Sequence record: PV357172.2
Source: a phage
Length of the DNA: 64,000 bases
Reading direction: 5' to 3' (one strand)
Shown here: piece after piece, positions 1 through 64,000 of the stretch
How positions within the stretch are numbered: the stretch's first letter is position 1
Layout of the letters: each line of letters starts with the position of its first letter
Made by a program: the position numbers and the translations under genes
The notes under the pieces: generated by a model
What the model was told of the DNA's origin: nothing
Database searches by the model: none
The model's input: the letters and a program-made list of their open reading frames with translations, nothing else

Positions 1-119
1 GTATGGCTGAACGTCAATCAGGTATCCAGAAAATCTTTGATCTGTTAAATCGTGCTAATCCTAAAATTGATAACAGTAAAGATACTGTTCTGCGTACCTT
101 ACTGGCAATGGGTCTGTAA
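1..119 (+). CDS. 3' end of an upstream gene (partial)
   Basis: Open frame entering the window and ending at TAA 117-119; function unknown. Confidence 0.3.
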   Translation, partial: MAERQSGIQKIFDLLNRANPKIDNSKDTVLRTLLAMGL

Positions 120-171
120 TAGACCAACTTTAAACAAATTCAAATCTTAAACTTCATATAAGGAAGAAACA

Positions 172-810
172 ATGACTACTCGTATTTCTAAAACTCGCGA
201 TCTGGCAACTATCAAATCTCTGGAAGCTAAAATCCGTAAAGCTACTGAACAACAGCTTCTGATCGCTGTTGGTGAAGGTAAGGATAAAAATAAGGTTGTA
301 GTTGGCGCTGCAATCGAAGTAGACGATCTGTCTGCTCGTATTAAGGCAGATTTCCAATCTCTCCTAGATATGATGTCCCAGCGTGATCGTATCAAAGCTG
401 CTCTGATTAAGAGCAATGCGGAAACAGTAGTTGAGATTGGTTCTCGTAAAATGACTGTTGCAGAAGCAATTGAAGCTAAGCGTTCTATGGAGCTTAAAGC
501 TCAGTTGCTGGCTAATATGCGTAAGCAGTTCCATGCCGCTACGGTTAAGTTTAATACGCAGAAAGCACAGTTTGATGCTAAATATGAGCGTTTGCAGGAT
601 AGCATGGCTACCCGCGATAAGAAAACTTCCGAAGATGAAGTTAAAATGCAGCTCAACCTGCTGGAACTCAAGAATACTCCATTCTTGATTGATCCGCTGG
701 AGCTGGAGAAGCTGATCAAGCAGCACGACGAAGAATATCAGGACTTTGCAACTAATGTTGACTTTGTTCTGTCTGAGTCTAATGCCTCTACTTTCATTGA
801 AGTAGAGTAA
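172..810 (+). CDS. hypothetical protein (212 aa, helical)
   Basis: Track ORF with GGAAG SD-like motif upstream; no recognisable domain. Confidence 0.55.
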   Translation: MTTRISKTRDLATIKSLEAKIRKATEQQLLIAVGEGKDKNKVVVGAAIEVDDLSARIKADFQSLLDMMSQRDRIKAALIKSNAETVVEIGSRKMTVAEAIEAKRSMELKAQLLANMRKQFHAATVKFNTQKAQFDAKYERLQDSMATRDKKTSEDEVKMQLNLLELKNTPFLIDPLELEKLIKQHDEEYQDFATNVDFVLSESNASTFIEVE

Positions 811-1193
811 TAATTTAAAAGCTAGTAAATCGGTAGACGAAAGCCCAAGCATCTTACCTCGCAGCAGCGGTTGAAATACGAGGTTAAATAAGACCGCTGA
901 CCATACTATAAAGTATAATCTATTGGAGATTATGTTTATTACATCAGACATTTAATCTGACACGTAAAAACAAAGAGTCGTTGATATTACCGACACAACT
1001 TCAAAGATCAACATTTAAGTATGAAAGCTGAAAAGTTTAAAGAACTCAAACTTCTAAACTTCTAAAGCTAAAAGATGCAAAGTATTCGTTGATGATTCAA
1101 ACCCTAGATCAAAGGTACATGGCTCATAAGATATGGCCTGTGGCGCCTCTAGGCTGTTTATCGGTTTACTAGTTTCACAATTTAAAAATGTAT

Positions 1194-1222
1194 TTGCTAA
1201 TCTACTAAATTATATGTATAAT
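1194..1222 (+). promoter_or_regulatory. sigma70-like early promoter (TTGCTA, 17-bp spacer, TATAAT)
   Basis: -35 TTGCTA 1194-1199 and -10 TATAAT 1217-1222, upstream A-tract; first member of a repeated promoter family. Confidence 0.6.
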
Positions 1223-1252
1223 ATATTTTTAAATTGATGAAACGAGGCTATT

Positions 1253-2074
1253 ATGGGTAAATTACAAAAACAAATACTACCACATATAGATTATATTCGA
1301 GAAATTATAGAGTATAATCCTTATACTGGTAAATTATTTTATAAGCCTAATAAATACAAGAATAAAACTTGGCACACCCTATATGCTGGGAGAGAAATAT
1401 GTAGTAAGAACTCTGATGGGTATATCAGAGTTAGTTTGCTCTTAGATAATAAACCCACAATTATTTATGGACACCGAATAGCGTGGTTGCTCCATTATGG
1501 TGAAGAGCCTCCTTATATGATCGACCATATAAATACCATACCGTGGGATAACAGAATTGTTAATCTAAGAGAGACAAATTTTAAGTTAAATAGGATTAAT
1601 ACTAATAAAACCGTAGGTGTAGAACTCCTCCCCGAGGGTTTTGTGTATAGCATTACATTAGGTGGAAAGTTTTTCGTATCTCCTGGCTTCACCACTTTCG
1701 AACAAGCTAAAGGGGAAAGAGAAAAACTAGTAAATGGTTTATGTAATGCAGAAATTGGGAAGCAGACCAATATTCTAATAGACGATGTTAGAGATCTACC
1801 TGAAATGTCCATTATTTGTCGTACAGTTATAGGTGCGCTGGAACTATCAGATATGTTTAGTTTTACTGGTTCCTACCTATTTATGGACTCAGATCTAGGA
1901 GACCCAGAAGTACAAGGAAAAGACTTATTAGATTATATACTCTTTTTAGGTCAAAGACCTTTGAAAGTAGTTCTAGTAACATCCAACCCTGTTGACGCAG
2001 AGTACATGAGAGGTACTCTTACGTCTTATGGTTATCGAGAAAATCCCAATAGGTTAGAATATGACCTATTTTAA
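1253..2074 (+). CDS. HNH homing endonuclease
   Basis: Motif GHRIAWLLHYGE...IDHIN...DNRIVNLRETN typical of the HNH family; sits beside the tRNA cluster. Confidence 0.8.
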   Translation: MGKLQKQILPHIDYIREIIEYNPYTGKLFYKPNKYKNKTWHTLYAGREICSKNSDGYIRVSLLLDNKPTIIYGHRIAWLLHYGEEPPYMIDHINTIPWDNRIVNLRETNFKLNRINTNKTVGVELLPEGFVYSITLGGKFFVSPGFTTFEQAKGEREKLVNGLCNAEIGKQTNILIDDVRDLPEMSIICRTVIGALELSDMFSFTGSYLFMDSDLGDPEVQGKDLLDYILFLGQRPLKVVLVTSNPVDAEYMRGTLTSYGYRENPNRLEYDLF

Positions 2075-2086
2075 GGAGTAAAAAGA

Positions 2087-2536
2087 ATGAAGGCAGCTTT
2101 GCTTTTAGTAGCTGCCCTTACCTTCAGCTTTAGTAGTCAGGCATCGCACGATGCAAAAGAAATAGATTGCATTGCTAAAAATATCTATTTTGAAAGTCGT
2201 GGTGAGGGCATAAATGGAATGATGGCGATTGCACATGTTACTAAAAACCGTGTAAACTCCGGTAAATTCCCAGATTCCTACTGTAAAGTAGTATATCAGT
2301 CTACCCAGTTCTCTTGGGTATCTAAGAGACCAAAAGTTGATAAAACGGATGAGGCTTGGCAAACCGCTAAGAATTTAGCTAGAGTGATATACTACGTTGA
2401 TTTACCACAAGATCCAACACATGGAGCACTATACTTCCATAGTGGTAAAGATAAACCTTACTGGACAAAGAAGTTTAAGAAAACAACGAAGATTCAAGGC
2501 CATACGTTCTACAAGCCTGCGGTCACTAAAACTTAA
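2087..2536 (+). CDS. SleB-like cell wall hydrolase with signal peptide
   Basis: N-terminal signal peptide; pattern NIYFESRGE...AIAHVTKNR...QFSW resembles the SleB / Hydrolase_2 family. Confidence 0.6.
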   Translation: MKAALLLVAALTFSFSSQASHDAKEIDCIAKNIYFESRGEGINGMMAIAHVTKNRVNSGKFPDSYCKVVYQSTQFSWVSKRPKVDKTDEAWQTAKNLARVIYYVDLPQDPTHGALYFHSGKDKPYWTKKFKKTTKIQGHTFYKPAVTKT

Positions 2537-2544
2537 AAATTTAT

Positions 2545-2573
2545 TTGCTTAAATACTTAAACTTCTGTATAAT
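2545..2573 (+). promoter_or_regulatory. sigma70-like early promoter
   Basis: TTGCTT 2545-2550, TATAAT 2568-2573, 17-bp spacer. Confidence 0.6.
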
Positions 2574-2604
2574 ACTTTCATAAATTAATGAGAGGAAGCG
2601 AAAT

Positions 2605-2775
2605 ATGAAGAACTTGATCGTCATTGGTGTTAACACTCGCGGTATTCGTACTACGAAAACTATTAAAACTTCTAACGTTGCTGAAATCACTACGAACCCT
2701 AAAAAGTTTGATTTCGCCAAAGTCTCAGCAGTTATGACGGAGCAATCTTTTAACCAAGCGTTAGGACTGAAATAA
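2605..2775 (+). CDS. small hypothetical protein (56 aa)
   Basis: ATG 2605 after promoter and GAGAGGAAG SD; stop overlaps next start (TAATG); below the track length cutoff. Confidence 0.4.
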   Translation: MKNLIVIGVNTRGIRTTKTIKTSNVAEITTNPKKFDFAKVSAVMTEQSFNQALGLK

Positions 2776-3218
2776 TGGAAGAGAATATTTTAGATGTTTT
2801 GCGTAGAGCTTTGCAGGATTCTAAGTTTAATGGTTCTGATAAAGAAGTCGCTAAAAGCTATCAGACCATAATCGGGGATCTTCAGCGTATTGATAAAGAT
2901 TTCATCACTTCTGAACAATTTGTGTCTTATCTCAAAGCTCAACTAAAAAGCATTAACCAGATGAAAGCTAAACTTCATGGTCAAGATCTTGATAGTTATA
3001 GCTTGCAGTCCGCTCAGTATGAATACATTCTAAATAAGTGGTTGCAGGAGTATCTGCCTCCTCAGTTATCTGATACTGAGATTCGTAAATACTTTGCAGA
3101 ATTAGTTAAGCTAAACCCTGGAATTACAAAAGGTATGCTGATGAAAGCGATTAAGGAAGAATTTCCTGGGCGTTATGATGGTGGTACTGCTGCTCAGATT
3201 GCTGGCGAATTTAATTAA
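2775..3218 (+). CDS. GatB/YqeY-domain protein
   Basis: C-terminal pattern EYLPPQLS...G...GMLMKAI......DGG matches YqeY/GatB-like domain proteins. Confidence 0.6.
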   Translation: MEENILDVLRRALQDSKFNGSDKEVAKSYQTIIGDLQRIDKDFITSEQFVSYLKAQLKSINQMKAKLHGQDLDSYSLQSAQYEYILNKWLQEYLPPQLSDTEIRKYFAELVKLNPGITKGMLMKAIKEEFPGRYDGGTAAQIAGEFN

Positions 3219-3226
3219 AAATTTAC

Positions 3227-3255
3227 TTGCTAAATGCTTATAAATTCTGTATAAT
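3227..3255 (+). promoter_or_regulatory. sigma70-like early promoter
   Basis: TTGCTA 3227-3232, TATAAT 3250-3255. Confidence 0.6.
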
Positions 3256-3262
3256 ATATTCA

Positions 3263-4050
3263 TAAATTAGGGAACAGCGAGCCGATTACGCTGAGTGCAG
3301 AATCCCAACCGGAGCGCATTGAATAGAGTCGGTGGGTTAGTTGTAAAACTAGTACACAGGGGGCGGCAATCCCGGTTAGTGGCTAGAACGTGTAAAATGA
3401 GGCGTCTGAAACCTCTCCCCTAAACTCTTCTCTAATTTATAAATAGTGGGGTGTGGAAATCACTTATGTAGTAACACTGCCGTCCTAGTATAATTGGTAT
3501 TATCAAGCCGTAACTGGTGGAAGATGTAGGTTCGAATCCTACGGTCGGTAAGAACTGGATAACTGATGCTTTTAACGTAAAAGCTTCCGAGGTTAGTTGC
3601 GCACTGCCTAAACCACGCGGTAGTTGGTTCCAGACTAACCAACCAGTCTGCTGAATAGTTTTATTACGATTTAACTATGCCCAGGCTAAAGAAGAACTTT
3701 AGAAGGTATTCTAGGATAGTGAAGTTCTTTCTCCATATCGGAGTAGTTTTTCAAGCTATCCACAAAGTGGGAAATGCTGACATGAGAGATGTCACTAATG
3801 GTGCACAATAGCACAGGTAATTCGCGATAACCCCTGTTGAGTAGCAGCAAAAGGCGGGAAGTCATGACCCCAAGCCTAACCGAGTCCTCAATATACCGCA
3901 GGACATAACCACTAAGTCCCCCTGACTTAAACTGGAAAATAATAGACGTTACTGTATTTTGTCTTGAAATACTTAATGAGTGAGACTTATGACTCTCCCG
4001 GTATCGTCTGTATTTTTAAGAGTTTTTACGAGAGTTCTTAAAAATACTTA
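3263..4050 (+). ncRNA. promoter-driven untranslated region upstream of tRNA-Arg; candidate structured RNA(s)
   Basis: About 790 nt between a consensus promoter and tRNA-Arg with no plausible ORF; contains one tRNA-like T-arm. Confidence 0.3.
3479..3550 (+). tRNA. tRNA-like element (T-arm and acceptor stem only)
   Basis: GTAGG-TTCGAAT-CCTAC T-arm with 6/7 acceptor pairing; D and anticodon arms weak. Confidence 0.25.
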
Positions 4051-4052
4051 AA

Positions 4053-4124
4053 CGGGGTGTAGTCTAAGGGAGAGGCAGGAGTCTTCTAAATTCCTTTATG
4101 CAGGTTCGAATCCTGTCACCTCGG
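4053..4124 (+). tRNA. tRNA-Arg (anticodon TCT)
   Basis: Acceptor CGGGGTG/CACCTCG, anticodon loop CTTCTAA, T-arm GCAGG-TTCGAAT-CCTGT, encoded CCA. Confidence 0.8.
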
Positions 4125-4161
4125 CCAATTTTATTAACTGTAGCTAAAACAAAGGAAATAT

Positions 4162-5109
4162 ATGTTTAATACTAAAAATATGAAAGAACTGACTTCTGAG
4201 CAGAAAGTAATTCGTACTATTAAACGTTGGGGTATTGGTGCTGTAGTTGGTTTAGCAGGTTTAATCCTAGCTTTTAATTCATATACTGTTGTTCAAGACG
4301 GTACTGTTAAAACCCAGACTTTCCTGGGTAAAGTTGACCCTAGCCCAGTATTACCCGGCTTTCATATTGTAAATCCTTTTGCTTCTTTCGATACTTTTAG
4401 TACTAAAGATATTGCCCTAAAATTAGATAAACTTCAGGTTCCTAGCCAGGATAAGTTTAAATCCACTGTTGACCTGACTGTTATGTTGCAGTTTGATGGT
4501 TCTAAGGCACCAATTAACCGTATTAACGCAGGTACTCAGGATCAGGCGTTAGACAAGTATGTAACTGAAAAATTACTGTCTACTATTCGTGAGTTTGGTA
4601 AGTCTGTACCTAAAGCACAAGATTTGTTTGATGCTAAAATTCAGGCTCAATTGCAAACTGCAATTCAACAGGAAGTTGAAGAGTATGCACGCCCATATGG
4701 TTACACAGTTAAGCAGGTATTCCTTCAGGATATTACTTTGCCACCGGTAATCATGGAACAGGTACAGAATACCAAAGTTCGTGAAGAGCAAGTTAATGCT
4801 GCGAAAGCTGAACTGGCCCGCGTTGAACAAGAAGCGCAGCAAAAGGTTAAACAAGCAGAAGCAGACCGTGAAGCTCGCAACAACCAAGCTATTGCTAATG
4901 AACGTGACGCAGATGCTAAACTGTACGCAGCTAAGAAAGAAGCTGAAGCTAACGCCGCATTGCAACGTACCATTACTCCTGAGATGATTCGCTGGAAGCA
5001 ACTGGAAGTTGAAATGCTTCGTGCTGAAAAATACCAAGGTGGTGTACCGCAAACAGTAGTGGGAACTGGTTACGATGGCCAGATGATCATGGATATGCGT
5101 AATAAGTAA
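4162..5109 (+). CDS. SPFH/band-7 (prohibitin-like) membrane protein
   Basis: N-terminal TM segment then long Ala/Glu/Gln-rich coiled coil; overall SPFH-like architecture. Confidence 0.55.
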   Translation: MFNTKNMKELTSEQKVIRTIKRWGIGAVVGLAGLILAFNSYTVVQDGTVKTQTFLGKVDPSPVLPGFHIVNPFASFDTFSTKDIALKLDKLQVPSQDKFKSTVDLTVMLQFDGSKAPINRINAGTQDQALDKYVTEKLLSTIREFGKSVPKAQDLFDAKIQAQLQTAIQQEVEEYARPYGYTVKQVFLQDITLPPVIMEQVQNTKVREEQVNAAKAELARVEQEAQQKVKQAEADREARNNQAIANERDADAKLYAAKKEAEANAALQRTITPEMIRWKQLEVEMLRAEKYQGGVPQTVVGTGYDGQMIMDMRNK

Positions 5110-5133
5110 TATCCGCATGTAATCTCTGAAGTA

Positions 5134-5168
5134 AGCCCTGTGTTCCCTGGAGAGCGCAGGGCTTTTCT
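5134..5168 (+). terminator. rho-independent terminator
   Basis: GCCCTG...CAGGGC hairpin followed by TTTT. Confidence 0.6.
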
Positions 5169-5314
5169 GTATTTAAGGCAAAAGAAAAAGCCCATAAGTT
5201 ATTCAACTAAGGTCTTTAGTATTTAATTCTTTAGAATCATATAATATTATTGCAGCAACAACGTGCTAACCTTAAGTGCCCTGCAATTTTCCTCTAAAAA
5301 GTTAAAAAATTCGA

Positions 5315-5343
5315 TTGCTTGAATGCTAAATTCTCTGTATAAT
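5315..5343 (+). promoter_or_regulatory. sigma70-like early promoter
   Basis: TTGCTT 5315-5320, TATAAT 5338-5343. Confidence 0.6.
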
Positions 5344-5373
5344 ATATTTATAAATTTGAGAGAGGAATCAAAT

Positions 5374-6429
5374 ATGATTAAGACTGGTCTAGTAATTGGT
5401 AAGTTCGCACCATTAACGCGTGGTCATATTAACCTAATAAACACAGCAGCAACTATGTGTGAACGAGTTATTGTTGTAGTTAGTCATGATAATCGTTGGC
5501 TGGATAAGCAGAACACACGTGATCAGGAAGTATTACAGTTAAAGAATCGACTTCGTTGGTTAGAACAAACTTACGCGGATATTGAGCACATTTCGGTAGA
5601 GTACATTATTGAAGATGATATTCCTGAATATCCGAATGGTTGGCCGGAATATGCTAGAATCCTTAATGAAAATTACGGACATTTGCCTGAGATCACCGTT
5701 TTCTCTAGCGAACTAGACTATGATGCAGAATATAAGAAATATCTGCCGAAGTTTGGTCATTATATTGTAGATTCTGATCGGACTCGTGTTCCAATCTCAG
5801 CTACAATGATTCGTAATGATCTTATGAAGTATTGGGAGTTTCTTCCTAGCTTAGTTCGTAAAGATTACGTGCGTAAGGTTGTAATCATTGGGACTGAAAG
5901 CTCGGGAAAGACTACTTTAACAAAATACCTTGCGAAGCTATACAACACTTCGTGGGTAGAAGAATATGGCCGAACGTATTGTGAAGTTGATCTAGTTGGT
6001 AACGAAAATCTACTTACCAGTGAAGATTACAGTAAAATTGCGTTCAGACACAAAGAGCTAGAGTTTGAAGCAGAACGTACTGCAAATAAGATCATGTTTG
6101 TGGATACAAATGCTTTTATTACTGAGTTCTACCACAGACTTTATGAACATAGTAAGAACCCTGTGGTTACAGCAATTGCAAAAGTAGAACATTACGATTT
6201 AGTAATTGTTCTAGCGCCTACTGTCAAGTGGGTAGATGATGATTTACGTATTAACTCCGATCGTTCAATTACTTCTGAACTGTTCGAGCAGATGAAGAAA
6301 GAATTTCCAAATCAGTTCCCTGAAGGGCGTACTGTTTACATCGACTCTCCGGACTACAAAGTTCGTATGGACGAAGCAGTAAACGCAGTAGACTGGCTGA
6401 TTCATCACTTTAACGTTGGAGAGTTTTAA
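5374..6429 (+). CDS. nadR: NadR-like NMN adenylyltransferase / ribosylnicotinamide kinase
   Basis: N-terminal nucleotidyltransferase motif (GKFAPLTRGHINLI) plus C-terminal Walker A (GTESSGKTT); ATG 5374 after SD AGAGGAA. Confidence 0.7.
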   Translation: MIKTGLVIGKFAPLTRGHINLINTAATMCERVIVVVSHDNRWLDKQNTRDQEVLQLKNRLRWLEQTYADIEHISVEYIIEDDIPEYPNGWPEYARILNENYGHLPEITVFSSELDYDAEYKKYLPKFGHYIVDSDRTRVPISATMIRNDLMKYWEFLPSLVRKDYVRKVVIIGTESSGKTTLTKYLAKLYNTSWVEEYGRTYCEVDLVGNENLLTSEDYSKIAFRHKELEFEAERTANKIMFVDTNAFITEFYHRLYEHSKNPVVTAIAKVEHYDLVIVLAPTVKWVDDDLRINSDRSITSELFEQMKKEFPNQFPEGRTVYIDSPDYKVRMDEAVNAVDWLIHHFNVGEF

Positions 6430-6430
6430 T

Positions 6431-7108
6431 ATGACTAACTATCTCGTAAATGACTTTAAAAACTGGAAACCTCTGGAATATCTGTGGCTGCTCATAGCGG
6501 TTGTCTTCATTAGTTTAGCAAACTATAATGGTACAGCTCTAGATTGGGCTACTGCAATAACCAATGTGGTTTGTGTTATTCTGGTTGCAAAAGGACGTGT
6601 TTCCAACTATATTTGGGGCTTAGTGGGTGTTCTTACATATGGTATTACAGCTTTAAACGCAGATCTTTATGGTAACGCTGCACTAAACCTGCTATACTAC
6701 GTTCCTATGCAGTTTTATGGAATGTACTTATGGCATAAAAATAAACCAAGTAATCTGCCAGACGTTCCAACTAAGGTTCTGACTAAAGCTCAGGCTTTAT
6801 TAACTCTTGGGATTCTAGCAGTAGCTACTCTAGGCTATGGCAGCTTCCTCGCTACCACAGCAGATCCGTTCCCAATGCTCGATGCATTTACTGCGGTTGG
6901 TAGTGTAATTGCTATGTGGCTTATGGTCAAGCAGTATGCTGAACAATGGCTAATCTGGATTGCCATTAATATTGGTACTGTATACATTTGGTTTGTAACT
7001 GCTCAGTCTACAGGTGCTTCTTATGCAATCCTAGCAATGTGGCTGGTATTCTTTGGTAACTCTGTACTTGGAGCCTATAAAGGGTACTTTGTACGCGTTA
7101 ACAAATAA
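6431..7108 (+). CDS. pnuC: PnuC-like nicotinamide riboside transporter
   Basis: About 225-aa polytopic membrane protein immediately after the NadR-like gene, Trp-rich helices as in PnuC. Confidence 0.6.
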   Translation: MTNYLVNDFKNWKPLEYLWLLIAVVFISLANYNGTALDWATAITNVVCVILVAKGRVSNYIWGLVGVLTYGITALNADLYGNAALNLLYYVPMQFYGMYLWHKNKPSNLPDVPTKVLTKAQALLTLGILAVATLGYGSFLATTADPFPMLDAFTAVGSVIAMWLMVKQYAEQWLIWIAINIGTVYIWFVTAQSTGASYAILAMWLVFFGNSVLGAYKGYFVRVNK

Positions 7109-7115
7109 AATAGTT

Positions 7116-7138
7116 ATAGCCCTCAAAGCGAGGGCTAT
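7116..7138 (+). terminator. terminator-like hairpin
   Basis: ATAGCCCTC-AAAGC-GAGGGCTAT hairpin after the PnuC-like gene. Confidence 0.45.
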
Positions 7139-7155
7139 TATCCAGAAAATTTCAC

Positions 7156-7184
7156 TTGCTAAATGCCGAGATTTTCTGTATAAT
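7156..7184 (+). promoter_or_regulatory. sigma70-like early promoter
   Basis: TTGCTA 7156-7161, TATAAT 7179-7184. Confidence 0.6.
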
Positions 7185-7198
7185 ATATTTATAAATTC

Positions 7199-7290
7199 GG
7201 AAGATTAACCCTAATTGGTAAGGGAGCATCTTGCTAAGTTGCCAGTAGCTGTGGAAACACGGTGTATCGGTTCAAGTCCGATATCTTCCT
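7199..7290 (+). tRNA. tRNA-Ser (GCT), long variable arm
   Basis: Perfect acceptor GGAAGAT/ATCTTCC, anticodon loop TTGCTAA, T-loop TTCAAGT, encoded CCA. Confidence 0.75.
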
Positions 7291-7298
7291 CCAAATTT

Positions 7299-7373
7299 GG
7301 TTCTCAAGCTCATTTGGTATGAGCCGTCGCCTCATAAGCGAAAGGTAGGTAGGTTCGAATCCTCCGGGAGCCA
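7299..7373 (+). tRNA. tRNA-Met/fMet/Ile2 (CAT)
   Basis: D-stem GCTC/GAGC, anticodon loop CTCATAA, T-loop TTCGAAT, encoded CCA. Confidence 0.7.
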
Positions 7374-7393
7374 CCAGATAACTAGGAGACTTT

Positions 7394-7582
7394 ATGTCAC
7401 GCTTTCACGAAATTAAGCAAGAACTGGAAGAACTCGCCTGTCCTGAATGCTTTGGGACAGGTGAATGGAATGATGCTGAACCCGGGGATACGCGGTTTAA
7501 CACTTACGTTTGCACTCACTGTGAAGGTACTGGTGTAAACCCTCTTTACACTATTTCTCTTTTTGTAGGGGTTGCTAAATAA
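7394..7582 (+). CDS. small zinc-ribbon protein (CPEC...CTHCEG)
   Basis: 62-aa ORF with two CxxC pairs and AGGAG SD. Confidence 0.5.
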   Translation: MSRFHEIKQELEELACPECFGTGEWNDAEPGDTRFNTYVCTHCEGTGVNPLYTISLFVGVAK

Positions 7583-7588
7583 TGCACT

Positions 7589-7936
7589 TTGAAGATGATG
7601 AAAAAAGAAGCGTTCTACACTGTCCCAGCAATTAATCTGCTCGGTACTGTACTATTTCAGATTAAGTTCTACCTGCGAGACGACTACACTGAAGTGGTAA
7701 ACGCTATTGTACCTGAGTTCTTCGTAAATAATTTCCAAAAGGACTTTAAGTTCTTTATTGATGATGTTTACGATGGTGTGGTTGATCCGGCAGTAGCTCC
7801 AGCTATATACAATGTATTTAATTCTCTGCCAGATCTAGATTTTGATCTAGGACTTATTGAGTCTGGTGAGATTATCTGGGCACTTAATGTTCCAGTGACT
7901 GGATTCCCTGGTTGGCTGCAAGGTTACGAACTCTAA
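7589..7936 (+). CDS. hypothetical protein (115 aa)
   Basis: Track ORF; alternative start codon; no domain recognised. Confidence 0.45.
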   Translation: MKMMKKEAFYTVPAINLLGTVLFQIKFYLRDDYTEVVNAIVPEFFVNNFQKDFKFFIDDVYDGVVDPAVAPAIYNVFNSLPDLDFDLGLIESGEIIWALNVPVTGFPGWLQGYEL

Positions 7937-7944
7937 CAAAATTT

Positions 7945-8027
7945 GGATCTGTGGTGGAATTGGCAATACACACCATGCTTAAAACGTGGCGCTTAAATGA
8001 TTGAGGGTTCGAGCCCCTCCAGATCCA
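7945..8027 (+). tRNA. tRNA-Leu (TAA), long variable arm
   Basis: Acceptor GGATCTG/CAGATCC, anticodon loop CTTAAAA, T-arm GAGGG-TTCGAGC-CCCTC, encoded CCA. Confidence 0.7.
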
Positions 8028-8182
8028 CCAAATTAAGGAAGTAAAAATGAAATCTATTAAGAAAGCACTGCGTAAATTTATGTATTGTCGTTTTCATAGC
8101 ATCAAGGCTTCAACTAATGGTACTACTTACGATCGCTATGATCCTAAGTTTGGCTTACATTCTAAATAACTGGAGAAAACAA

Positions 8183-8389
8183 ATGGCTAATCCTGAAATT
8201 ACGGCACAACGCTTTATGCTGAAAGGAATTATTGCTGAAGCAGGCATGACAGAAGAAGTTGCAGATTTTCAAAAGCAATTCCTCAATATTCTCACTCAAG
8301 CCAAAGAGCTAGGAGAGAAAGAACATGGCGCGGCTATTATGGCAATCACATTGGTTGGGCTTGATCTGGCTGAAGAATCAGGAGTTTAA
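8183..8389 (+). CDS. hypothetical protein
   Basis: ATG 8183 preceded by GGAG; in frame with track ORF 8117-8389. Confidence 0.45.
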   Translation: MANPEITAQRFMLKGIIAEAGMTEEVADFQKQFLNILTQAKELGEKEHGAAIMAITLVGLDLAEESGV

Positions 8390-8419
8390 CTCCTCCAAGC
8401 AGAAATTTTAAAAATGTAC

Positions 8420-8449
8420 TTGCTTTTTACTTAAGATTTCTGCTATAAT
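8420..8449 (+). promoter_or_regulatory. sigma70-like early promoter
   Basis: TTGCTT 8420-8425, TATAAT 8444-8449. Confidence 0.55.
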
Positions 8450-8478
8450 AGTTATATAAGTTGATGAGAGGAATCAGA

Positions 8479-8754
8479 ATGTTAAAACGTTTTGCAGCAA
8501 CTGGTATTGAAAGCTCAGTATGTAAATCCTGGGGTGGTTGGGAAGGTGAGATCGAGTGGCTTTATTTCTACAATGTAGAACTTCTTCCAGAGATCAAAGC
8601 TCAATGTATTGAGGCTGGTATGGCTCCTGATGCTACGGCTGATGTTGAAATCAGCATGAATAAGCTAGAGGGTCGAGTAGTCACTGTTACTGATGAAGGT
8701 GAAGAGGTATTCGAACTTCCATTCACTTTGAAAGTCACTCCTTCATTTGATTAA
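8479..8754 (+). CDS. hypothetical protein
   Basis: ATG 8479 after conserved GATGAGAGG leader; in frame with track ORF. Confidence 0.5.
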   Translation: MLKRFAATGIESSVCKSWGGWEGEIEWLYFYNVELLPEIKAQCIEAGMAPDATADVEISMNKLEGRVVTVTDEGEEVFELPFTLKVTPSFD

Positions 8755-8785
8755 CTGATACAGCACTGAGCAAGTTCTTTAAAAT

Positions 8786-8819
8786 TTGACTTGCTCAGTA
8801 CCTTAAAACTTGGTATAAT
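8786..8819 (+). promoter_or_regulatory. sigma70-like early promoter
   Basis: TTGACT/TTGCTC 8786-8796, TATAAT 8814-8819. Confidence 0.55.
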
Positions 8820-8889
8820 AGTTATCTAATTTGGAAACATATTTAAAAGTATTCAAATACTAGTTTAAACACTTTTAAATGTACATCGT

Positions 8890-8963
8890 TGGCAGAATGG
8901 CTATTGTAGCGGTCTGTAAATCCGTGCCCTTCGGGATTGGTGGTTCGAATCTTACACGGCCCG
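8890..8963 (+). tRNA. tRNA-like element with Tyr-type anticodon loop (CTGTAAA); possible pseudogene
   Basis: GGTTCGAATC T-loop and CCA end are present but acceptor and T-stems do not pair canonically. Confidence 0.2.
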
Positions 8964-9068
8964 CCAAATTCTGTGTAGAGTTAAGTAAACCGGTAGCCAA
9001 CCAGCTATCATTGCTGACATCGAATTCAGCCACAGATACCATTTTCATTAATAACTGAGGAAATAGAT

Positions 9069-9254
9069 ATGACAACTCGTGCAATTGCTCGACTAGAAGC
9101 TGATCGTGATAATCTGATTAATAATATTAAGGTTCGTGGTAATATTATTAAGGCTCTGAAAGCTGAACTTCTTGAAGAACTTCAAGGTCAAGTAGAGCGT
9201 CGTGAAGCTCTAAAAGAGGTTGAGGAAGCTATCGAAAAACTCAAAGCTGAGTAA
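9069..9254 (+). CDS. small coiled-coil protein (61 aa)
   Basis: Track ORF with GAGGAAATAG SD-like sequence. Confidence 0.45.
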   Translation: MTTRAIARLEADRDNLINNIKVRGNIIKALKAELLEELQGQVERREALKEVEEAIEKLKAE

Positions 9255-9257
9255 ATT

Positions 9258-9839
9258 ATGCACGGAATATCCTTACCAATTCCAGGGTTTGAGGAGTACT
9301 TAGTAAGTTTGGATGGGTTAGTATTTAGTATCAAATCAAACAAAATACTAACCCCAATAACCAGTAATTACGGATACTTATCTATACGTCTCCATAAAAA
9401 TGGTCAACAGAGAAATACCGGTGTACATAGGATTTTAGCATGTGCATTTAAGAAATTACCAAGTCTAGACTCTGAACTAGAAGTTGACCATATTAACACA
9501 GACATTACTTATTGGGGTCTTAATAACTTACAAGTGCTCACAAAAGAGCAGCATCTAGAAAAGACTTTAAAAGATAAAGGATTTAGTAAACTAAACCATG
9601 ATAATTGTTGTAAGGATTGTGGTAAAGCTATTTCTTTAAAAGCTGAAAAATGTCAGGAGTGCTCTTCACATAAACCAAAAGATATCTCTATAACTAAAGA
9701 AATAATCGAGGTTACAGTAAGAGAGCTAGGCTGGTCAGGTGCAGGGAGAAAGTTAAGTTATTCAGATAATGGGTTGCGTAAAAGATACACTTCTTTAGGA
9801 GGCAATCCTAAAGAACTTAAAAAGTTAAAGGTACTATAG
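9258..9839 (+). CDS. HNH homing endonuclease
   Basis: LEVDHINTD...NNLQVLTKEQH HNH motif plus C-terminal Cys-rich region; stop codon overlaps the start of tRNA-Asp. Confidence 0.8.
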   Translation: MHGISLPIPGFEEYLVSLDGLVFSIKSNKILTPITSNYGYLSIRLHKNGQQRNTGVHRILACAFKKLPSLDSELEVDHINTDITYWGLNNLQVLTKEQHLEKTLKDKGFSKLNHDNCCKDCGKAISLKAEKCQECSSHKPKDISITKEIIEVTVRELGWSGAGRKLSYSDNGLRKRYTSLGGNPKELKKLKVL

Positions 9840-9901
9840 TCTAACGGTTAGGATACTCCCCTGTCACGGGAGAGGTAGGGTTTCGATTACCCTTAGTACC
9901 G
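9830..9901 (+). tRNA. tRNA-Asp (GTC)
   Basis: Perfect acceptor GGTACTA/TAGTACC, anticodon stem CTCCC/GGGAG, loop CTGTCAC, T-arm AGGGT-TTCGATT-ACCCT, CCA. Confidence 0.85.
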
Positions 9902-9910
9902 CCAAATTAT

Positions 9911-9984
9911 ACATCCATAGCTCAATTGGTTAGAGCTACCGCCTCTTAAGCGGTAGGTTCTAGGTTCAAGTCCTAGTGGGTGTA
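9911..9984 (+). tRNA. tRNA-Lys (CTT)
   Basis: D-stem GCTC/GAGC, anticodon stem ACCGC/GCGGT, loop CTCTTAA, T-arm CTAGG-TTCAAGT-CCTAG, CCA. Confidence 0.85.
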
Positions 9985-10114
9985 CCAAACATCAGAGCAG
10001 CGTGATGTACTGCAAAGACCCAAAGTCCGGGGTGGACTTCTTGATTCAAAGGAGCAGGCACTAATTATCATTCTAGCGTGGTGGAGAGGGGACACCAGCT
10101 TGCCGAGGGTAGAA

Positions 10115-10191
10115 GCTCGTTCGATTCGAGTGAAAGAATGGTTCTCGTAAATCCGCACAAGTGATAGCAGGTTCAAGTCCTGCCTAGATTG
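10115..10191 (+). other. two tRNA-like T-arm elements without canonical acceptor stems
   Basis: GCTCG-TTCGATT-CGAGT and GCAGG-TTCAAGT-CCTGC; no complementary 5' acceptor found. Confidence 0.2.
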
Positions 10192-10200
10192 ACTTATTAT

Positions 10201-10271
10201 GCGTTCGTAGTTAAAAGGTATAATTTTTGGTTGCCAACCAGAAGTTGAGGGTTCGATTCCCTCCGACCGCA
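10201..10271 (+). tRNA. tRNA-Gly (GCC)
   Basis: Anticodon loop TTGCCAA, T-arm GAGGG-TTCGATT-CCCTC, acceptor 6/7 paired, CCA. Confidence 0.75.
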
Positions 10272-10527
10272 CCAAATTTAGGTTTCTGCTTCCTAGAGAA
10301 CGGACTCCTAGATAAACAAGGCGATGAGTTTCCGGCCGGTTCTAGTCGCTGAAAATCCTCCCGACCAGGTAGGTGTAAGTAAATGAAAGTTTACTTATTG
10401 AGTAGGTTCCGATAGACCGGCGGGTCTATTCTGGCATTTAAGAGAGGTCTCGCAAACTTCTTTGTCAGCCGTGGGGTTGGTAGCCTCCAGGTGGCCTACA
10501 CAATAAGTAAATTTATTAAAAATTCAT

Positions 10528-10556
10528 TTGCTATTCTGCTTAATTCTCTGTATAAT
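10528..10556 (+). promoter_or_regulatory. sigma70-like early promoter
   Basis: TTGCTA 10528-10533, TATAAT 10551-10556. Confidence 0.6.
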
Positions 10557-10587
10557 ATATTTTATAAAGTGAGTTAACAAAAATTAA

Positions 10588-10660
10588 CAGTGCGTAGCGC
10601 AGTTGGTAGCGTGGGAGCCTTGGGTGCTTCGGGTCGCAGGTTCGAGTCCTGCCGCACTGA
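10588..10660 (+). tRNA. tRNA-Pro (TGG)
   Basis: Perfect acceptor CAGTGCG/CGCACTG, anticodon loop CTTGGGT, T-arm GCAGG-TTCGAGT-CCTGC, CCA. Confidence 0.85.
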
Positions 10661-10669
10661 CCAAACAAT

Positions 10670-10744
10670 TGCGGGTTAGATCTCTGGTAGAGATCGCTAG
10701 TCTCATAAGCTAGAAAGAGGTAGGTTCGATTCCTGCACCCGCTT
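10670..10744 (+). tRNA. tRNA with CAT anticodon (Met/fMet/Ile2)
   Basis: Anticodon stem CTAGT/GCTAG, loop CTCATAA, T-loop TTCGATT, 1:72 U-U mismatch, CCA. Confidence 0.75.
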
Positions 10745-10921
10745 CCATTTTAATAGAGGATTTCGAAATGAAAGTATTTCGATTAGTAGTAAGTGACAAA
10801 CGGTTAGGTAAGAATACATCAAAATCCTTACTTGCTCATTATGGTAAAAATTGGGATGAAGTAATGGCAGAGTTTAATACTAATCACCCTTACTTGAAAG
10901 TTCACTCTATTAAGGAAGTTT

Positions 10922-11395
10922 ATGCTTATTAACAGGGTGCTTCAAGCTCTAGATCTTCCAGAGCTCTTTACTATTACCGACCCCTTAATACATCGGTATA
11001 TGGAAAAGTATAATGAAATCTCTGGTAAAAAAGGGAAACTAAAATCCTCAGAATTTAAGTTCTGTTATAGAATGGCAGCATTAAACCTCTTAAAGTACAA
11101 GAGGGAGCATAAAATCCCTATAACAGAAGGATTTGTCTATGTAATAGGTAGTCCAGCATGGCCTGGACTATATAAGATAGGTATGACAGTAGATGTGAAT
11201 GAAAGACTGTCTAGTTATCAAACATATTCGCCTTATCGTGATTACAAGTTATACCATTTCAGATTCTCCTCGGACAAGAGAAGAACTGAAAAAGCATTAC
11301 ATAACCTTCTGAAGGACTACAAAGTATCAGGAGAATGGTTTGAAGTACCTCTGTTAGACGCCTTCAAACTATTAGTAGAAAATTTGGATTGCTAA
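10922..11395 (+). CDS. GIY-YIG-like (T5orf172-domain) homing endonuclease
   Basis: GFVYVIGS...YKIGMT...ERLSSY...EWFEV matches the T5orf172 pattern; stop overlaps tRNA-Lys start. Confidence 0.65.
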   Translation: MLINRVLQALDLPELFTITDPLIHRYMEKYNEISGKKGKLKSSEFKFCYRMAALNLLKYKREHKIPITEGFVYVIGSPAWPGLYKIGMTVDVNERLSSYQTYSPYRDYKLYHFRFSSDKRRTEKALHNLLKDYKVSGEWFEVPLLDAFKLLVENLDC

Positions 11396-11460
11396 CTCAA
11401 CTGGATAAGAGTACCGGACCTTTAATCCGTCAGTTCTGGGTTCGAATCCCAGGCAATCCA
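11386..11460 (+). tRNA. tRNA-Lys (TTT)
   Basis: Perfect acceptor GGATTGC/GCAATCC, D-stem ACTC/GAGT, loop CCTTTAA (unusual C33), T-arm CTGGG-TTCGAAT-CCCAG, CCA. Confidence 0.75.
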
Positions 11461-11481
11461 CCAATTTCAAGAAAAACTCAG

Positions 11482-11511
11482 TTGCTTGATGCTTAATTTC
11501 TTGTTATAATA
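11482..11511 (+). promoter_or_regulatory. sigma70-like early promoter
   Basis: TTGCTT 11482-11487, TATAAT 11506-11511. Confidence 0.55.
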
Positions 11512-11748
11512 TTTATATAAATTGATGAGGAGAAATCCTCATCATAGTTCACTAAGGTATTAGCTCGACCTAGGACTGGCTGCCAAAAAGCACGATCCCT
11601 ACGATTTGGGAGAAGTTCTAGATTAGTCCACTAGATTCAGCGGCAACTGAATAGTGTATCGGTTTTGCGAGATGACGCGGTTCCTTCCGCTCGAAGCGAA
11701 GGTGCTGTAGTTACGCCGAGCTAATAGCCTTAGTAAACTAAGGAATTT

Positions 11749-11819
11749 GGGGATATAGTTTAATGGTAGAACATCTGCTTTGCACGCAGAAGACGAGGGT
11801 TCAACTCCCTCTTTCTCCA
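11749..11819 (+). tRNA. tRNA-Ala (TGC)
   Basis: Anticodon stem TCTGC/GCAGA, loop TTTGCAC, T-arm GAGGG-TTCAACT-CCCTC, CCA. Confidence 0.75.
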
Positions 11820-11827
11820 CCAAATTT

Positions 11828-11909
11828 GGGGCTATGCTGGAACTGGTAGACAATACGGCCTTAGATTCCGTAGCTTAAATGCGTGGGAGTTCGAGTCTCC
11901 CTAGCCCCA
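11828..11909 (+). tRNA. tRNA-Leu (TAG), long variable arm
   Basis: Perfect acceptor GGGGCTA/TAGCCCC, anticodon TAG in the loop, T-arm GGGAG-TTCGAGT-CTCCC, CCA. Confidence 0.65.
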
Positions 11910-11928
11910 CCAACTTATAGGGTAATGT

Positions 11929-12513
11929 ATGCAGTTTGTACCAATAAAAGATGCACCAGGGTATTTAGTAAATGAAACAGGGGATGTGTTATCTACATTT
12001 ACTAATAAAATCTTATCAAGATATATAGTTGATGGGTACCCTGCTGTAAAATTACAGATAAATGGTAAGCAAACTTCGGTACTTATACACCGAATTATTT
12101 CTCATGTATTTGGGGACTTATATAATCTATTTGACCCTGAATTAGAAGTAGATCACAAGGATAGAGATAGGCTGAATCTATCTAAAGATAATCTTCAAGT
12201 TTTATCAAAAATAGAACATCAGAAGAAAACTAATAAAGATAATGGATGGTCTGATAGTAGAGTACCTTGCCCCTTATGTGGAAATCTAATGCTTCAGAGA
12301 TCAGTAACATGTACAAATTGTAAGCCAAAACCTACAGGAAAGTTAATAAAACCAGAATTGTCCTTAGAAGACATAACTGAAAAGGTTTTATTAATGGGGT
12401 GGGTTAAGGCAGCTAAAGATCTAGAAGTATCAGAGTCCACTTTACGTAGACGATATACTAAACTAACCGGATTAAGCCCGAAAGTATTAACAGAACAACG
12501 GAAAAGCAAATAG
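11929..12513 (+). CDS. HNH homing endonuclease
   Basis: HRIISHVFG...LEVDHKDRDRLNLSKDNLQVL HNH motif plus CxxC pairs; 3' end overlaps tRNA-Ser. Confidence 0.8.
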   Translation: MQFVPIKDAPGYLVNETGDVLSTFTNKILSRYIVDGYPAVKLQINGKQTSVLIHRIISHVFGDLYNLFDPELEVDHKDRDRLNLSKDNLQVLSKIEHQKKTNKDNGWSDSRVPCPLCGNLMLQRSVTCTNCKPKPTGKLIKPELSLEDITEKVLLMGWVKAAKDLEVSESTLRRRYTKLTGLSPKVLTEQRKSK

Positions 12514-12590
12514 ACTGGTGACTAAACCCGATTGGAAATCGGTTGAGTGGTAGCAATACCGCCTTATGGGTTCAACTCCCATCTTTTCCG
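12500..12590 (+). tRNA. tRNA-Ser (GGA), long variable arm
   Basis: Perfect acceptor GGAAAAG/CTTTTCC, anticodon loop TTGGAAA, T-arm ATGGG-TTCAACT-CCCAT, CCA. Confidence 0.7.
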
Positions 12591-12605
12591 CCAAACAATT
12601 TATAT

Positions 12606-12697
12606 GGTAGGTCAATCCAATGGCTGGCGCTGGACTCCGACTTGAAATCGGTTGATCGTAGTGATACGGTGTAAGGGTTCGATCCCCTTACCTACCT
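12606..12697 (+). tRNA. tRNA-Ser (TGA), long variable arm
   Basis: Perfect acceptor GGTAGGT/ACCTACC, anticodon loop CTTGAAA, T-arm AAGGG-TTCGATC-CCCTT, CCA. Confidence 0.7.
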
Positions 12698-12712
12698 CCA
12701 AATCTTGAAGTA

Positions 12713-12837
12713 TGCCGGAATCGGTAGACGGGGCTGCCTAAAAGGTTTATAGGGAACATCCACTCCCTGCAACATACCTCATAAAGCGGCTGAGATAAAT
12801 GGTCTATCTCGTGAAGGTTCAAGTCCTTCTGCTTCTT
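12713..12837 (+). other. tRNA-like element (type-II D-arm and a T-arm, no canonical acceptor stem)
   Basis: GGAATCGGTAGACGG D-arm-like segment and GAAGG-TTCAAGT-CCTTC T-arm separated by about 80 nt. Confidence 0.2.
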
Positions 12838-13066
12838 GATACATCTATGGCTCAAAGTGTAACGGTGCTATTTGATGCTCTTGGTAAGACTTCCCCGACA
12901 TGCGTTCGGGAGTAAGCTGCTAAGACTAGAGTAGAAGAGTTTCTGAGAGCCGCCACAATTGAAAATTCGTACTCGTCTTGAGCTGCGTGCAATAGGAGAT
13001 AACTTGATTAGTATTCTAGAACATGCTAATTGAGGATGGTTTCGCTAACCCTGCGAGTTTTCAATT

Positions 13067-13140
13067 GTGGCTATATCATAATTGGTTAATGATCCTGATT
13101 GTGAATCAGGCCTATGTGGATTCGAATTCCACTAGCCACC
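13067..13140 (+). tRNA. tRNA-His (GTG)
   Basis: Perfect acceptor GTGGCTA/TAGCCAC, anticodon stem CCTGA/TCAGG, loop TTGTGAA, T-arm GTGGA-TTCGAAT-TCCAC, CCA. Confidence 0.8.
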
Positions 13141-13168
13141 CCAAATTAACTTAAATAGGAAATAAAAT

Positions 13169-13369
13169 ATGGCTGATTTCTGCAAGCAATGCTCCCTTGA
13201 TATGTGGGGCAGAGATACTGGTGACTTATCTGGTCTGATTACAGAAGCCGAAGTCAAAGAAGGTTATAGTGCAGTTGTGATTTGTGAAGGCTGCGGTGTT
13301 ATCCGTGTAGACCACACCGGTAAGCGTTTGGAAGAACCAGTTCCAATTGCGCAAGTTCCTGTAGAATAA
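13169..13369 (+). CDS. small zinc-ribbon protein (66 aa)
   Basis: CKQC ... CEGCG Cys pairs. Confidence 0.5.
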   Translation: MADFCKQCSLDMWGRDTGDLSGLITEAEVKEGYSAVVICEGCGVIRVDHTGKRLEEPVPIAQVPVE

Positions 13370-13377
13370 AAAATTAT

Positions 13378-13450
13378 TGGAGTGTAGCTCAACTGGCAGA
13401 GCGACGGTTTCTGACACCGTAGGTTTCTAGTTCGATCCTAGACATTCCAG
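13378..13450 (+). tRNA. tRNA-Gln (CTG)
   Basis: D-stem GCTC/GAGC, anticodon stem ACGGT/ACCGT, loop TTCTGAC, T-arm TCTAG-TTCGATC-CTAGA, CCA. Confidence 0.85.
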
Positions 13451-13459
13451 CCAAACAAT

Positions 13460-13534
13460 TGGGGATTAGCTTAGCTTGGCCTAAAGCTTCGGCCTTTGAA
13501 GTCGAGATCATTGGTTCAAATCCAATATCCCCTG
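13460..13534 (+). tRNA. tRNA-Gln (TTG)
   Basis: Anticodon stem TCGGC/GTCGA, loop CTTTGAA, T-arm ATTGG-TTCAAAT-CCAAT, 1:72 U-U, CCA. Confidence 0.75.
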
Positions 13535-13545
13535 CCAAACAATAA

Positions 13546-13618
13546 GCGATTAAGCACACGGGTTGTGCCGCAGGCCTTCCAAGCCCCGCTGAGTAGGGTT
13601 CGATTCCCTCTAGCCGCT
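13546..13618 (+). tRNA. tRNA, anticodon uncertain (possibly Trp CCA)
   Basis: Good T-arm (TTCGATT), acceptor with one mismatch and CCA end; anticodon stem pairs poorly. Confidence 0.5.
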
Positions 13619-13638
13619 CCAACTTTAAGGAAACATTT

Positions 13639-13860
13639 ATGCACGTTTTTGAGTTTCGTGATAAAAGTAACAATAAACGAGTTATTGTTATTGGAGAAAC
13701 ATACCTAGCATACGAACAAACTGATGGCTCTGTTATCTTGAATGATGAGAAAGCAAATTTTAGCTTTTATCCAGAAGAACCTTATGAAGAGTTTCGTACT
13801 AAGTTTCTTTTACCAGACTGGCTAGCAGTAGCCGAGCAACGAGAATCCGAAGATGGCTGA
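13639..13860 (+). CDS. hypothetical protein (73 aa)
   Basis: Track ORF with AAGGAAA SD-like sequence. Confidence 0.5.
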   Translation: MHVFEFRDKSNNKRVIVIGETYLAYEQTDGSVILNDEKANFSFYPEEPYEEFRTKFLLPDWLAVAEQRESEDG

Positions 13861-14025
13861 TAACCTAAAATTAAGGGTTGACAAACAAAAGAAATACGTT
13901 GAGGTTGAATTAGGCGAAGAACGCTTAAAGCTAACTTTCGAGTTTCTTCAGCAGTTGGCTATGACAGTCATGACTGATAAGTCTCCTGTTATTGAAAAAG
14001 AAATCCCGTTGAAATAGGAAGCAAC

Positions 14026-14418
14026 ATGGAGTTTACTTGTTTAAATTGCGGAATCACAAAACCTAAAAGTAGGGGTTCCGCAGGTAAGTATTGTGGTGCT
14101 GCTTGTCAGCAGGAGTACCAGACAAAGCAAAAAGTATTAAAGTGGCTGGCAGGTGAAGAACCTGGTTATACTGGTAAAGCTGCACAATTAAAACCTTTTG
14201 TTAGGAAGTGGCTGTGGGATACTCGTGGTACTGCTTGTGAAGTATGTGGTTGGGATGGGAAACATCCAATTGACGGAGCAGTTTTAACTGAGGTAGATCA
14301 TATAGATGGAGATGCAACTAACTGTTCTCCAGAAAATCTAAAGATTCTCTGCCCTAACTGTCACTCTATGACACCTACGCATAGGGCCAGAAATAGAGTT
14401 TCAACAAGACAACGATAG
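14026..14418 (+). CDS. HNH endonuclease (zinc-binding)
   Basis: VDHIDGD...NLKILCPNCH HNH motif plus N-terminal CxxC pairs; stop TAG supplies G1 of tRNA-Thr. Confidence 0.75.
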   Translation: MEFTCLNCGITKPKSRGSAGKYCGAACQQEYQTKQKVLKWLAGEEPGYTGKAAQLKPFVRKWLWDTRGTACEVCGWDGKHPIDGAVLTEVDHIDGDATNCSPENLKILCPNCHSMTPTHRARNRVSTRQR

Positions 14419-14489
14419 CTCTTAAAGCATTGCTGGCGATGCAACGGTCTTGTAAACCGTGGAACCGGGTTCGATTCCTGGTGGGAGCA
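14418..14489 (+). tRNA. tRNA-Thr (TGT)
   Basis: Acceptor GCTCTTA/TGGGAGC, anticodon stem ACGGT/ACCGT, loop CTTGTAA, T-arm CCGGG-TTCGATT-CCTGG, CCA. Confidence 0.8.
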
Positions 14490-14507
14490 CCAAAATTAAA
14501 AAATTCA

Positions 14508-14537
14508 TTTGCCTTCTCTCTTATTTCTTGTTATAAT
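14508..14537 (+). promoter_or_regulatory. sigma70-like early promoter
   Basis: TTTGCC -35-like 14508-14513, TATAAT 14532-14537. Confidence 0.5.
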
Positions 14538-14567
14538 ATTTATATAAATTAATGAGAGGGAAACCAA

Positions 14568-14861
14568 ATGAAACGTTATCTTTCTGTCGTGTTCCAAACT
14601 GGTGGTCAACGCTACACTTATGAATTTCCTGAGTCCTGGAAAATTAAAGAAGGTGATCAAGTTGTTGTATTAACACCTCGTGAAGGCTTCAAAGTAGTAA
14701 CGGTTAAACAAGTATTTCCAAAAGATCACGAACCATCTAAGGCTATTCAGTACAAGATGATTCATGGTCTGGTACGAAAAGTACCTAGAACAGAAGTCGA
14801 AGTAGATAAAACTGGGGAAGCTAAATACCAGTATACCTCTTACTTAGATGAAATGATGTAA
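14568..14861 (+). CDS. hypothetical protein (97 aa)
   Basis: Track ORF after promoter and GAGAGGGAAACC leader. Confidence 0.5.
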   Translation: MKRYLSVVFQTGGQRYTYEFPESWKIKEGDQVVVLTPREGFKVVTVKQVFPKDHEPSKAIQYKMIHGLVRKVPRTEVEVDKTGEAKYQYTSYLDEMM

Positions 14862-14862
14862 T

Positions 14863-14935
14863 GCTCTGATAGTTCAACAGGTTAGAACAGACGACCGATA
14901 ATCGTCAAATCTTGGTTCGATCCCAAGTCGGAGTA
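14863..14935 (+). tRNA. tRNA-Ile (GAT)
   Basis: Anticodon stem GACGA/TCGTC, loop CCGATAA, T-arm CTTGG-TTCGATC-CCAAG, CCA. Confidence 0.8.
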
Positions 14936-14944
14936 CCAAATTAT

Positions 14945-15017
14945 AGTTAGTTGGCAGAGTGGTTATGCACCTCCTTCATACGGAGCGACTACAGTGGTTC
15001 AAATCCACTACTAACTA
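14945..15017 (+). tRNA. tRNA with CAT anticodon (Met/fMet/Ile2)
   Basis: Perfect acceptor AGTTAGT/ACTAACT, loop TTCATAC, T-arm AGTGG-TTCAAAT-CCACT, CCA. Confidence 0.8.
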
Positions 15018-15023
15018 CCAAAC

Positions 15024-15062
15024 AGAGGATCTGGTCATTGTACCAGATCTCTGTGTTTATTA
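15024..15062 (+). terminator. rho-independent terminator closing the tRNA cluster
   Basis: AGAGGATCTGGT...ACCAGATCTCT hairpin followed by a T-rich run. Confidence 0.6.
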
Positions 15063-15203
15063 AACTGAATGGGACTATCAATCCACAAGCCGGACTACGA
15101 GCGATTATCGGGTATTCACTTAATAAACAGCCTGCCCCCCAGTTTTTATCTTGCTTCTGGGTTAACAAAAAGCTGAGCCAAATTCTAATATCAGGGAGAT
15201 CTA

Positions 15204-15572
15204 ATGAAAGCATATCAAAATCTTAAATCCGGCGTAATTAACCTTGTTCATGAAAATCAGATCATTCAGCTATACTCTAAAGACGGTGAACTTAAACAGA
15301 AAGTTCTAGTTGAAGATCTAGAAGGTATCACACCTCACTTTGACCCTGAAGCCTTTCGCATTGTAGATGTGGAAGTGGTTCCCCAAGTCGAGGGTGGTCA
15401 GCACCTAAATGTCAATGTGTTAAGCCGTGATCAGCTTTTAGATGCACAGAAACATCCTGAAAAATATCCTCAGTTGACCATCCGTGTCTCTGGCTATGCT
15501 GTTCGATTTAACGCATTGACGCGTGAACAACAGAACGACGTTATTAGTCGTACATTTACTCAGGCGATATAA
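15204..15572 (+). CDS. grcA: GrcA-like autonomous glycyl-radical cofactor
   Basis: C-terminal [12 protein letters not shown]...[20 protein letters not shown] matches the glycyl-radical motif of E. coli GrcA/YfiD and the pyruvate formate-lyase C-terminus. Confidence 0.8.
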
Positions 15573-15653
15573 TGGGGTTTGGATACGATTTCTCCCAGCT
15601 ACGCAAGGTAGTCGAGCAAACTCCGTTTATCTCCCAAGTTTTAGGAGAAATGT

Positions 15654-15968
15654 GTGGATCGAGCATTAAGACGCCATCACCGGCAACGTGTGAAGAACAA
15701 CCGCAAGAAGTATTGGACAGTCTTTCCACATGAAGAAAGCCCTAAGCGATTAGGTATTATCACTACTACTCCTTGCATCTGTTCTTGCTGGATGTGTGGG
15801 AACCCTCGCAAATATTATAAGAATAGTAAAGCAGGTATGAAAACCTCGGAGATCAGGAAAATGGGAGCAATGATTATGGGCATCTCAAATGATGAATTTG
15901 ATGGCTTTGTAGGATTCGGAGAAGGAACTAGCTCAGGCTGTTTCGAATATGAACTCCCCGATCTGTGA
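15654..15968 (+). CDS. hypothetical Cys-rich protein (104 aa)
   Basis: Track ORF with CICSCWMC cluster. Confidence 0.45.
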   Translation: MDRALRRHHRQRVKNNRKKYWTVFPHEESPKRLGIITTTPCICSCWMCGNPRKYYKNSKAGMKTSEIRKMGAMIMGISNDEFDGFVGFGEGTSSGCFEYELPDL

Positions 15969-15976
15969 TTAACAAC

Positions 15977-16014
15977 AAACCCCAGCTATGGAATAAGTAG
16001 TCTGGGGTTTTTCT
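15977..16014 (+). terminator. rho-independent terminator
   Basis: AACCCCAG...CTGGGGTT hairpin followed by TTTT. Confidence 0.6.
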
Positions 16015-16089
16015 ATATACAGGTAAATAATTTATGTATAATAAAATTCACCCACATTAGGTTAATTCAAAAGACTTAATGGAGGTAAT

Positions 16090-16437
16090 ATGAGCCGTAC
16101 TTATCGTAGACAAACTGGTGATCAGTGGTGGAAGTCTAAAGCTAATTACACCCAGGGGTATACTTTCCTCAAAGCAAGTGGCTACTGGATTCGTGTTATT
16201 TATGCTAAATCCTGGGATGATGTAGAACAGGAAATGAAGGAAGCAACTGTTCGTAATGAGAAAAAGGATGGTTATAACTGGAATTCTATTAGTAAGAATG
16301 TTAAGTGGCATTCTAATAAAATGGTTCGTCAAGGGAATCGTCAAGAACTCCACCGCGTGATGAAAGATCCAGAAAATTATGATTATAATCGCGATCATGA
16401 CATGCGTAAGCGTGGATTATGGTGGTGCTATGACTAA
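16090..16437 (+). CDS. hypothetical protein (115 aa)
   Basis: Track ORF with GGAGG SD. Confidence 0.5.
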   Translation: MSRTYRRQTGDQWWKSKANYTQGYTFLKASGYWIRVIYAKSWDDVEQEMKEATVRNEKKDGYNWNSISKNVKWHSNKMVRQGNRQELHRVMKDPENYDYNRDHDMRKRGLWWCYD

Positions 16438-16454
16438 ATTCTGAAATAATTCAT

Positions 16455-16483
16455 TTGCTAAACCTCTCTTTTCTTGCTATAAT
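16455..16483 (+). promoter_or_regulatory. sigma70-like early promoter
   Basis: TTGCTA 16455-16460, TATAAT 16478-16483. Confidence 0.6.
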
Positions 16484-16513
16484 ATATTTATAAATTGATG
16501 AGAGAGGTTTGAA

Positions 16514-16795
16514 ATGAAAACTCGTCTAGACTGTGCTGTTCATGTTCTTGAACATGATGTTGTGGGAACCTGTATGTCTTACCACGAAGCAGGTCGTTTA
16601 ATTAAAGAACGTGTGGCAGATGTGTGCGGATTGAAGATTACTGCTGAGGAAGCTGATGATCTTTTAGGTCAAGCACTAGAGAAAACCGAAATGTTTCTCT
16701 GCGATTCTTGTTCTTGGTGGTGTGAAGCTCACGAACGTTCTTTCAACGATTATGATGTATGTCGTGATTGTAGTGGGGAGGATGAAGATGAATAA
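16514..16795 (+). CDS. hypothetical Cys-rich protein (93 aa)
   Basis: Track ORF after conserved GATGAGAGAGG leader; several CxxC motifs. Confidence 0.5.
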   Translation: MKTRLDCAVHVLEHDVVGTCMSYHEAGRLIKERVADVCGLKITAEEADDLLGQALEKTEMFLCDSCSWWCEAHERSFNDYDVCRDCSGEDEDE

Positions 16796-17087
16796 GTTTA
16801 TTATTGCACTGATGATCTCCGCAGTTAGTTTCGGTTCTCTGGCATCTACCAAAGTTTCTATGAAAAATGGTAATGTTAAAGTCCAACAGAACGGCATTAT
16901 TACTGAGTATGGTAAAGTTCGTGATGTTAAGGAACGTAACGGCAGAGTAGAAATATATACTAATAAAAACTTCTCTACTCCGGCTGTTACTGTTAGCAAA
17001 CGTGGTGAGATAACTACTCAACGTACTAATAGCTCTAGTTCTTTTACTTGTCGTTATGATTGCGACTTTGAAGGTGAAGATGAATAA
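16788..17087 (+). CDS. small secreted protein (signal peptide)
   Basis: ATG 16788 overlaps the previous stop; N-terminal MNKFIIALMISAVSFGSLA signal-like sequence. Confidence 0.5.
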   Translation: MNKFIIALMISAVSFGSLASTKVSMKNGNVKVQQNGIITEYGKVRDVKERNGRVEIYTNKNFSTPAVTVSKRGEITTQRTNSSSSFTCRYDCDFEGEDE

Positions 17088-17475
17088 TTTAGATCCTAGA
17101 ATTAAATTTGCAATTACAGAAATCCAAGATCAAATTGATGAGGATTTCACTGTTTGGTCAAGGTCTGGTAATGGAGAATATTGCCAGCTTTATAGCATGA
17201 AAATGGGTATCTCAATTGAGCTTAATATCAACTCTGAAGGTAGAGTAGAAGCCCAACCCATGTTCAGTGTTCCAGGCTTCTCTGGGTTTGTTGCGGGTAT
17301 GAAATTATGCCTACCAAATAACCATCTTCATCGAGTTATTTGTCAGCTAGAGACTATTAAGCATTTCTTGCCAGAAGATAATATTAATGACTACTATCAT
17401 GAAGTTGTAGCAGCTCATATGATGAAAGAATGCAAACGTCGGAGAGAAGAGCGTGAAAAAGCTAAACATCAATAG
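17080..17475 (+). CDS. hypothetical protein
   Basis: ATG 17080 with AAGGTGAAG SD; overlaps the previous stop. Confidence 0.45.
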   Translation: MNNLDPRIKFAITEIQDQIDEDFTVWSRSGNGEYCQLYSMKMGISIELNINSEGRVEAQPMFSVPGFSGFVAGMKLCLPNNHLHRVICQLETIKHFLPEDNINDYYHEVVAAHMMKECKRRREEREKAKHQ

Positions 17476-17749
17476 CACAGTGCAGATTCCAGCAACTAAG
17501 GACATCTTAACATTCCTGCGTAGTGAGAATGCACAATTTTGGCATGATCATGTTACAAAGAATGGTAGCACTCCAGATGTAGTTGCCTTTGCTAAAAAAC
17601 GTATCGAGGAGTATAAAGATCCAGAGATTAAAGATGGCATGATTACTATGCAGTTGTGGGTAGCTATGCAAACTTTTGGCCCCACCATGTGTTTAGGAAA
17701 TACTCCATTATTTACAAATATTTTAATTAATGAAAAGGATCTGAAATGA
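17453..17749 (+). CDS. hypothetical protein (98 aa)
   Basis: Track ORF, translationally coupled to neighbours. Confidence 0.45.
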   Translation: MKKLNINSTVQIPATKDILTFLRSENAQFWHDHVTKNGSTPDVVAFAKKRIEEYKDPEIKDGMITMQLWVAMQTFGPTMCLGNTPLFTNILINEKDLK

Positions 17750-18030
17750 TTGTTTCTCCATTTGCTCTTTGGTTCGTCATTGGATCTGTGGTTGCTATTT
17801 ACAGTCTAATAGATGATTTATTCATCTCCAAGAATAAAGATGTAATATTATACGTTATACATAAAACTCGACCGTTAGATCTGCCACCTCTTGATGACAA
17901 AACATTACTCAGATGTGCTAGATCTGTGATATTTATTGTGGATATTCTTCTAGGCCCAACATCTGTGTTTTTCTTTTATAGAAAAACTCGTAATATGAAA
18001 AAATTTAAAGCTGAAATGCAGAATACTTAA
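17746..18030 (+). CDS. small membrane protein
   Basis: Two hydrophobic segments. Confidence 0.45.
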   Translation: MIVSPFALWFVIGSVVAIYSLIDDLFISKNKDVILYVIHKTRPLDLPPLDDKTLLRCARSVIFIVDILLGPTSVFFFYRKTRNMKKFKAEMQNT

Positions 18031-18140
18031 AGAACTCGCGTAGGACCGAGTTGCGTCACCTGCAACTGTTACGGATAAGGGAGTCGTGCCCCTTAGTGCG
18101 GTAAGTGGTGAGGTGGCTGCTAGCCCTAACTGGAGATAAT

Positions 18141-18485
18141 ATGACTATATTACTAATTCTTGTTACAACTTGGTTTTTAATCGGTGCTGGATATGCAATA
18201 GCTATTATTAGACATTTGGATGAACATTCTGCTGAATGGTTTGTTAAATATCTACGCATTGATGATCAAGAACAGAAGTTTAAAGATGAAAAGCAGAAAA
18301 AAGCAGTAAATAATATGACAGCCAAAGAATGCTTGTTCTACATGCGTATTGTAGGGTTCTTTGGACTATTAGTTGCTGGCCCAATTGGTTCTACCATTGC
18401 TCCATATAAAGAAACAGTTGCTGACATCAAGTTGTGGAGAAATGCAGGGGTACTACGCAAAGCTAGAGAAACTAATATTACATAA
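18141..18485 (+). CDS. small membrane protein
   Basis: ATG 18141 after GGAG; hydrophobic helices. Confidence 0.45.
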   Translation: MTILLILVTTWFLIGAGYAIAIIRHLDEHSAEWFVKYLRIDDQEQKFKDEKQKKAVNNMTAKECLFYMRIVGFFGLLVAGPIGSTIAPYKETVADIKLWRNAGVLRKARETNIT

Positions 18486-18579
18486 GATTGACACTAAGTC
18501 AGCTTACTAGCAAAAGCAAATAATGACAAAGCCCAGCCTGCACTTTTGCGACTGGGCTATTTTTATAATAAAATTTTAG

Positions 18580-18608
18580 TTGCTTAGATGCCCAAACTTT
18601 TGTATAAT
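18580..18608 (+). promoter_or_regulatory. sigma70-like early promoter
   Basis: TTGCTT 18580-18585, TATAAT 18603-18608, preceded by a terminator hairpin. Confidence 0.6.
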
Positions 18609-18639
18609 ATGTTTATAGATTGAGGCAAGAGGATTAAAT

Positions 18640-19338
18640 ATGAGGATTATTTCTAAGTTCGCCGATGTGTATGATTTGCAGAACAGTTTGTTCGACCCAG
18701 ATCGTGTGTGGGAACGTAAAACTGAGGAGTTGCTGGTTAAAGTAACCGATGATGCAGAAAAGAATATTGTGCATACTCGCCAGGTATTTCGTGATGGTTC
18801 GCTATCTTTCCGTGGTGATTTCGAATACTTCGTAAACCCCCTATTTGTTGCAGGTGAAGTTTACTGGTTACATGAGCTGTACTGCTGGCATCCAGCATTT
18901 AGCTTCAAAACGTTCGACCTCGACACTATGTTCGATAAAATGGAAGAGATGGGATTGCATGCTCGCTCTTACTTAATGGATAAGAGTCGTGGAGATGTTC
19001 GTGAAACAATGCGTGATCTGCTCGCTGAAGCAAAACCTAAAGCAGAACGTATCTTATCCGAACTGCGTGTACCGATTGCATATGTGAAAGGTATTAAAAA
19101 GAACGATAACGATGATGTTCGTAACTTCGTAATTCAGACTAACATTCGTTTCCATCAGTCCGGTATTCCGTGGCAGGAAATTGAAAGTAACTTATACCGT
19201 TTACACCAAGTTCTCGAACAGTATATCTTCGGTGTACTAGGAACTGGTGAGCCTGATATGATTAAAGTATCAGATAAAGACAGGTTAGCAGCGCATGGAT
19301 TTGATACAAAAACTTCTTTCAGGAATATGGCACGGTAA
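18640..19338 (+). CDS. hypothetical protein (232 aa)
   Basis: Track ORF with GAGG SD. Confidence 0.55.
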   Translation: MRIISKFADVYDLQNSLFDPDRVWERKTEELLVKVTDDAEKNIVHTRQVFRDGSLSFRGDFEYFVNPLFVAGEVYWLHELYCWHPAFSFKTFDLDTMFDKMEEMGLHARSYLMDKSRGDVRETMRDLLAEAKPKAERILSELRVPIAYVKGIKKNDNDDVRNFVIQTNIRFHQSGIPWQEIESNLYRLHQVLEQYIFGVLGTGEPDMIKVSDKDRLAAHGFDTKTSFRNMAR

Positions 19339-19744
19339 GTGGTATATCCTGGGAGCAGGTCTAGCGATAGGCATCGGGTTCGGTGCTTATCACTTAGTAG
19401 ATAAAGTGGAGACTTTAGCAGGAGATCTTGCGGTAGCTACTAAAAAGATTTCTTCTCTAGAGACTTCCCTCAATAAGGTGAAAGCTGAAAGCGAACTTCG
19501 TGAGACTAGAATGAATCAGTATTTCACAATGAATAATATTTTGCAAGCAGATCTAGACAAAAAGATTAAGCAGTTAGACAAAGCTCTTAGTCGCCAAGAT
19601 ATTATAGCTGCAAAGCCTGGATTGGTAACATTAATTGCTAAAAAGCAGAGTAAAGAGTTCGAGGAAAGATTAGCGTGTTTAACTGGAAACTTGGAATACT
19701 GCTCGCAGCCGCAATCACAATCACAGGCTGTGCAGAAGAAATAA
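19295..19744 (+). CDS. membrane-anchored coiled-coil protein; i-spanin candidate
   Basis: N-terminal TM helix (WYILGAGLAIGIGFGAY) followed by a long coiled coil. Confidence 0.4.
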   Translation: MDLIQKLLSGIWHGKWYILGAGLAIGIGFGAYHLVDKVETLAGDLAVATKKISSLETSLNKVKAESELRETRMNQYFTMNNILQADLDKKIKQLDKALSRQDIIAAKPGLVTLIAKKQSKEFEERLACLTGNLEYCSQPQSQSQAVQKK

Positions 19745-20028
19745 AACCAGAGCCATCTCATGAGTTAAAGCAAGCTCATGTAGACTGGCCTAAAGGACTT
19801 CAGCCTTGTAGCTTTGATTTCAAATTCGAAAAGAAATTAGCTACAAATGGCGAAGATGGCGTAGTAGTTGTTGTACCATATAAAGATTGGAATGCAAAAG
19901 CAAAATGTGAGGAAGCAGTTTACTCTTACATTTCACGACTGACTGGTATGGTCTGCTTCTATCGTCAAGATTTACAAGAAAAACGTTGCTTAGTTTACTA
20001 TCCACCCATTACAAATAGGAAAGATTAA
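19675..20028 (+). CDS. lipoprotein; o-spanin candidate
   Basis: Signal peptide with lipobox ITGC; gene overlaps the 3' end of the preceding gene in another frame. Confidence 0.4.
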   Translation: MFNWKLGILLAAAITITGCAEEIKPEPSHELKQAHVDWPKGLQPCSFDFKFEKKLATNGEDGVVVVVPYKDWNAKAKCEEAVYSYISRLTGMVCFYRQDLQEKRCLVYYPPITNRKD

Positions 20029-20699
20029 TGTCAGTATTAGTCGGTTTACATGGTGAAGCTGGTTCGGGAAAAGATACCGTTGCAAAATTAATTATCGATT
20101 GGTGTAATGACACGTATCCAACGTGTTTACCCCGTCGTTACAGTTTTGCTAAGCCCGTTTATGAACTTGCATCCGTAATCCTCGGTGTAACTCCAGAGTT
20201 TCTAGGAGAGCGCAGGGGAAAAGAGATTGATCAATGGTTTACGGTCACACAATCTCAATTGGAGCGAGCCAGAGATGTGTGGTTTAAGTACGGTATCGAT
20301 AAGTTTGAAGACTTCTCGTACGTTTGGCCTATTTTTGAGGAAAAATATCTTAATCCCCAACAACTTATCTCAGAGAGTAAAGAAGACGGACTTTATAGTT
20401 TATTTATTTCTCCGAGAAAAATGTTACAGCTCGTAGGAACAGAGCTAGGAAGGCAGCTGGTGCATGAACGCATTTGGCTCATAATTCTGGAGCAATCCAT
20501 CGCTAAAGACGACCCAGACGTCGCCGTAATAACAGATGTTAGATTCCCCAATGAAGGAAAGCTACTCAGAGAAACAAACCATTTAGATATGGATTCTTTG
20601 ATAGTAAATGTAGTACCGCTGAGCAGAAGTTTACTATTAAATCAGATCATCCATCTGAAAGTGGTATTCCTGCAAATATATTACTCACGAATTAGTTAA
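20028..20699 (+). CDS. P-loop kinase, dNMP kinase-like
   Basis: Walker A GLHGEAGSGKDT at the N-terminus. Confidence 0.5.
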   Translation: MSVLVGLHGEAGSGKDTVAKLIIDWCNDTYPTCLPRRYSFAKPVYELASVILGVTPEFLGERRGKEIDQWFTVTQSQLERARDVWFKYGIDKFEDFSYVWPIFEEKYLNPQQLISESKEDGLYSLFISPRKMLQLVGTELGRQLVHERIWLIILEQSIAKDDPDVAVITDVRFPNEGKLLRETNHLDMDSLIVNVVPLSRSLLLNQIIHLKVVFLQIYYSRIS

Positions 20700-20790
20700 T
20701 AAATTCGATGGTATCAATAACCTTAAACTAGAAGTTTATAACTTCTGTGACTTAGAGCTAGAACCACTAGTTGGATAATCAAGGATCGCT

Positions 20791-21390
20791 ATGACTAATA
20801 AAAAAGAAGAAAAGACTAACCTGTTTCACTCCATTCGCCAATCTAACGAGTATACCTTTTTCTTTGATGAAGAGTTAGGCCCGCCGGATGAATACCGTGA
20901 TTTATCAATGGTACTTATGCAGGCACATGAGGACGACGAAATTAATCTGATGATTAATGGCCCGGGTGGTTATGTTGATACTGCTGCACAGTTATCTAAC
21001 TTAATTGCTAATTGCCGTGGAACAGTTATAGGACACCTGATTGGTCCTAGTGCTTCTGCTTACTGCACAATTTTCCTATCCTGTCATGGATGGGTAGTAC
21101 ATCCACATGCTACGCTAATGGGACACACGTTCTCTGGCGGATTCTGTGAGAAGGGTCAAGAAATCAAGAAAGCCTATGAATCTTACAACAAGTTCGTAGA
21201 AGATATGATGCTAGATGTCTACTATCCGTTCTTCTCAATAGACGAAATCGACGAGATGGTAAAAGACAACAAAAATATCTATCTAGATAGCAAAGAAATC
21301 CATAAGCGTATTGAAATCTTGGCAAAATATCGATCTGAGCAATATAATAAAGCCCAGTTACCTCAATCAGAGGAGCATAACGAAGAGTAA
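20791..21390 (+). CDS. ClpP-like serine protease
   Basis: INGPGG...AAQ...GHLIGPSASAY resembles the ClpP active-site region. Confidence 0.5.
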   Translation: MTNKKEEKTNLFHSIRQSNEYTFFFDEELGPPDEYRDLSMVLMQAHEDDEINLMINGPGGYVDTAAQLSNLIANCRGTVIGHLIGPSASAYCTIFLSCHGWVVHPHATLMGHTFSGGFCEKGQEIKKAYESYNKFVEDMMLDVYYPFFSIDEIDEMVKDNKNIYLDSKEIHKRIEILAKYRSEQYNKAQLPQSEEHNEE

Positions 21391-21400
21391 GTAATTTTAA

Positions 21401-21431
21401 GCCAGGGTTTAACGACCCTGGCTTTTCTTTT
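21401..21431 (+). terminator. rho-independent terminator
   Basis: GCCAGGGTTTAACGACCCTGGC hairpin followed by a T-run. Confidence 0.65.
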
Positions 21432-21546
21432 ATCTAAAATTCTTCTTGACAACGACAAAATTTTATGCTCCAGAAGTGATCTTTAAAAACACATTGTAAT
21501 TTTCCTCCAAAATTAGTATAATGGTACTGGTTAGAGGAGGTTACAA

Positions 21547-22203
21547 TTGGAAAAGTTCTTACAATTATTAACGGTACTGCTCCAAGAAGCGAAAGATCCA
21601 GCATCGCTTCTTAAACGTCTGCTAACTATCTTAGTTGCTGTCATTATTTTCTTATTTGTTAGTAATACTAGCGAGGTGATGTCATTCTTAAAGACTTTCT
21701 CCACGTCTGCGGTTCTACAGGATGTTCAAACTCAAAGGATAGATAACTTTCCTAATGTAGCTAGAGAAAAGAGCATGGTACTTTTTTCTCAAACGGGTGC
21801 GGATGCTGTTTTTGTCGTCAAGTATAAACCAGATGCTATTAATGATTATTCTAACATTATTGCATGGGAAAGCAATGCGCAATTAGATAGGGCTGACTTG
21901 GCCGATAAAGCGGTAAATAAAACGTCTGAGCTATATAGACGTCACTTGGAGGGCTTTAACTACGCATCGGATTTAAGTGTAAAAGTAAATAAATACATGG
22001 GGTTAAATATACCTGCGTTTAAGAACGTTACTTTTAATTACATATACACTTGTCCGTATTTCAATCTAAACAATATCTATGCTGGATATATTGGTATTGC
22101 TTGGAAAGATAACCCTGTAGATGCAGCCGATTCTGAGAAATTTAAGGAATATTTAACAAAGCTCTGTTCACCACAACAGAGATCTTTAGGTAGATCAATA
22201 TGA
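21547..22203 (+). CDS. holin (218 aa)
   Basis: TTG start 7 nt after GGAGG; N-terminal TM helix; immediately upstream of and overlapping the endolysin gene. Confidence 0.55.
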   Translation: MEKFLQLLTVLLQEAKDPASLLKRLLTILVAVIIFLFVSNTSEVMSFLKTFSTSAVLQDVQTQRIDNFPNVAREKSMVLFSQTGADAVFVVKYKPDAINDYSNIIAWESNAQLDRADLADKAVNKTSELYRRHLEGFNYASDLSVKVNKYMGLNIPAFKNVTFNYIYTCPYFNLNNIYAGYIGIAWKDNPVDAADSEKFKEYLTKLCSPQQRSLGRSI

Positions 22204-22613
22204 GTTTTAAATTTGGTAAAAATAGCGAAAAACAATTAGCTACCGTTAAGCCAGAGCTACAAAAAGTAGCTCGTAGAGCTTTAGAATTATCTCCATATGA
22301 TTTCACGATCGTACAAGGTATTCGTACAGTAGCACAAAGTGCCCAGAATATTGCTAATGGTACTTCATTTTTAAAAGATCCTAGTAAAAGTAAGCATATT
22401 ACTGGGGATGCCCTTGATTTTGCTCCATACATTAATGGCAAAATTGATTGGAATGACTTAGAAGCATTTTGGGCAGTTAAAAAGGCTTTTGAACAGGCCG
22501 GTAAAGAACTAGGCGTTAAACTTCGTTTTGGTGCTGATTGGAATGCTTCGGGAGATTATCACGATGAAATAAAACGTGGTACCTATGATGGCGGTCATGT
22601 CGAACTAGTTTAA
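22200..22613 (+). CDS. lys: endolysin, L-alanyl-D-glutamate peptidase (M15-type)
   Basis: 137 aa; sequence (MSFKFGKNSEKQ...DGGHVELV) matches the T5 endolysin as I recall it. Confidence 0.85.
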   Translation: MSFKFGKNSEKQLATVKPELQKVARRALELSPYDFTIVQGIRTVAQSAQNIANGTSFLKDPSKSKHITGDALDFAPYINGKIDWNDLEAFWAVKKAFEQAGKELGVKLRFGADWNASGDYHDEIKRGTYDGGHVELV

Positions 22614-22624
22614 TTAATAACTGA

Positions 22625-22647
22625 GGCGGGAATACTCCCGCCTTTTT
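22625..22647 (+). terminator. rho-independent terminator
   Basis: GGCGGGAATACTCCCGCC hairpin followed by TTTTT. Confidence 0.65.
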
Positions 22648-22690
22648 AGGCAAAGGGGGCTTTAATAATTTTTAAAGATAGGAGAAAGCC

Positions 22691-23107
22691 ATGTTTGCAG
22701 AACTATTCACTATGATGCTGCTAGGTATCTGGAAAATAAGTCTAGTAGTATTCGTTTTAATGATAGTCTTTACTATCCTTGCATTAACTACCCGAAATAG
22801 CTTATTAATAAAGGTTATTCACGGACTAGAGTATATAATTATGGGTTCATTCGGCGTTTGTAAATGCAATTGCCATAGAGATACGAAATATTGTTGGTTA
22901 TGGATGGAACTAGAGAATCCTATATCCATAGCTTTGGCTGTTTCATTCGGTATGATTCTTATGGCCCTTACTCTAGCATTAATACCTTTGATGTTAGCTG
23001 GGGGAGTTACAGCGTATTTCACCCTTTTCTCCCCGATACTTATGTACTCAATTTACCCAATAACTATGTATCTAGTTAGGAAAAGATTTATACATGCAGT
23101 AGATTAA
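22691..23107 (+). CDS. polytopic membrane protein (138 aa)
   Basis: Four hydrophobic segments; downstream of the lysis genes. Confidence 0.5.
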   Translation: MFAELFTMMLLGIWKISLVVFVLMIVFTILALTTRNSLLIKVIHGLEYIIMGSFGVCKCNCHRDTKYCWLWMELENPISIALAVSFGMILMALTLALIPLMLAGGVTAYFTLFSPILMYSIYPITMYLVRKRFIHAVD

Positions 23108-23120
23108 GATAAAAAAGTAG

Positions 23121-23149
23121 TTGACTTTTAGCCCTAGTTATTATATAAT
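23121..23149 (+). promoter_or_regulatory. sigma70-like early promoter
   Basis: TTGACT 23121-23126, TATAAT 23144-23149, 17-bp spacer. Confidence 0.6.
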
Positions 23150-23182
23150 ATATACATAAATTAGTTAAGAGAGGTATATATT

Positions 23183-23614
23183 ATGTCTGATCGTTTCTAT
23201 ACTCAAATGGCGGAACATTTTCGTATACCACATTACGAGCTAAACATTGCACTCCGTGATCATGACTCTCCTGAGTACAAAAAGCTCGAAAAGAAAGCGG
23301 AAAAATCTATTGATACAAAGGTAGGTGCATCTATGTCTAAGGGCAAAAAGTTAACTCGTCTTGATCTTAATAAAATTTTAACTGAACTTTTGGGTACTGA
23401 TATTGAAGGTGCTAAATTACCGCTTCTTGTACTAGAGACTATGATTAAAAAGGTCAAAAATAAAGAGTATAAAAAGGTAGAAGTCCCAGAAGGCAGATTG
23501 AAAGCTCCTTATCAGGAGGCATTAACCGAGTGTTTGGGTGTAAATCTTGATCTAAGCACCGCAACCGTAAAAACTATGAGAAACTTCTTAGAGGCCATTA
23601 ATAACTATGAGTAA
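23183..23614 (+). CDS. hypothetical protein (143 aa)
   Basis: Track ORF with GAGAGG SD. Confidence 0.5.
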   Translation: MSDRFYTQMAEHFRIPHYELNIALRDHDSPEYKKLEKKAEKSIDTKVGASMSKGKKLTRLDLNKILTELLGTDIEGAKLPLLVLETMIKKVKNKEYKKVEVPEGRLKAPYQEALTECLGVNLDLSTATVKTMRNFLEAINNYE

Positions 23615-23897
23615 ATTAGTATATCTATTAAAAGGTTCCACCTGTAACCCGTGTAAACTTTTCGAGCCAGTATTTGATAAAGTAGTCAATGAATATAATT
23701 TGGAAGTCCATAAAGAGACTGATAATACAGAATTAATGCAGAAATTTGGCGTACGCCAAGTTCCTGTAGTAGTTCTGGCGGATCGCTTACCTAATGGTCG
23801 AGTAGAAGCTAATCATATTTTGATTGGACGTCAGCTTCGTAAAGAAACTATGCACGAAGCTATTAAAAATTTCCTGGATGATAATCCAGAGGATTAA
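23607..23897 (+). CDS. thioredoxin/glutaredoxin-like protein (CxxC)
   Basis: CNPC redox-type motif near the N-terminus; 96 aa. Confidence 0.5.
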   Translation: MSKLVYLLKGSTCNPCKLFEPVFDKVVNEYNLEVHKETDNTELMQKFGVRQVPVVVLADRLPNGRVEANHILIGRQLRKETMHEAIKNFLDDNPED

Positions 23898-23902
23898 TAA
23901 AC

Positions 23903-23936
23903 CAAGCCTGATCTTAGCGGATCAGGCTTTTATTTT
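23903..23936 (+). terminator. rho-independent terminator
   Basis: AAGCCTGATC...GATCAGGCTT hairpin followed by a T-run. Confidence 0.65.
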
Positions 23937-23938
23937 AC

Positions 23939-23967
23939 TTGCTTTCAGCTAAAAATTTTGGTATAAT
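23939..23967 (+). promoter_or_regulatory. sigma70-like early promoter
   Basis: TTGCTT 23939-23944, TATAAT 23962-23967. Confidence 0.55.
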
Positions 23968-23994
23968 ACTTATATAAATTGATAGGAGGATTAA

Positions 23995-24240
23995 ATGTTA
24001 GCGGAACAAGCAAAACGTTTAGCTAGGATAAATAGAGCCGCGTCCCTCAAGAGCCGAAAGAAAACGTATAGATGGGTTAAGCGGAGGATAGTATCTTCTG
24101 TCGAGATTGGAGGTTCTTTTGTACAGCTTAATCGTGACGAAATTAGTTATGAAGCTATAAAAGCCCTCAATAAAGAGGGTTATACTCTCAAACTATCAAA
24201 TAATTATGGTACAACTATTTTAAATGTTATTTGGGAATAA
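23995..24240 (+). CDS. hypothetical protein (81 aa)
   Basis: Track ORF with GGAGG SD. Confidence 0.45.
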   Translation: MLAEQAKRLARINRAASLKSRKKTYRWVKRRIVSSVEIGGSFVQLNRDEISYEAIKALNKEGYTLKLSNNYGTTILNVIWE

Positions 24241-24242
24241 TT

Positions 24243-25106
24243 ATGAAAAAAGAATTTAATGTGCATAAAACACTAGTAGTACCTGATGATGTTAACTTAT
24301 TCTTTGTTGGTGATATTCATGGATGCAACGATTTACTAGAAGATGCACTACAATTAGCTGGCTATAACGGCAAGAAAGATTGCGTTGTATGCGTGGGAGA
24401 TTTAATTGATCGAGGCACGCAGAACCTACAAGTTTTAGCCAAATTCCTGTATAATCCACGCTTTATCAGTGTACGTGGTAATCATGACCAATTTATGATT
24501 GTGGGAGATTGGGCTAACTGGATGTATAACGGTGGTATGTGGGCCATGAATGAACTAGATGCAGATACCATTAAAAATATTGCTGAAGACATGGCTGAAA
24601 AAATGCCAGTATTTCTGACTGTATTGCATCGTGGTAAAAAGTATGGTGTTGTTCATGGTGGTGTACCTTTTACGTACAAAGAATGCGGTAACGAAGTAGA
24701 AACCCCAGTATGGGATAGCCTTATTGCACAAGTAGAAGCAGCTAAGGAAGACCCACATGACCATCCTGGATACCATGTTGAGCCATACTTATGGGATCGA
24801 GATGTAATCCAAGAAATAGGTTTTCACTTAGCTAAAAATGGTGAAGAACACTCACATTTCCAGCGTTATGCAGGGTTTAAAGAGAAATACATGGTAGAAG
24901 TACCTCCGGTTAATGGAGTAGACTTTGTATTTCATGGGCATACCGGAGTACCTTACCCGATTTTATACCAGAACCGTGTTTACCTAGATACTGGCGGTGT
25001 TTTCAACGGGCAGTTGACGGTTGCGCAGGTTAACGATGAAACTGGCAAAATCACCACATTTACCACAGACAAAAATGATAGCTGCGGTGTACAGAGGATC
25101 CTTTAA
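24243..25106 (+). CDS. serine/threonine protein phosphatase (calcineurin-like)
   Basis: GDIHGC, GDLIDRG and GNHD metallophosphatase motifs in the canonical order. Confidence 0.7.
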   Translation: MKKEFNVHKTLVVPDDVNLFFVGDIHGCNDLLEDALQLAGYNGKKDCVVCVGDLIDRGTQNLQVLAKFLYNPRFISVRGNHDQFMIVGDWANWMYNGGMWAMNELDADTIKNIAEDMAEKMPVFLTVLHRGKKYGVVHGGVPFTYKECGNEVETPVWDSLIAQVEAAKEDPHDHPGYHVEPYLWDRDVIQEIGFHLAKNGEEHSHFQRYAGFKEKYMVEVPPVNGVDFVFHGHTGVPYPILYQNRVYLDTGGVFNGQLTVAQVNDETGKITTFTTDKNDSCGVQRIL

Positions 25107-25393
25107 TGAATGATAGAATGAAAGAAGTACAAGAAGAATTACGAGCAATGCGTATTGATGCCCTTCGTTGGAGGGCATTAGTTAATGCTTTCGTCAAAGG
25201 AGATACCGGAGTAATATATTCTGGAATAGCAGTCAATTTTTGTTTTAATTCTCCTGCTGAAATAGAGATAGAAACAAGGCTTACTACCTACCTTAATGAG
25301 GTAGACCTTAAGGAAGGAGAGACTCCCGAGGAGTTTAAAACTAGAGTATTAACTACCTGGGTTGATAATTTAATACAAAAAAGGAGTAAGTGA
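25106..25393 (+). CDS. hypothetical protein (95 aa)
   Basis: Track ORF, translationally coupled. Confidence 0.45.
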   Translation: MNDRMKEVQEELRAMRIDALRWRALVNAFVKGDTGVIYSGIAVNFCFNSPAEIEIETRLTTYLNEVDLKEGETPEEFKTRVLTTWVDNLIQKRSK

Positions 25394-25983
25394 TGAAGGT
25401 TAAATTCTGGTCAGACTTGCACTTAGACCACCCTGGAGCACTACGTTTCCGTCCGTGGTTTAAGAACATGAAAGAGCACGATGAGTATATTCTAGATACT
25501 TTGTCCAAGCATATTGGTAAACGAACAAAACTTATTTTGCTAGGAGATATTGCAGTAGGTCGTGAAGGTCTGGCCAAATTAAAGTCGGTTATCCACAATG
25601 TCCCTAATCAACTCATTATGGGTAATCATGATGCGGAGCGTCAAGGACTGAGTATTAGGGACTTAGCGGAAGTTTATGATGATATTCAGGCTCTAGGTAA
25701 ACAGACTGGAGGTGGCAAAAAGTTTTGGCTATCTCACTGCCCTTTGCATCCCAATGAACTTCGTGGCAAACTAAATATTCATGGACACGTACATACTACT
25801 TCTCTACGTGATCCACGTTATATCAATGTTTCATTTGAAATGAGTAAAACTCCAATTCCTCTAGAGGATATTGTGTCTGGTAAGTTTACTAGCTATGATA
25901 AAGTAGTTAATTGTACTACCGGCGAGGTATTACAAATAGGGGAAGACGTAGCTGCTGTATTACGTGGGGATATAAATGTCTGA
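25393..25983 (+). CDS. metallophosphoesterase
   Basis: GDIAVG, MGNHD and HGHVH motifs. Confidence 0.6.
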   Translation: MKVKFWSDLHLDHPGALRFRPWFKNMKEHDEYILDTLSKHIGKRTKLILLGDIAVGREGLAKLKSVIHNVPNQLIMGNHDAERQGLSIRDLAEVYDDIQALGKQTGGGKKFWLSHCPLHPNELRGKLNIHGHVHTTSLRDPRYINVSFEMSKTPIPLEDIVSGKFTSYDKVVNCTTGEVLQIGEDVAAVLRGDINV

Positions 25984-26091
25984 GTATATAGCTGAGGCTA
26001 TTATTAAACGAATCATACAAGCGATAGCAATACTTATAATCATTTGTATTGCTATTGGTACAGGATTAGGCATTTTAATTAAAAGTTTTAT

Positions 26092-26120
26092 TTGCTAAAA
26101 TGCTTAAGTTTCTGTATAAT
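26092..26120 (+). promoter_or_regulatory. sigma70-like early promoter
   Basis: TTGCTA 26092-26097, TATAAT 26115-26120. Confidence 0.6.
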
Positions 26121-26150
26121 TACTTTATAAATTGATGAGAAGGAATCAAA

Positions 26151-26582
26151 ATGAACAAAGTTGATAAAGCTCTAGTTTTCGCAGCAGCAGATAAGTTTGA
26201 ACAAGTTAAGGCAACTTTCCGAACCTTGTTCCAGTCTTACGTTCAGGATAAGTCTAATCCTATCTCTGAACGTTTGATGGTCTGGGAATGTCATGCTTGC
26301 AATGCCCTATTAATTGCGGATTATCGTAGCGATATAGATAAAGATCTGTGCGAAATTCTTATCGCTGAGGAGGCAGAACGTTATCAGTTAATCTCTTTCC
26401 AAGATTTGGCGGAGCATATCATTCCTGATGATCTTTGGGATAAATACTACGGTGATCCTGAGGACGAAGGATTGACTCCAGAAGCCTGTATTGAGCTAAT
26501 CTGCAAAGATCATCCTGAAATTGCAGAGAAATTTGAAAAAGTTTTTGCTTCTGAGTTCTCCGGCGTTGTTAACGATTGGTAA
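26151..26582 (+). CDS. hypothetical protein (143 aa)
   Basis: Track ORF after conserved GATGAGAAGG leader. Confidence 0.5.
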   Translation: MNKVDKALVFAAADKFEQVKATFRTLFQSYVQDKSNPISERLMVWECHACNALLIADYRSDIDKDLCEILIAEEAERYQLISFQDLAEHIIPDDLWDKYYGDPEDEGLTPEACIELICKDHPEIAEKFEKVFASEFSGVVNDW

Positions 26583-26599
26583 GTAATTAAAAAATTCAG

Positions 26600-26628
26600 T
26601 TGCTTTAAGCCTTAAAATTCTGTATAAT
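26600..26628 (+). promoter_or_regulatory. sigma70-like early promoter
   Basis: TTGCTT 26600-26605, TATAAT 26623-26628. Confidence 0.6.
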
Positions 26629-26660
26629 AAGTTCATAAATTAATGAGAGAGGAAATTCTA

Positions 26661-26939
26661 ATGGAAAACATGACTAAAGACTTCGACGCCTCTAACCTTA
26701 CCAAGACTGAAATGGCCAATGTATTAGCAATTCTCCTCGACATGCAAGGATTTGAGGGGCAACTGATGAAAATGTCTATTCCGGCGATGAAGAAGATGTA
26801 TGATTCTCTTAACAAGAACGCTATGGCCTTTAACTTAGCAAAACAAGAGGCACGCTTTGCTAAGGAGCATCAAGCAGTGGCAGAACGCCGAGCAGCTAGC
26901 TTTGAGCGTGAAGTCAAGCAATTAAAGAAAAAATGCTAA
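26661..26939 (+). CDS. hypothetical protein
   Basis: ATG 26661 after AATGAGAGAGG leader. Confidence 0.45.
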   Translation: MENMTKDFDASNLTKTEMANVLAILLDMQGFEGQLMKMSIPAMKKMYDSLNKNAMAFNLAKQEARFAKEHQAVAERRAASFEREVKQLKKKC

Positions 26940-27346
26940 CACAAGAAAGATTAAAAGAGTTATTTGAATACCGCCCGGAAACGGGCGAGTTTATAAGGAA
27001 AGTCAGTAGAGGACGAGGTAAAGCAGGTAGTATTGCTGGTAGTCCTGATAGGGATGGTTATATATTTATTGGGATAAATAGAAAAAGATATGCAGCCCAT
27101 AGGTTAGCCTTTTTGTACATGGAGGGGTATATTCCAAATCTAGTACACCACTTAAATAATATAAGAAAAGATAATAGATGGTGTAATTTAAAAGATTGTA
27201 CGTCCCAAGAAAATAATCGTAGCAAAATCGCTCAATCTAATTCGGGGTACTTAGGAGTTACCTGGAAAAAGATCGACAACAATGGAGAGTCCAGGCCAGA
27301 AGCGCCGAAAGCATTACAGTACACGGAGGCTATTTTAGGTATCTAG
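26933..27346 (+). CDS. HNH homing endonuclease
   Basis: YAAHRLAFLYMEG...HHLNNIRKDNRWCNL HNH motif. Confidence 0.75.
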   Translation: MLTQERLKELFEYRPETGEFIRKVSRGRGKAGSIAGSPDRDGYIFIGINRKRYAAHRLAFLYMEGYIPNLVHHLNNIRKDNRWCNLKDCTSQENNRSKIAQSNSGYLGVTWKKIDNNGESRPEAPKALQYTEAILGI

Positions 27347-27464
27347 ATTTAGAGTTGGCAGTTCAAAGAGCTAATGAACTACGTTTAGAACTACATGGGC
27401 CTAATGCTGTTATAGAAACTTTTGATCATACAAAACCCTTACCTACTTTAGAGGACTTAAATAA

Positions 27465-27746
27465 ATGATTACAGAAATTCTCATTGGATTGCTAGTTCTT
27501 ACTACACTAGTAGCGATTGGCGGAGTTATTGGGATTGTGAATGCACGAAAAAGCATGGAAAATATGCTTATTACTAATGATGGACTACACCACCGTTTGC
27601 TAGAGCAAGAGCAGGATATTGAATTAGCACAAAGACGCTCGGATATTCTTAAGGAAAAATTAAATAATATAGAAGCAATAGTTGGGAATAATAAATTACC
27701 TGCTAAAGTAATGCGTACCCAGATAATCACGGAGATTAAAAAATGA
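27465..27746 (+). CDS. membrane-anchored coiled-coil protein (93 aa)
   Basis: N-terminal TM helix. Confidence 0.45.
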   Translation: MITEILIGLLVLTTLVAIGGVIGIVNARKSMENMLITNDGLHHRLLEQEQDIELAQRRSDILKEKLNNIEAIVGNNKLPAKVMRTQIITEIKK

Positions 27747-27988
27747 TGATGTTTATTCTAGCACTTTACCTAATCGTGGTGGGAGTTCTAGTTACTAAGT
27801 ATCACACATGGACACCAAAGAATATAGCTAAGGTAGCATTATTTGTTATTCCAGTACCACTTATTATCTTTTCTATGTTACTGGTGATGTTAATTGGTAG
27901 AGTAACAAAGACCGATGTTAAGCGCATTGCTGACGAATTGCAACAGTCCTGTGATATGATTGAGGATATTATTAAAGATGAAACTTAA
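27743..27988 (+). CDS. small membrane protein (81 aa)
   Basis: Two TM helices; overlaps the neighbouring gene. Confidence 0.45.
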   Translation: MMMFILALYLIVVGVLVTKYHTWTPKNIAKVALFVIPVPLIIFSMLLVMLIGRVTKTDVKRIADELQQSCDMIEDIIKDET

Positions 27989-28304
27989 TTTCAATGAGTT
28001 AAATACTTTGCATGAGCTGTTACAGTTTGTAAATAATAATATTAGTATTCCAGATGATACACTAGAAGTTCTCATGTTAATCGAGAAAAAGGTAGGGGTT
28101 GAAATTGAGGATTCTTGGAAACCACTTTCTACATTAACACCTCTTAATATGAAAGTGATTGTTAAAAATATTCATACTGGTGAAGAGTATGAAATGACTC
28201 GTAAAGAATTAGCTAACAGCTATTCACCAGAGTCTGTAGTGATGCACCATAGTGATACCCCTACGGTTCTACAGACAGCTAATTACGTATGGCGTCTCCC
28301 ATGA
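27978..28304 (+). CDS. hypothetical protein
   Basis: Internal ATG of track ORF 27960-28304. Confidence 0.4.
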   Translation: MKLNFNELNTLHELLQFVNNNISIPDDTLEVLMLIEKKVGVEIEDSWKPLSTLTPLNMKVIVKNIHTGEEYEMTRKELANSYSPESVVMHHSDTPTVLQTANYVWRLP

Positions 28305-28403
28305 TTGATTTAGTACCAATTACTGCGGGGCTAATAGCACTATTAGTGCTCACAGTTTTCATTATTGTGGAGCAGGCCAAAGTAATAAGGAGACTTAAAA
28401 ACA

Positions 28404-28604
28404 ATGATAAAACGTCTTGTTTATCAGGCACCAAAGATTGTAACTGAGTATTTTGTATTACTGCCTCAGATTGTATTTCTAACAGCGTTATTTAACATAC
28501 TTTTTCGACATCTAGGAATAACGGAAAATATATTCTATACTTCTGGGTTACTTCCTTTTATGTATGAAGGCATTATCATGGCAATTAACGGGGTTCGTAA
28601 ATGA
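28404..28604 (+). CDS. small membrane protein (66 aa)
   Basis: Hydrophobic core; GGAG SD. Confidence 0.4.
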   Translation: MIKRLVYQAPKIVTEYFVLLPQIVFLTALFNILFRHLGITENIFYTSGLLPFMYEGIIMAINGVRK

Positions 28605-29062
28605 CAGCACTACAACAACTACAGAATTACTGGTTTGATAACCAATTTAACGATCTTTTCATCCAGTTGTTTGTCGAAACGAACGGACGCTTCAACTACC
28701 GATTCTTTAATAAGTTTCATGAAACAAAATTCTCACATACGGAAATTAACGCAGCGATCCAAGACCTAACTGGTTCTAAAGTAGTTCAATATCGCGAAGT
28801 AGACTTTACTCCAGATTGTTTTGGATTTGAATTGTTTAAGAAAGCATATAAATTTGGTAAGTTTGAAGATGCTCGTCAATGGGTTCACGATTTTTGGTAT
28901 AACACCGATATTGTTCCTAGTCGCGTGCTGATTCTTAACTGGATTGCTAAGCAACATCCACCTAAAACGCAATCATCCTTCTTACCGACTGACACAGGAA
29001 ACCTCTACCATGACAGAAAAGAAAAATCCATTATTGGAGCAGATGAAGGAGTGGGAGAGTAA
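28601..29062 (+). CDS. hypothetical protein (153 aa)
   Basis: Track ORF. Confidence 0.5.
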   Translation: MTALQQLQNYWFDNQFNDLFIQLFVETNGRFNYRFFNKFHETKFSHTEINAAIQDLTGSKVVQYREVDFTPDCFGFELFKKAYKFGKFEDARQWVHDFWYNTDIVPSRVLILNWIAKQHPPKTQSSFLPTDTGNLYHDRKEKSIIGADEGVGE

Positions 29063-29381
29063 TATTGAAACTGGTCTAATAGACGGTGAAGATATTGTCA
29101 ACTCCATGCTAGAAGTAACAGTAGATAATATTAATCCTATTTTGGCCGGAGAAACCTCAGATCTTATAGGACTCTCTAGCACATTTGATTCTTTGGCTAA
29201 ATTAGCTTTAGACGATGAAGAGATAACCAAAGAAGATCTCGCTACAGCTATGAATATGGCTATTAATGCTTACATCAGTAAACGTACTGATGAACTTGGT
29301 AAACAGATCAATAAGCGTGATGCTACGCTAGGTCTTATGGAAACGGCCACTATGTTAAGAAGTGGTAAACAACTTCATTAA
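29010..29381 (+). CDS. hypothetical acidic protein
   Basis: Internal ATG of track ORF 28944-29381; start uncertain. Confidence 0.4.
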   Translation: MTEKKNPLLEQMKEWESNIETGLIDGEDIVNSMLEVTVDNINPILAGETSDLIGLSSTFDSLAKLALDDEEITKEDLATAMNMAINAYISKRTDELGKQINKRDATLGLMETATMLRSGKQLH

Positions 29382-29437
29382 TTTTAGGAGGCCAGGACTT
29401 ATTTGTTCTGGCCTTTTATGTTTTCAAGGAACTTCAA

Positions 29438-29641
29438 ATGCAAGTATATGTCCTTACCAGAGATATAAATGAGTATAATCAGGATGGTGAGTATTTTGTA
29501 AAAGTATTCGCTGAAAAGCCAAGTAAACAACAGTTATTAGATGCTGGAGTACCGGAAGACCAAGCTAAGTGTTTACTACAAGATAAAGAGTTTACTGGAG
29601 ATGCTTACGAATGCTTCTACCTTAACTGTGAGACTATTTAA
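29438..29641 (+). CDS. hypothetical protein (67 aa)
   Basis: Track ORF after a terminator-like hairpin. Confidence 0.45.
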   Translation: MQVYVLTRDINEYNQDGEYFVKVFAEKPSKQQLLDAGVPEDQAKCLLQDKEFTGDAYECFYLNCETI

Positions 29642-29642
29642 T

Positions 29643-30089
29643 ATGAGAGAGAAAGTAAATGAATTATTAATCGAGGAAGCTAACAACTTTCCAATAAATA
29701 GGTTCATTAAATCGGATGGTTCTATTAATAGAACTAAGATTAAGCAGCTACATCCCGACTTTCAACAAGAAGCGCTAAACCTTATATTTATCAAGAAAGC
29801 TGTTGCAGCTCATGGGGCTTTCTTCGGGTATGAGCGTGTAAATTATAAGACAATGCAACAGCAAGTCGAGATCTATTGTCCAGACCATGATGGCTATTAC
29901 TGGCAAACTGCTAGATCTCATTTAGAAGGGCATGGTTGTCGACTGTGTGCACACAAGGTTGTGCAGCGTGTCACGGATTATGGAACTTATACCGTACCAG
30001 CATGTTACCATAAATTTGTAATTGACGATAATCACATAGTTTGGTATAATAAGTTTTCAAAGCTAAGAATGGAGATAAGTAGTGAGTAG
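29643..30089 (+). CDS. hypothetical protein with C-terminal Cys/His cluster
   Basis: ATG 29643 overlaps the previous stop; CPDHDG...HGCRLCAHK motif. Confidence 0.45.
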   Translation: MREKVNELLIEEANNFPINRFIKSDGSINRTKIKQLHPDFQQEALNLIFIKKAVAAHGAFFGYERVNYKTMQQQVEIYCPDHDGYYWQTARSHLEGHGCRLCAHKVVQRVTDYGTYTVPACYHKFVIDDNHIVWYNKFSKLRMEISSE

Positions 30090-30372
30090 CTATATTATAT
30101 GGTCAAATCCATTAGCAGCACTTAGTAACAAACTATTTAAAACAACGTGGGGGTATAATGAAATAGACTTAGGTAGTCGCCCAATACCAAACAAACACCC
30201 CTTAGTTCCAGAGCTGTATAGGGTAGTAATAAATGACACAGAGTATTTGGTTGATAAATTTGACAGAAAACGTTTACTAGAGGGTATCTACGATAATTCT
30301 ATATCGATAAATGAATTAGTAGAACATGCCCAAATATACGATAAGAGCTGGATGTTAATATGGAGATCATAG
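30082..30372 (+). CDS. hypothetical protein (96 aa)
   Basis: Track ORF. Confidence 0.45.
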   Translation: MSSYIIWSNPLAALSNKLFKTTWGYNEIDLGSRPIPNKHPLVPELYRVVINDTEYLVDKFDRKRLLEGIYDNSISINELVEHAQIYDKSWMLIWRS

Positions 30373-30593
30373 TAATTATTTTAGCAGTTATGTTATTTAT
30401 TGTAACATTAGTATCGTTTGCTATTATGCGCAGAGCTAAAGAACTAGCGGAAGATCTAACAAAATTACGCGGTGAGTTAGCTGCTCTTAAATTACAGCGT
30501 GAGGCTTTAAAGTTGTTTGTGGTTCAGGGTAGCGTAGAACATACAACGGAAGACTTCATCACGTATCTCAAACGTTACATGGGAATTAAATAA
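30360..30593 (+). CDS. membrane-anchored coiled-coil protein (77 aa)
   Basis: N-terminal TM helix. Confidence 0.45.
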   Translation: MEIIVIILAVMLFIVTLVSFAIMRRAKELAEDLTKLRGELAALKLQREALKLFVVQGSVEHTTEDFITYLKRYMGIK

Positions 30594-30778
30594 TGGAAAC
30601 TCTTTTTCTTTTAATGCTAGTAGGTTCCTTGCTAGTTATATTAGCACTTCTACTGATCTGCAATATTCTTAATAATAAGAATCTAGAGCTAAAGTGTGAA
30701 AACCAAATCCTTAATCGTGAACTTAAACAATATAACATAGCAGCGCACAAGCTACTAGACAAATTGGAGAATAAGTAA
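30593..30778 (+). CDS. membrane-anchored coiled-coil protein (61 aa)
   Basis: N-terminal TM helix; same architecture as the upstream ORF. Confidence 0.45.
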   Translation: METLFLLMLVGSLLVILALLLICNILNNKNLELKCENQILNRELKQYNIAAHKLLDKLENK

Positions 30779-31383
30779 TGACTTTATATGCACAACAACC
30801 TGTTCAAGTAGTACCAGACCATGAATTAAATACATGGGATTATGATTTTAAAGACTTAACTGCCACTGTACAGTTCAAATCTATGAAATTAACCTTTGCG
30901 CACACTGATATTAAAGCCTGTAAAGATCTTGAGCATAAATTAAAAGAAGCTCGTAAGATCTTTGGCAAGGCTCGGATTCCAGCTGATAACCTTATTAACG
31001 CATTAATAGATGCTGGTTATAAACTCGTAAAGACTGAGGTGAACCGCCCTAGTACTCCTGTGACTGTTGGAGGTTCCTGGACCAAAAGTGGTATCGCATT
31101 TAATCCTAAAATAACGTCGGATTTGCACAATGTTCCATGTGGTGGCGTTATAGAAAATAATTCCTCATATCGAGTTGGTGAAGATTACGGCCCTTCTGTA
31201 CAGTTGCAACATACTCAAGAAGCTTTTGAATCTGATATGCGAAGCGTAGCACCTGTGGATACTGAAGGTTTTAGAAGTCCCAGCTATGTTACTCACTTTA
31301 ATAATCTTAGGCCTGGGAGTATAAATGATACTATCCTTGAGGCGTTGGGAGCTGCTCTTAACGAAGATAAGAGAGGTAGTTAA
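30778..31383 (+). CDS. hypothetical protein (201 aa)
   Basis: Track ORF. Confidence 0.5.
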   Translation: MTLYAQQPVQVVPDHELNTWDYDFKDLTATVQFKSMKLTFAHTDIKACKDLEHKLKEARKIFGKARIPADNLINALIDAGYKLVKTEVNRPSTPVTVGGSWTKSGIAFNPKITSDLHNVPCGGVIENNSSYRVGEDYGPSVQLQHTQEAFESDMRSVAPVDTEGFRSPSYVTHFNNLRPGSINDTILEALGAALNEDKRGS

Positions 31384-31460
31384 TCCTCTAATACATGAGC
31401 CTCTACAGAGGCTCTAAAATAAAAAGAAGGTCGTCCAGACCTTAAAAACGGGAGATAATA

Positions 31461-32345
31461 ATGTATAACTTTAAAGATAAACTAAGACAAAATGCTGGTA
31501 AAACAAAACCTAAAGAGAACAATAATGTTCCTAATGCCAAAGTATTACCATTTCCAGAACTATCCCAAGAAGAAAAAGATAAGTTAGCATTTATGTTTGA
31601 TGCACTTATAGGGCTAAATGGACGTTTATATTCCTCTCTCAATATTAATGAGAAACGTTTAGTAGAGATGTTTTGTAAACGTTACCAAGTTACTTCAAAG
31701 GGCAATTCTTATAAAGAAGGTGAGAAAGCATTTACAGTCTTAAAGATTAGCGCATATGCACATCGTTTCTTAGTTTATGGGTTGCAAATGGAATACTTTA
31801 CTATCCCATCATTTAGCTCTTTCCATATCTTTGAAGATGAACGAATGAATATTGATGATCTCTACGGGGATACATACAAATACTCAGGAAGTCCATTCCA
31901 CGATGCATTAAGGAGTTACCCATCTAACTATTTACCCATTAGAGCATCTCAAGGTAAAGCTAGCATCTTTGCTGTATACTCAGGATCTAAAGCATCGGAT
32001 CTAGAAACTTATATATTTAAAGAGCGTAAATCTGTGCTTCCAGATGAAGCATTGTATAACAATCCATTGCTTCCAGAAAAAGAACCAGAAAAAATTGATG
32101 TAACCCCACCAATACCGTCTGACTCTCAGTATTTAATTTATGAGAAACAAGTTAAGTTATCCCTAGAAATTGGATTAGTTACACCGCTTGCTGCAGCATT
32201 CATAAATAGATATCTAGAAATTCCTGATGAGTTCCACACACGTTATAATACGAATATTCAGATAACGGATGAACTAATTGCGTTAGCAAAAGATACACCT
32301 ACAGATACTGAGGCGTATCAAAAAGCATACCAAGAGTTACTATAA
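31461..32345 (+). CDS. hypothetical protein (294 aa)
   Basis: Track ORF with GGGAG SD; followed by a hairpin at about 32355-32385. Confidence 0.55.
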   Translation: MYNFKDKLRQNAGKTKPKENNNVPNAKVLPFPELSQEEKDKLAFMFDALIGLNGRLYSSLNINEKRLVEMFCKRYQVTSKGNSYKEGEKAFTVLKISAYAHRFLVYGLQMEYFTIPSFSSFHIFEDERMNIDDLYGDTYKYSGSPFHDALRSYPSNYLPIRASQGKASIFAVYSGSKASDLETYIFKERKSVLPDEALYNNPLLPEKEPEKIDVTPPIPSDSQYLIYEKQVKLSLEIGLVTPLAAAFINRYLEIPDEFHTRYNTNIQITDELIALAKDTPTDTEAYQKAYQELL

Positions 32346-32792
32346 TACTCTGCATGTCTCGGTGCACAATACCTGTACCGAGACTCAAATACAAACTCTC
32401 GTTGACAGATAGCTAAATGTATGTTATCATAACTCTATGAGTTAATAGAATTAACCATTTAGAGTTGCCACACAGAAGGTGTGGTGGTTCAGTAATTTAA
32501 AATTACTAACTTGTAGCGGAGGATACGGAGCGACAGGACAAGTTAATAAGTAATTTAATATAAATTACTAGAAACATCACGAGACCTTCTGGCGGGGGGC
32601 AAAGCTCTATATGAGAACCCTGGGGGATCTTATATTTAAAATAAAAGTAAAACTTTTGACCACATAATTTACATTCAAGATGATACACCTGTTGCCGCTC
32701 ATCTGCTAGGATGGCACAACACTTTCTTCTAGACTCCTAAGTTTCTAGGAAATTGATAAGCACAAATTCTAGAGATCACACAAAAATATTCA

Positions 32793-33529
32793 TCGGATTT
32801 GCACATATTCTAGGGCAGTTTTCACTGTTCCTAGAAACTCCAGCAATAGGCGGTTAATACAGGGCGGTTATAGGGAGGGCGGTTATTTCTAGGAGACATT
32901 TTTTGAAAACACATTTCCAGAAATTACTGTCGGATTTGCACATTGTGTTTCTAGAAATTTATGGTCGGATTTGCACAAACGCCTAAGTTTTTAGGAACTC
33001 TTACTCTCCTGAAAATAGCAGCATTATTTCGGGCCGAAGGCCCATGATTGCCTGAGTTTTTAGAGCCACAAGAATTTTCACTTGTCAAGCTATTTTGCCC
33101 CATTTTGCTAATAAAATTTTACTTTTTCTGCACCTATCTCAAATTTCCCCAAATTATCTCAACTCTTCCCCAAAATCCCCGCAAATCAGGTGCTCCGCAC
33201 CAATCCTGCGCCTACTTCCTTCTAGTCCCAAAATTTCTCTCACTCTCTCATCCTCTCCTCAAACCTATACAATCACACACCCTCTCATCGAAGTCATAAA
33301 AATCTTGTCGGATTCGCACATCTCAACACATGTCGGATTTGCACATACTCTAGCTAATCCCACAGGATTCGAACGCAGTTCGTGATTGCTGGAGTTTTTG
33401 GGAAAATTCATTGTCGGATTTGCACACTATAAAAATTTTTCGGGTCGGATTTGCACACTACCAAAAATTGTCGGATTCGCACATACACGCCCACGCGTAA
33501 TCCATGGGGGCAAATGTCGGTTTTGCACA
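32793..33529. repeat. dispersed array of 10 copies of GTCGGATTTGCACA in non-coding DNA
   Basis: Copies near 32793, 32928, 32964, 33307, 33332, 33413, 33444, 33470, 33516 (two as GTCGGATTCGCACA, one GTCGGTTTTGCACA); irregular spacing. Confidence 0.8.
33100..33300 (+). repeat. about 200-nt pyrimidine-rich (C/T) tract with strand asymmetry
   Basis: Plus strand almost lacks G across this interval. Confidence 0.7.
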
Positions 33530-33559
33530 AAAGCGCAGGGCAATTGCCCTGCTCGCCTG

Positions 33560-33735
33560 AATGCGAATAAAAATAAGAATCATTCTCATTTAAAAAGTGG
33601 AATGCGAATGAGAATCATTATCATTTAGAAAACGGAATGAGAACTATTCAAGAAGTGAAATGATTCTCATTTAAAAAGTGGAGTGATTATCGATTAGCTA
33701 GTGAAATGCGAATGATAATGATTCGCATTTAAAAA
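33560..33735. repeat. tandem about 35-bp repeats with Fur-box-like palindromes
   Basis: Four to five units such as AATGCGAATGAGAATCATTATCATTTAGAAAACGG; GAGAATCATTATC matches 12 of 13 positions of the Fur consensus. Confidence 0.6.
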
Positions 33736-33762
33736 CGGAAGTGAGAAACACTGCTATTTAAG

Positions 33763-33872
33763 TTATCCACAGACTTATTAACAGCACGATTTGACTTGAC
33801 AGAATCCTAGCCATTTTGAGGCGTTATCCACAGACTTATCCCCAGGTTATTCTACTGTATAAATATACAGTA
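33763..33872. repeat. left arm of inverted repeat carrying DnaA boxes
   Basis: TTATCCACAGACTTAT twice (33763, 33824) followed by CTGTATAAATATACAG palindrome. Confidence 0.7.
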
Positions 33873-33987
33873 TTCCTATGCAGTGAATAATTCTAATATA
33901 GGCTTAAAACGTCCTGAGTGGTGGTACTAAAACAAAGGGGTATTTATCTGAAGGACTGAAAAACTGGGATCTGCTCCCCGCTTGTTA

Positions 33988-34182
33988 TCAGTCCGGTAAT
34001 TGATGCGTGATCTTCTCCTCCTCCCCGTAGGAATCCACCAAATGCTGATAATACCCATCGTTATCATAAATCACTTTATCATAATCGCCACGCTCGACCG
34101 CTTGCCGATTTTCCAGCGTATCAGGCACAAAGAAAGTATCAACGGTAACAGTAGTTTTAGTTACAACAATTTTATCACTCAT
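33988..34182 (-). CDS. hypothetical protein (64 aa)
   Basis: Minus-strand ORF in the IR-flanked cassette; Fur-like motif in its upstream region (34196-34216). Confidence 0.45.
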   Translation of the reverse strand: MSDKIVVTKTTVTVDTFFVPDTLENRQAVERGDYDKVIYDNDGYYQHLVDSYGEEEKITHQLPD

Positions 34183-34308
34183 AACGCCATCGCCCCTAGA
34201 ATGAGAATGATTATTATTACCATTACAAGCCCGTTACTAAATCGTAAACGCTGGGAATGTTTACCAGCGGTATTATTAGATTTATGGGATTGCGTTTTAC
34301 GCCACCAG

Positions 34309-34509
34309 CTATTCACGGTAGACACGCCAGCCGTCTAGCTTCCATTCTTCCCCCTTGCGAATATTGAAAAACCAATCATTAAAATTGTAACCATCTTCTG
34401 ACATGATCACGCCGTTTTCTTTCATGTACAAAAATTCATTGCTAGTAAAATATTGATTACTAACTTTAAAACCTTGTTTCATTTTTTCTAGTGCTTCATC
34501 TTTAGTCAT
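34309..34509 (-). CDS. small protein with DUF2829-like pattern (possible Tad2-like sponge)
   Basis: EALEKMKQGFKV...DW...EEW...GW pattern resembles DUF2829 proteins as I recall them; AGGTGG SD. Confidence 0.4.
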   Translation of the reverse strand: MTKDEALEKMKQGFKVSNQYFTSNEFLYMKENGVIMSEDGYNFNDWFFNIRKGEEWKLDGWRVYRE

Positions 34510-34850
34510 TGCGCCACCTTTCGAAACGCTGTTTCAATACTATCCGCAGTGGATTGAATATACGCGCCTTTCATTATCAGGCGCTCGGTACATACCTTGC
34601 GGAAAATATTAATAAAATCATCTTCGTTTTCTGCAATTAATGCTTCACCCATAACCTGAACGTCACAAGATGCAAAGGTCAAAAATTGAAACGCTAGTTC
34701 ACGGGCAACGACCGCATTAATTTTATAGTGCGCCTTGCCCTCATAAATATTAATAACGCCCTTATATTCAGGGGAAAGCTGATTTAAATAGTTTGCTAAT
34801 AATGCCGGACGGCAATTAGCAACAAAACGATTGCCCTCATAAATTACCAT
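34506..34850 (-). CDS. hypothetical protein (114 aa)
   Basis: ATG at 34850 with GGAG SD. Confidence 0.5.
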   Translation of the reverse strand: MVIYEGNRFVANCRPALLANYLNQLSPEYKGVINIYEGKAHYKINAVVARELAFQFLTFASCDVQVMGEALIAENEDDFINIFRKVCTERLIMKGAYIQSTADSIETAFRKVAQ

Positions 34851-34851
34851 T

Positions 34852-35064
34852 TTATAACACTCCACGAAAGGCCGCGTAAAAGGTGGCAAAATGTTTAACC
34901 GTCTCAGCGATCACGTTGCCCCGTTTATCGAATTTCTTTTCTGTAACACGAAAGGCGTTTTTGTTGCGTGCTACATATTCGATTTTACAATCTGGACGCT
35001 CGAACGTGTTAACGTCCACCAGCTTAAAGCCTTTCGAACGTGTAAGGGAAACGTTACGGATCAT
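34852..35064 (-). CDS. hypothetical basic protein (70 aa)
   Basis: AGGAG SD; translationally coupled. Confidence 0.5.
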   Translation of the reverse strand: MIRNVSLTRSKGFKLVDVNTFERPDCKIEYVARNKNAFRVTEKKFDKRGNVIAETVKHFATFYAAFRGVL

Positions 35065-35066
35065 TT

Positions 35067-35255
35067 TTATTCTCCTTTACTAGTCATGCAGCCCAGCAGA
35101 TAAGAAAAAACGGCGATACCCGCGCCAATAATAACCATTGGTTTTGTATTTACTAAACCACAATAGGAATCCTGAATACCATAAGCGGTGGCGAAAAGAG
35201 TCAGAATAGCGCCCAAGATACCTGCTAGAATAGCTCGAAAAATAACCATTTTCAT
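35067..35255 (-). CDS. small membrane protein (63 aa)
   Basis: ATG 35255 after TTTCTAGGAGAATGAAA; two hydrophobic helices. Confidence 0.45.
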   Translation of the reverse strand: MKMVIFRAILAGILGAILTLFATAYGIQDSYCGLVNTKPMVIIGAGIAVFSYLLGCMTSKGE

Positions 35256-35296
35256 TCTCCTAGAAATTAGAGGCGAAAGTAACGCCCAGTTATTGG

Positions 35297-35524
35297 TTAC
35301 ATTAAAACGATTTTGGCGGCTTGTTTTTTGGTGCAATGTTCCGCTTTCAATTCATCCAGCAAAAATCCAGCTGTTTGCTGATCAATCTTGTCATTATTGT
35401 AAAGCTCCTGAATGGTAACATAAGTTTTAGCAATCCCAAATTCAGAAACCATAACGCTTACAATAGCGGGAACGGATACCCATTCCATACCATTAAAAAT
35501 TGCAGAAGATGATGAATGTACCAT
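35297..35524 (-). CDS. hypothetical protein (75 aa)
   Basis: AGGAGG SD after TTTCTAGG motif; first gene of the minus-strand cassette. Confidence 0.5.
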   Translation of the reverse strand: MVHSSSSAIFNGMEWVSVPAIVSVMVSEFGIAKTYVTIQELYNNDKIDQQTAGFLLDELKAEHCTKKQAAKIVLM

Positions 35525-35646
35525 TTTAACGCCTCCTAGAAATCAGGGAAAATTTTCAATCCACCGTTTTGGTGTAAAGGCATTATAACAAAAAAGGCCA
35601 CCATAAAAGGCGACCTTTACAAAACTTTACATTAGGTTAATTATTA

Positions 35647-35760
35647 CTCGCTTTCGGTGCTAACGGTAAAAGTAGAAATATCAATACCTTTCACCATTTC
35701 CAGCATTGCCGCCACCTGGCCGCCGCGTTGGGTCTTTACTTTAATATTACCCCACAGCGT
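35647..35760 (-). pseudogene. 38-codon gene remnant (3' end only)
   Basis: Open frame between stops encoding ...TLWGNIKVKTQRGGQVAAMLEMVKGIDISTFTVSTESE with no start or RBS; a hairpin and T-run follow on the minus strand. Confidence 0.3.
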
Positions 35761-35825
35761 TTAGCTCGTTAGAAAGCGATTTAGGCCGCTTATTTTGGGC
35801 ATCATTATAGTATGCTTCCCATTTA

Positions 35826-35935
35826 CCCTGTATATTTATACAGTGGAATAACCTGTGGATAAGTCTGTGTAAAAGTGCTGTAAAGCCTTCCTATTGTGTC
35901 AATCAAATTTACAAAATGTATAAACCTGTGGATAA
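35826..35935. repeat. right arm of inverted repeat carrying DnaA boxes
   Basis: Reverse complement of the left arm: CTGTATATTTATACAG palindrome and TGTGGATAA twice (35854, 35927). Confidence 0.7.
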
Positions 35936-36126
35936 CTTAAATGATAGTGGTTCTCACTAACTAATTTATACAGTTATTATATAACAAAATATAGTTAGTT
36001 GGCTAATAGGATTTTAAAGTGATTATGAGTCTGCTAAGTAAACCTGAAAAACTCATTAGGTAGTCTGCTAATGATTTTGATATAATATAATAGAGATTAA
36101 ACTAATAACATAAGGAAACAATAACA

Positions 36127-36645
36127 ATGGGTCTATTTAAAGATATAGATTATTCGCTTGCTAATGATAACTTTTATTATGATGAAACATCCCCATCATT
36201 TCTAAGATGGAAAGTACAGAAAGGTAATAGTAAGGTGGGGGATATTGCAGGGCATTATAGTAACACAGGTTACTATCGAGTAAAGTTAGCAGGCGAACAA
36301 TACGCAGTGCATAGAATAATATGGGTATTATTTAATGGTGAGATTGATAGCAATCTAACAATCGATCATAATGATCGTAACCGTGCTAATAATAACATTA
36401 ATAATCTTCGCTTAGTAGATCATAAGCAGAATACGAATAACAAGAAAGATTATAAGCGTGCTAATAAGTTGCCTAAGCATATCTATTATAATGGTTCTAG
36501 AGTTGATAATAACGGAAGAAACTATTTGCGCGCTATAGTTAAAGATCCTACTAGTAACAAAAGTGTTAGTAAATCAGGTTATGATTTACAAGAGTTATTA
36601 TTATGGGTAGAAACTAAAAAAGCTGAATTTGGGATTGTCAATTAA
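36127..36645 (+). CDS. HNH homing endonuclease
   Basis: HRIIWVLFNGEIDSNLTIDHNDRN...NNLRLVDHKQN HNH motif. Confidence 0.8.
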   Translation: MGLFKDIDYSLANDNFYYDETSPSFLRWKVQKGNSKVGDIAGHYSNTGYYRVKLAGEQYAVHRIIWVLFNGEIDSNLTIDHNDRNRANNNINNLRLVDHKQNTNNKKDYKRANKLPKHIYYNGSRVDNNGRNYLRAIVKDPTSNKSVSKSGYDLQELLLWVETKKAEFGIVN

Positions 36646-37033
36646 TTTATTTTATAAATTAACGCAATGCCACTTGATTTTAAAAAGTCAATACCTTTTC
36701 CAACTATTTTTCAATTTTGCTTTTGTTAAATATTTGTTAAATCGAAAATGGGCCGCCTAAAACGCCCTAGAAAGCGGTAAAATTTTCAGGTATGCCATTG
36801 CATTGCCTACCCTCGTTTATCGCTACCACGAGCTTTCTAGATTTTGTCAATATCCCCAAAGCAAATATAAATGAAAAAATTACTTGCCTATCTGCTTGGT
36901 TTTATGGTATTCACGCGCCCGTTCCTTTTAATTTAGGTGAGCGCCGCACGCCGTCCGGTGAAACTGTATTAGCCATATTGCTAATAATTTTGGTATAATA
37001 TAATAACCAAATGAAACTAATAGGAGAATATTA

Positions 37034-37375
37034 ATGATTGAGCTAACAAAAGATATTGATTTAGAAACTGTGCTAGATAATCTTTACTATGATGAAACTA
37101 GTCCCAGTTGCCTACGGTGGAAAGTATCCCGCCCCGGTTGCGCCCTTCATGGGGTAGCAGGTACTAAAAGAAAGGATGGTTACTGGTCTGTACAGCTCAA
37201 TAAAGAGCGTTACCTAGCGCATCGTATCGTGTGGTTATTATTTAATTATAAAATAGATAGCAAACTAGTAATTGATCATATTGATCGTAACCCTAGTAAT
37301 AATTTTATTGATAACTTACGGTTAGTAACTCAAGCCGAAAACAACCAAAATAAGGGAGGCTATAGAAAGGCGTAA
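37034..37375 (+). CDS. HNH homing endonuclease (short paralog)
   Basis: HRIVWLLFNYKIDSKLVIDHIDRN...DNLRLVTQAEN; upstream leader similar to that of 36127. Confidence 0.75.
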   Translation: MIELTKDIDLETVLDNLYYDETSPSCLRWKVSRPGCALHGVAGTKRKDGYWSVQLNKERYLAHRIVWLLFNYKIDSKLVIDHIDRNPSNNFIDNLRLVTQAENNQNKGGYRKA

Positions 37376-37616
37376 AACTTACGTTTCTTTACAAAAATAA
37401 GGTTGCGCCCTTTTCGGGAATCTCCTATTATTTATCACGTAGGGCGGCAATGACGAACTACACGGCGGGAAGTTTACCGCCGCGCTCTTTAAAAATTGGG
37501 TACATCTTAAAGCCTATCGGCGGTAAACTTATTCATTATAAGGAATCGACGATATGAAACAAACTTTATTGATCACTGGCAAGCCTAGCAAGGCACTAGA
37601 TAGCAAAACAAAAAAT

Positions 37617-37650
37617 TTGTTGACAGTAGCGCAAAATTCTGTAAAATGGC
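37617..37650 (+). promoter_or_regulatory. near-consensus sigma70 promoter (TTGACA, about 17 bp, TAAAAT)
   Basis: Lies inside track ORF 37554-37757, which I regard as non-coding; a second TTGACA-type promoter sits at about 37745-37775. Confidence 0.5.
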
Positions 37651-37986
37651 GATTCAAGCAATATTTGCAAGGTCGCCAGCAAGGTTTAGAAATGATCTGG
37701 CGAAACATTATGATTGACCTGAAGGAAAATCATAAAAAATCTCAAAAAATTGTTTGACAGCCTAGCCGATAGGTTTTAAGATGTACCCAGTTCGAAAAGA
37801 GCGATAACTTGATAAAATTTGACGGTCGGCACTTACCATAATGTGCCCCGCCCCCTAACGGGATATAGCGGCCTACGTGGAGTTCTTTAAATTGATTATA
37901 TTGGCGAGCGGATTGTTACTTATTACCTGCTGTTACTTTCTAGCAGGTAATGCGGAACAATCCCCAAATAACTAGGAGTTTATATT

Positions 37987-38238
37987 ATGAAAAACGTTAT
38001 TACCGCGCCTAAAATTGGTCAATCCGTTTTCATCCCTTTCGTTACTAAAACGGATGAATTAACCGGAAAAGCCGAGCGCATCAAAGGCGCAGCGCTTATG
38101 CCATTTGATACAATCGACGCGGTATACGCTGAAACGGAACGAAGTAACAACGGAAAAACTATTTACAGCGTTCGGGTTAAATCCGGCGACGTTGTAAAGG
38201 TTGTTCAACGCAACGAAAAATGGGAAGCTGTATTGTAA
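37987..38238 (+). CDS. hypothetical pre-early-region protein (83 aa)
   Basis: AGGAG SD; followed by hairpin ATCCCCC...GGGGGAT. Confidence 0.5.
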   Translation: MKNVITAPKIGQSVFIPFVTKTDELTGKAERIKGAALMPFDTIDAVYAETERSNNGKTIYSVRVKSGDVVKVVQRNEKWEAVL

Positions 38239-38336
38239 TTTAGTGTTAACTTTATATCCCCCAGTAGTTCGGGGGATATAACGATTAACATTATGTTAAT
38301 CTAATCCCTTAAATTAAACTAATAGGAGTTTTTACC

Positions 38337-38744
38337 ATGACTAACGCAAAAACCGCAAAATTCGCATGGAATGAAGAAAACACTCAGAAAGCTGTTACCA
38401 TGTACCAGCAGTTAATCAACGAAAACGGTTTAGATTTTGCAAATAGCGACGGCCTGAAAGAGATTGCAAAAGCAGTAGGCGCGGCTTCTCCTGTGTCTGT
38501 TCGCTCAAAATTGACCAGTGCAAAAGCCTATCAAAAAAGCGATAAGCCGCGTAAAGTTGGCGGCGGTAGTTCAATCCGTAAAGCGCATTATGTGCGAGTA
38601 ATTGCAAAACACGCTATCGATTCCGGCATTATCAAAGACGCCGATGATCTGGCAAGCCTTGAAAGTGCTAAACTGGAAACGCTGGACGCAGTAGCGCAAC
38701 TGTTAGGCGTTGCCGATGAAGTAAAACAGGCCGCAGGTGAATAA
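38337..38744 (+). CDS. hypothetical pre-early-region protein (135 aa)
   Basis: AGGAG SD; followed by hairpin GCCCCCT...AGGGGGC. Confidence 0.5.
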   Translation: MTNAKTAKFAWNEENTQKAVTMYQQLINENGLDFANSDGLKEIAKAVGAASPVSVRSKLTSAKAYQKSDKPRKVGGGSSIRKAHYVRVIAKHAIDSGIIKDADDLASLESAKLETLDAVAQLLGVADEVKQAAGE

Positions 38745-38832
38745 TTATATACCTTGCCCCCTTTAGTGAGGGGGCAATAATATAACTGTTTAGCGATAGT
38801 TGTTATCTTCCCTTAAATCAGGAGTTTTAAAA

Positions 38833-39030
38833 ATGATTTTCTTTCCTACTGAGTCATTAATTTTAGGCTTGTTTATTATGGCGGCCTCGTTATTGTTCGC
38901 TTATTTTCAAAATGATTTAGATTCATATTATTTTAAACGTAAATCTAAATTAGCAAAACGTTTAGGTCTGCTTTGTTTTATCGCTGCCGTTGCTTGTGGT
39001 GTTAGTTCTAGCCTAGTGCCTTTAAATTAA
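38833..39030 (+). CDS. small membrane protein
   Basis: ATG 38833 after AGGAG; hydrophobic. Confidence 0.45.
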   Translation: MIFFPTESLILGLFIMAASLLFAYFQNDLDSYYFKRKSKLAKRLGLLCFIAAVACGVSSSLVPLN

Positions 39031-39120
39031 TGTTGCAAATTATAACGCCTATTGTTCGAGGCGTTATATTTGGCAATATTGCCGTTATTAACCTAATCCC
39101 TTTAATGGAGCTTTATTACT

Positions 39121-40791
39121 ATGATTATTTCCGCAGAAAAACAAACCGTTATCCTGAAAATGGCCGCTGACTTTAATTTCTATGGTAAACGTCTGCGCGC
39201 TACTAAACTGGAGGTCTGCGACGATATATCAAAAGCAGTCTACGATACAACGAAACATTCCACCGCCATTTGTGATTGGCTGGAAGCAAACAAACCAGCG
39301 AAACCAAAAGCGGCAAAAGTAGCAAAAGCCATTAAAAACGATGAGCGCCCCGAAGCGGCGGGGATTGTTTCTAGCACGGTTGAACAGTGGGAAGTAAAAC
39401 AGGGTAAACGCTTTATTATTACGTCGATTCAGAATAATACTTTCCCGCATAAAAACTTTTTAGCCTCGCTTGAACAATTTGCTAAATATATCGGCGCTGA
39501 TTTGCTTGTTTCTAAGTATATTTATAATAAAAACGGTTTTCAAAATGGCGAGGGCGCGGATGGAATAAAGTATGATTCCGCGTTCGATAAATATATTTGC
39601 AGCAAAAACGTGTTTTTACATAACCGCCGTTTTGCTTTCATGGCTGAAATTAATGTTTTGCCAACCGCAGATTATCCGCTTTCTGGATTCGCAGAAACTG
39701 CTACCGCGCTCAATATTGAAGGGCTGGCAATTGGTCACGCTAAAATTACCGCCGAAAGCGTGCCAGCTTTAAAAGGTGAAGTAGTGCGCCGTATGTATTC
39801 AACCGGAACGGCAACGCTCAAAAACTACATTCAGCAGAAAGCAGGACAAAAGGCCGAGGCGCTGCATAACTTCGGTGCGCTTATTGTTGAGTTCGATGAT
39901 GATGGGGAATTTTTTGTTCGCCAGCTTGAAACAATGGACGAAAGCGGGGTGTTTTATGATCTGAATGTTTGCGCTACTCCTGCCGGATGCTATGAAACAT
40001 CGGGGCATGTTTTAGGCTTGCAGTATGGCGATATTCACGCCGAAAAATTAGATGAGGAGTGCGCCGCCGCATCTTGGGGGCATGGTGATACCTATGGGCT
40101 AGTAGATATTCTTAAACCAAAATATCAGTTTGTGCATGACGTGCATGATTTTACATCGCGCAATCATCATAACCGCGCATCCGGTGTATTCCTAGCGAAA
40201 CAGTATGCCGCCGGACGTGATAAAGTTCTGGATGATCTTATCGATACCGGTCGCGTGCTGGAATCAATGGAACGTGATTTTAGTCAAACAATCATTGTTG
40301 AATCGAATCACGATTTGGCGCTATCCCGTTGGCTTGATGATCGTAATGCTAACATTAAGGACGATCCCGCCAACGCCGAACTATATCACCGCCTGAATGC
40401 TGCGATTTACGGAGCTATTGCAGAAAAAGACGACACCTTCAACGTGCTAGATTATGCGCTGCGCAAGGTTGCAGGTTGTGAATTTAACGCCATTTTCCTA
40501 ACGACTGACCAATCTTTCAAGATTGCAGGTATTGAATGCGGCGTACACGGTCACAATGGCATTAACGGGAGCCGTGGCAATCCGAAACAATTTAAGAAAT
40601 TGGGCAAATTAAACACCGGACACACTCATACCGCCAGCATTTACGGCGGCGTTTATACCGCTGGCGTGGCTGGTAGTCTGGATATGGGTTACAACGTTGG
40701 CGCGTCAAGCTGGACACAAACGCATTTAATTACCTATGCAAACGGTCAACGCACTTTGATTGACTTTAAAAACGGTAAATTCTTTGCGTAA
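39121..40791 (+). CDS. A1: A1-like pre-early protein, Mre11/SbcD-type metallophosphatase nuclease (556 aa)
   Basis: Metallophosphatase motifs GDIHA, ESNHD, GHNG and GHTHT; length equals T5 A1 as I recall it. Confidence 0.65.
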   Translation: MIISAEKQTVILKMAADFNFYGKRLRATKLEVCDDISKAVYDTTKHSTAICDWLEANKPAKPKAAKVAKAIKNDERPEAAGIVSSTVEQWEVKQGKRFIITSIQNNTFPHKNFLASLEQFAKYIGADLLVSKYIYNKNGFQNGEGADGIKYDSAFDKYICSKNVFLHNRRFAFMAEINVLPTADYPLSGFAETATALNIEGLAIGHAKITAESVPALKGEVVRRMYSTGTATLKNYIQQKAGQKAEALHNFGALIVEFDDDGEFFVRQLETMDESGVFYDLNVCATPAGCYETSGHVLGLQYGDIHAEKLDEECAAASWGHGDTYGLVDILKPKYQFVHDVHDFTSRNHHNRASGVFLAKQYAAGRDKVLDDLIDTGRVLESMERDFSQTIIVESNHDLALSRWLDDRNANIKDDPANAELYHRLNAAIYGAIAEKDDTFNVLDYALRKVAGCEFNAIFLTTDQSFKIAGIECGVHGHNGINGSRGNPKQFKKLGKLNTGHTHTASIYGGVYTAGVAGSLDMGYNVGASSWTQTHLITYANGQRTLIDFKNGKFFA

Positions 40792-40847
40792 TTAAATTAT
40801 TCCCCTAGCGGCTTGAAATATAGCCGCTATTATAGGAGCTAAATTAA

Positions 40848-41105
40848 ATGAAAGTTACATTACCCAAAACATTGGACGAAAAAGTATTTATTTCACCGGA
40901 TGAAATGGAATCTGATAAAGTTTACAGCTTCGGGCCTATCCTAGCCGCCAAAACTAATACGGATGGTATTATTTCCGTCGATTCCCGTGATAACGATATT
41001 GTTCCTTTTGATGATGATGGCGCTTTTTATGAGTGGCTAAGCGATAATAATTTACCCGTAAACGGTGAATTAACGCCATACCAGATGCAGATTATTATCA
41101 AATAA
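40848..41105 (+). CDS. hypothetical protein (85 aa)
   Basis: Track ORF with AGGAG SD. Confidence 0.5.
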   Translation: MKVTLPKTLDEKVFISPDEMESDKVYSFGPILAAKTNTDGIISVDSRDNDIVPFDDDGAFYEWLSDNNLPVNGELTPYQMQIIIK

Positions 41106-41143
41106 ATTAAATCCATTATTAAACTAATTGGAGTTTTATAAAT

Positions 41144-41536
41144 ATGAAAAAGCAAAATATTCCCTTCGATCGCGCTCAGTCCTCAATTGTTCTGGTTTAT
41201 TCCAACGGCGAACGTTACCACGTCGAGGCTGGACACGTTATTGATGACCTATTAGATTTCAATGACGCTTTGCAGGTTACTACCTTTGCATATACGCAGG
41301 GCAAACTAACCAGCCATATTAAAGCAAAAGGCGTTTATGTTGACACGGTGAAACAAGAAACGATTATCATCGACGCCGTAAAATCCGGCCTAGCCTTTGC
41401 AGTTGTCGCGCCTTGCCTCGCTTGCCTTGATGATCAATTGATTAGTGCAAAGGTCTACACATGTGCGGGGATTCGTTCTAGCGTATCCGGTGAGGATGTT
41501 AGTTTTATCGCTGATGCGTTGGCTTATGGTCTTTAA
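41144..41536 (+). CDS. A2 candidate (130 aa)
   Basis: Size and position next to the A1-like gene only. Confidence 0.35.
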   Translation: MKKQNIPFDRAQSSIVLVYSNGERYHVEAGHVIDDLLDFNDALQVTTFAYTQGKLTSHIKAKGVYVDTVKQETIIIDAVKSGLAFAVVAPCLACLDDQLISAKVYTCAGIRSSVSGEDVSFIADALAYGL

Positions 41537-41616
41537 TAGTTGATTTATTATTGCCCGCTTATAAATAGCGGGTAATGCTGAATTAATCTAATCCCTTAAA
41601 TGGAGAACGTAACAAA

Positions 41617-42351
41617 ATGAATCAAGTTAAAACGAATATTACCCGTAATTTCCCGCATATTTCCCGCGTCATGATTTGGGATCTTGATGGCACTATCGTT
41701 AATTCATTCCATCGTGTCGCGCCTTGCTTTGATAGCGACGGGAATTTAAATTTAAATAAGTATAAAAATGAGGCTTGCAAACATGATTTAATAATGCAAG
41801 ATACTTTATTGCCTTTGGTGGAATATATGCGCCAATGCATGAATGACGCAAATACTTTAAACATTATTTGCACCGCTCGACTGATGAGCAAATCAGACTA
41901 TTATTATTTGCGTAAACAAGGATTGCGCGGGCGTGGTGATAGTAATATCCGTGTATTTTCCCGCGATACACTGCATAAATATTTTGAGGCTGATAAGGTT
42001 AGCGAAATATACCACAGCAAAGACGCAGTTTATAAATCGTATTATTTTGAGCTATTCAAACAACTATATCCGAACGCTGATTTTACAATGATTGATGATC
42101 ATAAAGGTGTATTATCAGCGGCAGCGTCATACGGATTTAAAACGCTGGACGCGCAAGCCGTTAATGATATTCTATCAATCGGCGTGGCATTGATAGGCGG
42201 AACCTTTATTGATGAATCTCTCGATGATGATAATGATTATCAGTTCCTAGCGGACCGATTGAAATTATGTTGGGAAAGTATGACCGAGGAAGAACGCGCA
42301 GAATATAGTTGCAGCCCGCAACAATATATTGAGAAATTAAAAGTTGCGTAA
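41617..42351 (+). CDS. dmp: HAD-superfamily phosphatase, Dmp-like 5'-deoxyribonucleotidase (244 aa)
   Basis: HAD motif I DLDGT and motif IV IDDH; same length as T5 Dmp as I recall it. Confidence 0.6.
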   Translation: MNQVKTNITRNFPHISRVMIWDLDGTIVNSFHRVAPCFDSDGNLNLNKYKNEACKHDLIMQDTLLPLVEYMRQCMNDANTLNIICTARLMSKSDYYYLRKQGLRGRGDSNIRVFSRDTLHKYFEADKVSEIYHSKDAVYKSYYFELFKQLYPNADFTMIDDHKGVLSAAASYGFKTLDAQAVNDILSIGVALIGGTFIDESLDDDNDYQFLADRLKLCWESMTEEERAEYSCSPQQYIEKLKVA

Positions 42352-42513
42352 TAATTAAAGTTGAAATAGTCACGGTGTGTAATGATAACATGCCGTGACT
42401 ATTAGCTTGCTAAGTACCGGGCGGTAATGAGACTCATTCTCATCTGGGGGGCCACTGCACCCACCCACGCGTACGTAATCCAAAGAATTTGGCAAAAGTC
42501 ATTTTAGTGCTAA

Positions 42514-43053
42514 TTAACTGTTTAATTGGGCAACGTCTGGTATACTTCCTTTGAACATCTCCTGTATTGCAAAGTCACCATGAAATGTCCTTCTTAGTAA
42601 ATTTGCATAATTTACGGCATCTTCTAATCCGCTATAGGGAAAGTACTTAGTAGTACCCCTTATCAGCCCCTGTTTATCATGTAATCTTACCATCCACTTC
42701 TGAAGTTCTTTATGCCATGTAACATTTAGATAGCCTGATGATGCTCTTGAGATTCTGCCATTATGATTATTCTCTGTAATTGAAGCCTCTCTTAAATTTG
42801 ACCATCTATTATTTAGTTTATTCCTATCTATGTGGTCTACACATTCCTCTGGCCATCTATTCTCCATAATAACAAAAGCTACTTGATGTGCATAAGCTTT
42901 AAACCCTCGATACTTAAGCTGCCTATATCCCCTATTTAAAGTACCTGCTTCTTTACCCTTACGATTGCCTCTTTTCCAGGTAAAAACTCCGGTTTCGGGA
43001 TCATAAGCAAATACTTCTTGTATTTCCTGTATGTTTAAATTATTCTTCATCAC
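42514..43053 (-). CDS. HNH homing endonuclease
   Basis: HQVAFVIMENRWPEECVDHIDRNKLNNRWSNLRE HNH motif. Confidence 0.75.
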   Translation of the reverse strand: MMKNNLNIQEIQEVFAYDPETGVFTWKRGNRKGKEAGTLNRGYRQLKYRGFKAYAHQVAFVIMENRWPEECVDHIDRNKLNNRWSNLREASITENNHNGRISRASSGYLNVTWHKELQKWMVRLHDKQGLIRGTTKYFPYSGLEDAVNYANLLRRTFHGDFAIQEMFKGSIPDVAQLNS

Positions 43054-43285
43054 TCACCTTTGCCCGAAATCTCTTCCGCGACGCCCGAGATCCATCCGAC
43101 CACTCCCGCTCAAACTCCGCACGTTTCTCGTCAAACTTCCGCTCCCTTTCCGCAATCTTCCGCTCCCTTTCCGCAATCTCCCGCGATACTTCCGCAGTAT
43201 ACTTACGATGCTTGTTAATAGCCGCAGTCATTCCGAAAACTCCCGCAAGTACCCCGATAATAAAAGCAATTATAATACTAAACAT
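43040..43285 (-). CDS. small membrane protein with charged repeat tail (81 aa)
   Basis: N-terminal TM helix then IAERERK repeated, encoded by a 21-bp tandem DNA repeat (about 43140-43185). Confidence 0.5.
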   Translation of the reverse strand: MFSIIIAFIIGVLAGVFGMTAAINKHRKYTAEVSREIAERERKIAERERKFDEKRAEFEREWSDGSRASRKRFRAKVSDEE

Positions 43286-43472
43286 CTAATTCCCTCTCAA
43301 TTTGCAGAATACGGGTACTATCACAACGTTGGAGTTCTACTAATTTTTCTAGAGCAAATTGTTGTTGTTTTACCTGAGCTTCTAGAGTTTTTAGGCGAAC
43401 ATACGCGTTATAAGAAACAATGAAAGTTGCCCAGACTAGTATTACTATTAGTGTAGCTACTACTTCCATCAT
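43278..43472 (-). CDS. TM plus coiled-coil small protein (64 aa), paralog family
   Basis: ATGATG start overlaps the upstream stop. Confidence 0.5.
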   Translation of the reverse strand: MMEVVATLIVILVWATFIVSYNAYVRLKTLEAQVKQQQFALEKLVELQRCDSTRILQIERELDV

Positions 43473-43576
43473 TTACGTTTCTCCGTTAGTAAAGTTTCAA
43501 TTCTAGCTAAGTGATTATCTAAAATACATTGCCCAATAATCATAATTCCCAGTAATGAAATAATTACCCATTCCAT
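43469..43576 (-). CDS. TM plus coiled-coil mini-protein (35 aa), paralog
   Basis: MEWVII...ARIETLLTEKRK, same N- and C-terminal signatures as the 61-aa neighbour; below track cutoff. Confidence 0.4.
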   Translation of the reverse strand: MEWVIISLLGIMIIGQCILDNHLARIETLLTEKRK

Positions 43577-43761
43577 TATTTACGCTCCTCTAATAAAGTT
43601 TCAATTCTAGATAACCTATTACTCAACTGCATTAATTTAACCTCTACTTGGGTTACAGAGGTATCTATTACACGTAAGCCTACAAAGAGAAGTATCAGTA
43701 GGATGAATATGCCAATAATTACCCATTCCATTAAATCCACCCCGCCATAGCTGCTAACCAA
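43576..43761 (-). CDS. TM plus coiled-coil small protein (61 aa), paralog
   Basis: ...MEWVIIGIFILLILL...RIETLLEERK. Confidence 0.5.
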   Translation of the reverse strand: MVSSYGGVDLMEWVIIGIFILLILLFVGLRVIDTSVTQVEVKLMQLSNRLSRIETLLEERK

Positions 43762-43922
43762 AAACCTACGAAGATTAGGAATAATACAAAACCAAATCCG
43801 TAAATATTAATCCACGCTTCGTACACTTCTCCGCGTCTGTTCTTTCTTTTGTTTGACATATCTTTCCTGCTCCTATAAATATAGTATTTGGAATATTTTA
43901 TAATTTGCGCATAGCCAACCAT
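43731..43922 (-). CDS. small protein with C-terminal TM helix (63 aa)
   Basis: Basic N-terminus, hydrophobic C-terminus; first gene of the minus-strand array. Confidence 0.45.
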   Translation of the reverse strand: MVGYAQIIKYSKYYIYRSRKDMSNKRKNRRGEVYEAWINIYGFGFVLFLIFVGFWLAAMAGWI

Positions 43923-44035
43923 GCTCGTGATTTCCTAGAAGGGCTTTTCACTTTCTTGCATAGTGTTTTCTGCTAGTACACCATCCAAGAAATAAAAAAT
44001 TTAGTTTACTTGGATGTCTTTTTGCTTTATACTAA

Positions 44036-44302
44036 TTACAAGTAATTAGATTGCTCTAGTTTAAATTTACAATCACCATATTTAAGGTCAAACTGACTGA
44101 GATCCCACCATCCAAACTTAGTACGGAGCTGTACTACTGGAAAGCGATCTCCCTTAATACGAACTTTTTGAACCTTGAGACCGTAATGTTCTTCTCCCTC
44201 ACCACCAAAAGATTTTACAAATCCAGTACAAAATGGTTTGGGAGCAGGTGCACAACCAGATAACATAACTGCGGCAACTAGTGTAATCACAAACTTTTTC
44301 AT
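44036..44302 (-). CDS. llp: Llp-like lipoprotein (receptor-blocking candidate)
   Basis: Signal peptide with lipobox LSGC; divergent from the RBP gene as llp is from oad in T5. Confidence 0.6.
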   Translation of the reverse strand: MKKFVITLVAAVMLSGCAPAPKPFCTGFVKSFGGEGEEHYGLKVQKVRIKGDRFPVVQLRTKFGWWDLSQFDLKYGDCKFKLEQSNYL

Positions 44303-44387
44303 ATTTATCTCTCCATTTCTAATTTATGAATATATTATAGCAAAATAGAGAGATGAAAGCAAATACATTTTTATAATAGGAGATTAT

Positions 44388-46145
44388 ATGGGTTTTTTCG
44401 CTGGAAAATATAGCGATGGTAAGACCGTACTATCTTTAAATACTGAATCTGGTGGTGACATTAATCGTCACTATAGTCCAAATACCAATAGTATTTTTCA
44501 TAGTGATATGCCATTTGTCCTAGTTGATGGTACTTATGAGTCTGGGTTAGGTGATGCCGGTAATGGGTTTTTTGTATGTCAGATGCCCTCTGACATAATA
44601 AATATTAAATCCAATGACCCCGGTAGAGTTATATTAACTGCTATTGAGATTAATGGTACTCACAGAGCTTTTCTTAATGGTACTCAGAGTAAGGTGGGTC
44701 AAACTATAGTTGCCACTCAAGCAGATCCTTTTAGATCTTTTGCTAGTGTTTCCCAGACTAGTGGATTTGCATTTGGTAATAGCCTGGCATCTGGTACATA
44801 TAACTATAATCCATCTATAGGGCATGAAGAATCTATTTCTAGGAATGGTACAGGGGGTACTACCTTACATAGTACGTATCATGGTATAGTTAGGCCGGGT
44901 GCAGGAGCTCCAGTAGGTATTACTGTTGCAGAAGCTTTTGCACAGTTAGGATTCCCTACTAATAGTAGTACAGTACCTATAGATGGTAATAACCAATATT
45001 ACTGGGACCCAGGATGGATGTCTCCTTTAGGATCAGCACACAGAGGGCACGATTGGTTTTATGTTTGTAACTCTAACATACGTGGGTATGGTGGGGTAAG
45101 ACAAGGTCTTCCTGGTAATGTAAATACTATGTATCATGATGGAGGTAACAGATTTGTTTGTAGGGGGTCTACAACTAATTTAGCTAACCAATCTGGTAAC
45201 GCTACAATATTACAGGATTGGTATAACATAACCCCTACTAAAGTTATTTGGTATGTTCTGAATTTAAGATACTCAAATGGTGGTATGAGTATCTCTGGTA
45301 ATCCTTTTACTGGTTCAGATATTCTTATATCTCCTTCTAATTTCATAATTAAAGGGGTTAGTCTTCCCAATACTGGATACAAGTTTATTAACCAGAACGC
45401 TTTTGGTAACTTAGGTTATAGACCAGATATGGAGTATATAGGAAATAACGCAGCGTATACCGGGGTTTTTGGGGATACCACGGCAAGGTGTGAACTTGTA
45501 GGATCTAGTAATGGGGGTTTGTGGTCTCCTGTAGATTATGGAGGGGCTAAATCTCAAATTAGTATTTATAAATTCGGAGCTGGTAAGCAATGGTATGTAA
45601 ACTCTAGGGATAATACTATCGGTAATGAACACGGGGTTGTTTGGGGACCATCAGCAGTTCCATTACGACTTTTTGGTGGAAATGTAGGTAGCTCTTACAT
45701 GGGGGATGATATTACTCCCAGCTACCCGGGAACAGGGGATAGATACGTTGGTTTATCAACTATTGGGCTAGGTATACCGGGTGGCAATGCTACAGTAATT
45801 CTTACCACTGAAGTTATATCAGGTAACCTTAACTGTGCAGGTGTTCCTGCTAATACATGGAATAACGGTGTGTTTCAAGTGCAAGGAAGAAGAGCATATA
45901 GCTATAGTAATGGAGATGCAATATTCCACCAGATTTTAACATTACCAGTAGGGTATTTAGTACCTTTTCATACTACATCTGCTTTTAGATACACACCTAA
46001 CAATGCCCTAAGTAGAAATAGTTTTATATACACTGCTAAAAATCTGGGGAATGGAAATGTAGAGTTAGGGGTAGTTATGCACGTAAGTTTAGGTAGTGCA
46101 GTTTTCCTACCGAGATTAAGAGTAACAGTTCAACGCCTTACCTAA
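44388..46145 (+). CDS. receptor-binding protein, pb5-like (585 aa)
   Basis: N-terminus [17 protein letters not shown]...SGGDINRH...IFHSDM resembles T5 pb5 as I recall it; position upstream of terminase. Confidence 0.6.
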
Positions 46146-46155
46146 AGGAGGAAAT

Positions 46156-46638
46156 ATGGCAAATGATGTATTAGTACCAGATCTTATGTCCCCTGAAGGG
46201 ATGGATGTAATTGAAGCATATTTACAGTGTGGGAGTGATGTGCCTTCTGCCGCACGTAGTCTTGGAATGTCCGAAATTGCTTTTAGAGATATTATGAATC
46301 GTAGTGAAGTTAAGAACTACTTAAATGATATTTTTATGGAGAGTGGTTTCCGTAACAGAGATCGTTTATTTGGTGTTCTGGATGAAGTTATCAAGCGTAA
46401 ACTAGAGGAACTAGAAGAAACTGGCATGGGTTCTGACCAAGATATTATGGATATTCTCTGGAAAGCACATAAAATGAAAATGGAAGAAATGAAAATGATG
46501 GTAGAACTGGAGAAAGTTAAGGCAGCAGCCCGTACTCCAGCTAACCAGACCAACATCCAGAATAATATTATTGCTGGAGCTGGGGATCAAAACTACATGG
46601 ACTTAATTACTTCCCTAGCTACTGGAGGTAAGAAGTAA
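46156..46638 (+). CDS. terminase small subunit (160 aa)
   Basis: Directly upstream of and overlapping the large terminase gene. Confidence 0.55.
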
Positions 46639-47954
46639 TGGAAGTATCAAGACCTTACGTTAATACAGTAGATGTTATTGATTTCGGAATAGATAAACGT
46701 TTCTTTCGTCTACCTGTTTCGGGAATACTAGCACAAGAAGGTATTACACCTAATGGTCCTCAAATAGCGATTATTAATGCTCTAGAGGATCCTAGACATC
46801 GTTTTGTAACGGCGTGTGTATCACGCCGTGTAGGTAAATCCTTCATCGCATATACTCTTGGGTTCCTAAAATTGCTGGAACCTAATGTGAAGGTGTTAGT
46901 AGTTGCTCCTAACTATTCACTGGCCAACATCGGATGGTCTCAGATTCGTGGTCTTATTAAAAAATATGGCCTACAAACTGAACGTGAGAACGCTAAAGAT
47001 AAGGAAATTGAGTTAGCTAATGGTTCTCTGTTTAAACTAGCTTCCGCTGCTCAGGCTGACTCCGCAGTTGGACGTTCATATGATTTTATCATCTTTGACG
47101 AGGCGGCAATTTCCGATGTGGGTGGTGATGCCTTCAGGGTTCAGCTGCGTCCTACCCTAGATAAACCTAATTCTAAGGCTCTATTTATTTCCACCCCTCG
47201 TGGAGGTAACTGGTTTAAAGAGTTTTACGCCTACGGATTTGATGATACGTTGCCTAACTGGGTATCTATTCATGGTACATATCGTGATAACCCTCGTGCT
47301 GACCTGAATGATATAGAAGAAGCACGTCGTACGGTTAGTAAAAACTACTTCCGCCAGGAATATGAAGCTGACTTCTCTGTATTTGAAGGTCAGATTTTTG
47401 ATACTTTCAATGCTATTGACCATGTTAAAGACCTTAAGGGTATGCGTCATTTCTTTAAAGATGATGAAGCATTCGAAACGTTGCTTGGTATCGACGTTGG
47501 TTATCGTGATCCTACAGCAGTTCTTACTATTAAGTATCATTACGATACGGATACTTACTATGTATTAGAAGAGTACCAGCAGGCGGAGAAAACTACAGCT
47601 CAGCATGCTGCTTACATTCAGCACTGTATAGATCGTTATAAAGTTGATCGTATTTTTGTTGACTCCGCGGCAGCTCAGTTCCGTCAAGACTTAGCTTATG
47701 AGCATGAAATTGCATCAGCTCCAGCTAAAAAATCTGTCCTAGATGGCCTAGCATGCCTGCAAGCACTGTTCCAACAGGGTAAGATTATTGTAGATGCCTC
47801 ATGCTCCTCCTTAATTCATGCACTGCAGAACTATAAGTGGGATTTCCAAGAAGGTGAAGAAAAATTATCCCGTGAAAAACCACGTCATGATGCTAACTCT
47901 CACCTTTGTGATGCGCTGCGCTACGGAATTTACTCTATTTCCCGTGGTAAATAA
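46638..47954 (+). CDS. terminase large subunit (438 aa)
   Basis: Walker A-like VSRRVGKS and Walker B FIIFDEAA, with a C-terminal nuclease-type domain. Confidence 0.8.
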   Translation: MEVSRPYVNTVDVIDFGIDKRFFRLPVSGILAQEGITPNGPQIAIINALEDPRHRFVTACVSRRVGKSFIAYTLGFLKLLEPNVKVLVVAPNYSLANIGWSQIRGLIKKYGLQTERENAKDKEIELANGSLFKLASAAQADSAVGRSYDFIIFDEAAISDVGGDAFRVQLRPTLDKPNSKALFISTPRGGNWFKEFYAYGFDDTLPNWVSIHGTYRDNPRADLNDIEEARRTVSKNYFRQEYEADFSVFEGQIFDTFNAIDHVKDLKGMRHFFKDDEAFETLLGIDVGYRDPTAVLTIKYHYDTDTYYVLEEYQQAEKTTAQHAAYIQHCIDRYKVDRIFVDSAAAQFRQDLAYEHEIASAPAKKSVLDGLACLQALFQQGKIIVDASCSSLIHALQNYKWDFQEGEEKLSREKPRHDANSHLCDALRYGIYSISRGK

Positions 47955-48125
47955 ATAAGTATAGGATGGGATACTACTCAGTTGGTATCCCATTCCTGCA
48001 TTTTAAAATCCCCTTTACAAATTCGATATGATTATGTATACTATATTCATTGATCGGGAGAACTTCTCCCATAATAGAACGTAAACAAGAAAAATTAATG
48101 CTCTACATGAGGTGTAGGAGATTCT

Positions 48126-48764
48126 ATGGGTCGACAAAAGCTAACAATAAAAGATATAAATACTAGATTAGCTGATCGTGGAATCCAAATTGTCGGTGAA
48201 TATGTAAACCAGCGTACAAAAACAGTATTTAGATGCCAGAGAGCACACGTTTGGGAAGCAACACCACATTCTGTACTTCATATGAGGAGAGGTTGTCCAC
48301 ACTGCTCCAATAATACAATATCGTTAGATGAAGTTAGTAACAGAATATCTAATATAGGGTATACTCTGTTAAGCAGCTATACTAATGCTAAAACAAAACT
48401 ACATCTACGTTGCAATAATGGGCATGACTGTTTCATTACCCTAGATGGATTGACTCAAGGTAAAAGATGTCCTTATTGTTCTCTTAAATGGGAAAATGGC
48501 GGATTCCTCTATATCATGTCCTCCTGCAGAGGTACTAAAGTAGGCATAAGCTTATACCCTGAGAAGCGGCTGAACGAGGTTAAAAGAGAATCTGGATTTT
48601 CTGACATATACTTGTTCACCGTGTATTATCTGCCGGATAGAGAGACTGCTTTAGATTTAGAGAAGGAAGTTCACAGAAAATATTATAATAAAAACTGTGG
48701 GTTTTCTAATTTTACAGGAAGTACGGAATTTTTTAATGTTGCTCCTGAAGATGCTTTCAAATAG
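48126..48764 (+). CDS. T5orf172/GIY-YIG-like homing endonuclease with zinc-ribbon N-terminus
   Basis: CPHC and CPYC pairs then GGFLYIMSS...KVGIS...KRLNEV...TEFFNV. Confidence 0.6.
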   Translation: MGRQKLTIKDINTRLADRGIQIVGEYVNQRTKTVFRCQRAHVWEATPHSVLHMRRGCPHCSNNTISLDEVSNRISNIGYTLLSSYTNAKTKLHLRCNNGHDCFITLDGLTQGKRCPYCSLKWENGGFLYIMSSCRGTKVGISLYPEKRLNEVKRESGFSDIYLFTVYYLPDRETALDLEKEVHRKYYNKNCGFSNFTGSTEFFNVAPEDAFK

Positions 48765-48990
48765 GGAAGCATTCTACAAGAAATATGAGCATGAGTTAGT
48801 TAGGGACGTGGTAACATTGTGCCAGCACCATCACCAATTATTACATAAGGTTTACACAAAAGAACCTCCTTTATTTTCTGCTAATAAGCAAAAAGTGTGG
48901 GTTCAAAAGCAGAAAGACAAATTACAGAATCCTCAAGAAAAGACACAAGTCAAGACTGAAACAAAATCAGGATTCGCAAGGTTCTTATAA
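48697..48990 (+). CDS. hypothetical small ORF; possible frame-shifted C-terminal remnant of the endonuclease
   Basis: Overlaps the endonuclease 3' end in another frame; contains LCQHHHQLLH. Confidence 0.3.
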   Translation: MGFLILQEVRNFLMLLLKMLSNREAFYKKYEHELVRDVVTLCQHHHQLLHKVYTKEPPLFSANKQKVWVQKQKDKLQNPQEKTQVKTETKSGFARFL

Positions 48991-50090
48991 TGGGTTTTAA
49001 AAGCTGGATTACTGAAAAGCTAAATCCGGGTCAACGTATTATAAGAGACATGGAACCAGTTAGTCATCGCACTAACCGTAAGCCTTTTACCACTGGACAA
49101 GCCTACAGTAAAATTGAGATTCTCAATAGAACTGCTAATATGGTTATAGATAGTGCGGCGGAGTGTTCTTATACTACTCTCTTAAATGTACGACCTAATC
49201 CATTCATGGATATAAGCACATTCCGTAGACTTGTAGTCACTGACCTACTTTTTGAAGGTTGTGCATACATCTATTGGGATGGCACATCGCTTTACCATGT
49301 CCCTGCTGCACTGATGCAAGTAGAGGCAGATGCCAATAAGTTTATCAAAAAATTTATATTTAATAACCAGATAGACTATCGCGTAGATGAGATTATCTTT
49401 ATAAAAGATAACAGTTACGTGTGTGGCACAAATTCTCAAATTTCTGGACAATCTCGCGTTGCTACTGTTATTGACTCTCTTGAGAAGCGTTCTAAGATGC
49501 TTAACTTTAAAGAGAAATTCCTCGATAACGGAACTGTGATTGGTCTTATTCTTGAGACGGATGAAATCCTGAACAAGAAATTGCGTGAGCGTAAACAAGA
49601 AGAATTACAACTAGATTATAATCCTAGTACTGGTCAGTCCTCTGTCCTGATAGACTTTAAGGAAGACATCGAAGGATTTAATAAATCCATCTGTCTAGCC
49701 TTTGGTGTTCCGCAAGTGCTACTTGATGGCGGTAATAATGCGAACATTCGACCAAACATCGAATTGTTCTACTATATGACTATCATTCCTATGCTGAACA
49801 AGCTGACTAGTTCTCTTACTTTCTTTTTTGGTTATAAGATTACTCCTAATACTAAGGAAGTAGCTGCATTAACACCAGATAAAGAAGCTGAGGCTAAACA
49901 TTTAACCTCATTGGTTAATAATGGTATTATGACTGGTAACGAGGCTCGTTTAGAGCTGAACCTTGAACCTTTAGATGATGAGCAGATGAATAAGATTCGT
50001 ATTCCTGCTAACGTTGCTGGTTCTGCAACAGGTGTATCTGGTCAAGAAGGTGGTAGACCTCAAGGTTCCACCGAGGGAGATAAAGAATGA
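48990..50090 (+). CDS. portal protein (366 aa)
   Basis: Position between terminase and prohead protease. Confidence 0.65.
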   Translation: MGFKSWITEKLNPGQRIIRDMEPVSHRTNRKPFTTGQAYSKIEILNRTANMVIDSAAECSYTTLLNVRPNPFMDISTFRRLVVTDLLFEGCAYIYWDGTSLYHVPAALMQVEADANKFIKKFIFNNQIDYRVDEIIFIKDNSYVCGTNSQISGQSRVATVIDSLEKRSKMLNFKEKFLDNGTVIGLILETDEILNKKLRERKQEELQLDYNPSTGQSSVLIDFKEDIEGFNKSICLAFGVPQVLLDGGNNANIRPNIELFYYMTIIPMLNKLTSSLTFFFGYKITPNTKEVAALTPDKEAEAKHLTSLVNNGIMTGNEARLELNLEPLDDEQMNKIRIPANVAGSATGVSGQEGGRPQGSTEGDKE

Positions 50091-50581
50091 TTGATTATAA
50101 TGGTCTAAAGACCATTTTTGGTGAAAAACTGCCAGAATCTCATATCTTCTTTGCTACGGTTGCTGCGCATAAATATGTTCCTAGCTATGCTTTTCTGCGT
50201 AGAGAACTAGGGCTTTCATCTGCGCATACTAACCGTAAAGTATGGAAGAAATTTGTAGAGGCTTATGGTGAAGCAGTTCCTCCGGCCCCACCGGCCCCAC
50301 CATTAACTCTTTCTAAAGATTTAACTGCTAGCATGTCAGTTGAAGAGGGAGCAGCATTAACACTTTCTGTTACTGCAACTGGTGGTACTGGTCCATATAC
50401 TTATGCATGGACTAAAGATGGTTCTCCTATTCCGGATGCTTCAGGAGCTACCTATACTAAACCTACAGCAGCAGCTGAGGATGCCGGCTCTTATAAAGTA
50501 ACTGTAACAGATAGTAAGCAAGTAAGTAAGGATTCTACTGCATGTGCTGTGACAGTTAATCCTACTGTTCCTGGAGGCTAA
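50087..50581 (+). CDS. capsid decoration protein with C-terminal Ig-like domain (164 aa)
   Basis: PPAPPAPP linker then Ig-like beta-rich domain; same length as T5 pb10 as I recall it. Confidence 0.55.
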   Translation: MIDYNGLKTIFGEKLPESHIFFATVAAHKYVPSYAFLRRELGLSSAHTNRKVWKKFVEAYGEAVPPAPPAPPLTLSKDLTASMSVEEGAALTLSVTATGGTGPYTYAWTKDGSPIPDASGATYTKPTAAAEDAGSYKVTVTDSKQVSKDSTACAVTVNPTVPGG

Positions 50582-50584
50582 TAA

Positions 50585-51217
50585 ATGACACAAGCTGCTA
50601 TTGACTATAACAAGTTAAAATCAGCACCCGTTCATTTAGATGCTTATATTAAATCTATTGATAGCGAATCCAAAGAGGGCGTTGTAAAAATCCGTGGATT
50701 CGCTAATACAATTAGTAAAGATCGCGCTGGTGATGTAATTCCTGCTTCTGCGTGGAAAACATCTAATGCACTTGCTAACTATATGAAAAACCCGATTATT
50801 CTTTTCGGACACGATCATCGTCGTCCAATCGGCAAGTGTATTGATCTTAACCCTACTGAAATGGGTCTCGAAATCGAATGCGAGATCTATGAAAGTTCTG
50901 ACCCGGCTATCTTTTCTCTAATTAAAAACGGTGTACTGAAAACTTTTAGTATCGGATTCCGCTGCCTAGATGCAGAGTGGGATGAAGCTACTGATATATT
51001 TATTATTAAAGATTTAGAACTATACGAAGTTTCGGTAGTTTCTGTACCTTGTAATCAGGACTCAACGTTCAATCTCGCTAAGAGTATGAATGGTCATGAT
51101 TATACTGAATGGCGTAAATCTTTTACTGCAATAAGTTCTAAAGCTGTCCCAGCTCAAGAACGTAATCTTTCTGAACTAGAAAAACTTGCGATAGCTTTAG
51201 GCTACGTTAAAGAATAA
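50585..51217 (+). CDS. prohead protease (210 aa)
   Basis: Immediately upstream of the capsid gene; length matches T5 pb11 as I recall it. Confidence 0.6.
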   Translation: MTQAAIDYNKLKSAPVHLDAYIKSIDSESKEGVVKIRGFANTISKDRAGDVIPASAWKTSNALANYMKNPIILFGHDHRRPIGKCIDLNPTEMGLEIECEIYESSDPAIFSLIKNGVLKTFSIGFRCLDAEWDEATDIFIIKDLELYEVSVVSVPCNQDSTFNLAKSMNGHDYTEWRKSFTAISSKAVPAQERNLSELEKLAIALGYVKE

Positions 51218-51234
51218 CGGAGAATTATTTAAAA

Positions 51235-52468
51235 ATGACTATTGATATTAATAAGCTGAAAGAAGAACTTGGTCTGGGTGATCTGGCTAAATCTCTGGAA
51301 GGTCTGACCGCTGCTCAGAAAGCTCAGGAAGCTGAACGTATGCGTAAAGAGCAGGAAGAAAAAGAACTGGCTCGTATGAATGACTTGGTTTCTAAAGCAG
51401 TTGGCGAAGATCGTCAGAAACTGGAACAAGCTCTGGAACTGGTTAAGTCCCTGGATGAAAAATCTAAGAAGAGCGCAGAACTGTTTGCACAGACTGTAGA
51501 AAAGCAGCAGGAAACTATTGTTGGTCTCCAGGACGAAATCAAATCTCTGCTGGCAGCTCGTGAAGGGCGTTCCTTCGTCGGTGATAGTGTGGCTAAAGCA
51601 CTGTACGGTACTCAAGAAAACTTTGAAGACGAAGTGGAGAAACTGGTTCTTCTGTCCTACGTGATGGAAAAAGGTGTATTTGATACCGAACATGGTCAGA
51701 GACACTTGAAAGCTGTAAACCAGTCTTCTTCTGTAGAAGTTTCTAGTGAAAGCTATGAAACTATTTTCTCCCAGCGTATCATCCGTGACTGAGGTTAAAG
51801 GTGCTCTGACTGAAATCCACTTCAGTACTTACAAACTGGCTGCTAAGTCCTTCATTACTGATGAAACTGAAGAAGATGCAATCTTCTCCCTGCTGCCGCT
51901 GCTGCGTAAACGTCTGATTGAAGCACACGCTGTTTCTATCGAAGAAGCGTTTATGACTGGTGATGGTACTGGTAAACCTAAAGGTCTATTGACTCTTGCT
52001 AGCGAAGATGGTGCTAAAGTTACTACTGAAGCTAAAGCTGATGGTTCTGTTCTGGTAACTGCTAAGACTATCTCTAAACTGCGTCGTAAACTGGGCCGTC
52101 ATGGTTTGAAACTGTCCAAACTGGTACTGATTGTATCTATGGATGCTTACTACGATCTGCTGGAAGATGAAGAATGGCAGGATGTTGCTCAAGTTGGTAA
52201 TGATGCTGTTAAACTGCAGGGTCAGGTTGGTCGTATTTATGGTCTGCCGGTTGTAGTTTCTGAATACTTCCCAGCTAAAGCGGTTGATAAAGAGTTCGCA
52301 GTTATTGTTTATAAAGATAACTTCGTAATGCCACGTCAGCGTGCTGTTACTGTTGAACGTGAGCGTCAAGCTGGTAAACAGCGTGATGCATACTACGTTA
52401 CTCAGCGTGTTAACCTGCAACGTTACTTTAGTAATGGCGTTGTATCTGGTGCTTACGCTGCATCTTAA
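51235..52468 (+). CDS. major capsid protein precursor, reading frame interrupted by an apparent +1 frameshift
   Basis: Frame 1 (51235-51792) encodes a coiled-coil scaffold-like domain; frame 2 (from 51737) encodes the HK97-fold body with GDGTGKPKGLL; the frames overlap only at 51737-51789. Confidence 0.7.
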
Positions 52469-52489
52469 TACAGGCTTTTCAGCCGATAA

Positions 52490-52512
52490 GGAGAGCTTCG
52501 GCTCTCCTTTTT
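52490..52512 (+). terminator. rho-independent terminator
   Basis: GGAGAGCTTCGGCTCTCC hairpin followed by TTTTTT. Confidence 0.7.
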
Positions 52513-52527
52513 TATTGGGAAAAATAA

Positions 52528-53040
52528 ATGCAAATAATCACAGCTGAAGACTATAGATTATATGGCGGGTTAAAACGACCTGAACTAGAATCTGGAGTAG
52601 AGATGATGATTACTGCTGCCAATGCGCTGATTACTAGCCTTTTAGGTATGGATGATGCTGATGCGGTAGACCAGTTAATCAATACAAAACCTACTCGTAA
52701 AAAATACTTTTTAAGTTCTCCCTCGGCTACTTCAGTAACCAAAATGACTATTAACGACAAGGAGATAGATCCTGAACAGTATAAGTTGTATTCTGATGGG
52801 GTTATACTTCTTAAATTTAACCCTCCAGAAGGTTATATGGACGTAGAATATACACAAGGTGGATTTAATCCAATTCCTGAAGATCTCAAACTTGCAGCAT
52901 GTATGTTAGTAGATCATTGGCACAAACAGGATTATCGCCAAGCTAAAACAATTGGCGGAGAAACAGTTACTTTTAATAATACTAAGTCTGGTATTCCAGA
53001 GCATATTCGTACTATTATTGAAGTTTACAGGAGAGTATAA
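52528..53040 (+). CDS. head completion / head-tail adaptor candidate (170 aa)
   Basis: Position after the capsid gene. Confidence 0.45.
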   Translation: MQIITAEDYRLYGGLKRPELESGVEMMITAANALITSLLGMDDADAVDQLINTKPTRKKYFLSSPSATSVTKMTINDKEIDPEQYKLYSDGVILLKFNPPEGYMDVEYTQGGFNPIPEDLKLAACMLVDHWHKQDYRQAKTIGGETVTFNNTKSGIPEHIRTIIEVYRRV

Positions 53041-53807
53041 TGTCTCTTTCTGATTTAGCTACACAAATTATTAAGGAGCAGCTAGATAATGTTGGGCGTT
53101 CCGAGAACAATAAGAATACTGTTGTATATTCTGTTGAAACAGGACTGAAAGATCCTACTAGAGATGGTACTGTTGCTCAGGTATCTTTTAAATTCTCAAA
53201 ACCTGTATCCCAAGACCTCCTTAATGTTAGGACCGCTTCTATTCTAAAAGCAGTTTCTTCTAGCTTAGATCTAACAGGAGACTTAGGTGCTTTAGAAAGT
53301 CTTATTCAAGCAACCGCCGGTAAAAAATCCTCTGTAGGTAAAAAACGTTCTACTGGTAGAGTTCAAGTAAACTTTGGGGATCCTAGAGATGTAGAAGATG
53401 GATATTCTGGTGCAGTAACAGGTGCTTCTGGTCGTTTTGTATCTAATAGCAATATGAAGGTTATTCTGGAGTTGGTTGCTAAAGAATACTTAATAAAGGA
53501 TATGAAAAAAGCAGGAGCTCCACTTAAATTTAGAACAGGTCGTTTTGCAAATTCTCTGAAAATTAAGGATGTTATGCTTAGAGATGCAGAGACTAGTAAA
53601 GGTGCTCCTGAACTAAACGTGACATATAAGTATATGGTACGTCCATATTCTGTATTTAATCCAGCAGTATCTACATATCGAAGATTATCTCTACGACCTT
53701 ACCCAGGCGCTAGAAACCCCCAAAAACTTATTGGTGAGGCTATAGCAAAAGCTGCAAGAGACCTGATTCACTCTAGATATAAAATCAAGGTTAATCAAGG
53801 AACCTAA
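53040..53807 (+). CDS. head-tail connector / structural protein candidate (255 aa)
   Basis: Position; translationally coupled. Confidence 0.45.
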   Translation: MSLSDLATQIIKEQLDNVGRSENNKNTVVYSVETGLKDPTRDGTVAQVSFKFSKPVSQDLLNVRTASILKAVSSSLDLTGDLGALESLIQATAGKKSSVGKKRSTGRVQVNFGDPRDVEDGYSGAVTGASGRFVSNSNMKVILELVAKEYLIKDMKKAGAPLKFRTGRFANSLKIKDVMLRDAETSKGAPELNVTYKYMVRPYSVFNPAVSTYRRLSLRPYPGARNPQKLIGEAIAKAARDLIHSRYKIKVNQGT

Positions 53808-53810
53808 TAA

Positions 53811-54296
53811 ATGGATCATAGAACAAGTATTGCACAAGCTCTGGTTGACCGTATATCTAAACAGTTGGACGGTTCTCAACCCGACGAATATTTTAATAAC
53901 CTATATGGAAACGTTTCTCGTCAAACTTATAAATTTGAGGAAATACGAGAGTTTCCTTATGTGGCAGTTCATATCGGAACTGAAACTGGGCAGTATCTTC
54001 CTTCGGGCCAACAGTGGATGTTTTTAGAACTTCCAATCCTGGTGTACGATAAAGAGAAAACAGACATTCAAGAGCAACTTGAAAAACTCGTAGCGGATAT
54101 AAAAACCGTTATTGACACAGGTGGAAATTTAGAATATACTGTTAGTAAACCTAATGGATCGACCTTCCCATGTGAGGCAACTGATATGATCATTACATCA
54201 GTTAGTACAGATGAGGGTCTACTGGCCCCATATGGTTTAGCAGAAATAAATGTAACAGTGAGGTATCAGCCTCCACGTAGGTCACTTCGCAGATAA
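53811..54296 (+). CDS. tail completion / tail terminator candidate (161 aa)
   Basis: Immediately upstream of the tail tube gene. Confidence 0.45.
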   Translation: MDHRTSIAQALVDRISKQLDGSQPDEYFNNLYGNVSRQTYKFEEIREFPYVAVHIGTETGQYLPSGQQWMFLELPILVYDKEKTDIQEQLEKLVADIKTVIDTGGNLEYTVSKPNGSTFPCEATDMIITSVSTDEGLLAPYGLAEINVTVRYQPPRRSLRR

Positions 54297-54322
54297 GTTA
54301 CAGATTAGGAGAAAATAATTAA

Positions 54323-55720
54323 ATGTCTTTACAACTATTACGTAATACTCGAATCTTCGTGTCTACGGTTAAGACTGGTCATAATAAGACCAACACGCAA
54401 GAGATTCTAGTTCAGGATGATATTTCTTGGGGTCAGGACAGTAACTCAACAGATATTACTGTTAATGAAGCTGGTCCGCGTCCAACTCGTGGTTCTAAAC
54501 GTTTTAACGACTCTTTAAACGCGGCTGAGTGGAGTTTCTCTACTTATATCCTGCCATATAAAGATAAAACTACTAACAAACAGATTGTCCCTGACTATAT
54601 GTTATGGCATGCTCTTTCTAGTGGTAAAGCTCTTAACCTAGAAGGTGCTACAGGAGCACATAATAACGAAACCAATTTTATGGTTAACTTTAAAGATAAC
54701 GCGTACCACGAACTGGCAATGCTGCATATCTACATCCTGACTGACAAAGCATGGAGTTACATCGACTCTTGCCAGATCAACCAGGCAGAAGTTAACGTTG
54801 ATATTGAGGATATTGGTCGTGTAACTTGGTCAGGTAATGGTAACCAGCTTATTCCTTTGGATGAGCAACCATTTGACCCTGATACTGTAGGTATTGATGA
54901 TGAAACTTATATGACTATTCAGAGTTCTTATATCAAGAACAAGTTGACTATCCTGAAAATTAAGGATATGGATTCTGATAAGGCATATGATATCCCTATT
55001 ACTGGGGGTACTTTCACCATTAATAACAATATTACGTACCTAACCCCGAATATTATGTCTCGTGTTAATATTCCAATTGGTTCTTTTACTGGTGCTTTTG
55101 AATTAACGGGTTCATTAACTGCTTATCTGAATGATAAATCTCTTGGTTCTATGGAGCTGTACAAAGATCTTATCAAGACTCTGAAGGTAGTTAACCGCTT
55201 CGAAATTGCTCTAGTACTTGGTGGTGAATACGATGAAGAACGTCCTGCTGCTATTCTGGTAGCTAAACAAGCACACGTTAATATTCCTACTATTGAAACT
55301 GATGATGTACTTGGTACTTCAGTAGAGTTTAAAGCTATTCCATCTGATCTGGATGCTGGTGATGAAGGTTACTTAGGCTTCTCTAGTAAATATACCAAAA
55401 CAACTATTAATAACTTGATTGTTAATGGTGATGGTGCTACTAATGCTGTAACCGCAATTACTGTTAAATCTGCTGGTGATGCTACTACAGTAAACAACTC
55501 GGCTACTCTTCAAATGAGTGTTGAAGTTACTCCTCCTTCCGCAAAGAATAAGGAAGTTACTTGGGCTATCACCGCCGGTGATGCAGCCACAATTGATCCA
55601 GAATCTGGCCTATTAACTGCGGACACCACTAAAACTGGTGAAGTAACTGTAGAAGCTACTGCTAAAGATGGTTCTGGAGTTAAAGGTACTAAACAGATTA
55701 CTGTAGCAGCAGGTGGCTAA
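54323..55720 (+). CDS. tail tube protein pb6-like with C-terminal Ig-like (Big_2-type) domain (465 aa)
   Basis: Length close to T5 pb6 as I recall it; C-terminal 110 aa show an Ig-like pattern (TVKSAGDATTV...TWAITAGDAATID). Confidence 0.7.
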   Translation: MSLQLLRNTRIFVSTVKTGHNKTNTQEILVQDDISWGQDSNSTDITVNEAGPRPTRGSKRFNDSLNAAEWSFSTYILPYKDKTTNKQIVPDYMLWHALSSGKALNLEGATGAHNNETNFMVNFKDNAYHELAMLHIYILTDKAWSYIDSCQINQAEVNVDIEDIGRVTWSGNGNQLIPLDEQPFDPDTVGIDDETYMTIQSSYIKNKLTILKIKDMDSDKAYDIPITGGTFTINNNITYLTPNIMSRVNIPIGSFTGAFELTGSLTAYLNDKSLGSMELYKDLIKTLKVVNRFEIALVLGGEYDEERPAAILVAKQAHVNIPTIETDDVLGTSVEFKAIPSDLDAGDEGYLGFSSKYTKTTINNLIVNGDGATNAVTAITVKSAGDATTVNNSATLQMSVEVTPPSAKNKEVTWAITAGDAATIDPESGLLTADTTKTGEVTVEATAKDGSGVKGTKQITVAAGG

Positions 55721-55724
55721 TTAA

Positions 55725-56624
55725 ATGTACTACTCTCTAATGAGAGAGTCAAAAGTTATAGTTGAGTATGATGGTAGGGCATTTCATTTTGATGCCCTAT
55801 CAAACTATGATATACAGACTTCCTACGAGGAATTCAAGACTCTTCGTAGGACTGTTCATCGTAGAACTAACTATGCAGACTCTATTATAAATGCTCAAAC
55901 CCCCTCTTCTATCTCTCTAGCAGTAAATTTCAGTAATACTCTTACTGAGGCTAACTTCTTTGAATGGTTAGGTTTTGATAGAAAAGGTAATACTTTCTTA
56001 CTCCCGCTATATAGTAGTAATATTGAACCTATTATGTTCAATATCTATATAGTAAATAAAGATAATAACTGTGTATATTTTGAAAACTGTTATGTATCTA
56101 CAGTAGATTTTTCTTTAGATAAGAACATACCAATTCTTAATGTTGGTATTGAGTCTGGGAAATTCTCAGAAGTATCTACGTATAGAGAAGCAGCTTCTAT
56201 TATACAGGGTGAAGTAATGTCTTACAGCCCAGTAATAGCTTCTACTAATGGCAGCATCTTACCCGGTCTTATTTCTGCCTCTTTATCTTTCCAGCAGCAG
56301 TGCTCCTGGAGAGAGGATAAGAGTGTTTTTGATATAAATAAAATTTATAATAATAAAAGAGCCTATGTAACTGAAATGAATGCTTCGGCAACCATTTCTC
56401 TGTACTACTTAAAACGTTTTGCAGGAGATATGGTTTATAATATAGAACCGGAGACAGATGTACCTTTAATGATAAGAAATAATAATATTTCTATAGATTT
56501 TCCTTCAGCACGTATTACAAAACGCCTAGAGTTCTCAGATGTGTATAGAGTTGAGTGGGATATTATACCTATTGCTTCTTCAGACCCAGTGAGAATAGAT
56601 TTCTTTGGAGAAATTAAAAAATGA
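55725..56624 (+). CDS. tail structural protein (collar p140-like candidate, 299 aa)
   Basis: Position between the tube gene and the chaperones. Confidence 0.4.
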   Translation: MYYSLMRESKVIVEYDGRAFHFDALSNYDIQTSYEEFKTLRRTVHRRTNYADSIINAQTPSSISLAVNFSNTLTEANFFEWLGFDRKGNTFLLPLYSSNIEPIMFNIYIVNKDNNCVYFENCYVSTVDFSLDKNIPILNVGIESGKFSEVSTYREAASIIQGEVMSYSPVIASTNGSILPGLISASLSFQQQCSWREDKSVFDINKIYNNKRAYVTEMNASATISLYYLKRFAGDMVYNIEPETDVPLMIRNNNISIDFPSARITKRLEFSDVYRVEWDIIPIASSDPVRIDFFGEIKK

Positions 56625-57025
56625 TTAATTTAAAAGATATTACTCTTGATACTCGTACTATTACTCTTTCCTACCCAGGTATGCCGAACTTTAAACTAGA
56701 ACTTAACTATATGTCTCGTGCTACCTCTAAACGTGTTATTTCTTCTGCTAAACGCGATGAATGGGTTAATGGTACTTTGGTTCAGGTACAGGATGATGAT
56801 AAGTTCATTGAAGCCTTTGTTGACGCAGCTATTAAAGGTTGGACTGGTTTGACTGTAGGTGACGTTGAAAAACTGATGCTGATTGAAACAGACGCTGATC
56901 CTGCTACTGAAGTTCCATTTAGTCGTGATAATGCTGTAATGCTTATGCAGAACTCTGCTGCGTTTGATTCTTGGATCAACCAGACAGTGTTCCATTTAGA
57001 CACTTTTCGTAGCTCAAAAGCGTAA
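56621..57025 (+). CDS. tail assembly chaperone candidate (134 aa)
   Basis: Position upstream of the tape measure gene. Confidence 0.5.
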   Translation: MINLKDITLDTRTITLSYPGMPNFKLELNYMSRATSKRVISSAKRDEWVNGTLVQVQDDDKFIEAFVDAAIKGWTGLTVGDVEKLMLIETDADPATEVPFSRDNAVMLMQNSAAFDSWINQTVFHLDTFRSSKA

Positions 57026-57035
57026 AGAATTACTA

Positions 57036-57455
57036 GATGCTGTTGCTGACTTTGCTGATAAATGTATTAAAAGCTCAGCATCTAAAATGACTAAACAACA
57101 ATATTTAATACTTTGTGAATCAATGGGTATAGAACCTGATCCTAAGGCTATGCCTGTTGAACTTGAAGACTTTCCACCTATTGTAGCTATTAGTATGAAT
57201 ATTTATAATAGTCTAGTTGACTGTTTCATACCTGGCGACTTTCCTATATTTATAGGTAAAGACAAGGCTGCTTTAGGTGTTTTATTCGATATTTATGGGA
57301 TTACTGATCCCATAGAAAAAGAATTTGTTCTACACATTATCAATATATTTGATTCTAAAGCTGTAGACGCTGCACGTAAACGTGCTGAGAAGCATAAGCC
57401 GCAAAACGGTAGAATACCTAACGTTAAGCCACATGCTAAATCTCGAGCACGGTAA
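57036..57455 (+). CDS. second tail assembly chaperone candidate
   Basis: Frame is open from ATG 57036 (track start 57087); directly upstream of the tape measure gene. Confidence 0.45.
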   Translation, partial: DAVADFADKCIKSSASKMTKQQYLILCESMGIEPDPKAMPVELEDFPPIVAISMNIYNSLVDCFIPGDFPIFIGKDKAALGVLFDIYGITDPIEKEFVLHIINIFDSKAVDAARKRAEKHKPQNGRIPNVKPHAKSRAR

Positions 57456-57490
57456 AAGTTTCCTCCAATGGGCGTTCCACGATGAGGCTT

Positions 57491-57521
57491 GGCTCTGGGT
57501 GATTTGCCCAGAGCCTTTTTT
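57491..57521 (+). terminator. rho-independent terminator
   Basis: GGCTCTGGG...CCCAGAGCC hairpin followed by TTTTTT. Confidence 0.7.
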
Positions 57522-57538
57522 ATTGGGAAAAATAAAAT

Positions 57539-60500
57539 ATGACTGATAAGCTAATACGAGAATTACTAATAGACGTTAAACAGAAGGGGGCAACCCGTAC
57601 TGCAAAGTCTATTGAAAACGTATCTGATGCATTAGAGAACGCTGCTGCTGCTTCTGAACTAACAAATGAACAGTTAGGTAAAATGCCCAAAACTCTATAC
57701 TCCATTGAGAGGGCAGCAGATAGAGCAGCGAAAAGTCTTACTAAAATGCAAGCTAGCAGAGGTATGCTTAGTATTACTAAATCTATTAATGATATAGGAG
57801 CTAAGTTAGATGATCTCGCTATTACAATGATTGAAGTAGCAGATAAATTAGAAATCGGATTTGATGGAGTTTCTAGATCTGTTAAAACAATGGGCAATGA
57901 TGTTGCAGCTGCAACAGAGAAAGTTCAAGATAGGCTGTATGATACTAATAGAGCCTTAGGTGGTACAGCTAGAGGTTTTAATGATACTACTGGTGCCGCT
58001 GGTAGAGCTTCTAGAGCTATCGGTAATACCTCTGGCTCAGCACGCGGTGCAACTCGTGATTTCGCGGCAATGGCTAAGATAGGGGGTGGTTTACCTATCC
58101 TGTATGCTGCAATTGCATCTAATATATTTGTTCTTCAGTCCGCTTTTGAGGGCCTAAAAGTAGGTGATCAATTAAACAGACTGGAACATTTTGGCACTAT
58201 CGTTGGGACTATAACGGGTACACCAGTACAGACGTTAGCTCTGGCACTACAAAACGCTACTAACGGTGCTGTATCCTTTGAAGAAGCTATGAGACAAGCG
58301 TCTTCTGCTTCAGCTTATGGATTTGATAGTAAACAATTAGAACAGTTCGGACTAGTAGCCCGTCGTGCTGCTGCTGTTCTTGGTGTTGACATGACCGACG
58401 CACTTAACCGTGTAATTAAAGGCGTATCTAAGCAAGAAATAGAACTTCTAGACGAACTTGGTGTTACTATTCGCCTTAACGATGCGTATGCAAATTATGT
58501 TAAACAGCTAAATGCTACCAGTACAGGCATTAAATATACTGTAGATAGCCTGACTACCTACCAGAGACAACAAGCATATGCAAATGAAGTTATAGCAGAA
58601 TCTACTAGACGTTTCGGATACCTAGATGATGCTCTTAAGTCAACTTCTTGGGAGCTATTTGCTGCTAATGCTAACTCTGCCCTAAGAAGCCTACAACAAA
58701 GCGCAGCAACATACTTAACCCCTGTTGTAGACACCATCAATGCTTTCTTATATCAAACTAAATCTTCTCAGATGAGGATTTCCGCAATGGCACGCAGTGC
58801 CTCTGCTAAAACCACTCCTACTGAAAATGTTACGGCTCTCATAGAAAACGCTGTAGGTGCACAAGAAGATCTAGATACTTACCTTAAAGAAAGTGATGCT
58901 CGTGTTAAGAAAGCTCAAGAGATTAAACAGCAGTTAGATGATCTCAAGGCAAAACAAGCTGTTACTGCTCCAGTAGCTAACGCACTTACTGCTGTGGGCA
59001 TTGGAGGCGATGAAAGTAATAAATTAGTAGTACAACTTACTAATGAACTGGCTCGTCAAAACCAAGAAATAGCAGAACGCGCTAAAACCGAAAAAGTTCT
59101 CAAACAAGCAGTGGAAGATACTGGGCAAGCCTTACTGCGTAATAGTAATCTAGCTAAGCAATTAGGAGCCAATATGCAGTATGCTGCCACTGCTATTCCT
59201 GGAGAGACCGGGGTATTTAAGATTGATCCTAATAATCTTAAAGCGGCTGCAGAGGTACAGAAGAACTATGACCAGCTAAAGAAAAGCTCTAGTGATACTG
59301 CAAATAATATAAAAATGGCAGCTACTAACATTACCACTGCCAAAAAAGCATCAGGTGACTTAGTTAGCATTATAAAAGCAGTAGGAGATACTGCTAAGGT
59401 AACAGGGCAAAATACAGATACTCTAGTTAAAAATCTGAATCTAGGCTTTGAAAATCTAGATCAAATGAAGGCTGCGCAGAAAGGTCTATCAGAATATGTA
59501 ACTGCTATGGATAAGAATGAGCAGAATGCACTGGAAGTAGCTAAACGTAAAGACGAGGTTTATAACCAGACTAAAGACAAAGCTAAAGCGGAGGCAGCAG
59601 CTAGAGAGGTGCTACTACGTCAGCAACAGGAACAGCTCACAGCAGCAAAAGCACTACTGGCTGTTAATCCAAACGATCCAGAGGCTCTAAAGCAGGTAGC
59701 TAAGATAGAAACAGAGATTCTTAATACTAAAGCTCAGGGATTTGAGAACGCTAAGAAAACTAAAGATCTGACAGATAAAATTCTTGGTGTAGATCGTGAG
59801 ATAGCTCTCCTGAATGACCGCACTATGACGAGTACTCAGTATCGTCTAGCACAATTAAGGCTAGAGCTACAATTAGAGCAGGAAAAAACGGAATTATATT
59901 CTAAACAAGCGGATGGCCAAGCTAAAGCAGAACAGTCTAGACGTGCCCAAGCACAAATAAGTAGAGAACTGTGGGAAGCAGAGAAACAAGCTACTGCCTC
60001 GCATGTGTCAGCTCTCATGGATGCCTTAGAAGTTAACCAAACTCAGAGAAATGTCACTGGTCAATCCCAGATTCTTACTGAAAGGTTATCCATTCTGCAA
60101 CAACAGCTGGAGTTGTCTAAAGGTAATACTGAAGAAGAAATTAAATATCGTAATGAGATTTATAAAACTTCAGCAGCCTTAGAACAGCTTAAAAAGCAAA
60201 GAGAGAGTCAGATGCAGCAACAGGTAGGATCTTCATTAGGTGCTGTGTACACTCCTACAACTGGTCTATCTGGGGCAGATAAAGATTTTGCTGATATGCA
60301 GAATAAGATGGCTTCTTATGACCAGGCTATTTCTAAGCTGTCTGAGTTAAATTCCGAAGCAACAGCTGTAGGTCAAAGCCTTGGTAATTTAACTAATGCT
60401 ATGATTCATTTCTCACGGGGATCTCTAGATACTACGTCTATGATTGCGGCAGGTATGCAAGCTGTATCTTCCGTAATTCAGTATAGTACTAGCCAGCAGG

Positions 60501-61198
60501 TAAGTGCTATTGATGCAGCTATTGCAGCAGAGCAAAAACGTGATGGTAAATCCGAGGAGTCTAAAGCTAAACTCAAGAAACTGGAAGCGGAAAAGGTTAA
60601 GATCCAGCAGGATGCAGCTAAGAAGCAAATCATTATTCAGACGGCAGTAGCAGTAATGCAAGCGGCAACAGCTGTACCATACCCGTTCTCTATTCCTTTG
60701 ATGGTGGCGGCAGGTTTGGCAGGTGCGTTGTCTCTTGCTCAAGCATCTTCTGCATCGAGTATGTCAAGTATTGCTGATTCTGGAGCGGATACAACAAGTT
60801 ATTTAACCTTAGGAGAGCGTCAAAAGAATATAGATGTGTCCATGTCTGCTAATGCAGGTGAACTATCTTATATCCGAGGCGATAAAGGAATAGGCGGTGC
60901 TAACTCTTTCGTTCCTCGTGCTGAGGGTGGTAATATGTACCCAGGGGTTAGTTACCAAATGGGTGAACATGGTACAGAAGTAGTTACCCCTATGGTTCCT
61001 ATGAAAGCTACACCTAATGATGAGCTAAAAACCTCATCTAACTCAACTTCAGGAAGACCTATCATCTTGAATATTAGTGCTATGGATGCTGCAAGTTTCA
61101 GAGAGTTTGCTTCTAGTAATAGTAGTGCTCTAAGAGACGCAGTAGAATTAGCTCTGAATGAGAACGGTGCTAGTCTGAAAACATTAGGAAATTCTTAA
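57539..61198 (+). CDS. tail tape measure protein pb2-like (1219 aa)
   Basis: Very long helical ORF with a hydrophobic segment and C-terminal metallopeptidase-like region; length equals T5 pb2 as I recall it. Confidence 0.8.
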   Translation: MTDKLIRELLIDVKQKGATRTAKSIENVSDALENAAAASELTNEQLGKMPKTLYSIERAADRAAKSLTKMQASRGMLSITKSINDIGAKLDDLAITMIEVADKLEIGFDGVSRSVKTMGNDVAAATEKVQDRLYDTNRALGGTARGFNDTTGAAGRASRAIGNTSGSARGATRDFAAMAKIGGGLPILYAAIASNIFVLQSAFEGLKVGDQLNRLEHFGTIVGTITGTPVQTLALALQNATNGAVSFEEAMRQASSASAYGFDSKQLEQFGLVARRAAAVLGVDMTDALNRVIKGVSKQEIELLDELGVTIRLNDAYANYVKQLNATSTGIKYTVDSLTTYQRQQAYANEVIAESTRRFGYLDDALKSTSWELFAANANSALRSLQQSAATYLTPVVDTINAFLYQTKSSQMRISAMARSASAKTTPTENVTALIENAVGAQEDLDTYLKESDARVKKAQEIKQQLDDLKAKQAVTAPVANALTAVGIGGDESNKLVVQLTNELARQNQEIAERAKTEKVLKQAVEDTGQALLRNSNLAKQLGANMQYAATAIPGETGVFKIDPNNLKAAAEVQKNYDQLKKSSSDTANNIKMAATNITTAKKASGDLVSIIKAVGDTAKVTGQNTDTLVKNLNLGFENLDQMKAAQKGLSEYVTAMDKNEQNALEVAKRKDEVYNQTKDKAKAEAAAREVLLRQQQEQLTAAKALLAVNPNDPEALKQVAKIETEILNTKAQGFENAKKTKDLTDKILGVDREIALLNDRTMTSTQYRLAQLRLELQLEQEKTELYSKQADGQAKAEQSRRAQAQISRELWEAEKQATASHVSALMDALEVNQTQRNVTGQSQILTERLSILQQQLELSKGNTEEEIKYRNEIYKTSAALEQLKKQRESQMQQQVGSSLGAVYTPTTGLSGADKDFADMQNKMASYDQAISKLSELNSEATAVGQSLGNLTNAMIHFSRGSLDTTSMIAAGMQAVSSVIQYSTSQQVSAIDAAIAAEQKRDGKSEESKAKLKKLEAEKVKIQQDAAKKQIIIQTAVAVMQAATAVPYPFSIPLMVAAGLAGALSLAQASSASSMSSIADSGADTTSYLTLGERQKNIDVSMSANAGELSYIRGDKGIGGANSFVPRAEGGNMYPGVSYQMGEHGTEVVTPMVPMKATPNDELKTSSNSTSGRPIILNISAMDAASFREFASSNSSALRDAVELALNENGASLKTLGNS

Positions 61199-61205
61199 AA
61201 CTGGA

Positions 61206-61232
61206 GGAGGACTTTGAGTCCTCCTTTTCTTT
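61206..61232 (+). terminator. rho-independent terminator
   Basis: GGAGGAC-TTTGA-GTCCTCC hairpin followed by a T-run. Confidence 0.7.
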
Positions 61233-61307
61233 ATGGAAAAATAAAAATTTCTTGATAAAATTTTCTAATACTATTATAATATTGTTATTAAAGAGGAGAA
61301 ATTAACT

Positions 61308-61922
61308 ATGAGATTACCAGACCCATACACGAATCCAGAACTTTCAGGCTTAGGATTCGAAAGTGTTAACCTGATTGATAATGACCCAGTAATTCGTGAT
61401 GAGTTACCAAATGGTAAAGTTAACGAAGTTAAGGTATCTGCTCAATACTGGGGTATAAATATTTCTTATCCAGAATTATTTCCAGATGAATATAGTGTTC
61501 TAGATGCTTTTATTCTAGAATACAAAAGGACTGGTGGTTATATAGATGTTATATTACCCCAATACGAAGCTTTTAGAGTTAGAGGTAATACTAGTCTAGT
61601 AAATATACCTGCTGGACAGAAGGGTTCTAATATAACTATGGATACAAAAGGGCTTCTTACAGGTACTCCAAAACCGGGGGATCTATTTAAGCTGTCTAGC
61701 CACCCAAAAGTATATAAAATAACATCATTTAACAAATCAGGTAATACATGGTCTATAAACTTATACCCTGATTTATTTATAACTACTACTGGAGCGGAGA
61801 AGCCAGTATTCAATGGAATACTATTTAGAACAAAACTCATGAATGGTGATGCTTTTGGATCTACACTAAATAATAACGGAACATACTCCAACATCTCATT
61901 AAATTTACGGGAAAGTCTATGA
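61308..61922 (+). CDS. distal tail protein pb9-like (204 aa)
   Basis: Position after the tape measure gene; same length as T5 pb9 as I recall it. Confidence 0.65.
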   Translation: MRLPDPYTNPELSGLGFESVNLIDNDPVIRDELPNGKVNEVKVSAQYWGINISYPELFPDEYSVLDAFILEYKRTGGYIDVILPQYEAFRVRGNTSLVNIPAGQKGSNITMDTKGLLTGTPKPGDLFKLSSHPKVYKITSFNKSGNTWSINLYPDLFITTTGAEKPVFNGILFRTKLMNGDAFGSTLNNNGTYSNISLNLRESL

Positions 61923-64000
61923 AAAAAATATTAGATAGTGCTAGAAACTACTTAAAAAATAATAGCAGAATAAAAACTGCTAGTCTAATTTCTCTAGAAT
62001 TACCCGGCTCTACTGGTACTAGTACTGCTTTTATTTACTTAACTGACTATTTTAGAGATGTACTATATAATGGTATTTTGTACCAGGCCGGTAAAGTTAA
62101 GTCTATTAGCACACATAAACAAAATAGAGATTTATCTATTGGCAGCCTATCTTTTACTATTACAGGTACAGCGCAGGATGAAGTACTGAAATTAGTGCAG
62201 AATGGTGTGTCTTTTTTAGATAGATTAGTATCAATTCACCAAGCAATTATTACAGAAGATGGTTCTATTTTACCTGTAGACCCAGACACAAATGGGCCTT
62301 TATTATACTTTAGAGGTAGAATTACTGGTGGAGGTATTAAGGATAATATTAGCACTTCGGGAGTTGGAACCTCCACAATTACTTGGAATTGTTCTAACCA
62401 ATTCTATGATTTTGATAGGGTTAATGGTAGATTTACTGATGATGCTTCTCATAGAGGGCTTGAAGTTGTAGCAGGGCAATTAGTTCCATCTAACGGGGCT
62501 AAAAGACTTGAGTATCAAGAAGATTATGGGTTCTTTCATGCCAATAAAAGTATCTCTATTCTAGCAAAATATCAGGTACAGGAAGAAAGATACAAGCTAA
62601 AGTCTAAGAAAAAGCTATTTGGCCTATCTAGAAGTTATAGTCTTAAAAAGTATTATGAGACTGTTACTAAAGAAGTAGATATAGATTTTAACCTTGCTGC
62701 TAAGTATCTACCAGTAGTTTATGGTGTACAGAAAATACCGGGAATACCTATTTTTGCGGATACGGAATTACACAATCCTAATATAGTTTACGTAGTATAT
62801 GCTTTTGCTGAAGGAGAGATAGACGGTTTTCTTGACTTTTCCTTTGGGGATAACCCTATGATTTGTATGGACTCTAATGATAGCTCTGCTAGAACCTGTT
62901 TCGGTGTTAAAAAAGTAGCCGGAGACACCATGCAAAGAATAGCATCAGGAACACCTTCTAGTAGTCCTTCCGTGCATGGGCAGGAGTATAAGTATAATGA
63001 TGGGAATGGTGACATAAGAATTTGGACGTATCATGGAAAACCTGACCAAACGGCTTCTGAAGTACTAGTAGATATAGCTAAAGAACGTGGGTTCTACCTT
63101 CAGAATATGAATGGCAATGGACCGGAGTACTGGGATGCTAGGTATAAACTACTAGATACTGCATACGCAGTGGTGCGCTTCACTATTAATGAAAATAGGA
63201 CTGAGATTCCTGAAGTTAGTGCTGAAATTCAAGGTAAAAAAGTAAAAGTCTATCATTCTGATGGTAGAGTAACTGCTAATAGTACTAGTTTAAATGGTAT
63301 TTGGCAAACACTTGATTACTTAACCTCTGATAGATATGGCGCTAATATTACCATTGATCAGTTCCCCCTTCAGCAATTAATACAGGAAGCAGATATTTTA
63401 GATATTATAGATGAATCCTATCAGGTATCTTGGCAGCCATATTGGAGATACGTTGGGTGGACTGATCCACTAGCAGAAAATAGACAAATAGTACAAATGA
63501 ATACTATTCTGGATACATCTGAATCAGTATTTAAAAATGTGCAAGGTTTGTTAGAGTCCTATGGTGGGGCTATTAACAATTTATCTGGCCAGTATAGGGT
63601 TACTGTAGAAAAATACTCTAATACTCCATTAGAGATTAATTTTCTAGACACTTACGGTGATTTGGAGCTATCTGATACTACCGGTAGAAATAAATTCAAC
63701 TCAGTTCAAGCATCTATTGTGGATCCCGCCCTTAGCTGGAAAACTAATTCCATTACCTTCTATAATTCCAAGTATAAGGAACAGGACAAAAACCTGGATA
63801 AAAAACTACAATTATCTTTTGCAAATATAACTAACTACTATACTGCTAGAAGTTTTGCAGACAGAGAACTTAAGAAATCTAGGTATTCTAGAACCCTCTC
63901 ATTCTCTTTACCATATCAATTCATTGGTATTGAGCCTAACGATGCTATTGCATTTACATACGACCGTTACGGATGGGATAAGAAGTACTTTTTAGTAGAT
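61919..64000 (+). CDS. baseplate hub protein pb3-like (5' part, runs off the window)
   Basis: ATG 61919 overlaps the upstream stop; frame appears open to the window end on manual reading. Confidence 0.6.
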   Translation, partial: MKKILDSARNYLKNNSRIKTASLISLELPGSTGTSTAFIYLTDYFRDVLYNGILYQAGKVKSISTHKQNRDLSIGSLSFTITGTAQDEVLKLVQNGVSFLDRLVSIHQAIITEDGSILPVDPDTNGPLLYFRGRITGGGIKDNISTSGVGTSTITWNCSNQFYDFDRVNGRFTDDASHRGLEVVAGQLVPSNGAKRLEYQEDYGFFHANKSISILAKYQVQEERYKLKSKKKLFGLSRSYSLKKYYETVTKEVDIDFNLAAKYLPVVYGVQKIPGIPIFADTELHNPNIVYVVYAFAEGEIDGFLDFSFGDNPMICMDSNDSSARTCFGVKKVAGDTMQRIASGTPSSSPSVHGQEYKYNDGNGDIRIWTYHGKPDQTASEVLVDIAKERGFYLQNMNGNGPEYWDARYKLLDTAYAVVRFTINENRTEIPEVSAEIQGKKVKVYHSDGRVTANSTSLNGIWQTLDYLTSDRYGANITIDQFPLQQLIQEADILDIIDESYQVSWQPYWRYVGWTDPLAENRQIVQMNTILDTSESVFKNVQGLLESYGGAINNLSGQYRVTVEKYSNTPLEINFLDTYGDLELSDTTGRNKFNSVQASIVDPALSWKTNSITFYNSKYKEQDKNLDKKLQLSFANITNYYTARSFADRELKKSRYSRTLSFSLPYQFIGIEPNDAIAFTYDRYGWDKKYFLVD

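What the first reader, a model, noticed from the sequence alone, without database searches (positions are those of the whole stretch)
52490..61247. Conserved late-region element: terminator hairpin fused to TTTTTTATTGGGAAAAATAAA
After the capsid gene, before the tape measure gene and after it (52490-52527, 57491-57538, 61206-61247), a GC-rich hairpin is followed by a T-run and then [T]TATTGGGAAAAATAAA, or TATGGAAAAATAAAAA in the third copy. In two cases this runs directly into the ATG without a classical SD. It may be a combined terminator and late promoter or translation-initiation element.
Basis: seen in the sequence. Interest (0 to 1): 0.45.

Follow-up and report, generated by a model that had tools for sequence, protein, structure and literature searches.

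The report
Leaky terminators fused to ribosome sites
Three hairpin-plus-T-run sites in the late genes of a T5-like phage are ordinary transcription terminators: at two of them the conserved sequence that follows is the weak ribosome-binding site of the next gene, and at the third it is the upstream A/T block of the already known late promoter P-G25.

Summary
The window is a T5-like phage (Tequintavirus). GC-rich hairpins followed by T-runs lie after the capsid gene (S1), before the tape-measure gene pb2 (S2) and after it (S3). S1 and S2 share an exact 23-mer. S3 matches S2 at 27 of 36 positions, which none of 200 shuffles reached.

The hairpins keep their pairing through compensatory changes across the family Demerecviridae, so they are conserved intrinsic terminators. 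At S1 and S2 the motif TTTTTTATT-GGGA-AAAATAA(A)-ATG is the terminator U-tract followed by a weak Shine-Dalgarno sequence and an A/U spacer. Relatives carry GGAGG, AGGT, GGGT or AGGTGA at the same place, and this purine block moves with the start codon. GenBank records of relatives already annotate these sites as terminator plus RBS. There is no room for a promoter, and T5 late promoters are sigma-70 type.

At S3 the similar A-rich stretch is the -43 A/T block of the experimentally validated late promoter P-G25.

Most likely function (inferred, not shown): partial terminators plus weak RBSs step expression down from abundant proteins (capsid, tail tube) to rare ones (head completion, tape measure).

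This is ordinary and essentially known. One thing remains unexplained: an invariant 35-nt non-coding block just upstream of the S2 hairpin.

The parts
52473..52484 (+). S1 accessory small hairpin, GGCT-TTTC-AGCC, between the capsid stop (TAA 52466-52468) and the terminator
   Evidence: Folded. The GGC...GCC stem is kept with different loops in Spivey, PM135, PSTCR5, KEY and KKP_3711. No variable site in 26 genomes.
52488..52509 (+). S1 intrinsic-terminator hairpin, AAGGAGAGC-UUCG-GCUCUCCUU
   Evidence: Terminator scan. -14.6 kcal/mol, z = -4.2. 5 of 9 pairs show compensatory double changes and none is broken in 10 diverse relatives. Annotated as a terminator in the Spivey, KEY and HASG4 records.
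52508..52516 (+). S1 U-tract, TTTTTTATT (the first two T can extend the stem)
   Evidence: Read directly. TTTTTTATT follows the hairpin in all enterobacterial relatives and in Vibrio phage phi 3.
52517..52530 (+). S1 ribosome-binding site of the head-completion gene: weak SD GGGA (52517-52520), A/U spacer AAAATAA, ATG 52528
   Evidence: Anti-SD duplex -4.2 kcal/mol, against -5.4 to -11.6 for most late genes. The same position holds GGAGG (Vibrio phi 3, D17), AGGT (KEY) or GGGT (Spivey, PM135, KKP_3711). The Spivey record annotates GGGT as the RBS. M1 is invariant in the protein alignment.
57456..57490 (+). Invariant non-coding block upstream of the S2 terminator, AAGTTTCCTCCAATGGGCGTTCCACGATGAGGCTT. 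It can form a two-part hairpin (CCUC 57462-57465 with GAGG 57484-57487). Function unknown.
   Evidence: No variable site in 24 genomes. Conserved across genera. One copy in the window. A 1-nt indel among close relatives argues against coding. Similar fold in all versions, -7.3 to -9.6 kcal/mol, with little covariation. No Rfam match.
57491..57515 (+). S2 intrinsic-terminator hairpin, GGCUCUGGGU-GAUUU-GCCCAGAGCC
   Evidence: Top hit of the terminator scan. -20.3 kcal/mol, z = -6.1. 7 of 17 predicted pairs in the S2 consensus fold, all 7 in this hairpin, show double changes across 8 relatives. Annotated as a terminator in Spivey and KEY.
57516..57524 (+). S2 U-tract, TTTTTTATT
   Evidence: Read directly. 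Conserved in relatives. In T5 itself a homing-endonuclease-like gene is inserted right after it.
57525..57541 (+). S2 ribosome-binding site of the tape-measure / pore-forming protein pb2: weak SD GGGA (57525-57528), spacer AAAATAAAAT, ATG 57539
   Evidence: Anti-SD duplex -4.2 kcal/mol. Relatives have GGA, GGTGA, AGGAG or GGATGA here. In KKP_3711 the SD (AGGTGA) has moved downstream together with the start codon. The Spivey record annotates GGA as the RBS. pb2 was identified by N-terminal sequencing according to the AY692264 note.
61204..61226 (+). S3 intrinsic-terminator hairpin after pb2, GAGGAGGACU-UUG-AGUCCUCCUU
   Evidence: Terminator scan. -15.5 kcal/mol. A hairpin plus T-run sits at this position in all relatives examined. 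Annotated as a terminator in Spivey and KEY.
61228..61251 (+). S3 T-run followed by the A/T block TATGGAAAAATAAAAATTTC. This is the -43 / UP-like block of promoter P-G25, not an RBS.
   Evidence: It lies directly upstream of the -35 hexamer. It contains AAAAATT, the -43 block reported for T5-like promoters (PMC3326045) and seen in the 13-copy early-promoter family of this window. No variable site in 13 genomes. The GG is not kept in KEY, KKP_3711 or PM135.
61252..61280 (+). Late promoter P-G25: TTGATA (-35), 17 nt, TATAAT (-10)
   Evidence: 11 of 12 match. Annotated 'promoter P-G 25' at the homologous place in T5 AY692264. Late transcripts from PG25 were detected by primer extension in T5-infected cells (PMC7472727).
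61293..61310 (+). Strong RBS (GAGGAG) and ATG 61308 of the distal tail protein pb9
   Evidence: Anti-SD duplex -9.1 kcal/mol. Sequence read.

Best explanation
S1 and S2 are compact 'terminator plus weak RBS' junctions. Each is a canonical intrinsic terminator: a GC-rich stem-loop followed by UUUUUUAUU. Its U-tract runs straight into the translation-initiation region of the next gene, which consists of a 4-nt degenerate Shine-Dalgarno (GGGA), a 7-10 nt A/U-rich spacer and the ATG.

No promoter lies between the hairpin and the start codon. The head-completion gene and the tape-measure gene pb2 can therefore only be translated from transcripts that read through the terminator. The likely effect is that a partial terminator and a weak SD together step expression down from very abundant products upstream (major capsid protein; tail tube and chaperones) to low-copy products downstream.

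S3 is a terminator of the same kind, but it is followed by the known sigma-70 late promoter P-G25. The motif-like A-rich stretch there is that promoter's upstream -43 / UP-like block.

The near-identity of the three tails most likely reflects common ancestry of the intergenic cassettes, held in place by strong purifying selection.

Shown: the structures, their conservation and covariation, the SD-like behaviour of the GG block, the absence of a promoter at S1 and S2, and the identity of S3 with P-G25.

Inferred: that termination is partial, and that the purpose is to set protein stoichiometry.
For: - Hairpin stability and U-tracts.
- Compensatory base changes keep both stems across Demerecviridae. 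At S1, 5 of 9 pairs have double changes and none is broken. At S2, 7 pairs have double changes.
- Homologous positions in Providencia, Klebsiella, Proteus, Erwinia, Enterobacter and Vibrio phages all read hairpin, T-run, purine block, A/T spacer, ATG. The purine block is GGAGG in the Vibrio phages, AGGT or GGGT in others, and shifts together with the start codon in KKP_3711 S2.
- The SD duplex energy is -4.2 kcal/mol at S1 and S2, among the weakest of the 17 late-gene starts checked.
- Of about 19 clean hairpin plus T-run sites in the 64-kb window, only S1 and S2 have an ORF start within 25 nt.
- Independent annotators marked these very sites as terminator plus RBS (Spivey MK630230; KEY MZ616364; HASG4).
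- The elements are far more conserved than synonymous sites and occur in about 500 T5-like genomes.
- S3 is the annotated P-G25, validated as a late promoter in vivo (PMC7472727). T5-like promoters carry an AAAAATT block near -43 (PMC3326045; family D1).
- Between the promoter-like site at 48014 and P-J5 at 54112, the scan finds on the + strand no strong promoter upstream of the head-completion gene. It finds none between P-J5 and pb2.
Against: - No 3'-end or 5'-end mapping for T5 late transcripts was found in the library, so neither termination nor its efficiency is demonstrated.
- The perfect U-tracts and stable stems would predict efficient termination. That makes the read-through needed for the essential downstream genes an assumption.
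- SD function alone does not explain why the 12 nt after the U-tract are invariant in Markadamsvirinae and identical at two sites. Nor does it explain why the same 23-mer, TTTTTTATTGGGTAAAATAAATG, appears at S1 in PM135 and at S2 in KEY.
- The invariant 35-nt block before the S2 hairpin is not accounted for.
- S1 variants in L064, L070, L072 and L077 are not mirrored at S2. Ongoing gene conversion therefore cannot explain the identity.
Confidence: 0.78

Rival explanations
1. One reading: the motif is a combined terminator and late promoter, or some special late-transcription initiation element shared by all three sites.
For: - All three sites lie in the late region, and the three tails resemble each other more than chance allows.
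- At S3 a promoter really does follow.
- S2 carries CTGATA-N18-TAATAG in register with the P-G25 hexamers.
Against: - At S1 and S2 only 18-23 nt lie between hairpin and ATG, with no -35/-10 pair. A transcript started further downstream would lack the start codon.
- T5 late promoters are sigma-70 type (PMC7472727).
- The -10-like hexamer inside pb2 mutates to TGATAG or TTATAG in close relatives, and there is no counterpart in Spivey or PM135.
- The GG block tracks the start codon like an SD.
Confidence: 0.03
2. The identical 12-15 nt after the U-tract (AUUGGGAAAAAUAAA), possibly together with the adjacent hairpins, is an operator for a trans-acting phage or host factor. Candidates are a translational repressor, an antiterminator or a nuclease. 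Such a factor would co-regulate the head-completion and tape-measure genes.
For: - Sequence identity at two sites and near-zero diversity exceed what a weak SD needs.
- The same 23-mer is used at S1 in one genus and at S2 in another.
- Accessory conserved hairpins lie upstream of both terminators, including the invariant 35-nt block at S2.
Against: - Outside Markadamsvirinae the spacer is free to vary (TAAAAT, TACATA, TACTAC, TAATAAA, TGAAATTCAT), and the two sites of one genome differ. No specific operator sequence is therefore conserved at family level.
- No candidate factor was identified.
- No Rfam family matches.
Confidence: 0.1
3. The hairpins act mainly after transcription. They would serve as 3' stabilisers of the upstream capsid and tail-tube mRNAs after endonucleolytic cutting in the A/U-rich tail, or as 5' stem-loops protecting the downstream message, rather than as transcription terminators.
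For: - Stable stems, one with a UUCG tetraloop, are followed by a single-stranded A/U-rich stretch, the kind of context RNase E prefers (established knowledge; sequences).
- The downstream genes are essential, so full-length transcription must occur.
Against: - Every defining feature of an intrinsic terminator is present, including an uninterrupted U6 immediately after the stem.
- Processing and termination are not mutually exclusive. Nothing in the sequence argues specifically for cleavage.
Confidence: 0.07
4. The repeated tail is the footprint of a mobile or duplicated cassette, for example one associated with homing endonucleases that target these intergenic sites, and has no function of its own.
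For: - T5 carries an endonuclease-like gene inserted exactly inside the S2 motif.
- Other relatives carry an endonuclease insertion next to S1.
- S2 and S3 are 27/36 identical, including the first codons of pb2 against the -35 of P-G25.
Against: - The motif is present in genomes without any insertion. It is under strong purifying selection and sits at fixed homologous positions across the family.
- Homing endonucleases choose conserved targets; they do not create them.
- There are never more than two exact copies per genome.
Confidence: 0.02

Closest known systems
Intrinsic (Rho-independent) terminators placed after highly expressed phage structural genes and read through at a low rate, for example T-phi after the capsid gene 10 of phage T7 (recalled from general knowledge, not tested here)
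   Same: A GC-rich stem-loop plus U-tract lies directly after the major capsid gene. Essential low-copy structural genes lie downstream with no promoter of their own, so they depend on read-through.
   Different: - T5 uses the host RNA polymerase.
- Here the U-tract is fused to the next gene's RBS with only 18-23 nt to the ATG.
- An accessory upstream hairpin is conserved.
- Termination efficiency is unknown for T5.
T5 late promoter P-G25 with its -43 A/T-rich block (annotated in AY692264; validated in vivo in PMC7472727; A/T block described for T5-like promoters in PMC3326045)
   Same: S3 is this promoter: TTGATA-17-TATAAT preceded by GGAAAAATAAAAATT and followed by the strong RBS AAAGAGGAGAAA. 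The sequence is almost identical to T5.
   Different: Nothing is different at S3. S1 and S2 share only the A-rich stretch and the T-run with it and have no promoter hexamers.
Weak Shine-Dalgarno plus A/U-rich leader translation-initiation regions (A/U-rich leaders are known to aid 30S binding through ribosomal protein S1; general knowledge)
   Same: A 4-nt SD able to form G-U, G-C, G-C, A-U pairs with the anti-SD sits 7-10 nt before the ATG in an unstructured A/U context.
   Different: The 5' edge of the ribosome-binding site is a stable terminator hairpin. The whole region is invariant in hundreds of genomes, which is more than an ordinary RBS.
Cis-acting antitermination or attenuation RNAs upstream of terminators (HK022 put RNAs, leader attenuators). 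Considered only for the 35-nt block at S2.
   Same: A conserved, probably structured RNA lies immediately upstream of a terminator that must be read through for an essential gene.
   Different: - No alternative (antiterminator) pairing is conserved.
- There is only one small hairpin rather than two put-like stem-loops.
- No covariation and no Rfam match.

Membership tests
Intrinsic (Rho-independent) transcription terminator (S1, S2, S3) | Stable GC-rich stem with a 3-8 nt loop | tested here: met
   -14.6, -20.3 and -15.5 kcal/mol, loops of 3-5 nt. 0, 0 and 3 of 200 shuffles fold as well. Listed by the terminator scan.
Intrinsic (Rho-independent) transcription terminator (S1, S2, S3) | U-rich tract immediately 3' of the stem | tested here: met
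   UUUUUUAUU at S1 and S2, UUUUCUUUAU at S3.
Intrinsic (Rho-independent) transcription terminator (S1, S2, S3) | Lies downstream of a stop codon on the coding strand | tested here: met
   20-38 nt (S1, S2) and 5 nt (S3) after the stops of the capsid, chaperone and pb2 genes.
Intrinsic (Rho-independent) transcription terminator (S1, S2, S3) | Structure, rather than sequence, maintained in evolution | tested here: met
   Compensatory double changes at 5 of 9 pairs (S1) and at 7 pairs (S2). For S3 a hairpin of different sequence is present in every relative.
Intrinsic (Rho-independent) transcription terminator (S1, S2, S3) | RNA 3' ends generated at the U-tract by RNA polymerase | not testable with these tools
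   No end-mapping data for T5-like phages were found.
Shine-Dalgarno ribosome-binding site (motif at S1 and S2) | Purine-rich element complementary to the 16S 3' end, 5-10 nt upstream of the start codon | tested here: met
   GGGA, spacers of 7 nt (S1) and 10 nt (S2), duplex -4.2 kcal/mol. This is weak but non-zero.
Shine-Dalgarno ribosome-binding site (motif at S1 and S2) | The element stays at SD distance from the start codon in relatives and can be replaced by a canonical SD | tested here: met
   GGAGG (Vibrio phi 3, D17), AGGT (KEY), GGGT (Spivey, PM135, KKP_3711). In KKP_3711 S2 the AGGTGA has moved with the ATG.
Shine-Dalgarno ribosome-binding site (motif at S1 and S2) | The downstream ATG is the real start codon | tested here: met
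   Start positions and N-termini are conserved in all relatives. T5 pb2 was 'identified by N-terminal sequencing' according to the AY692264 note.
Shine-Dalgarno ribosome-binding site (motif at S1 and S2) | Translation depends on the element | not testable with these tools
   Needs mutagenesis or toeprinting.
Sigma-70 (T5 late) promoter at S1 or S2 | -35 and -10 hexamers 16-18 nt apart, upstream of the gene's start codon | tested here: not met
   No such pair lies between hairpin and ATG. The only hexamer-like matches lie inside the coding sequence and are not conserved.
Sigma-70 (T5 late) promoter at S3 (P-G25) | -35 and -10 hexamers with 17-nt spacing; homologous to the mapped T5 promoter | tested here: met
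   TTGATA-17-TATAAT, 11 of 12. Annotated P-G 25 in T5. Late primer-extension product in T5 (PMC7472727).
UP-element-like -43 A/T block (motif-like stretch at S3) | A/T-rich block directly upstream of the -35 hexamer, as in other T5 promoters | tested here: met
   AAAAATT lies 2 nt before TTGATA. The same block lies 3 nt before TTGCT in the 13 early promoters of the window. Described in PMC3326045. Its effect on promoter strength was not tested.
Attenuator or antiterminator RNA (35-nt block at S2) | Conserved alternative pairing that competes with the terminator stem | tested here: not met
   UGGGCG could pair with the 3' arm GCCCA in T5-likes, but this is lost in PM135 and weakened in Spivey (sequences). 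RNAalifold finds no such helix.

The most novel reading that the evidence does not exclude
The S1 and S2 junctions are more than terminator plus RBS. On this reading the invariant tail, together with the conserved accessory hairpins, forms a dedicated regulatory RNA module. The main accessory element is the single-copy 35-nt block 57456-57490, with its CCUC..UGG-GCGUU-CCA..GAGG hairpin. A phage or host factor would bind this module to set terminator read-through or tape-measure translation. Alternatively, the module would be released as a 3'-UTR-derived small RNA with an anti-SD-like UUUCCUCC seed.
Probability: 0.1. Interest if true: 0.5.

Novelty: already known. Interest (0 to 1): 0.15.

Why it matters
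The result gives a tidy picture of how the T5 late region is punctuated.
- After terL: a terminator followed by a promoter.
- After the capsid gene: a terminator followed only by a weak RBS.
- P-J5 before the tail-tube gene.
- Before the tape-measure gene: a terminator followed only by a weak RBS.
- After the tape-measure gene: a terminator followed by P-G25.

This layout fits the copy numbers of virion proteins. It could guide engineering of T5-like therapeutic phages or the reuse of these compact 40-nt step-down cassettes. It does not reveal a new mechanism.

The only open point of some interest is the ultra-conserved non-coding block in front of the tape-measure gene.

Tried and rejected
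- **Promoter at S1/S2.** No hexamers lie upstream of the ATG. The candidates inside the coding sequence (ATGCAA-N18-TATAGA at S1, CTGATA-N18-TAATAG at S2) are not conserved.
- **Coding extension through S2.** I considered the +1-frame ORF 57382-57546, or read-through of the chaperone stop. Rejected because close relatives differ by a 1-nt indel inside the block, Spivey lacks one nucleotide, and conservation includes every position rather than showing codon periodicity.
- **SD sequestration.** UUUCCU or UCCAAU of the block could pair with AUUGGGAAA in T5-likes. This is not kept in KKP_3711, where the SD moved, and is weak in Vibrio phi 3 (sequences).
- **Antiterminator pairing** of the block with the terminator 3' arm is not kept in PM135.
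- **U-tract/A-tract mini-hairpin** displaying GGG in its loop (MFE) is not conserved in KEY or KKP_3711.
- **Small RNA with targets in the window.** 6 matches to the complement against 4.85 expected.
- **T5 nick site.** The block is single-copy, whereas nick sites are multiple. The BF23 paper gives no consensus to compare with.
- **Rfam.** Only tRNAs at the gathering threshold, and nothing relevant at E up to 5 in 52300-61500.
- **One IMG/VR pattern scan was mistyped** (an extra C) and returned unrelated GC-rich contigs. The corrected gapped pattern returned only Demerecviridae plus chance hits.
- **Concerted evolution of S1 and S2.** S1 variants in L064, L070, L072 and L077 are not mirrored at S2.
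- **Literature search** for T5 transcript-end mapping found nothing usable.


Full report
**What the window is.**
- The region 52000-58000 matches 551 phage records. It is 95% identical to Escherichia phage phiAPCEc03 and 89% identical to T5.
- By alignment to the annotated T5 record AY692264, the ORFs are, in order:
  - terminase, portal, pb10 and protease;
  - the major head protein pb8, ending at 52468;
  - the head-completion gene (52528), tail completion and tail terminator;
  - the tail tube pb6 (54323) and a minor tail protein;
  - two chaperone ORFs (56621, 57087);
  - the tape-measure / pore-forming protein pb2 (57539-61198);
  - pb9 (61308).

**Observation.**
The hairpins are stable: -14.6, -20.3 and -15.5 kcal/mol. 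They are among the top hits of the terminator scan.
- S1 and S2 share the exact 23-mer CCTTTTTTATTGGGAAAAATAAA.
- The repeat finder groups the three sites on its own as family D12.
- S2 and S3 are identical at 27 of 36 positions in register. The best match in 200 dinucleotide shuffles of the window was 25.
- The similarity is therefore real and not a composition artefact.

**Distribution.**
- The exact 21-mer occurs in IMG/VR at most twice per contig, about 5 kb apart. All near-complete contigs that hold it are 104-122 kb.
- The S1 62-mer is found in 509 phage records, 334 at 99% or more. The S2 86-mer is found in 544 records. By organism names and the records inspected, these are T5-like phages.
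- In 24-26 distinct Markadamsvirinae genomes the hairpins and tails are almost invariant. Diversity is 0.003-0.049, against 0.13-0.27 at third-codon positions of the flanking genes.

**What the hairpins are.**
- I extracted the homologous intergenic regions from these relatives:
  - Providencia PSTCR5 (Priunavirus);
  - Klebsiella Spivey (Sugarlandvirus);
  - Proteus PM135 (Novosibvirus);
  - Erwinia KEY, Enterobacter KKP_3711 and phage Eos;
  - Vibrio phi 3 and Vibrio D17.
- Every one has a stem-loop plus T-run at the same three gene junctions.
- The stems differ in sequence in the distant phages but keep their pairing. At S1, 5 of 9 pairs show double compensatory changes and none is broken. 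At S2, 7 pairs show them. Close relatives L070 and L072 even show GGAGAGC/GCTCTCC changed to AGAGAGC/GCTCTCT.
- With the immediately following UUUUUUAUU, these are canonical intrinsic terminators.
- The GenBank records of Spivey, KEY and HASG4 already annotate them as such.

**What the motif is at S1 and S2.**
- In the Vibrio phages the place of T5's TTGGGAAAAATAAATG is taken by TTGGAGGTAATAAAATG and TTTTAGGAGGTAAGAAATG, that is, a canonical Shine-Dalgarno sequence.
- Other genera have GGGT, AGGT, GGA, GGTGA or GGATGA.
- In KKP_3711 S2 the tail reads TTTTTTATTGTCTAAAATACAGGTGAATAATG. The purine block has moved away from the terminator and stayed at SD distance from the ATG.
- The Spivey record annotates GGGT and GGA as the RBSs.
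- The GGGA of the motif can form four pairs with the anti-SD, at -4.2 kcal/mol. This puts S1 and S2 among the weakest of the 17 late-gene starts I checked; most are -5.4 to -11.6.
- The start codons are conserved. According to the T5 GenBank note, pb2 was identified by N-terminal sequencing.
- The motif is therefore the terminator U-tract, a degenerate SD, an A/U spacer and the start codon.

**No promoter at S1 or S2.**
- Only 18-23 nt separate the hairpin from the ATG, and they contain no -35/-10 pair.
- T5 late genes are transcribed from ordinary sigma-70 promoters (PMC7472727).
- The weak hexamer-like matches inside the coding sequences are not conserved.

**What the motif-like stretch is at S3.**
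- The terminator is followed by GGAAAAATAAAAATTTC, then TTGATA-17-TATAAT, then the strong RBS AAAGAGGAGAAA.
- The T5 record annotates this as promoter P-G 25.
- Klimuk et al. saw PG25 and PJ5 transcripts appear late in infection.
- T5-like promoters are reported to carry an AAAAATT block near -43 (PMC3326045). The 13-copy early-promoter family of this window shows the same block.
- In KEY, KKP_3711 and PM135 the GG at S3 is absent while the A-tract before the -35 hexamer remains.
- The third copy therefore has a different function, as an UP-like block of a known promoter, even if it shares ancestry with S2.

**How it most likely works.**
- Among about 19 clean hairpin plus T-run sites in the window, only S1 and S2 have an ORF start within 25 nt.
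- The other late-region terminators, after terL at 47964 and S3, are followed by promoters.
- The head-completion gene and pb2 have no promoter of their own, so they must be expressed from read-through transcripts.
- From general knowledge, the upstream genes encode very abundant virion proteins (capsid, tail tube) and the first downstream genes encode low-copy ones.
- I therefore infer that a partial terminator combined with a weak RBS steps expression down. This inference is not demonstrated: I found no transcript-end data.
- S1 variants are not mirrored at S2, so the identity of the two tails is not maintained by gene conversion. It is maintained by selection on an inherited or convergent optimum. 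The same 23-mer occurs at S1 in PM135 and at S2 in KEY.

**What remains unexplained.**
- Both terminators are preceded by a conserved accessory hairpin.
- At S1 it is a small GGC..GCC hairpin whose loop varies among genera.
- At S2 it is a 35-nt block, AAGTTTCCTCCAATGGGCGTTCCACGATGAGGCTT. The facts about it are:
  - it is invariant in 24 genomes;
  - it is about 85% conserved across genera whose flanking coding DNA no longer aligns;
  - it is single-copy;
  - it is non-coding, because close relatives differ by a 1-nt indel;
  - it can fold into the same two-part hairpin everywhere, but with almost no covariation;
  - it has no Rfam match.
- Pairing with the pb2 SD, pairing with the terminator arm, and trans targets in the window were all examined and are not supported.

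**Verdict.**
- The features are of well-known kinds and are already annotated in public records, so novelty and interest are low.

Noticed in passing
window 51235-52468 (break near 51790): The major capsid gene is split into two ORFs (51235-51792 and 51746-52468). The window lacks 143 nt that are present in T5 and in every one of more than 40 relatives compared. This is an assembly error or a defective genome.
   Followed up: partly
window 57456-57490: An invariant, single-copy, non-coding 35-nt block (TTTCCTCCAATGGGCGTTCCACGATGAGG core) lies between the chaperone stop and the S2 terminator. It is conserved across at least five genera and folds into a similar hairpin everywhere. No function could be assigned.
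   Followed up: partly
L001 (T5 AY692264) 10520-11300; L067 and L106: In T5 itself an endonuclease-like gene (T5p137, 'similar to RB49p240') is inserted inside the S2 motif, directly after TTTTTTATT. pb2 then starts from ACAGGAAAACATTAGATG, overlapping the inserted gene's stop. The annotated start of T5p137 reads through the terminator hairpin and is probably too far upstream.
   Followed up: partly
L070, L072, L077 about 9290-9950 (homologous to window 52469-52472): Some relatives carry an insertion of about 650 nt, annotated 'endonuclease' in related records, between the capsid stop codon and the S1 hairpins. L070 and L072 also show the compensatory stem variant AGAGAGC/GCTCTCT.
   Followed up: no
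window 57000-57455: The second chaperone ORF (ATG 57087) has essentially no SD (-0.1 kcal/mol). Its reading frame is open from 57000 and overlaps the end of the first chaperone ORF (stop at 57025) in the +1 frame. This suggests a G/GT-type programmed frameshift of unusual direction. The Erwinia phage KEY record annotates overlapping chaperone CDSs.
   Followed up: partly
window 57514-57549 versus 61223-61258: The S2-S3 similarity extends past the A-rich block. ATGACTGATAA (start codon and codons 2-4 of pb2) aligns with TTTCTTGATAA (the -35 hexamer of P-G25). This may be a relic of a duplication from which the promoter evolved.
   Followed up: partly
window 1179-26649: A family of 13 near-identical early promoters (AAAAATTnnnTTGCT-N17-TATAAT followed by ATAAATTGATGAGAG) is interleaved with 19 tRNA genes at 3.4-15 kb.
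   Followed up: no
window 25576-25601 and 31108-33743: There are clusters of short repeats. GTCGGATTTGCACA occurs 5-6 times at 31.1-33.5 kb, with a related copy containing a perfect DnaA box (TTATCCACA) at 25576-25601. Four 27-mers, AATCATTCTCATTTAAAAAGTGGAATG, lie at 33578-33743. They may correspond to the repeat- and DnaA-box-rich non-coding region described for T5 and BF23 (PMC10644984).
   Followed up: no
window 54112-54140: TTGACA-17-TATACT lies inside the tail-terminator gene, just upstream of the tail-tube gene. It corresponds to the annotated and in vivo validated T5 late promoter P-J5.
   Followed up: partly
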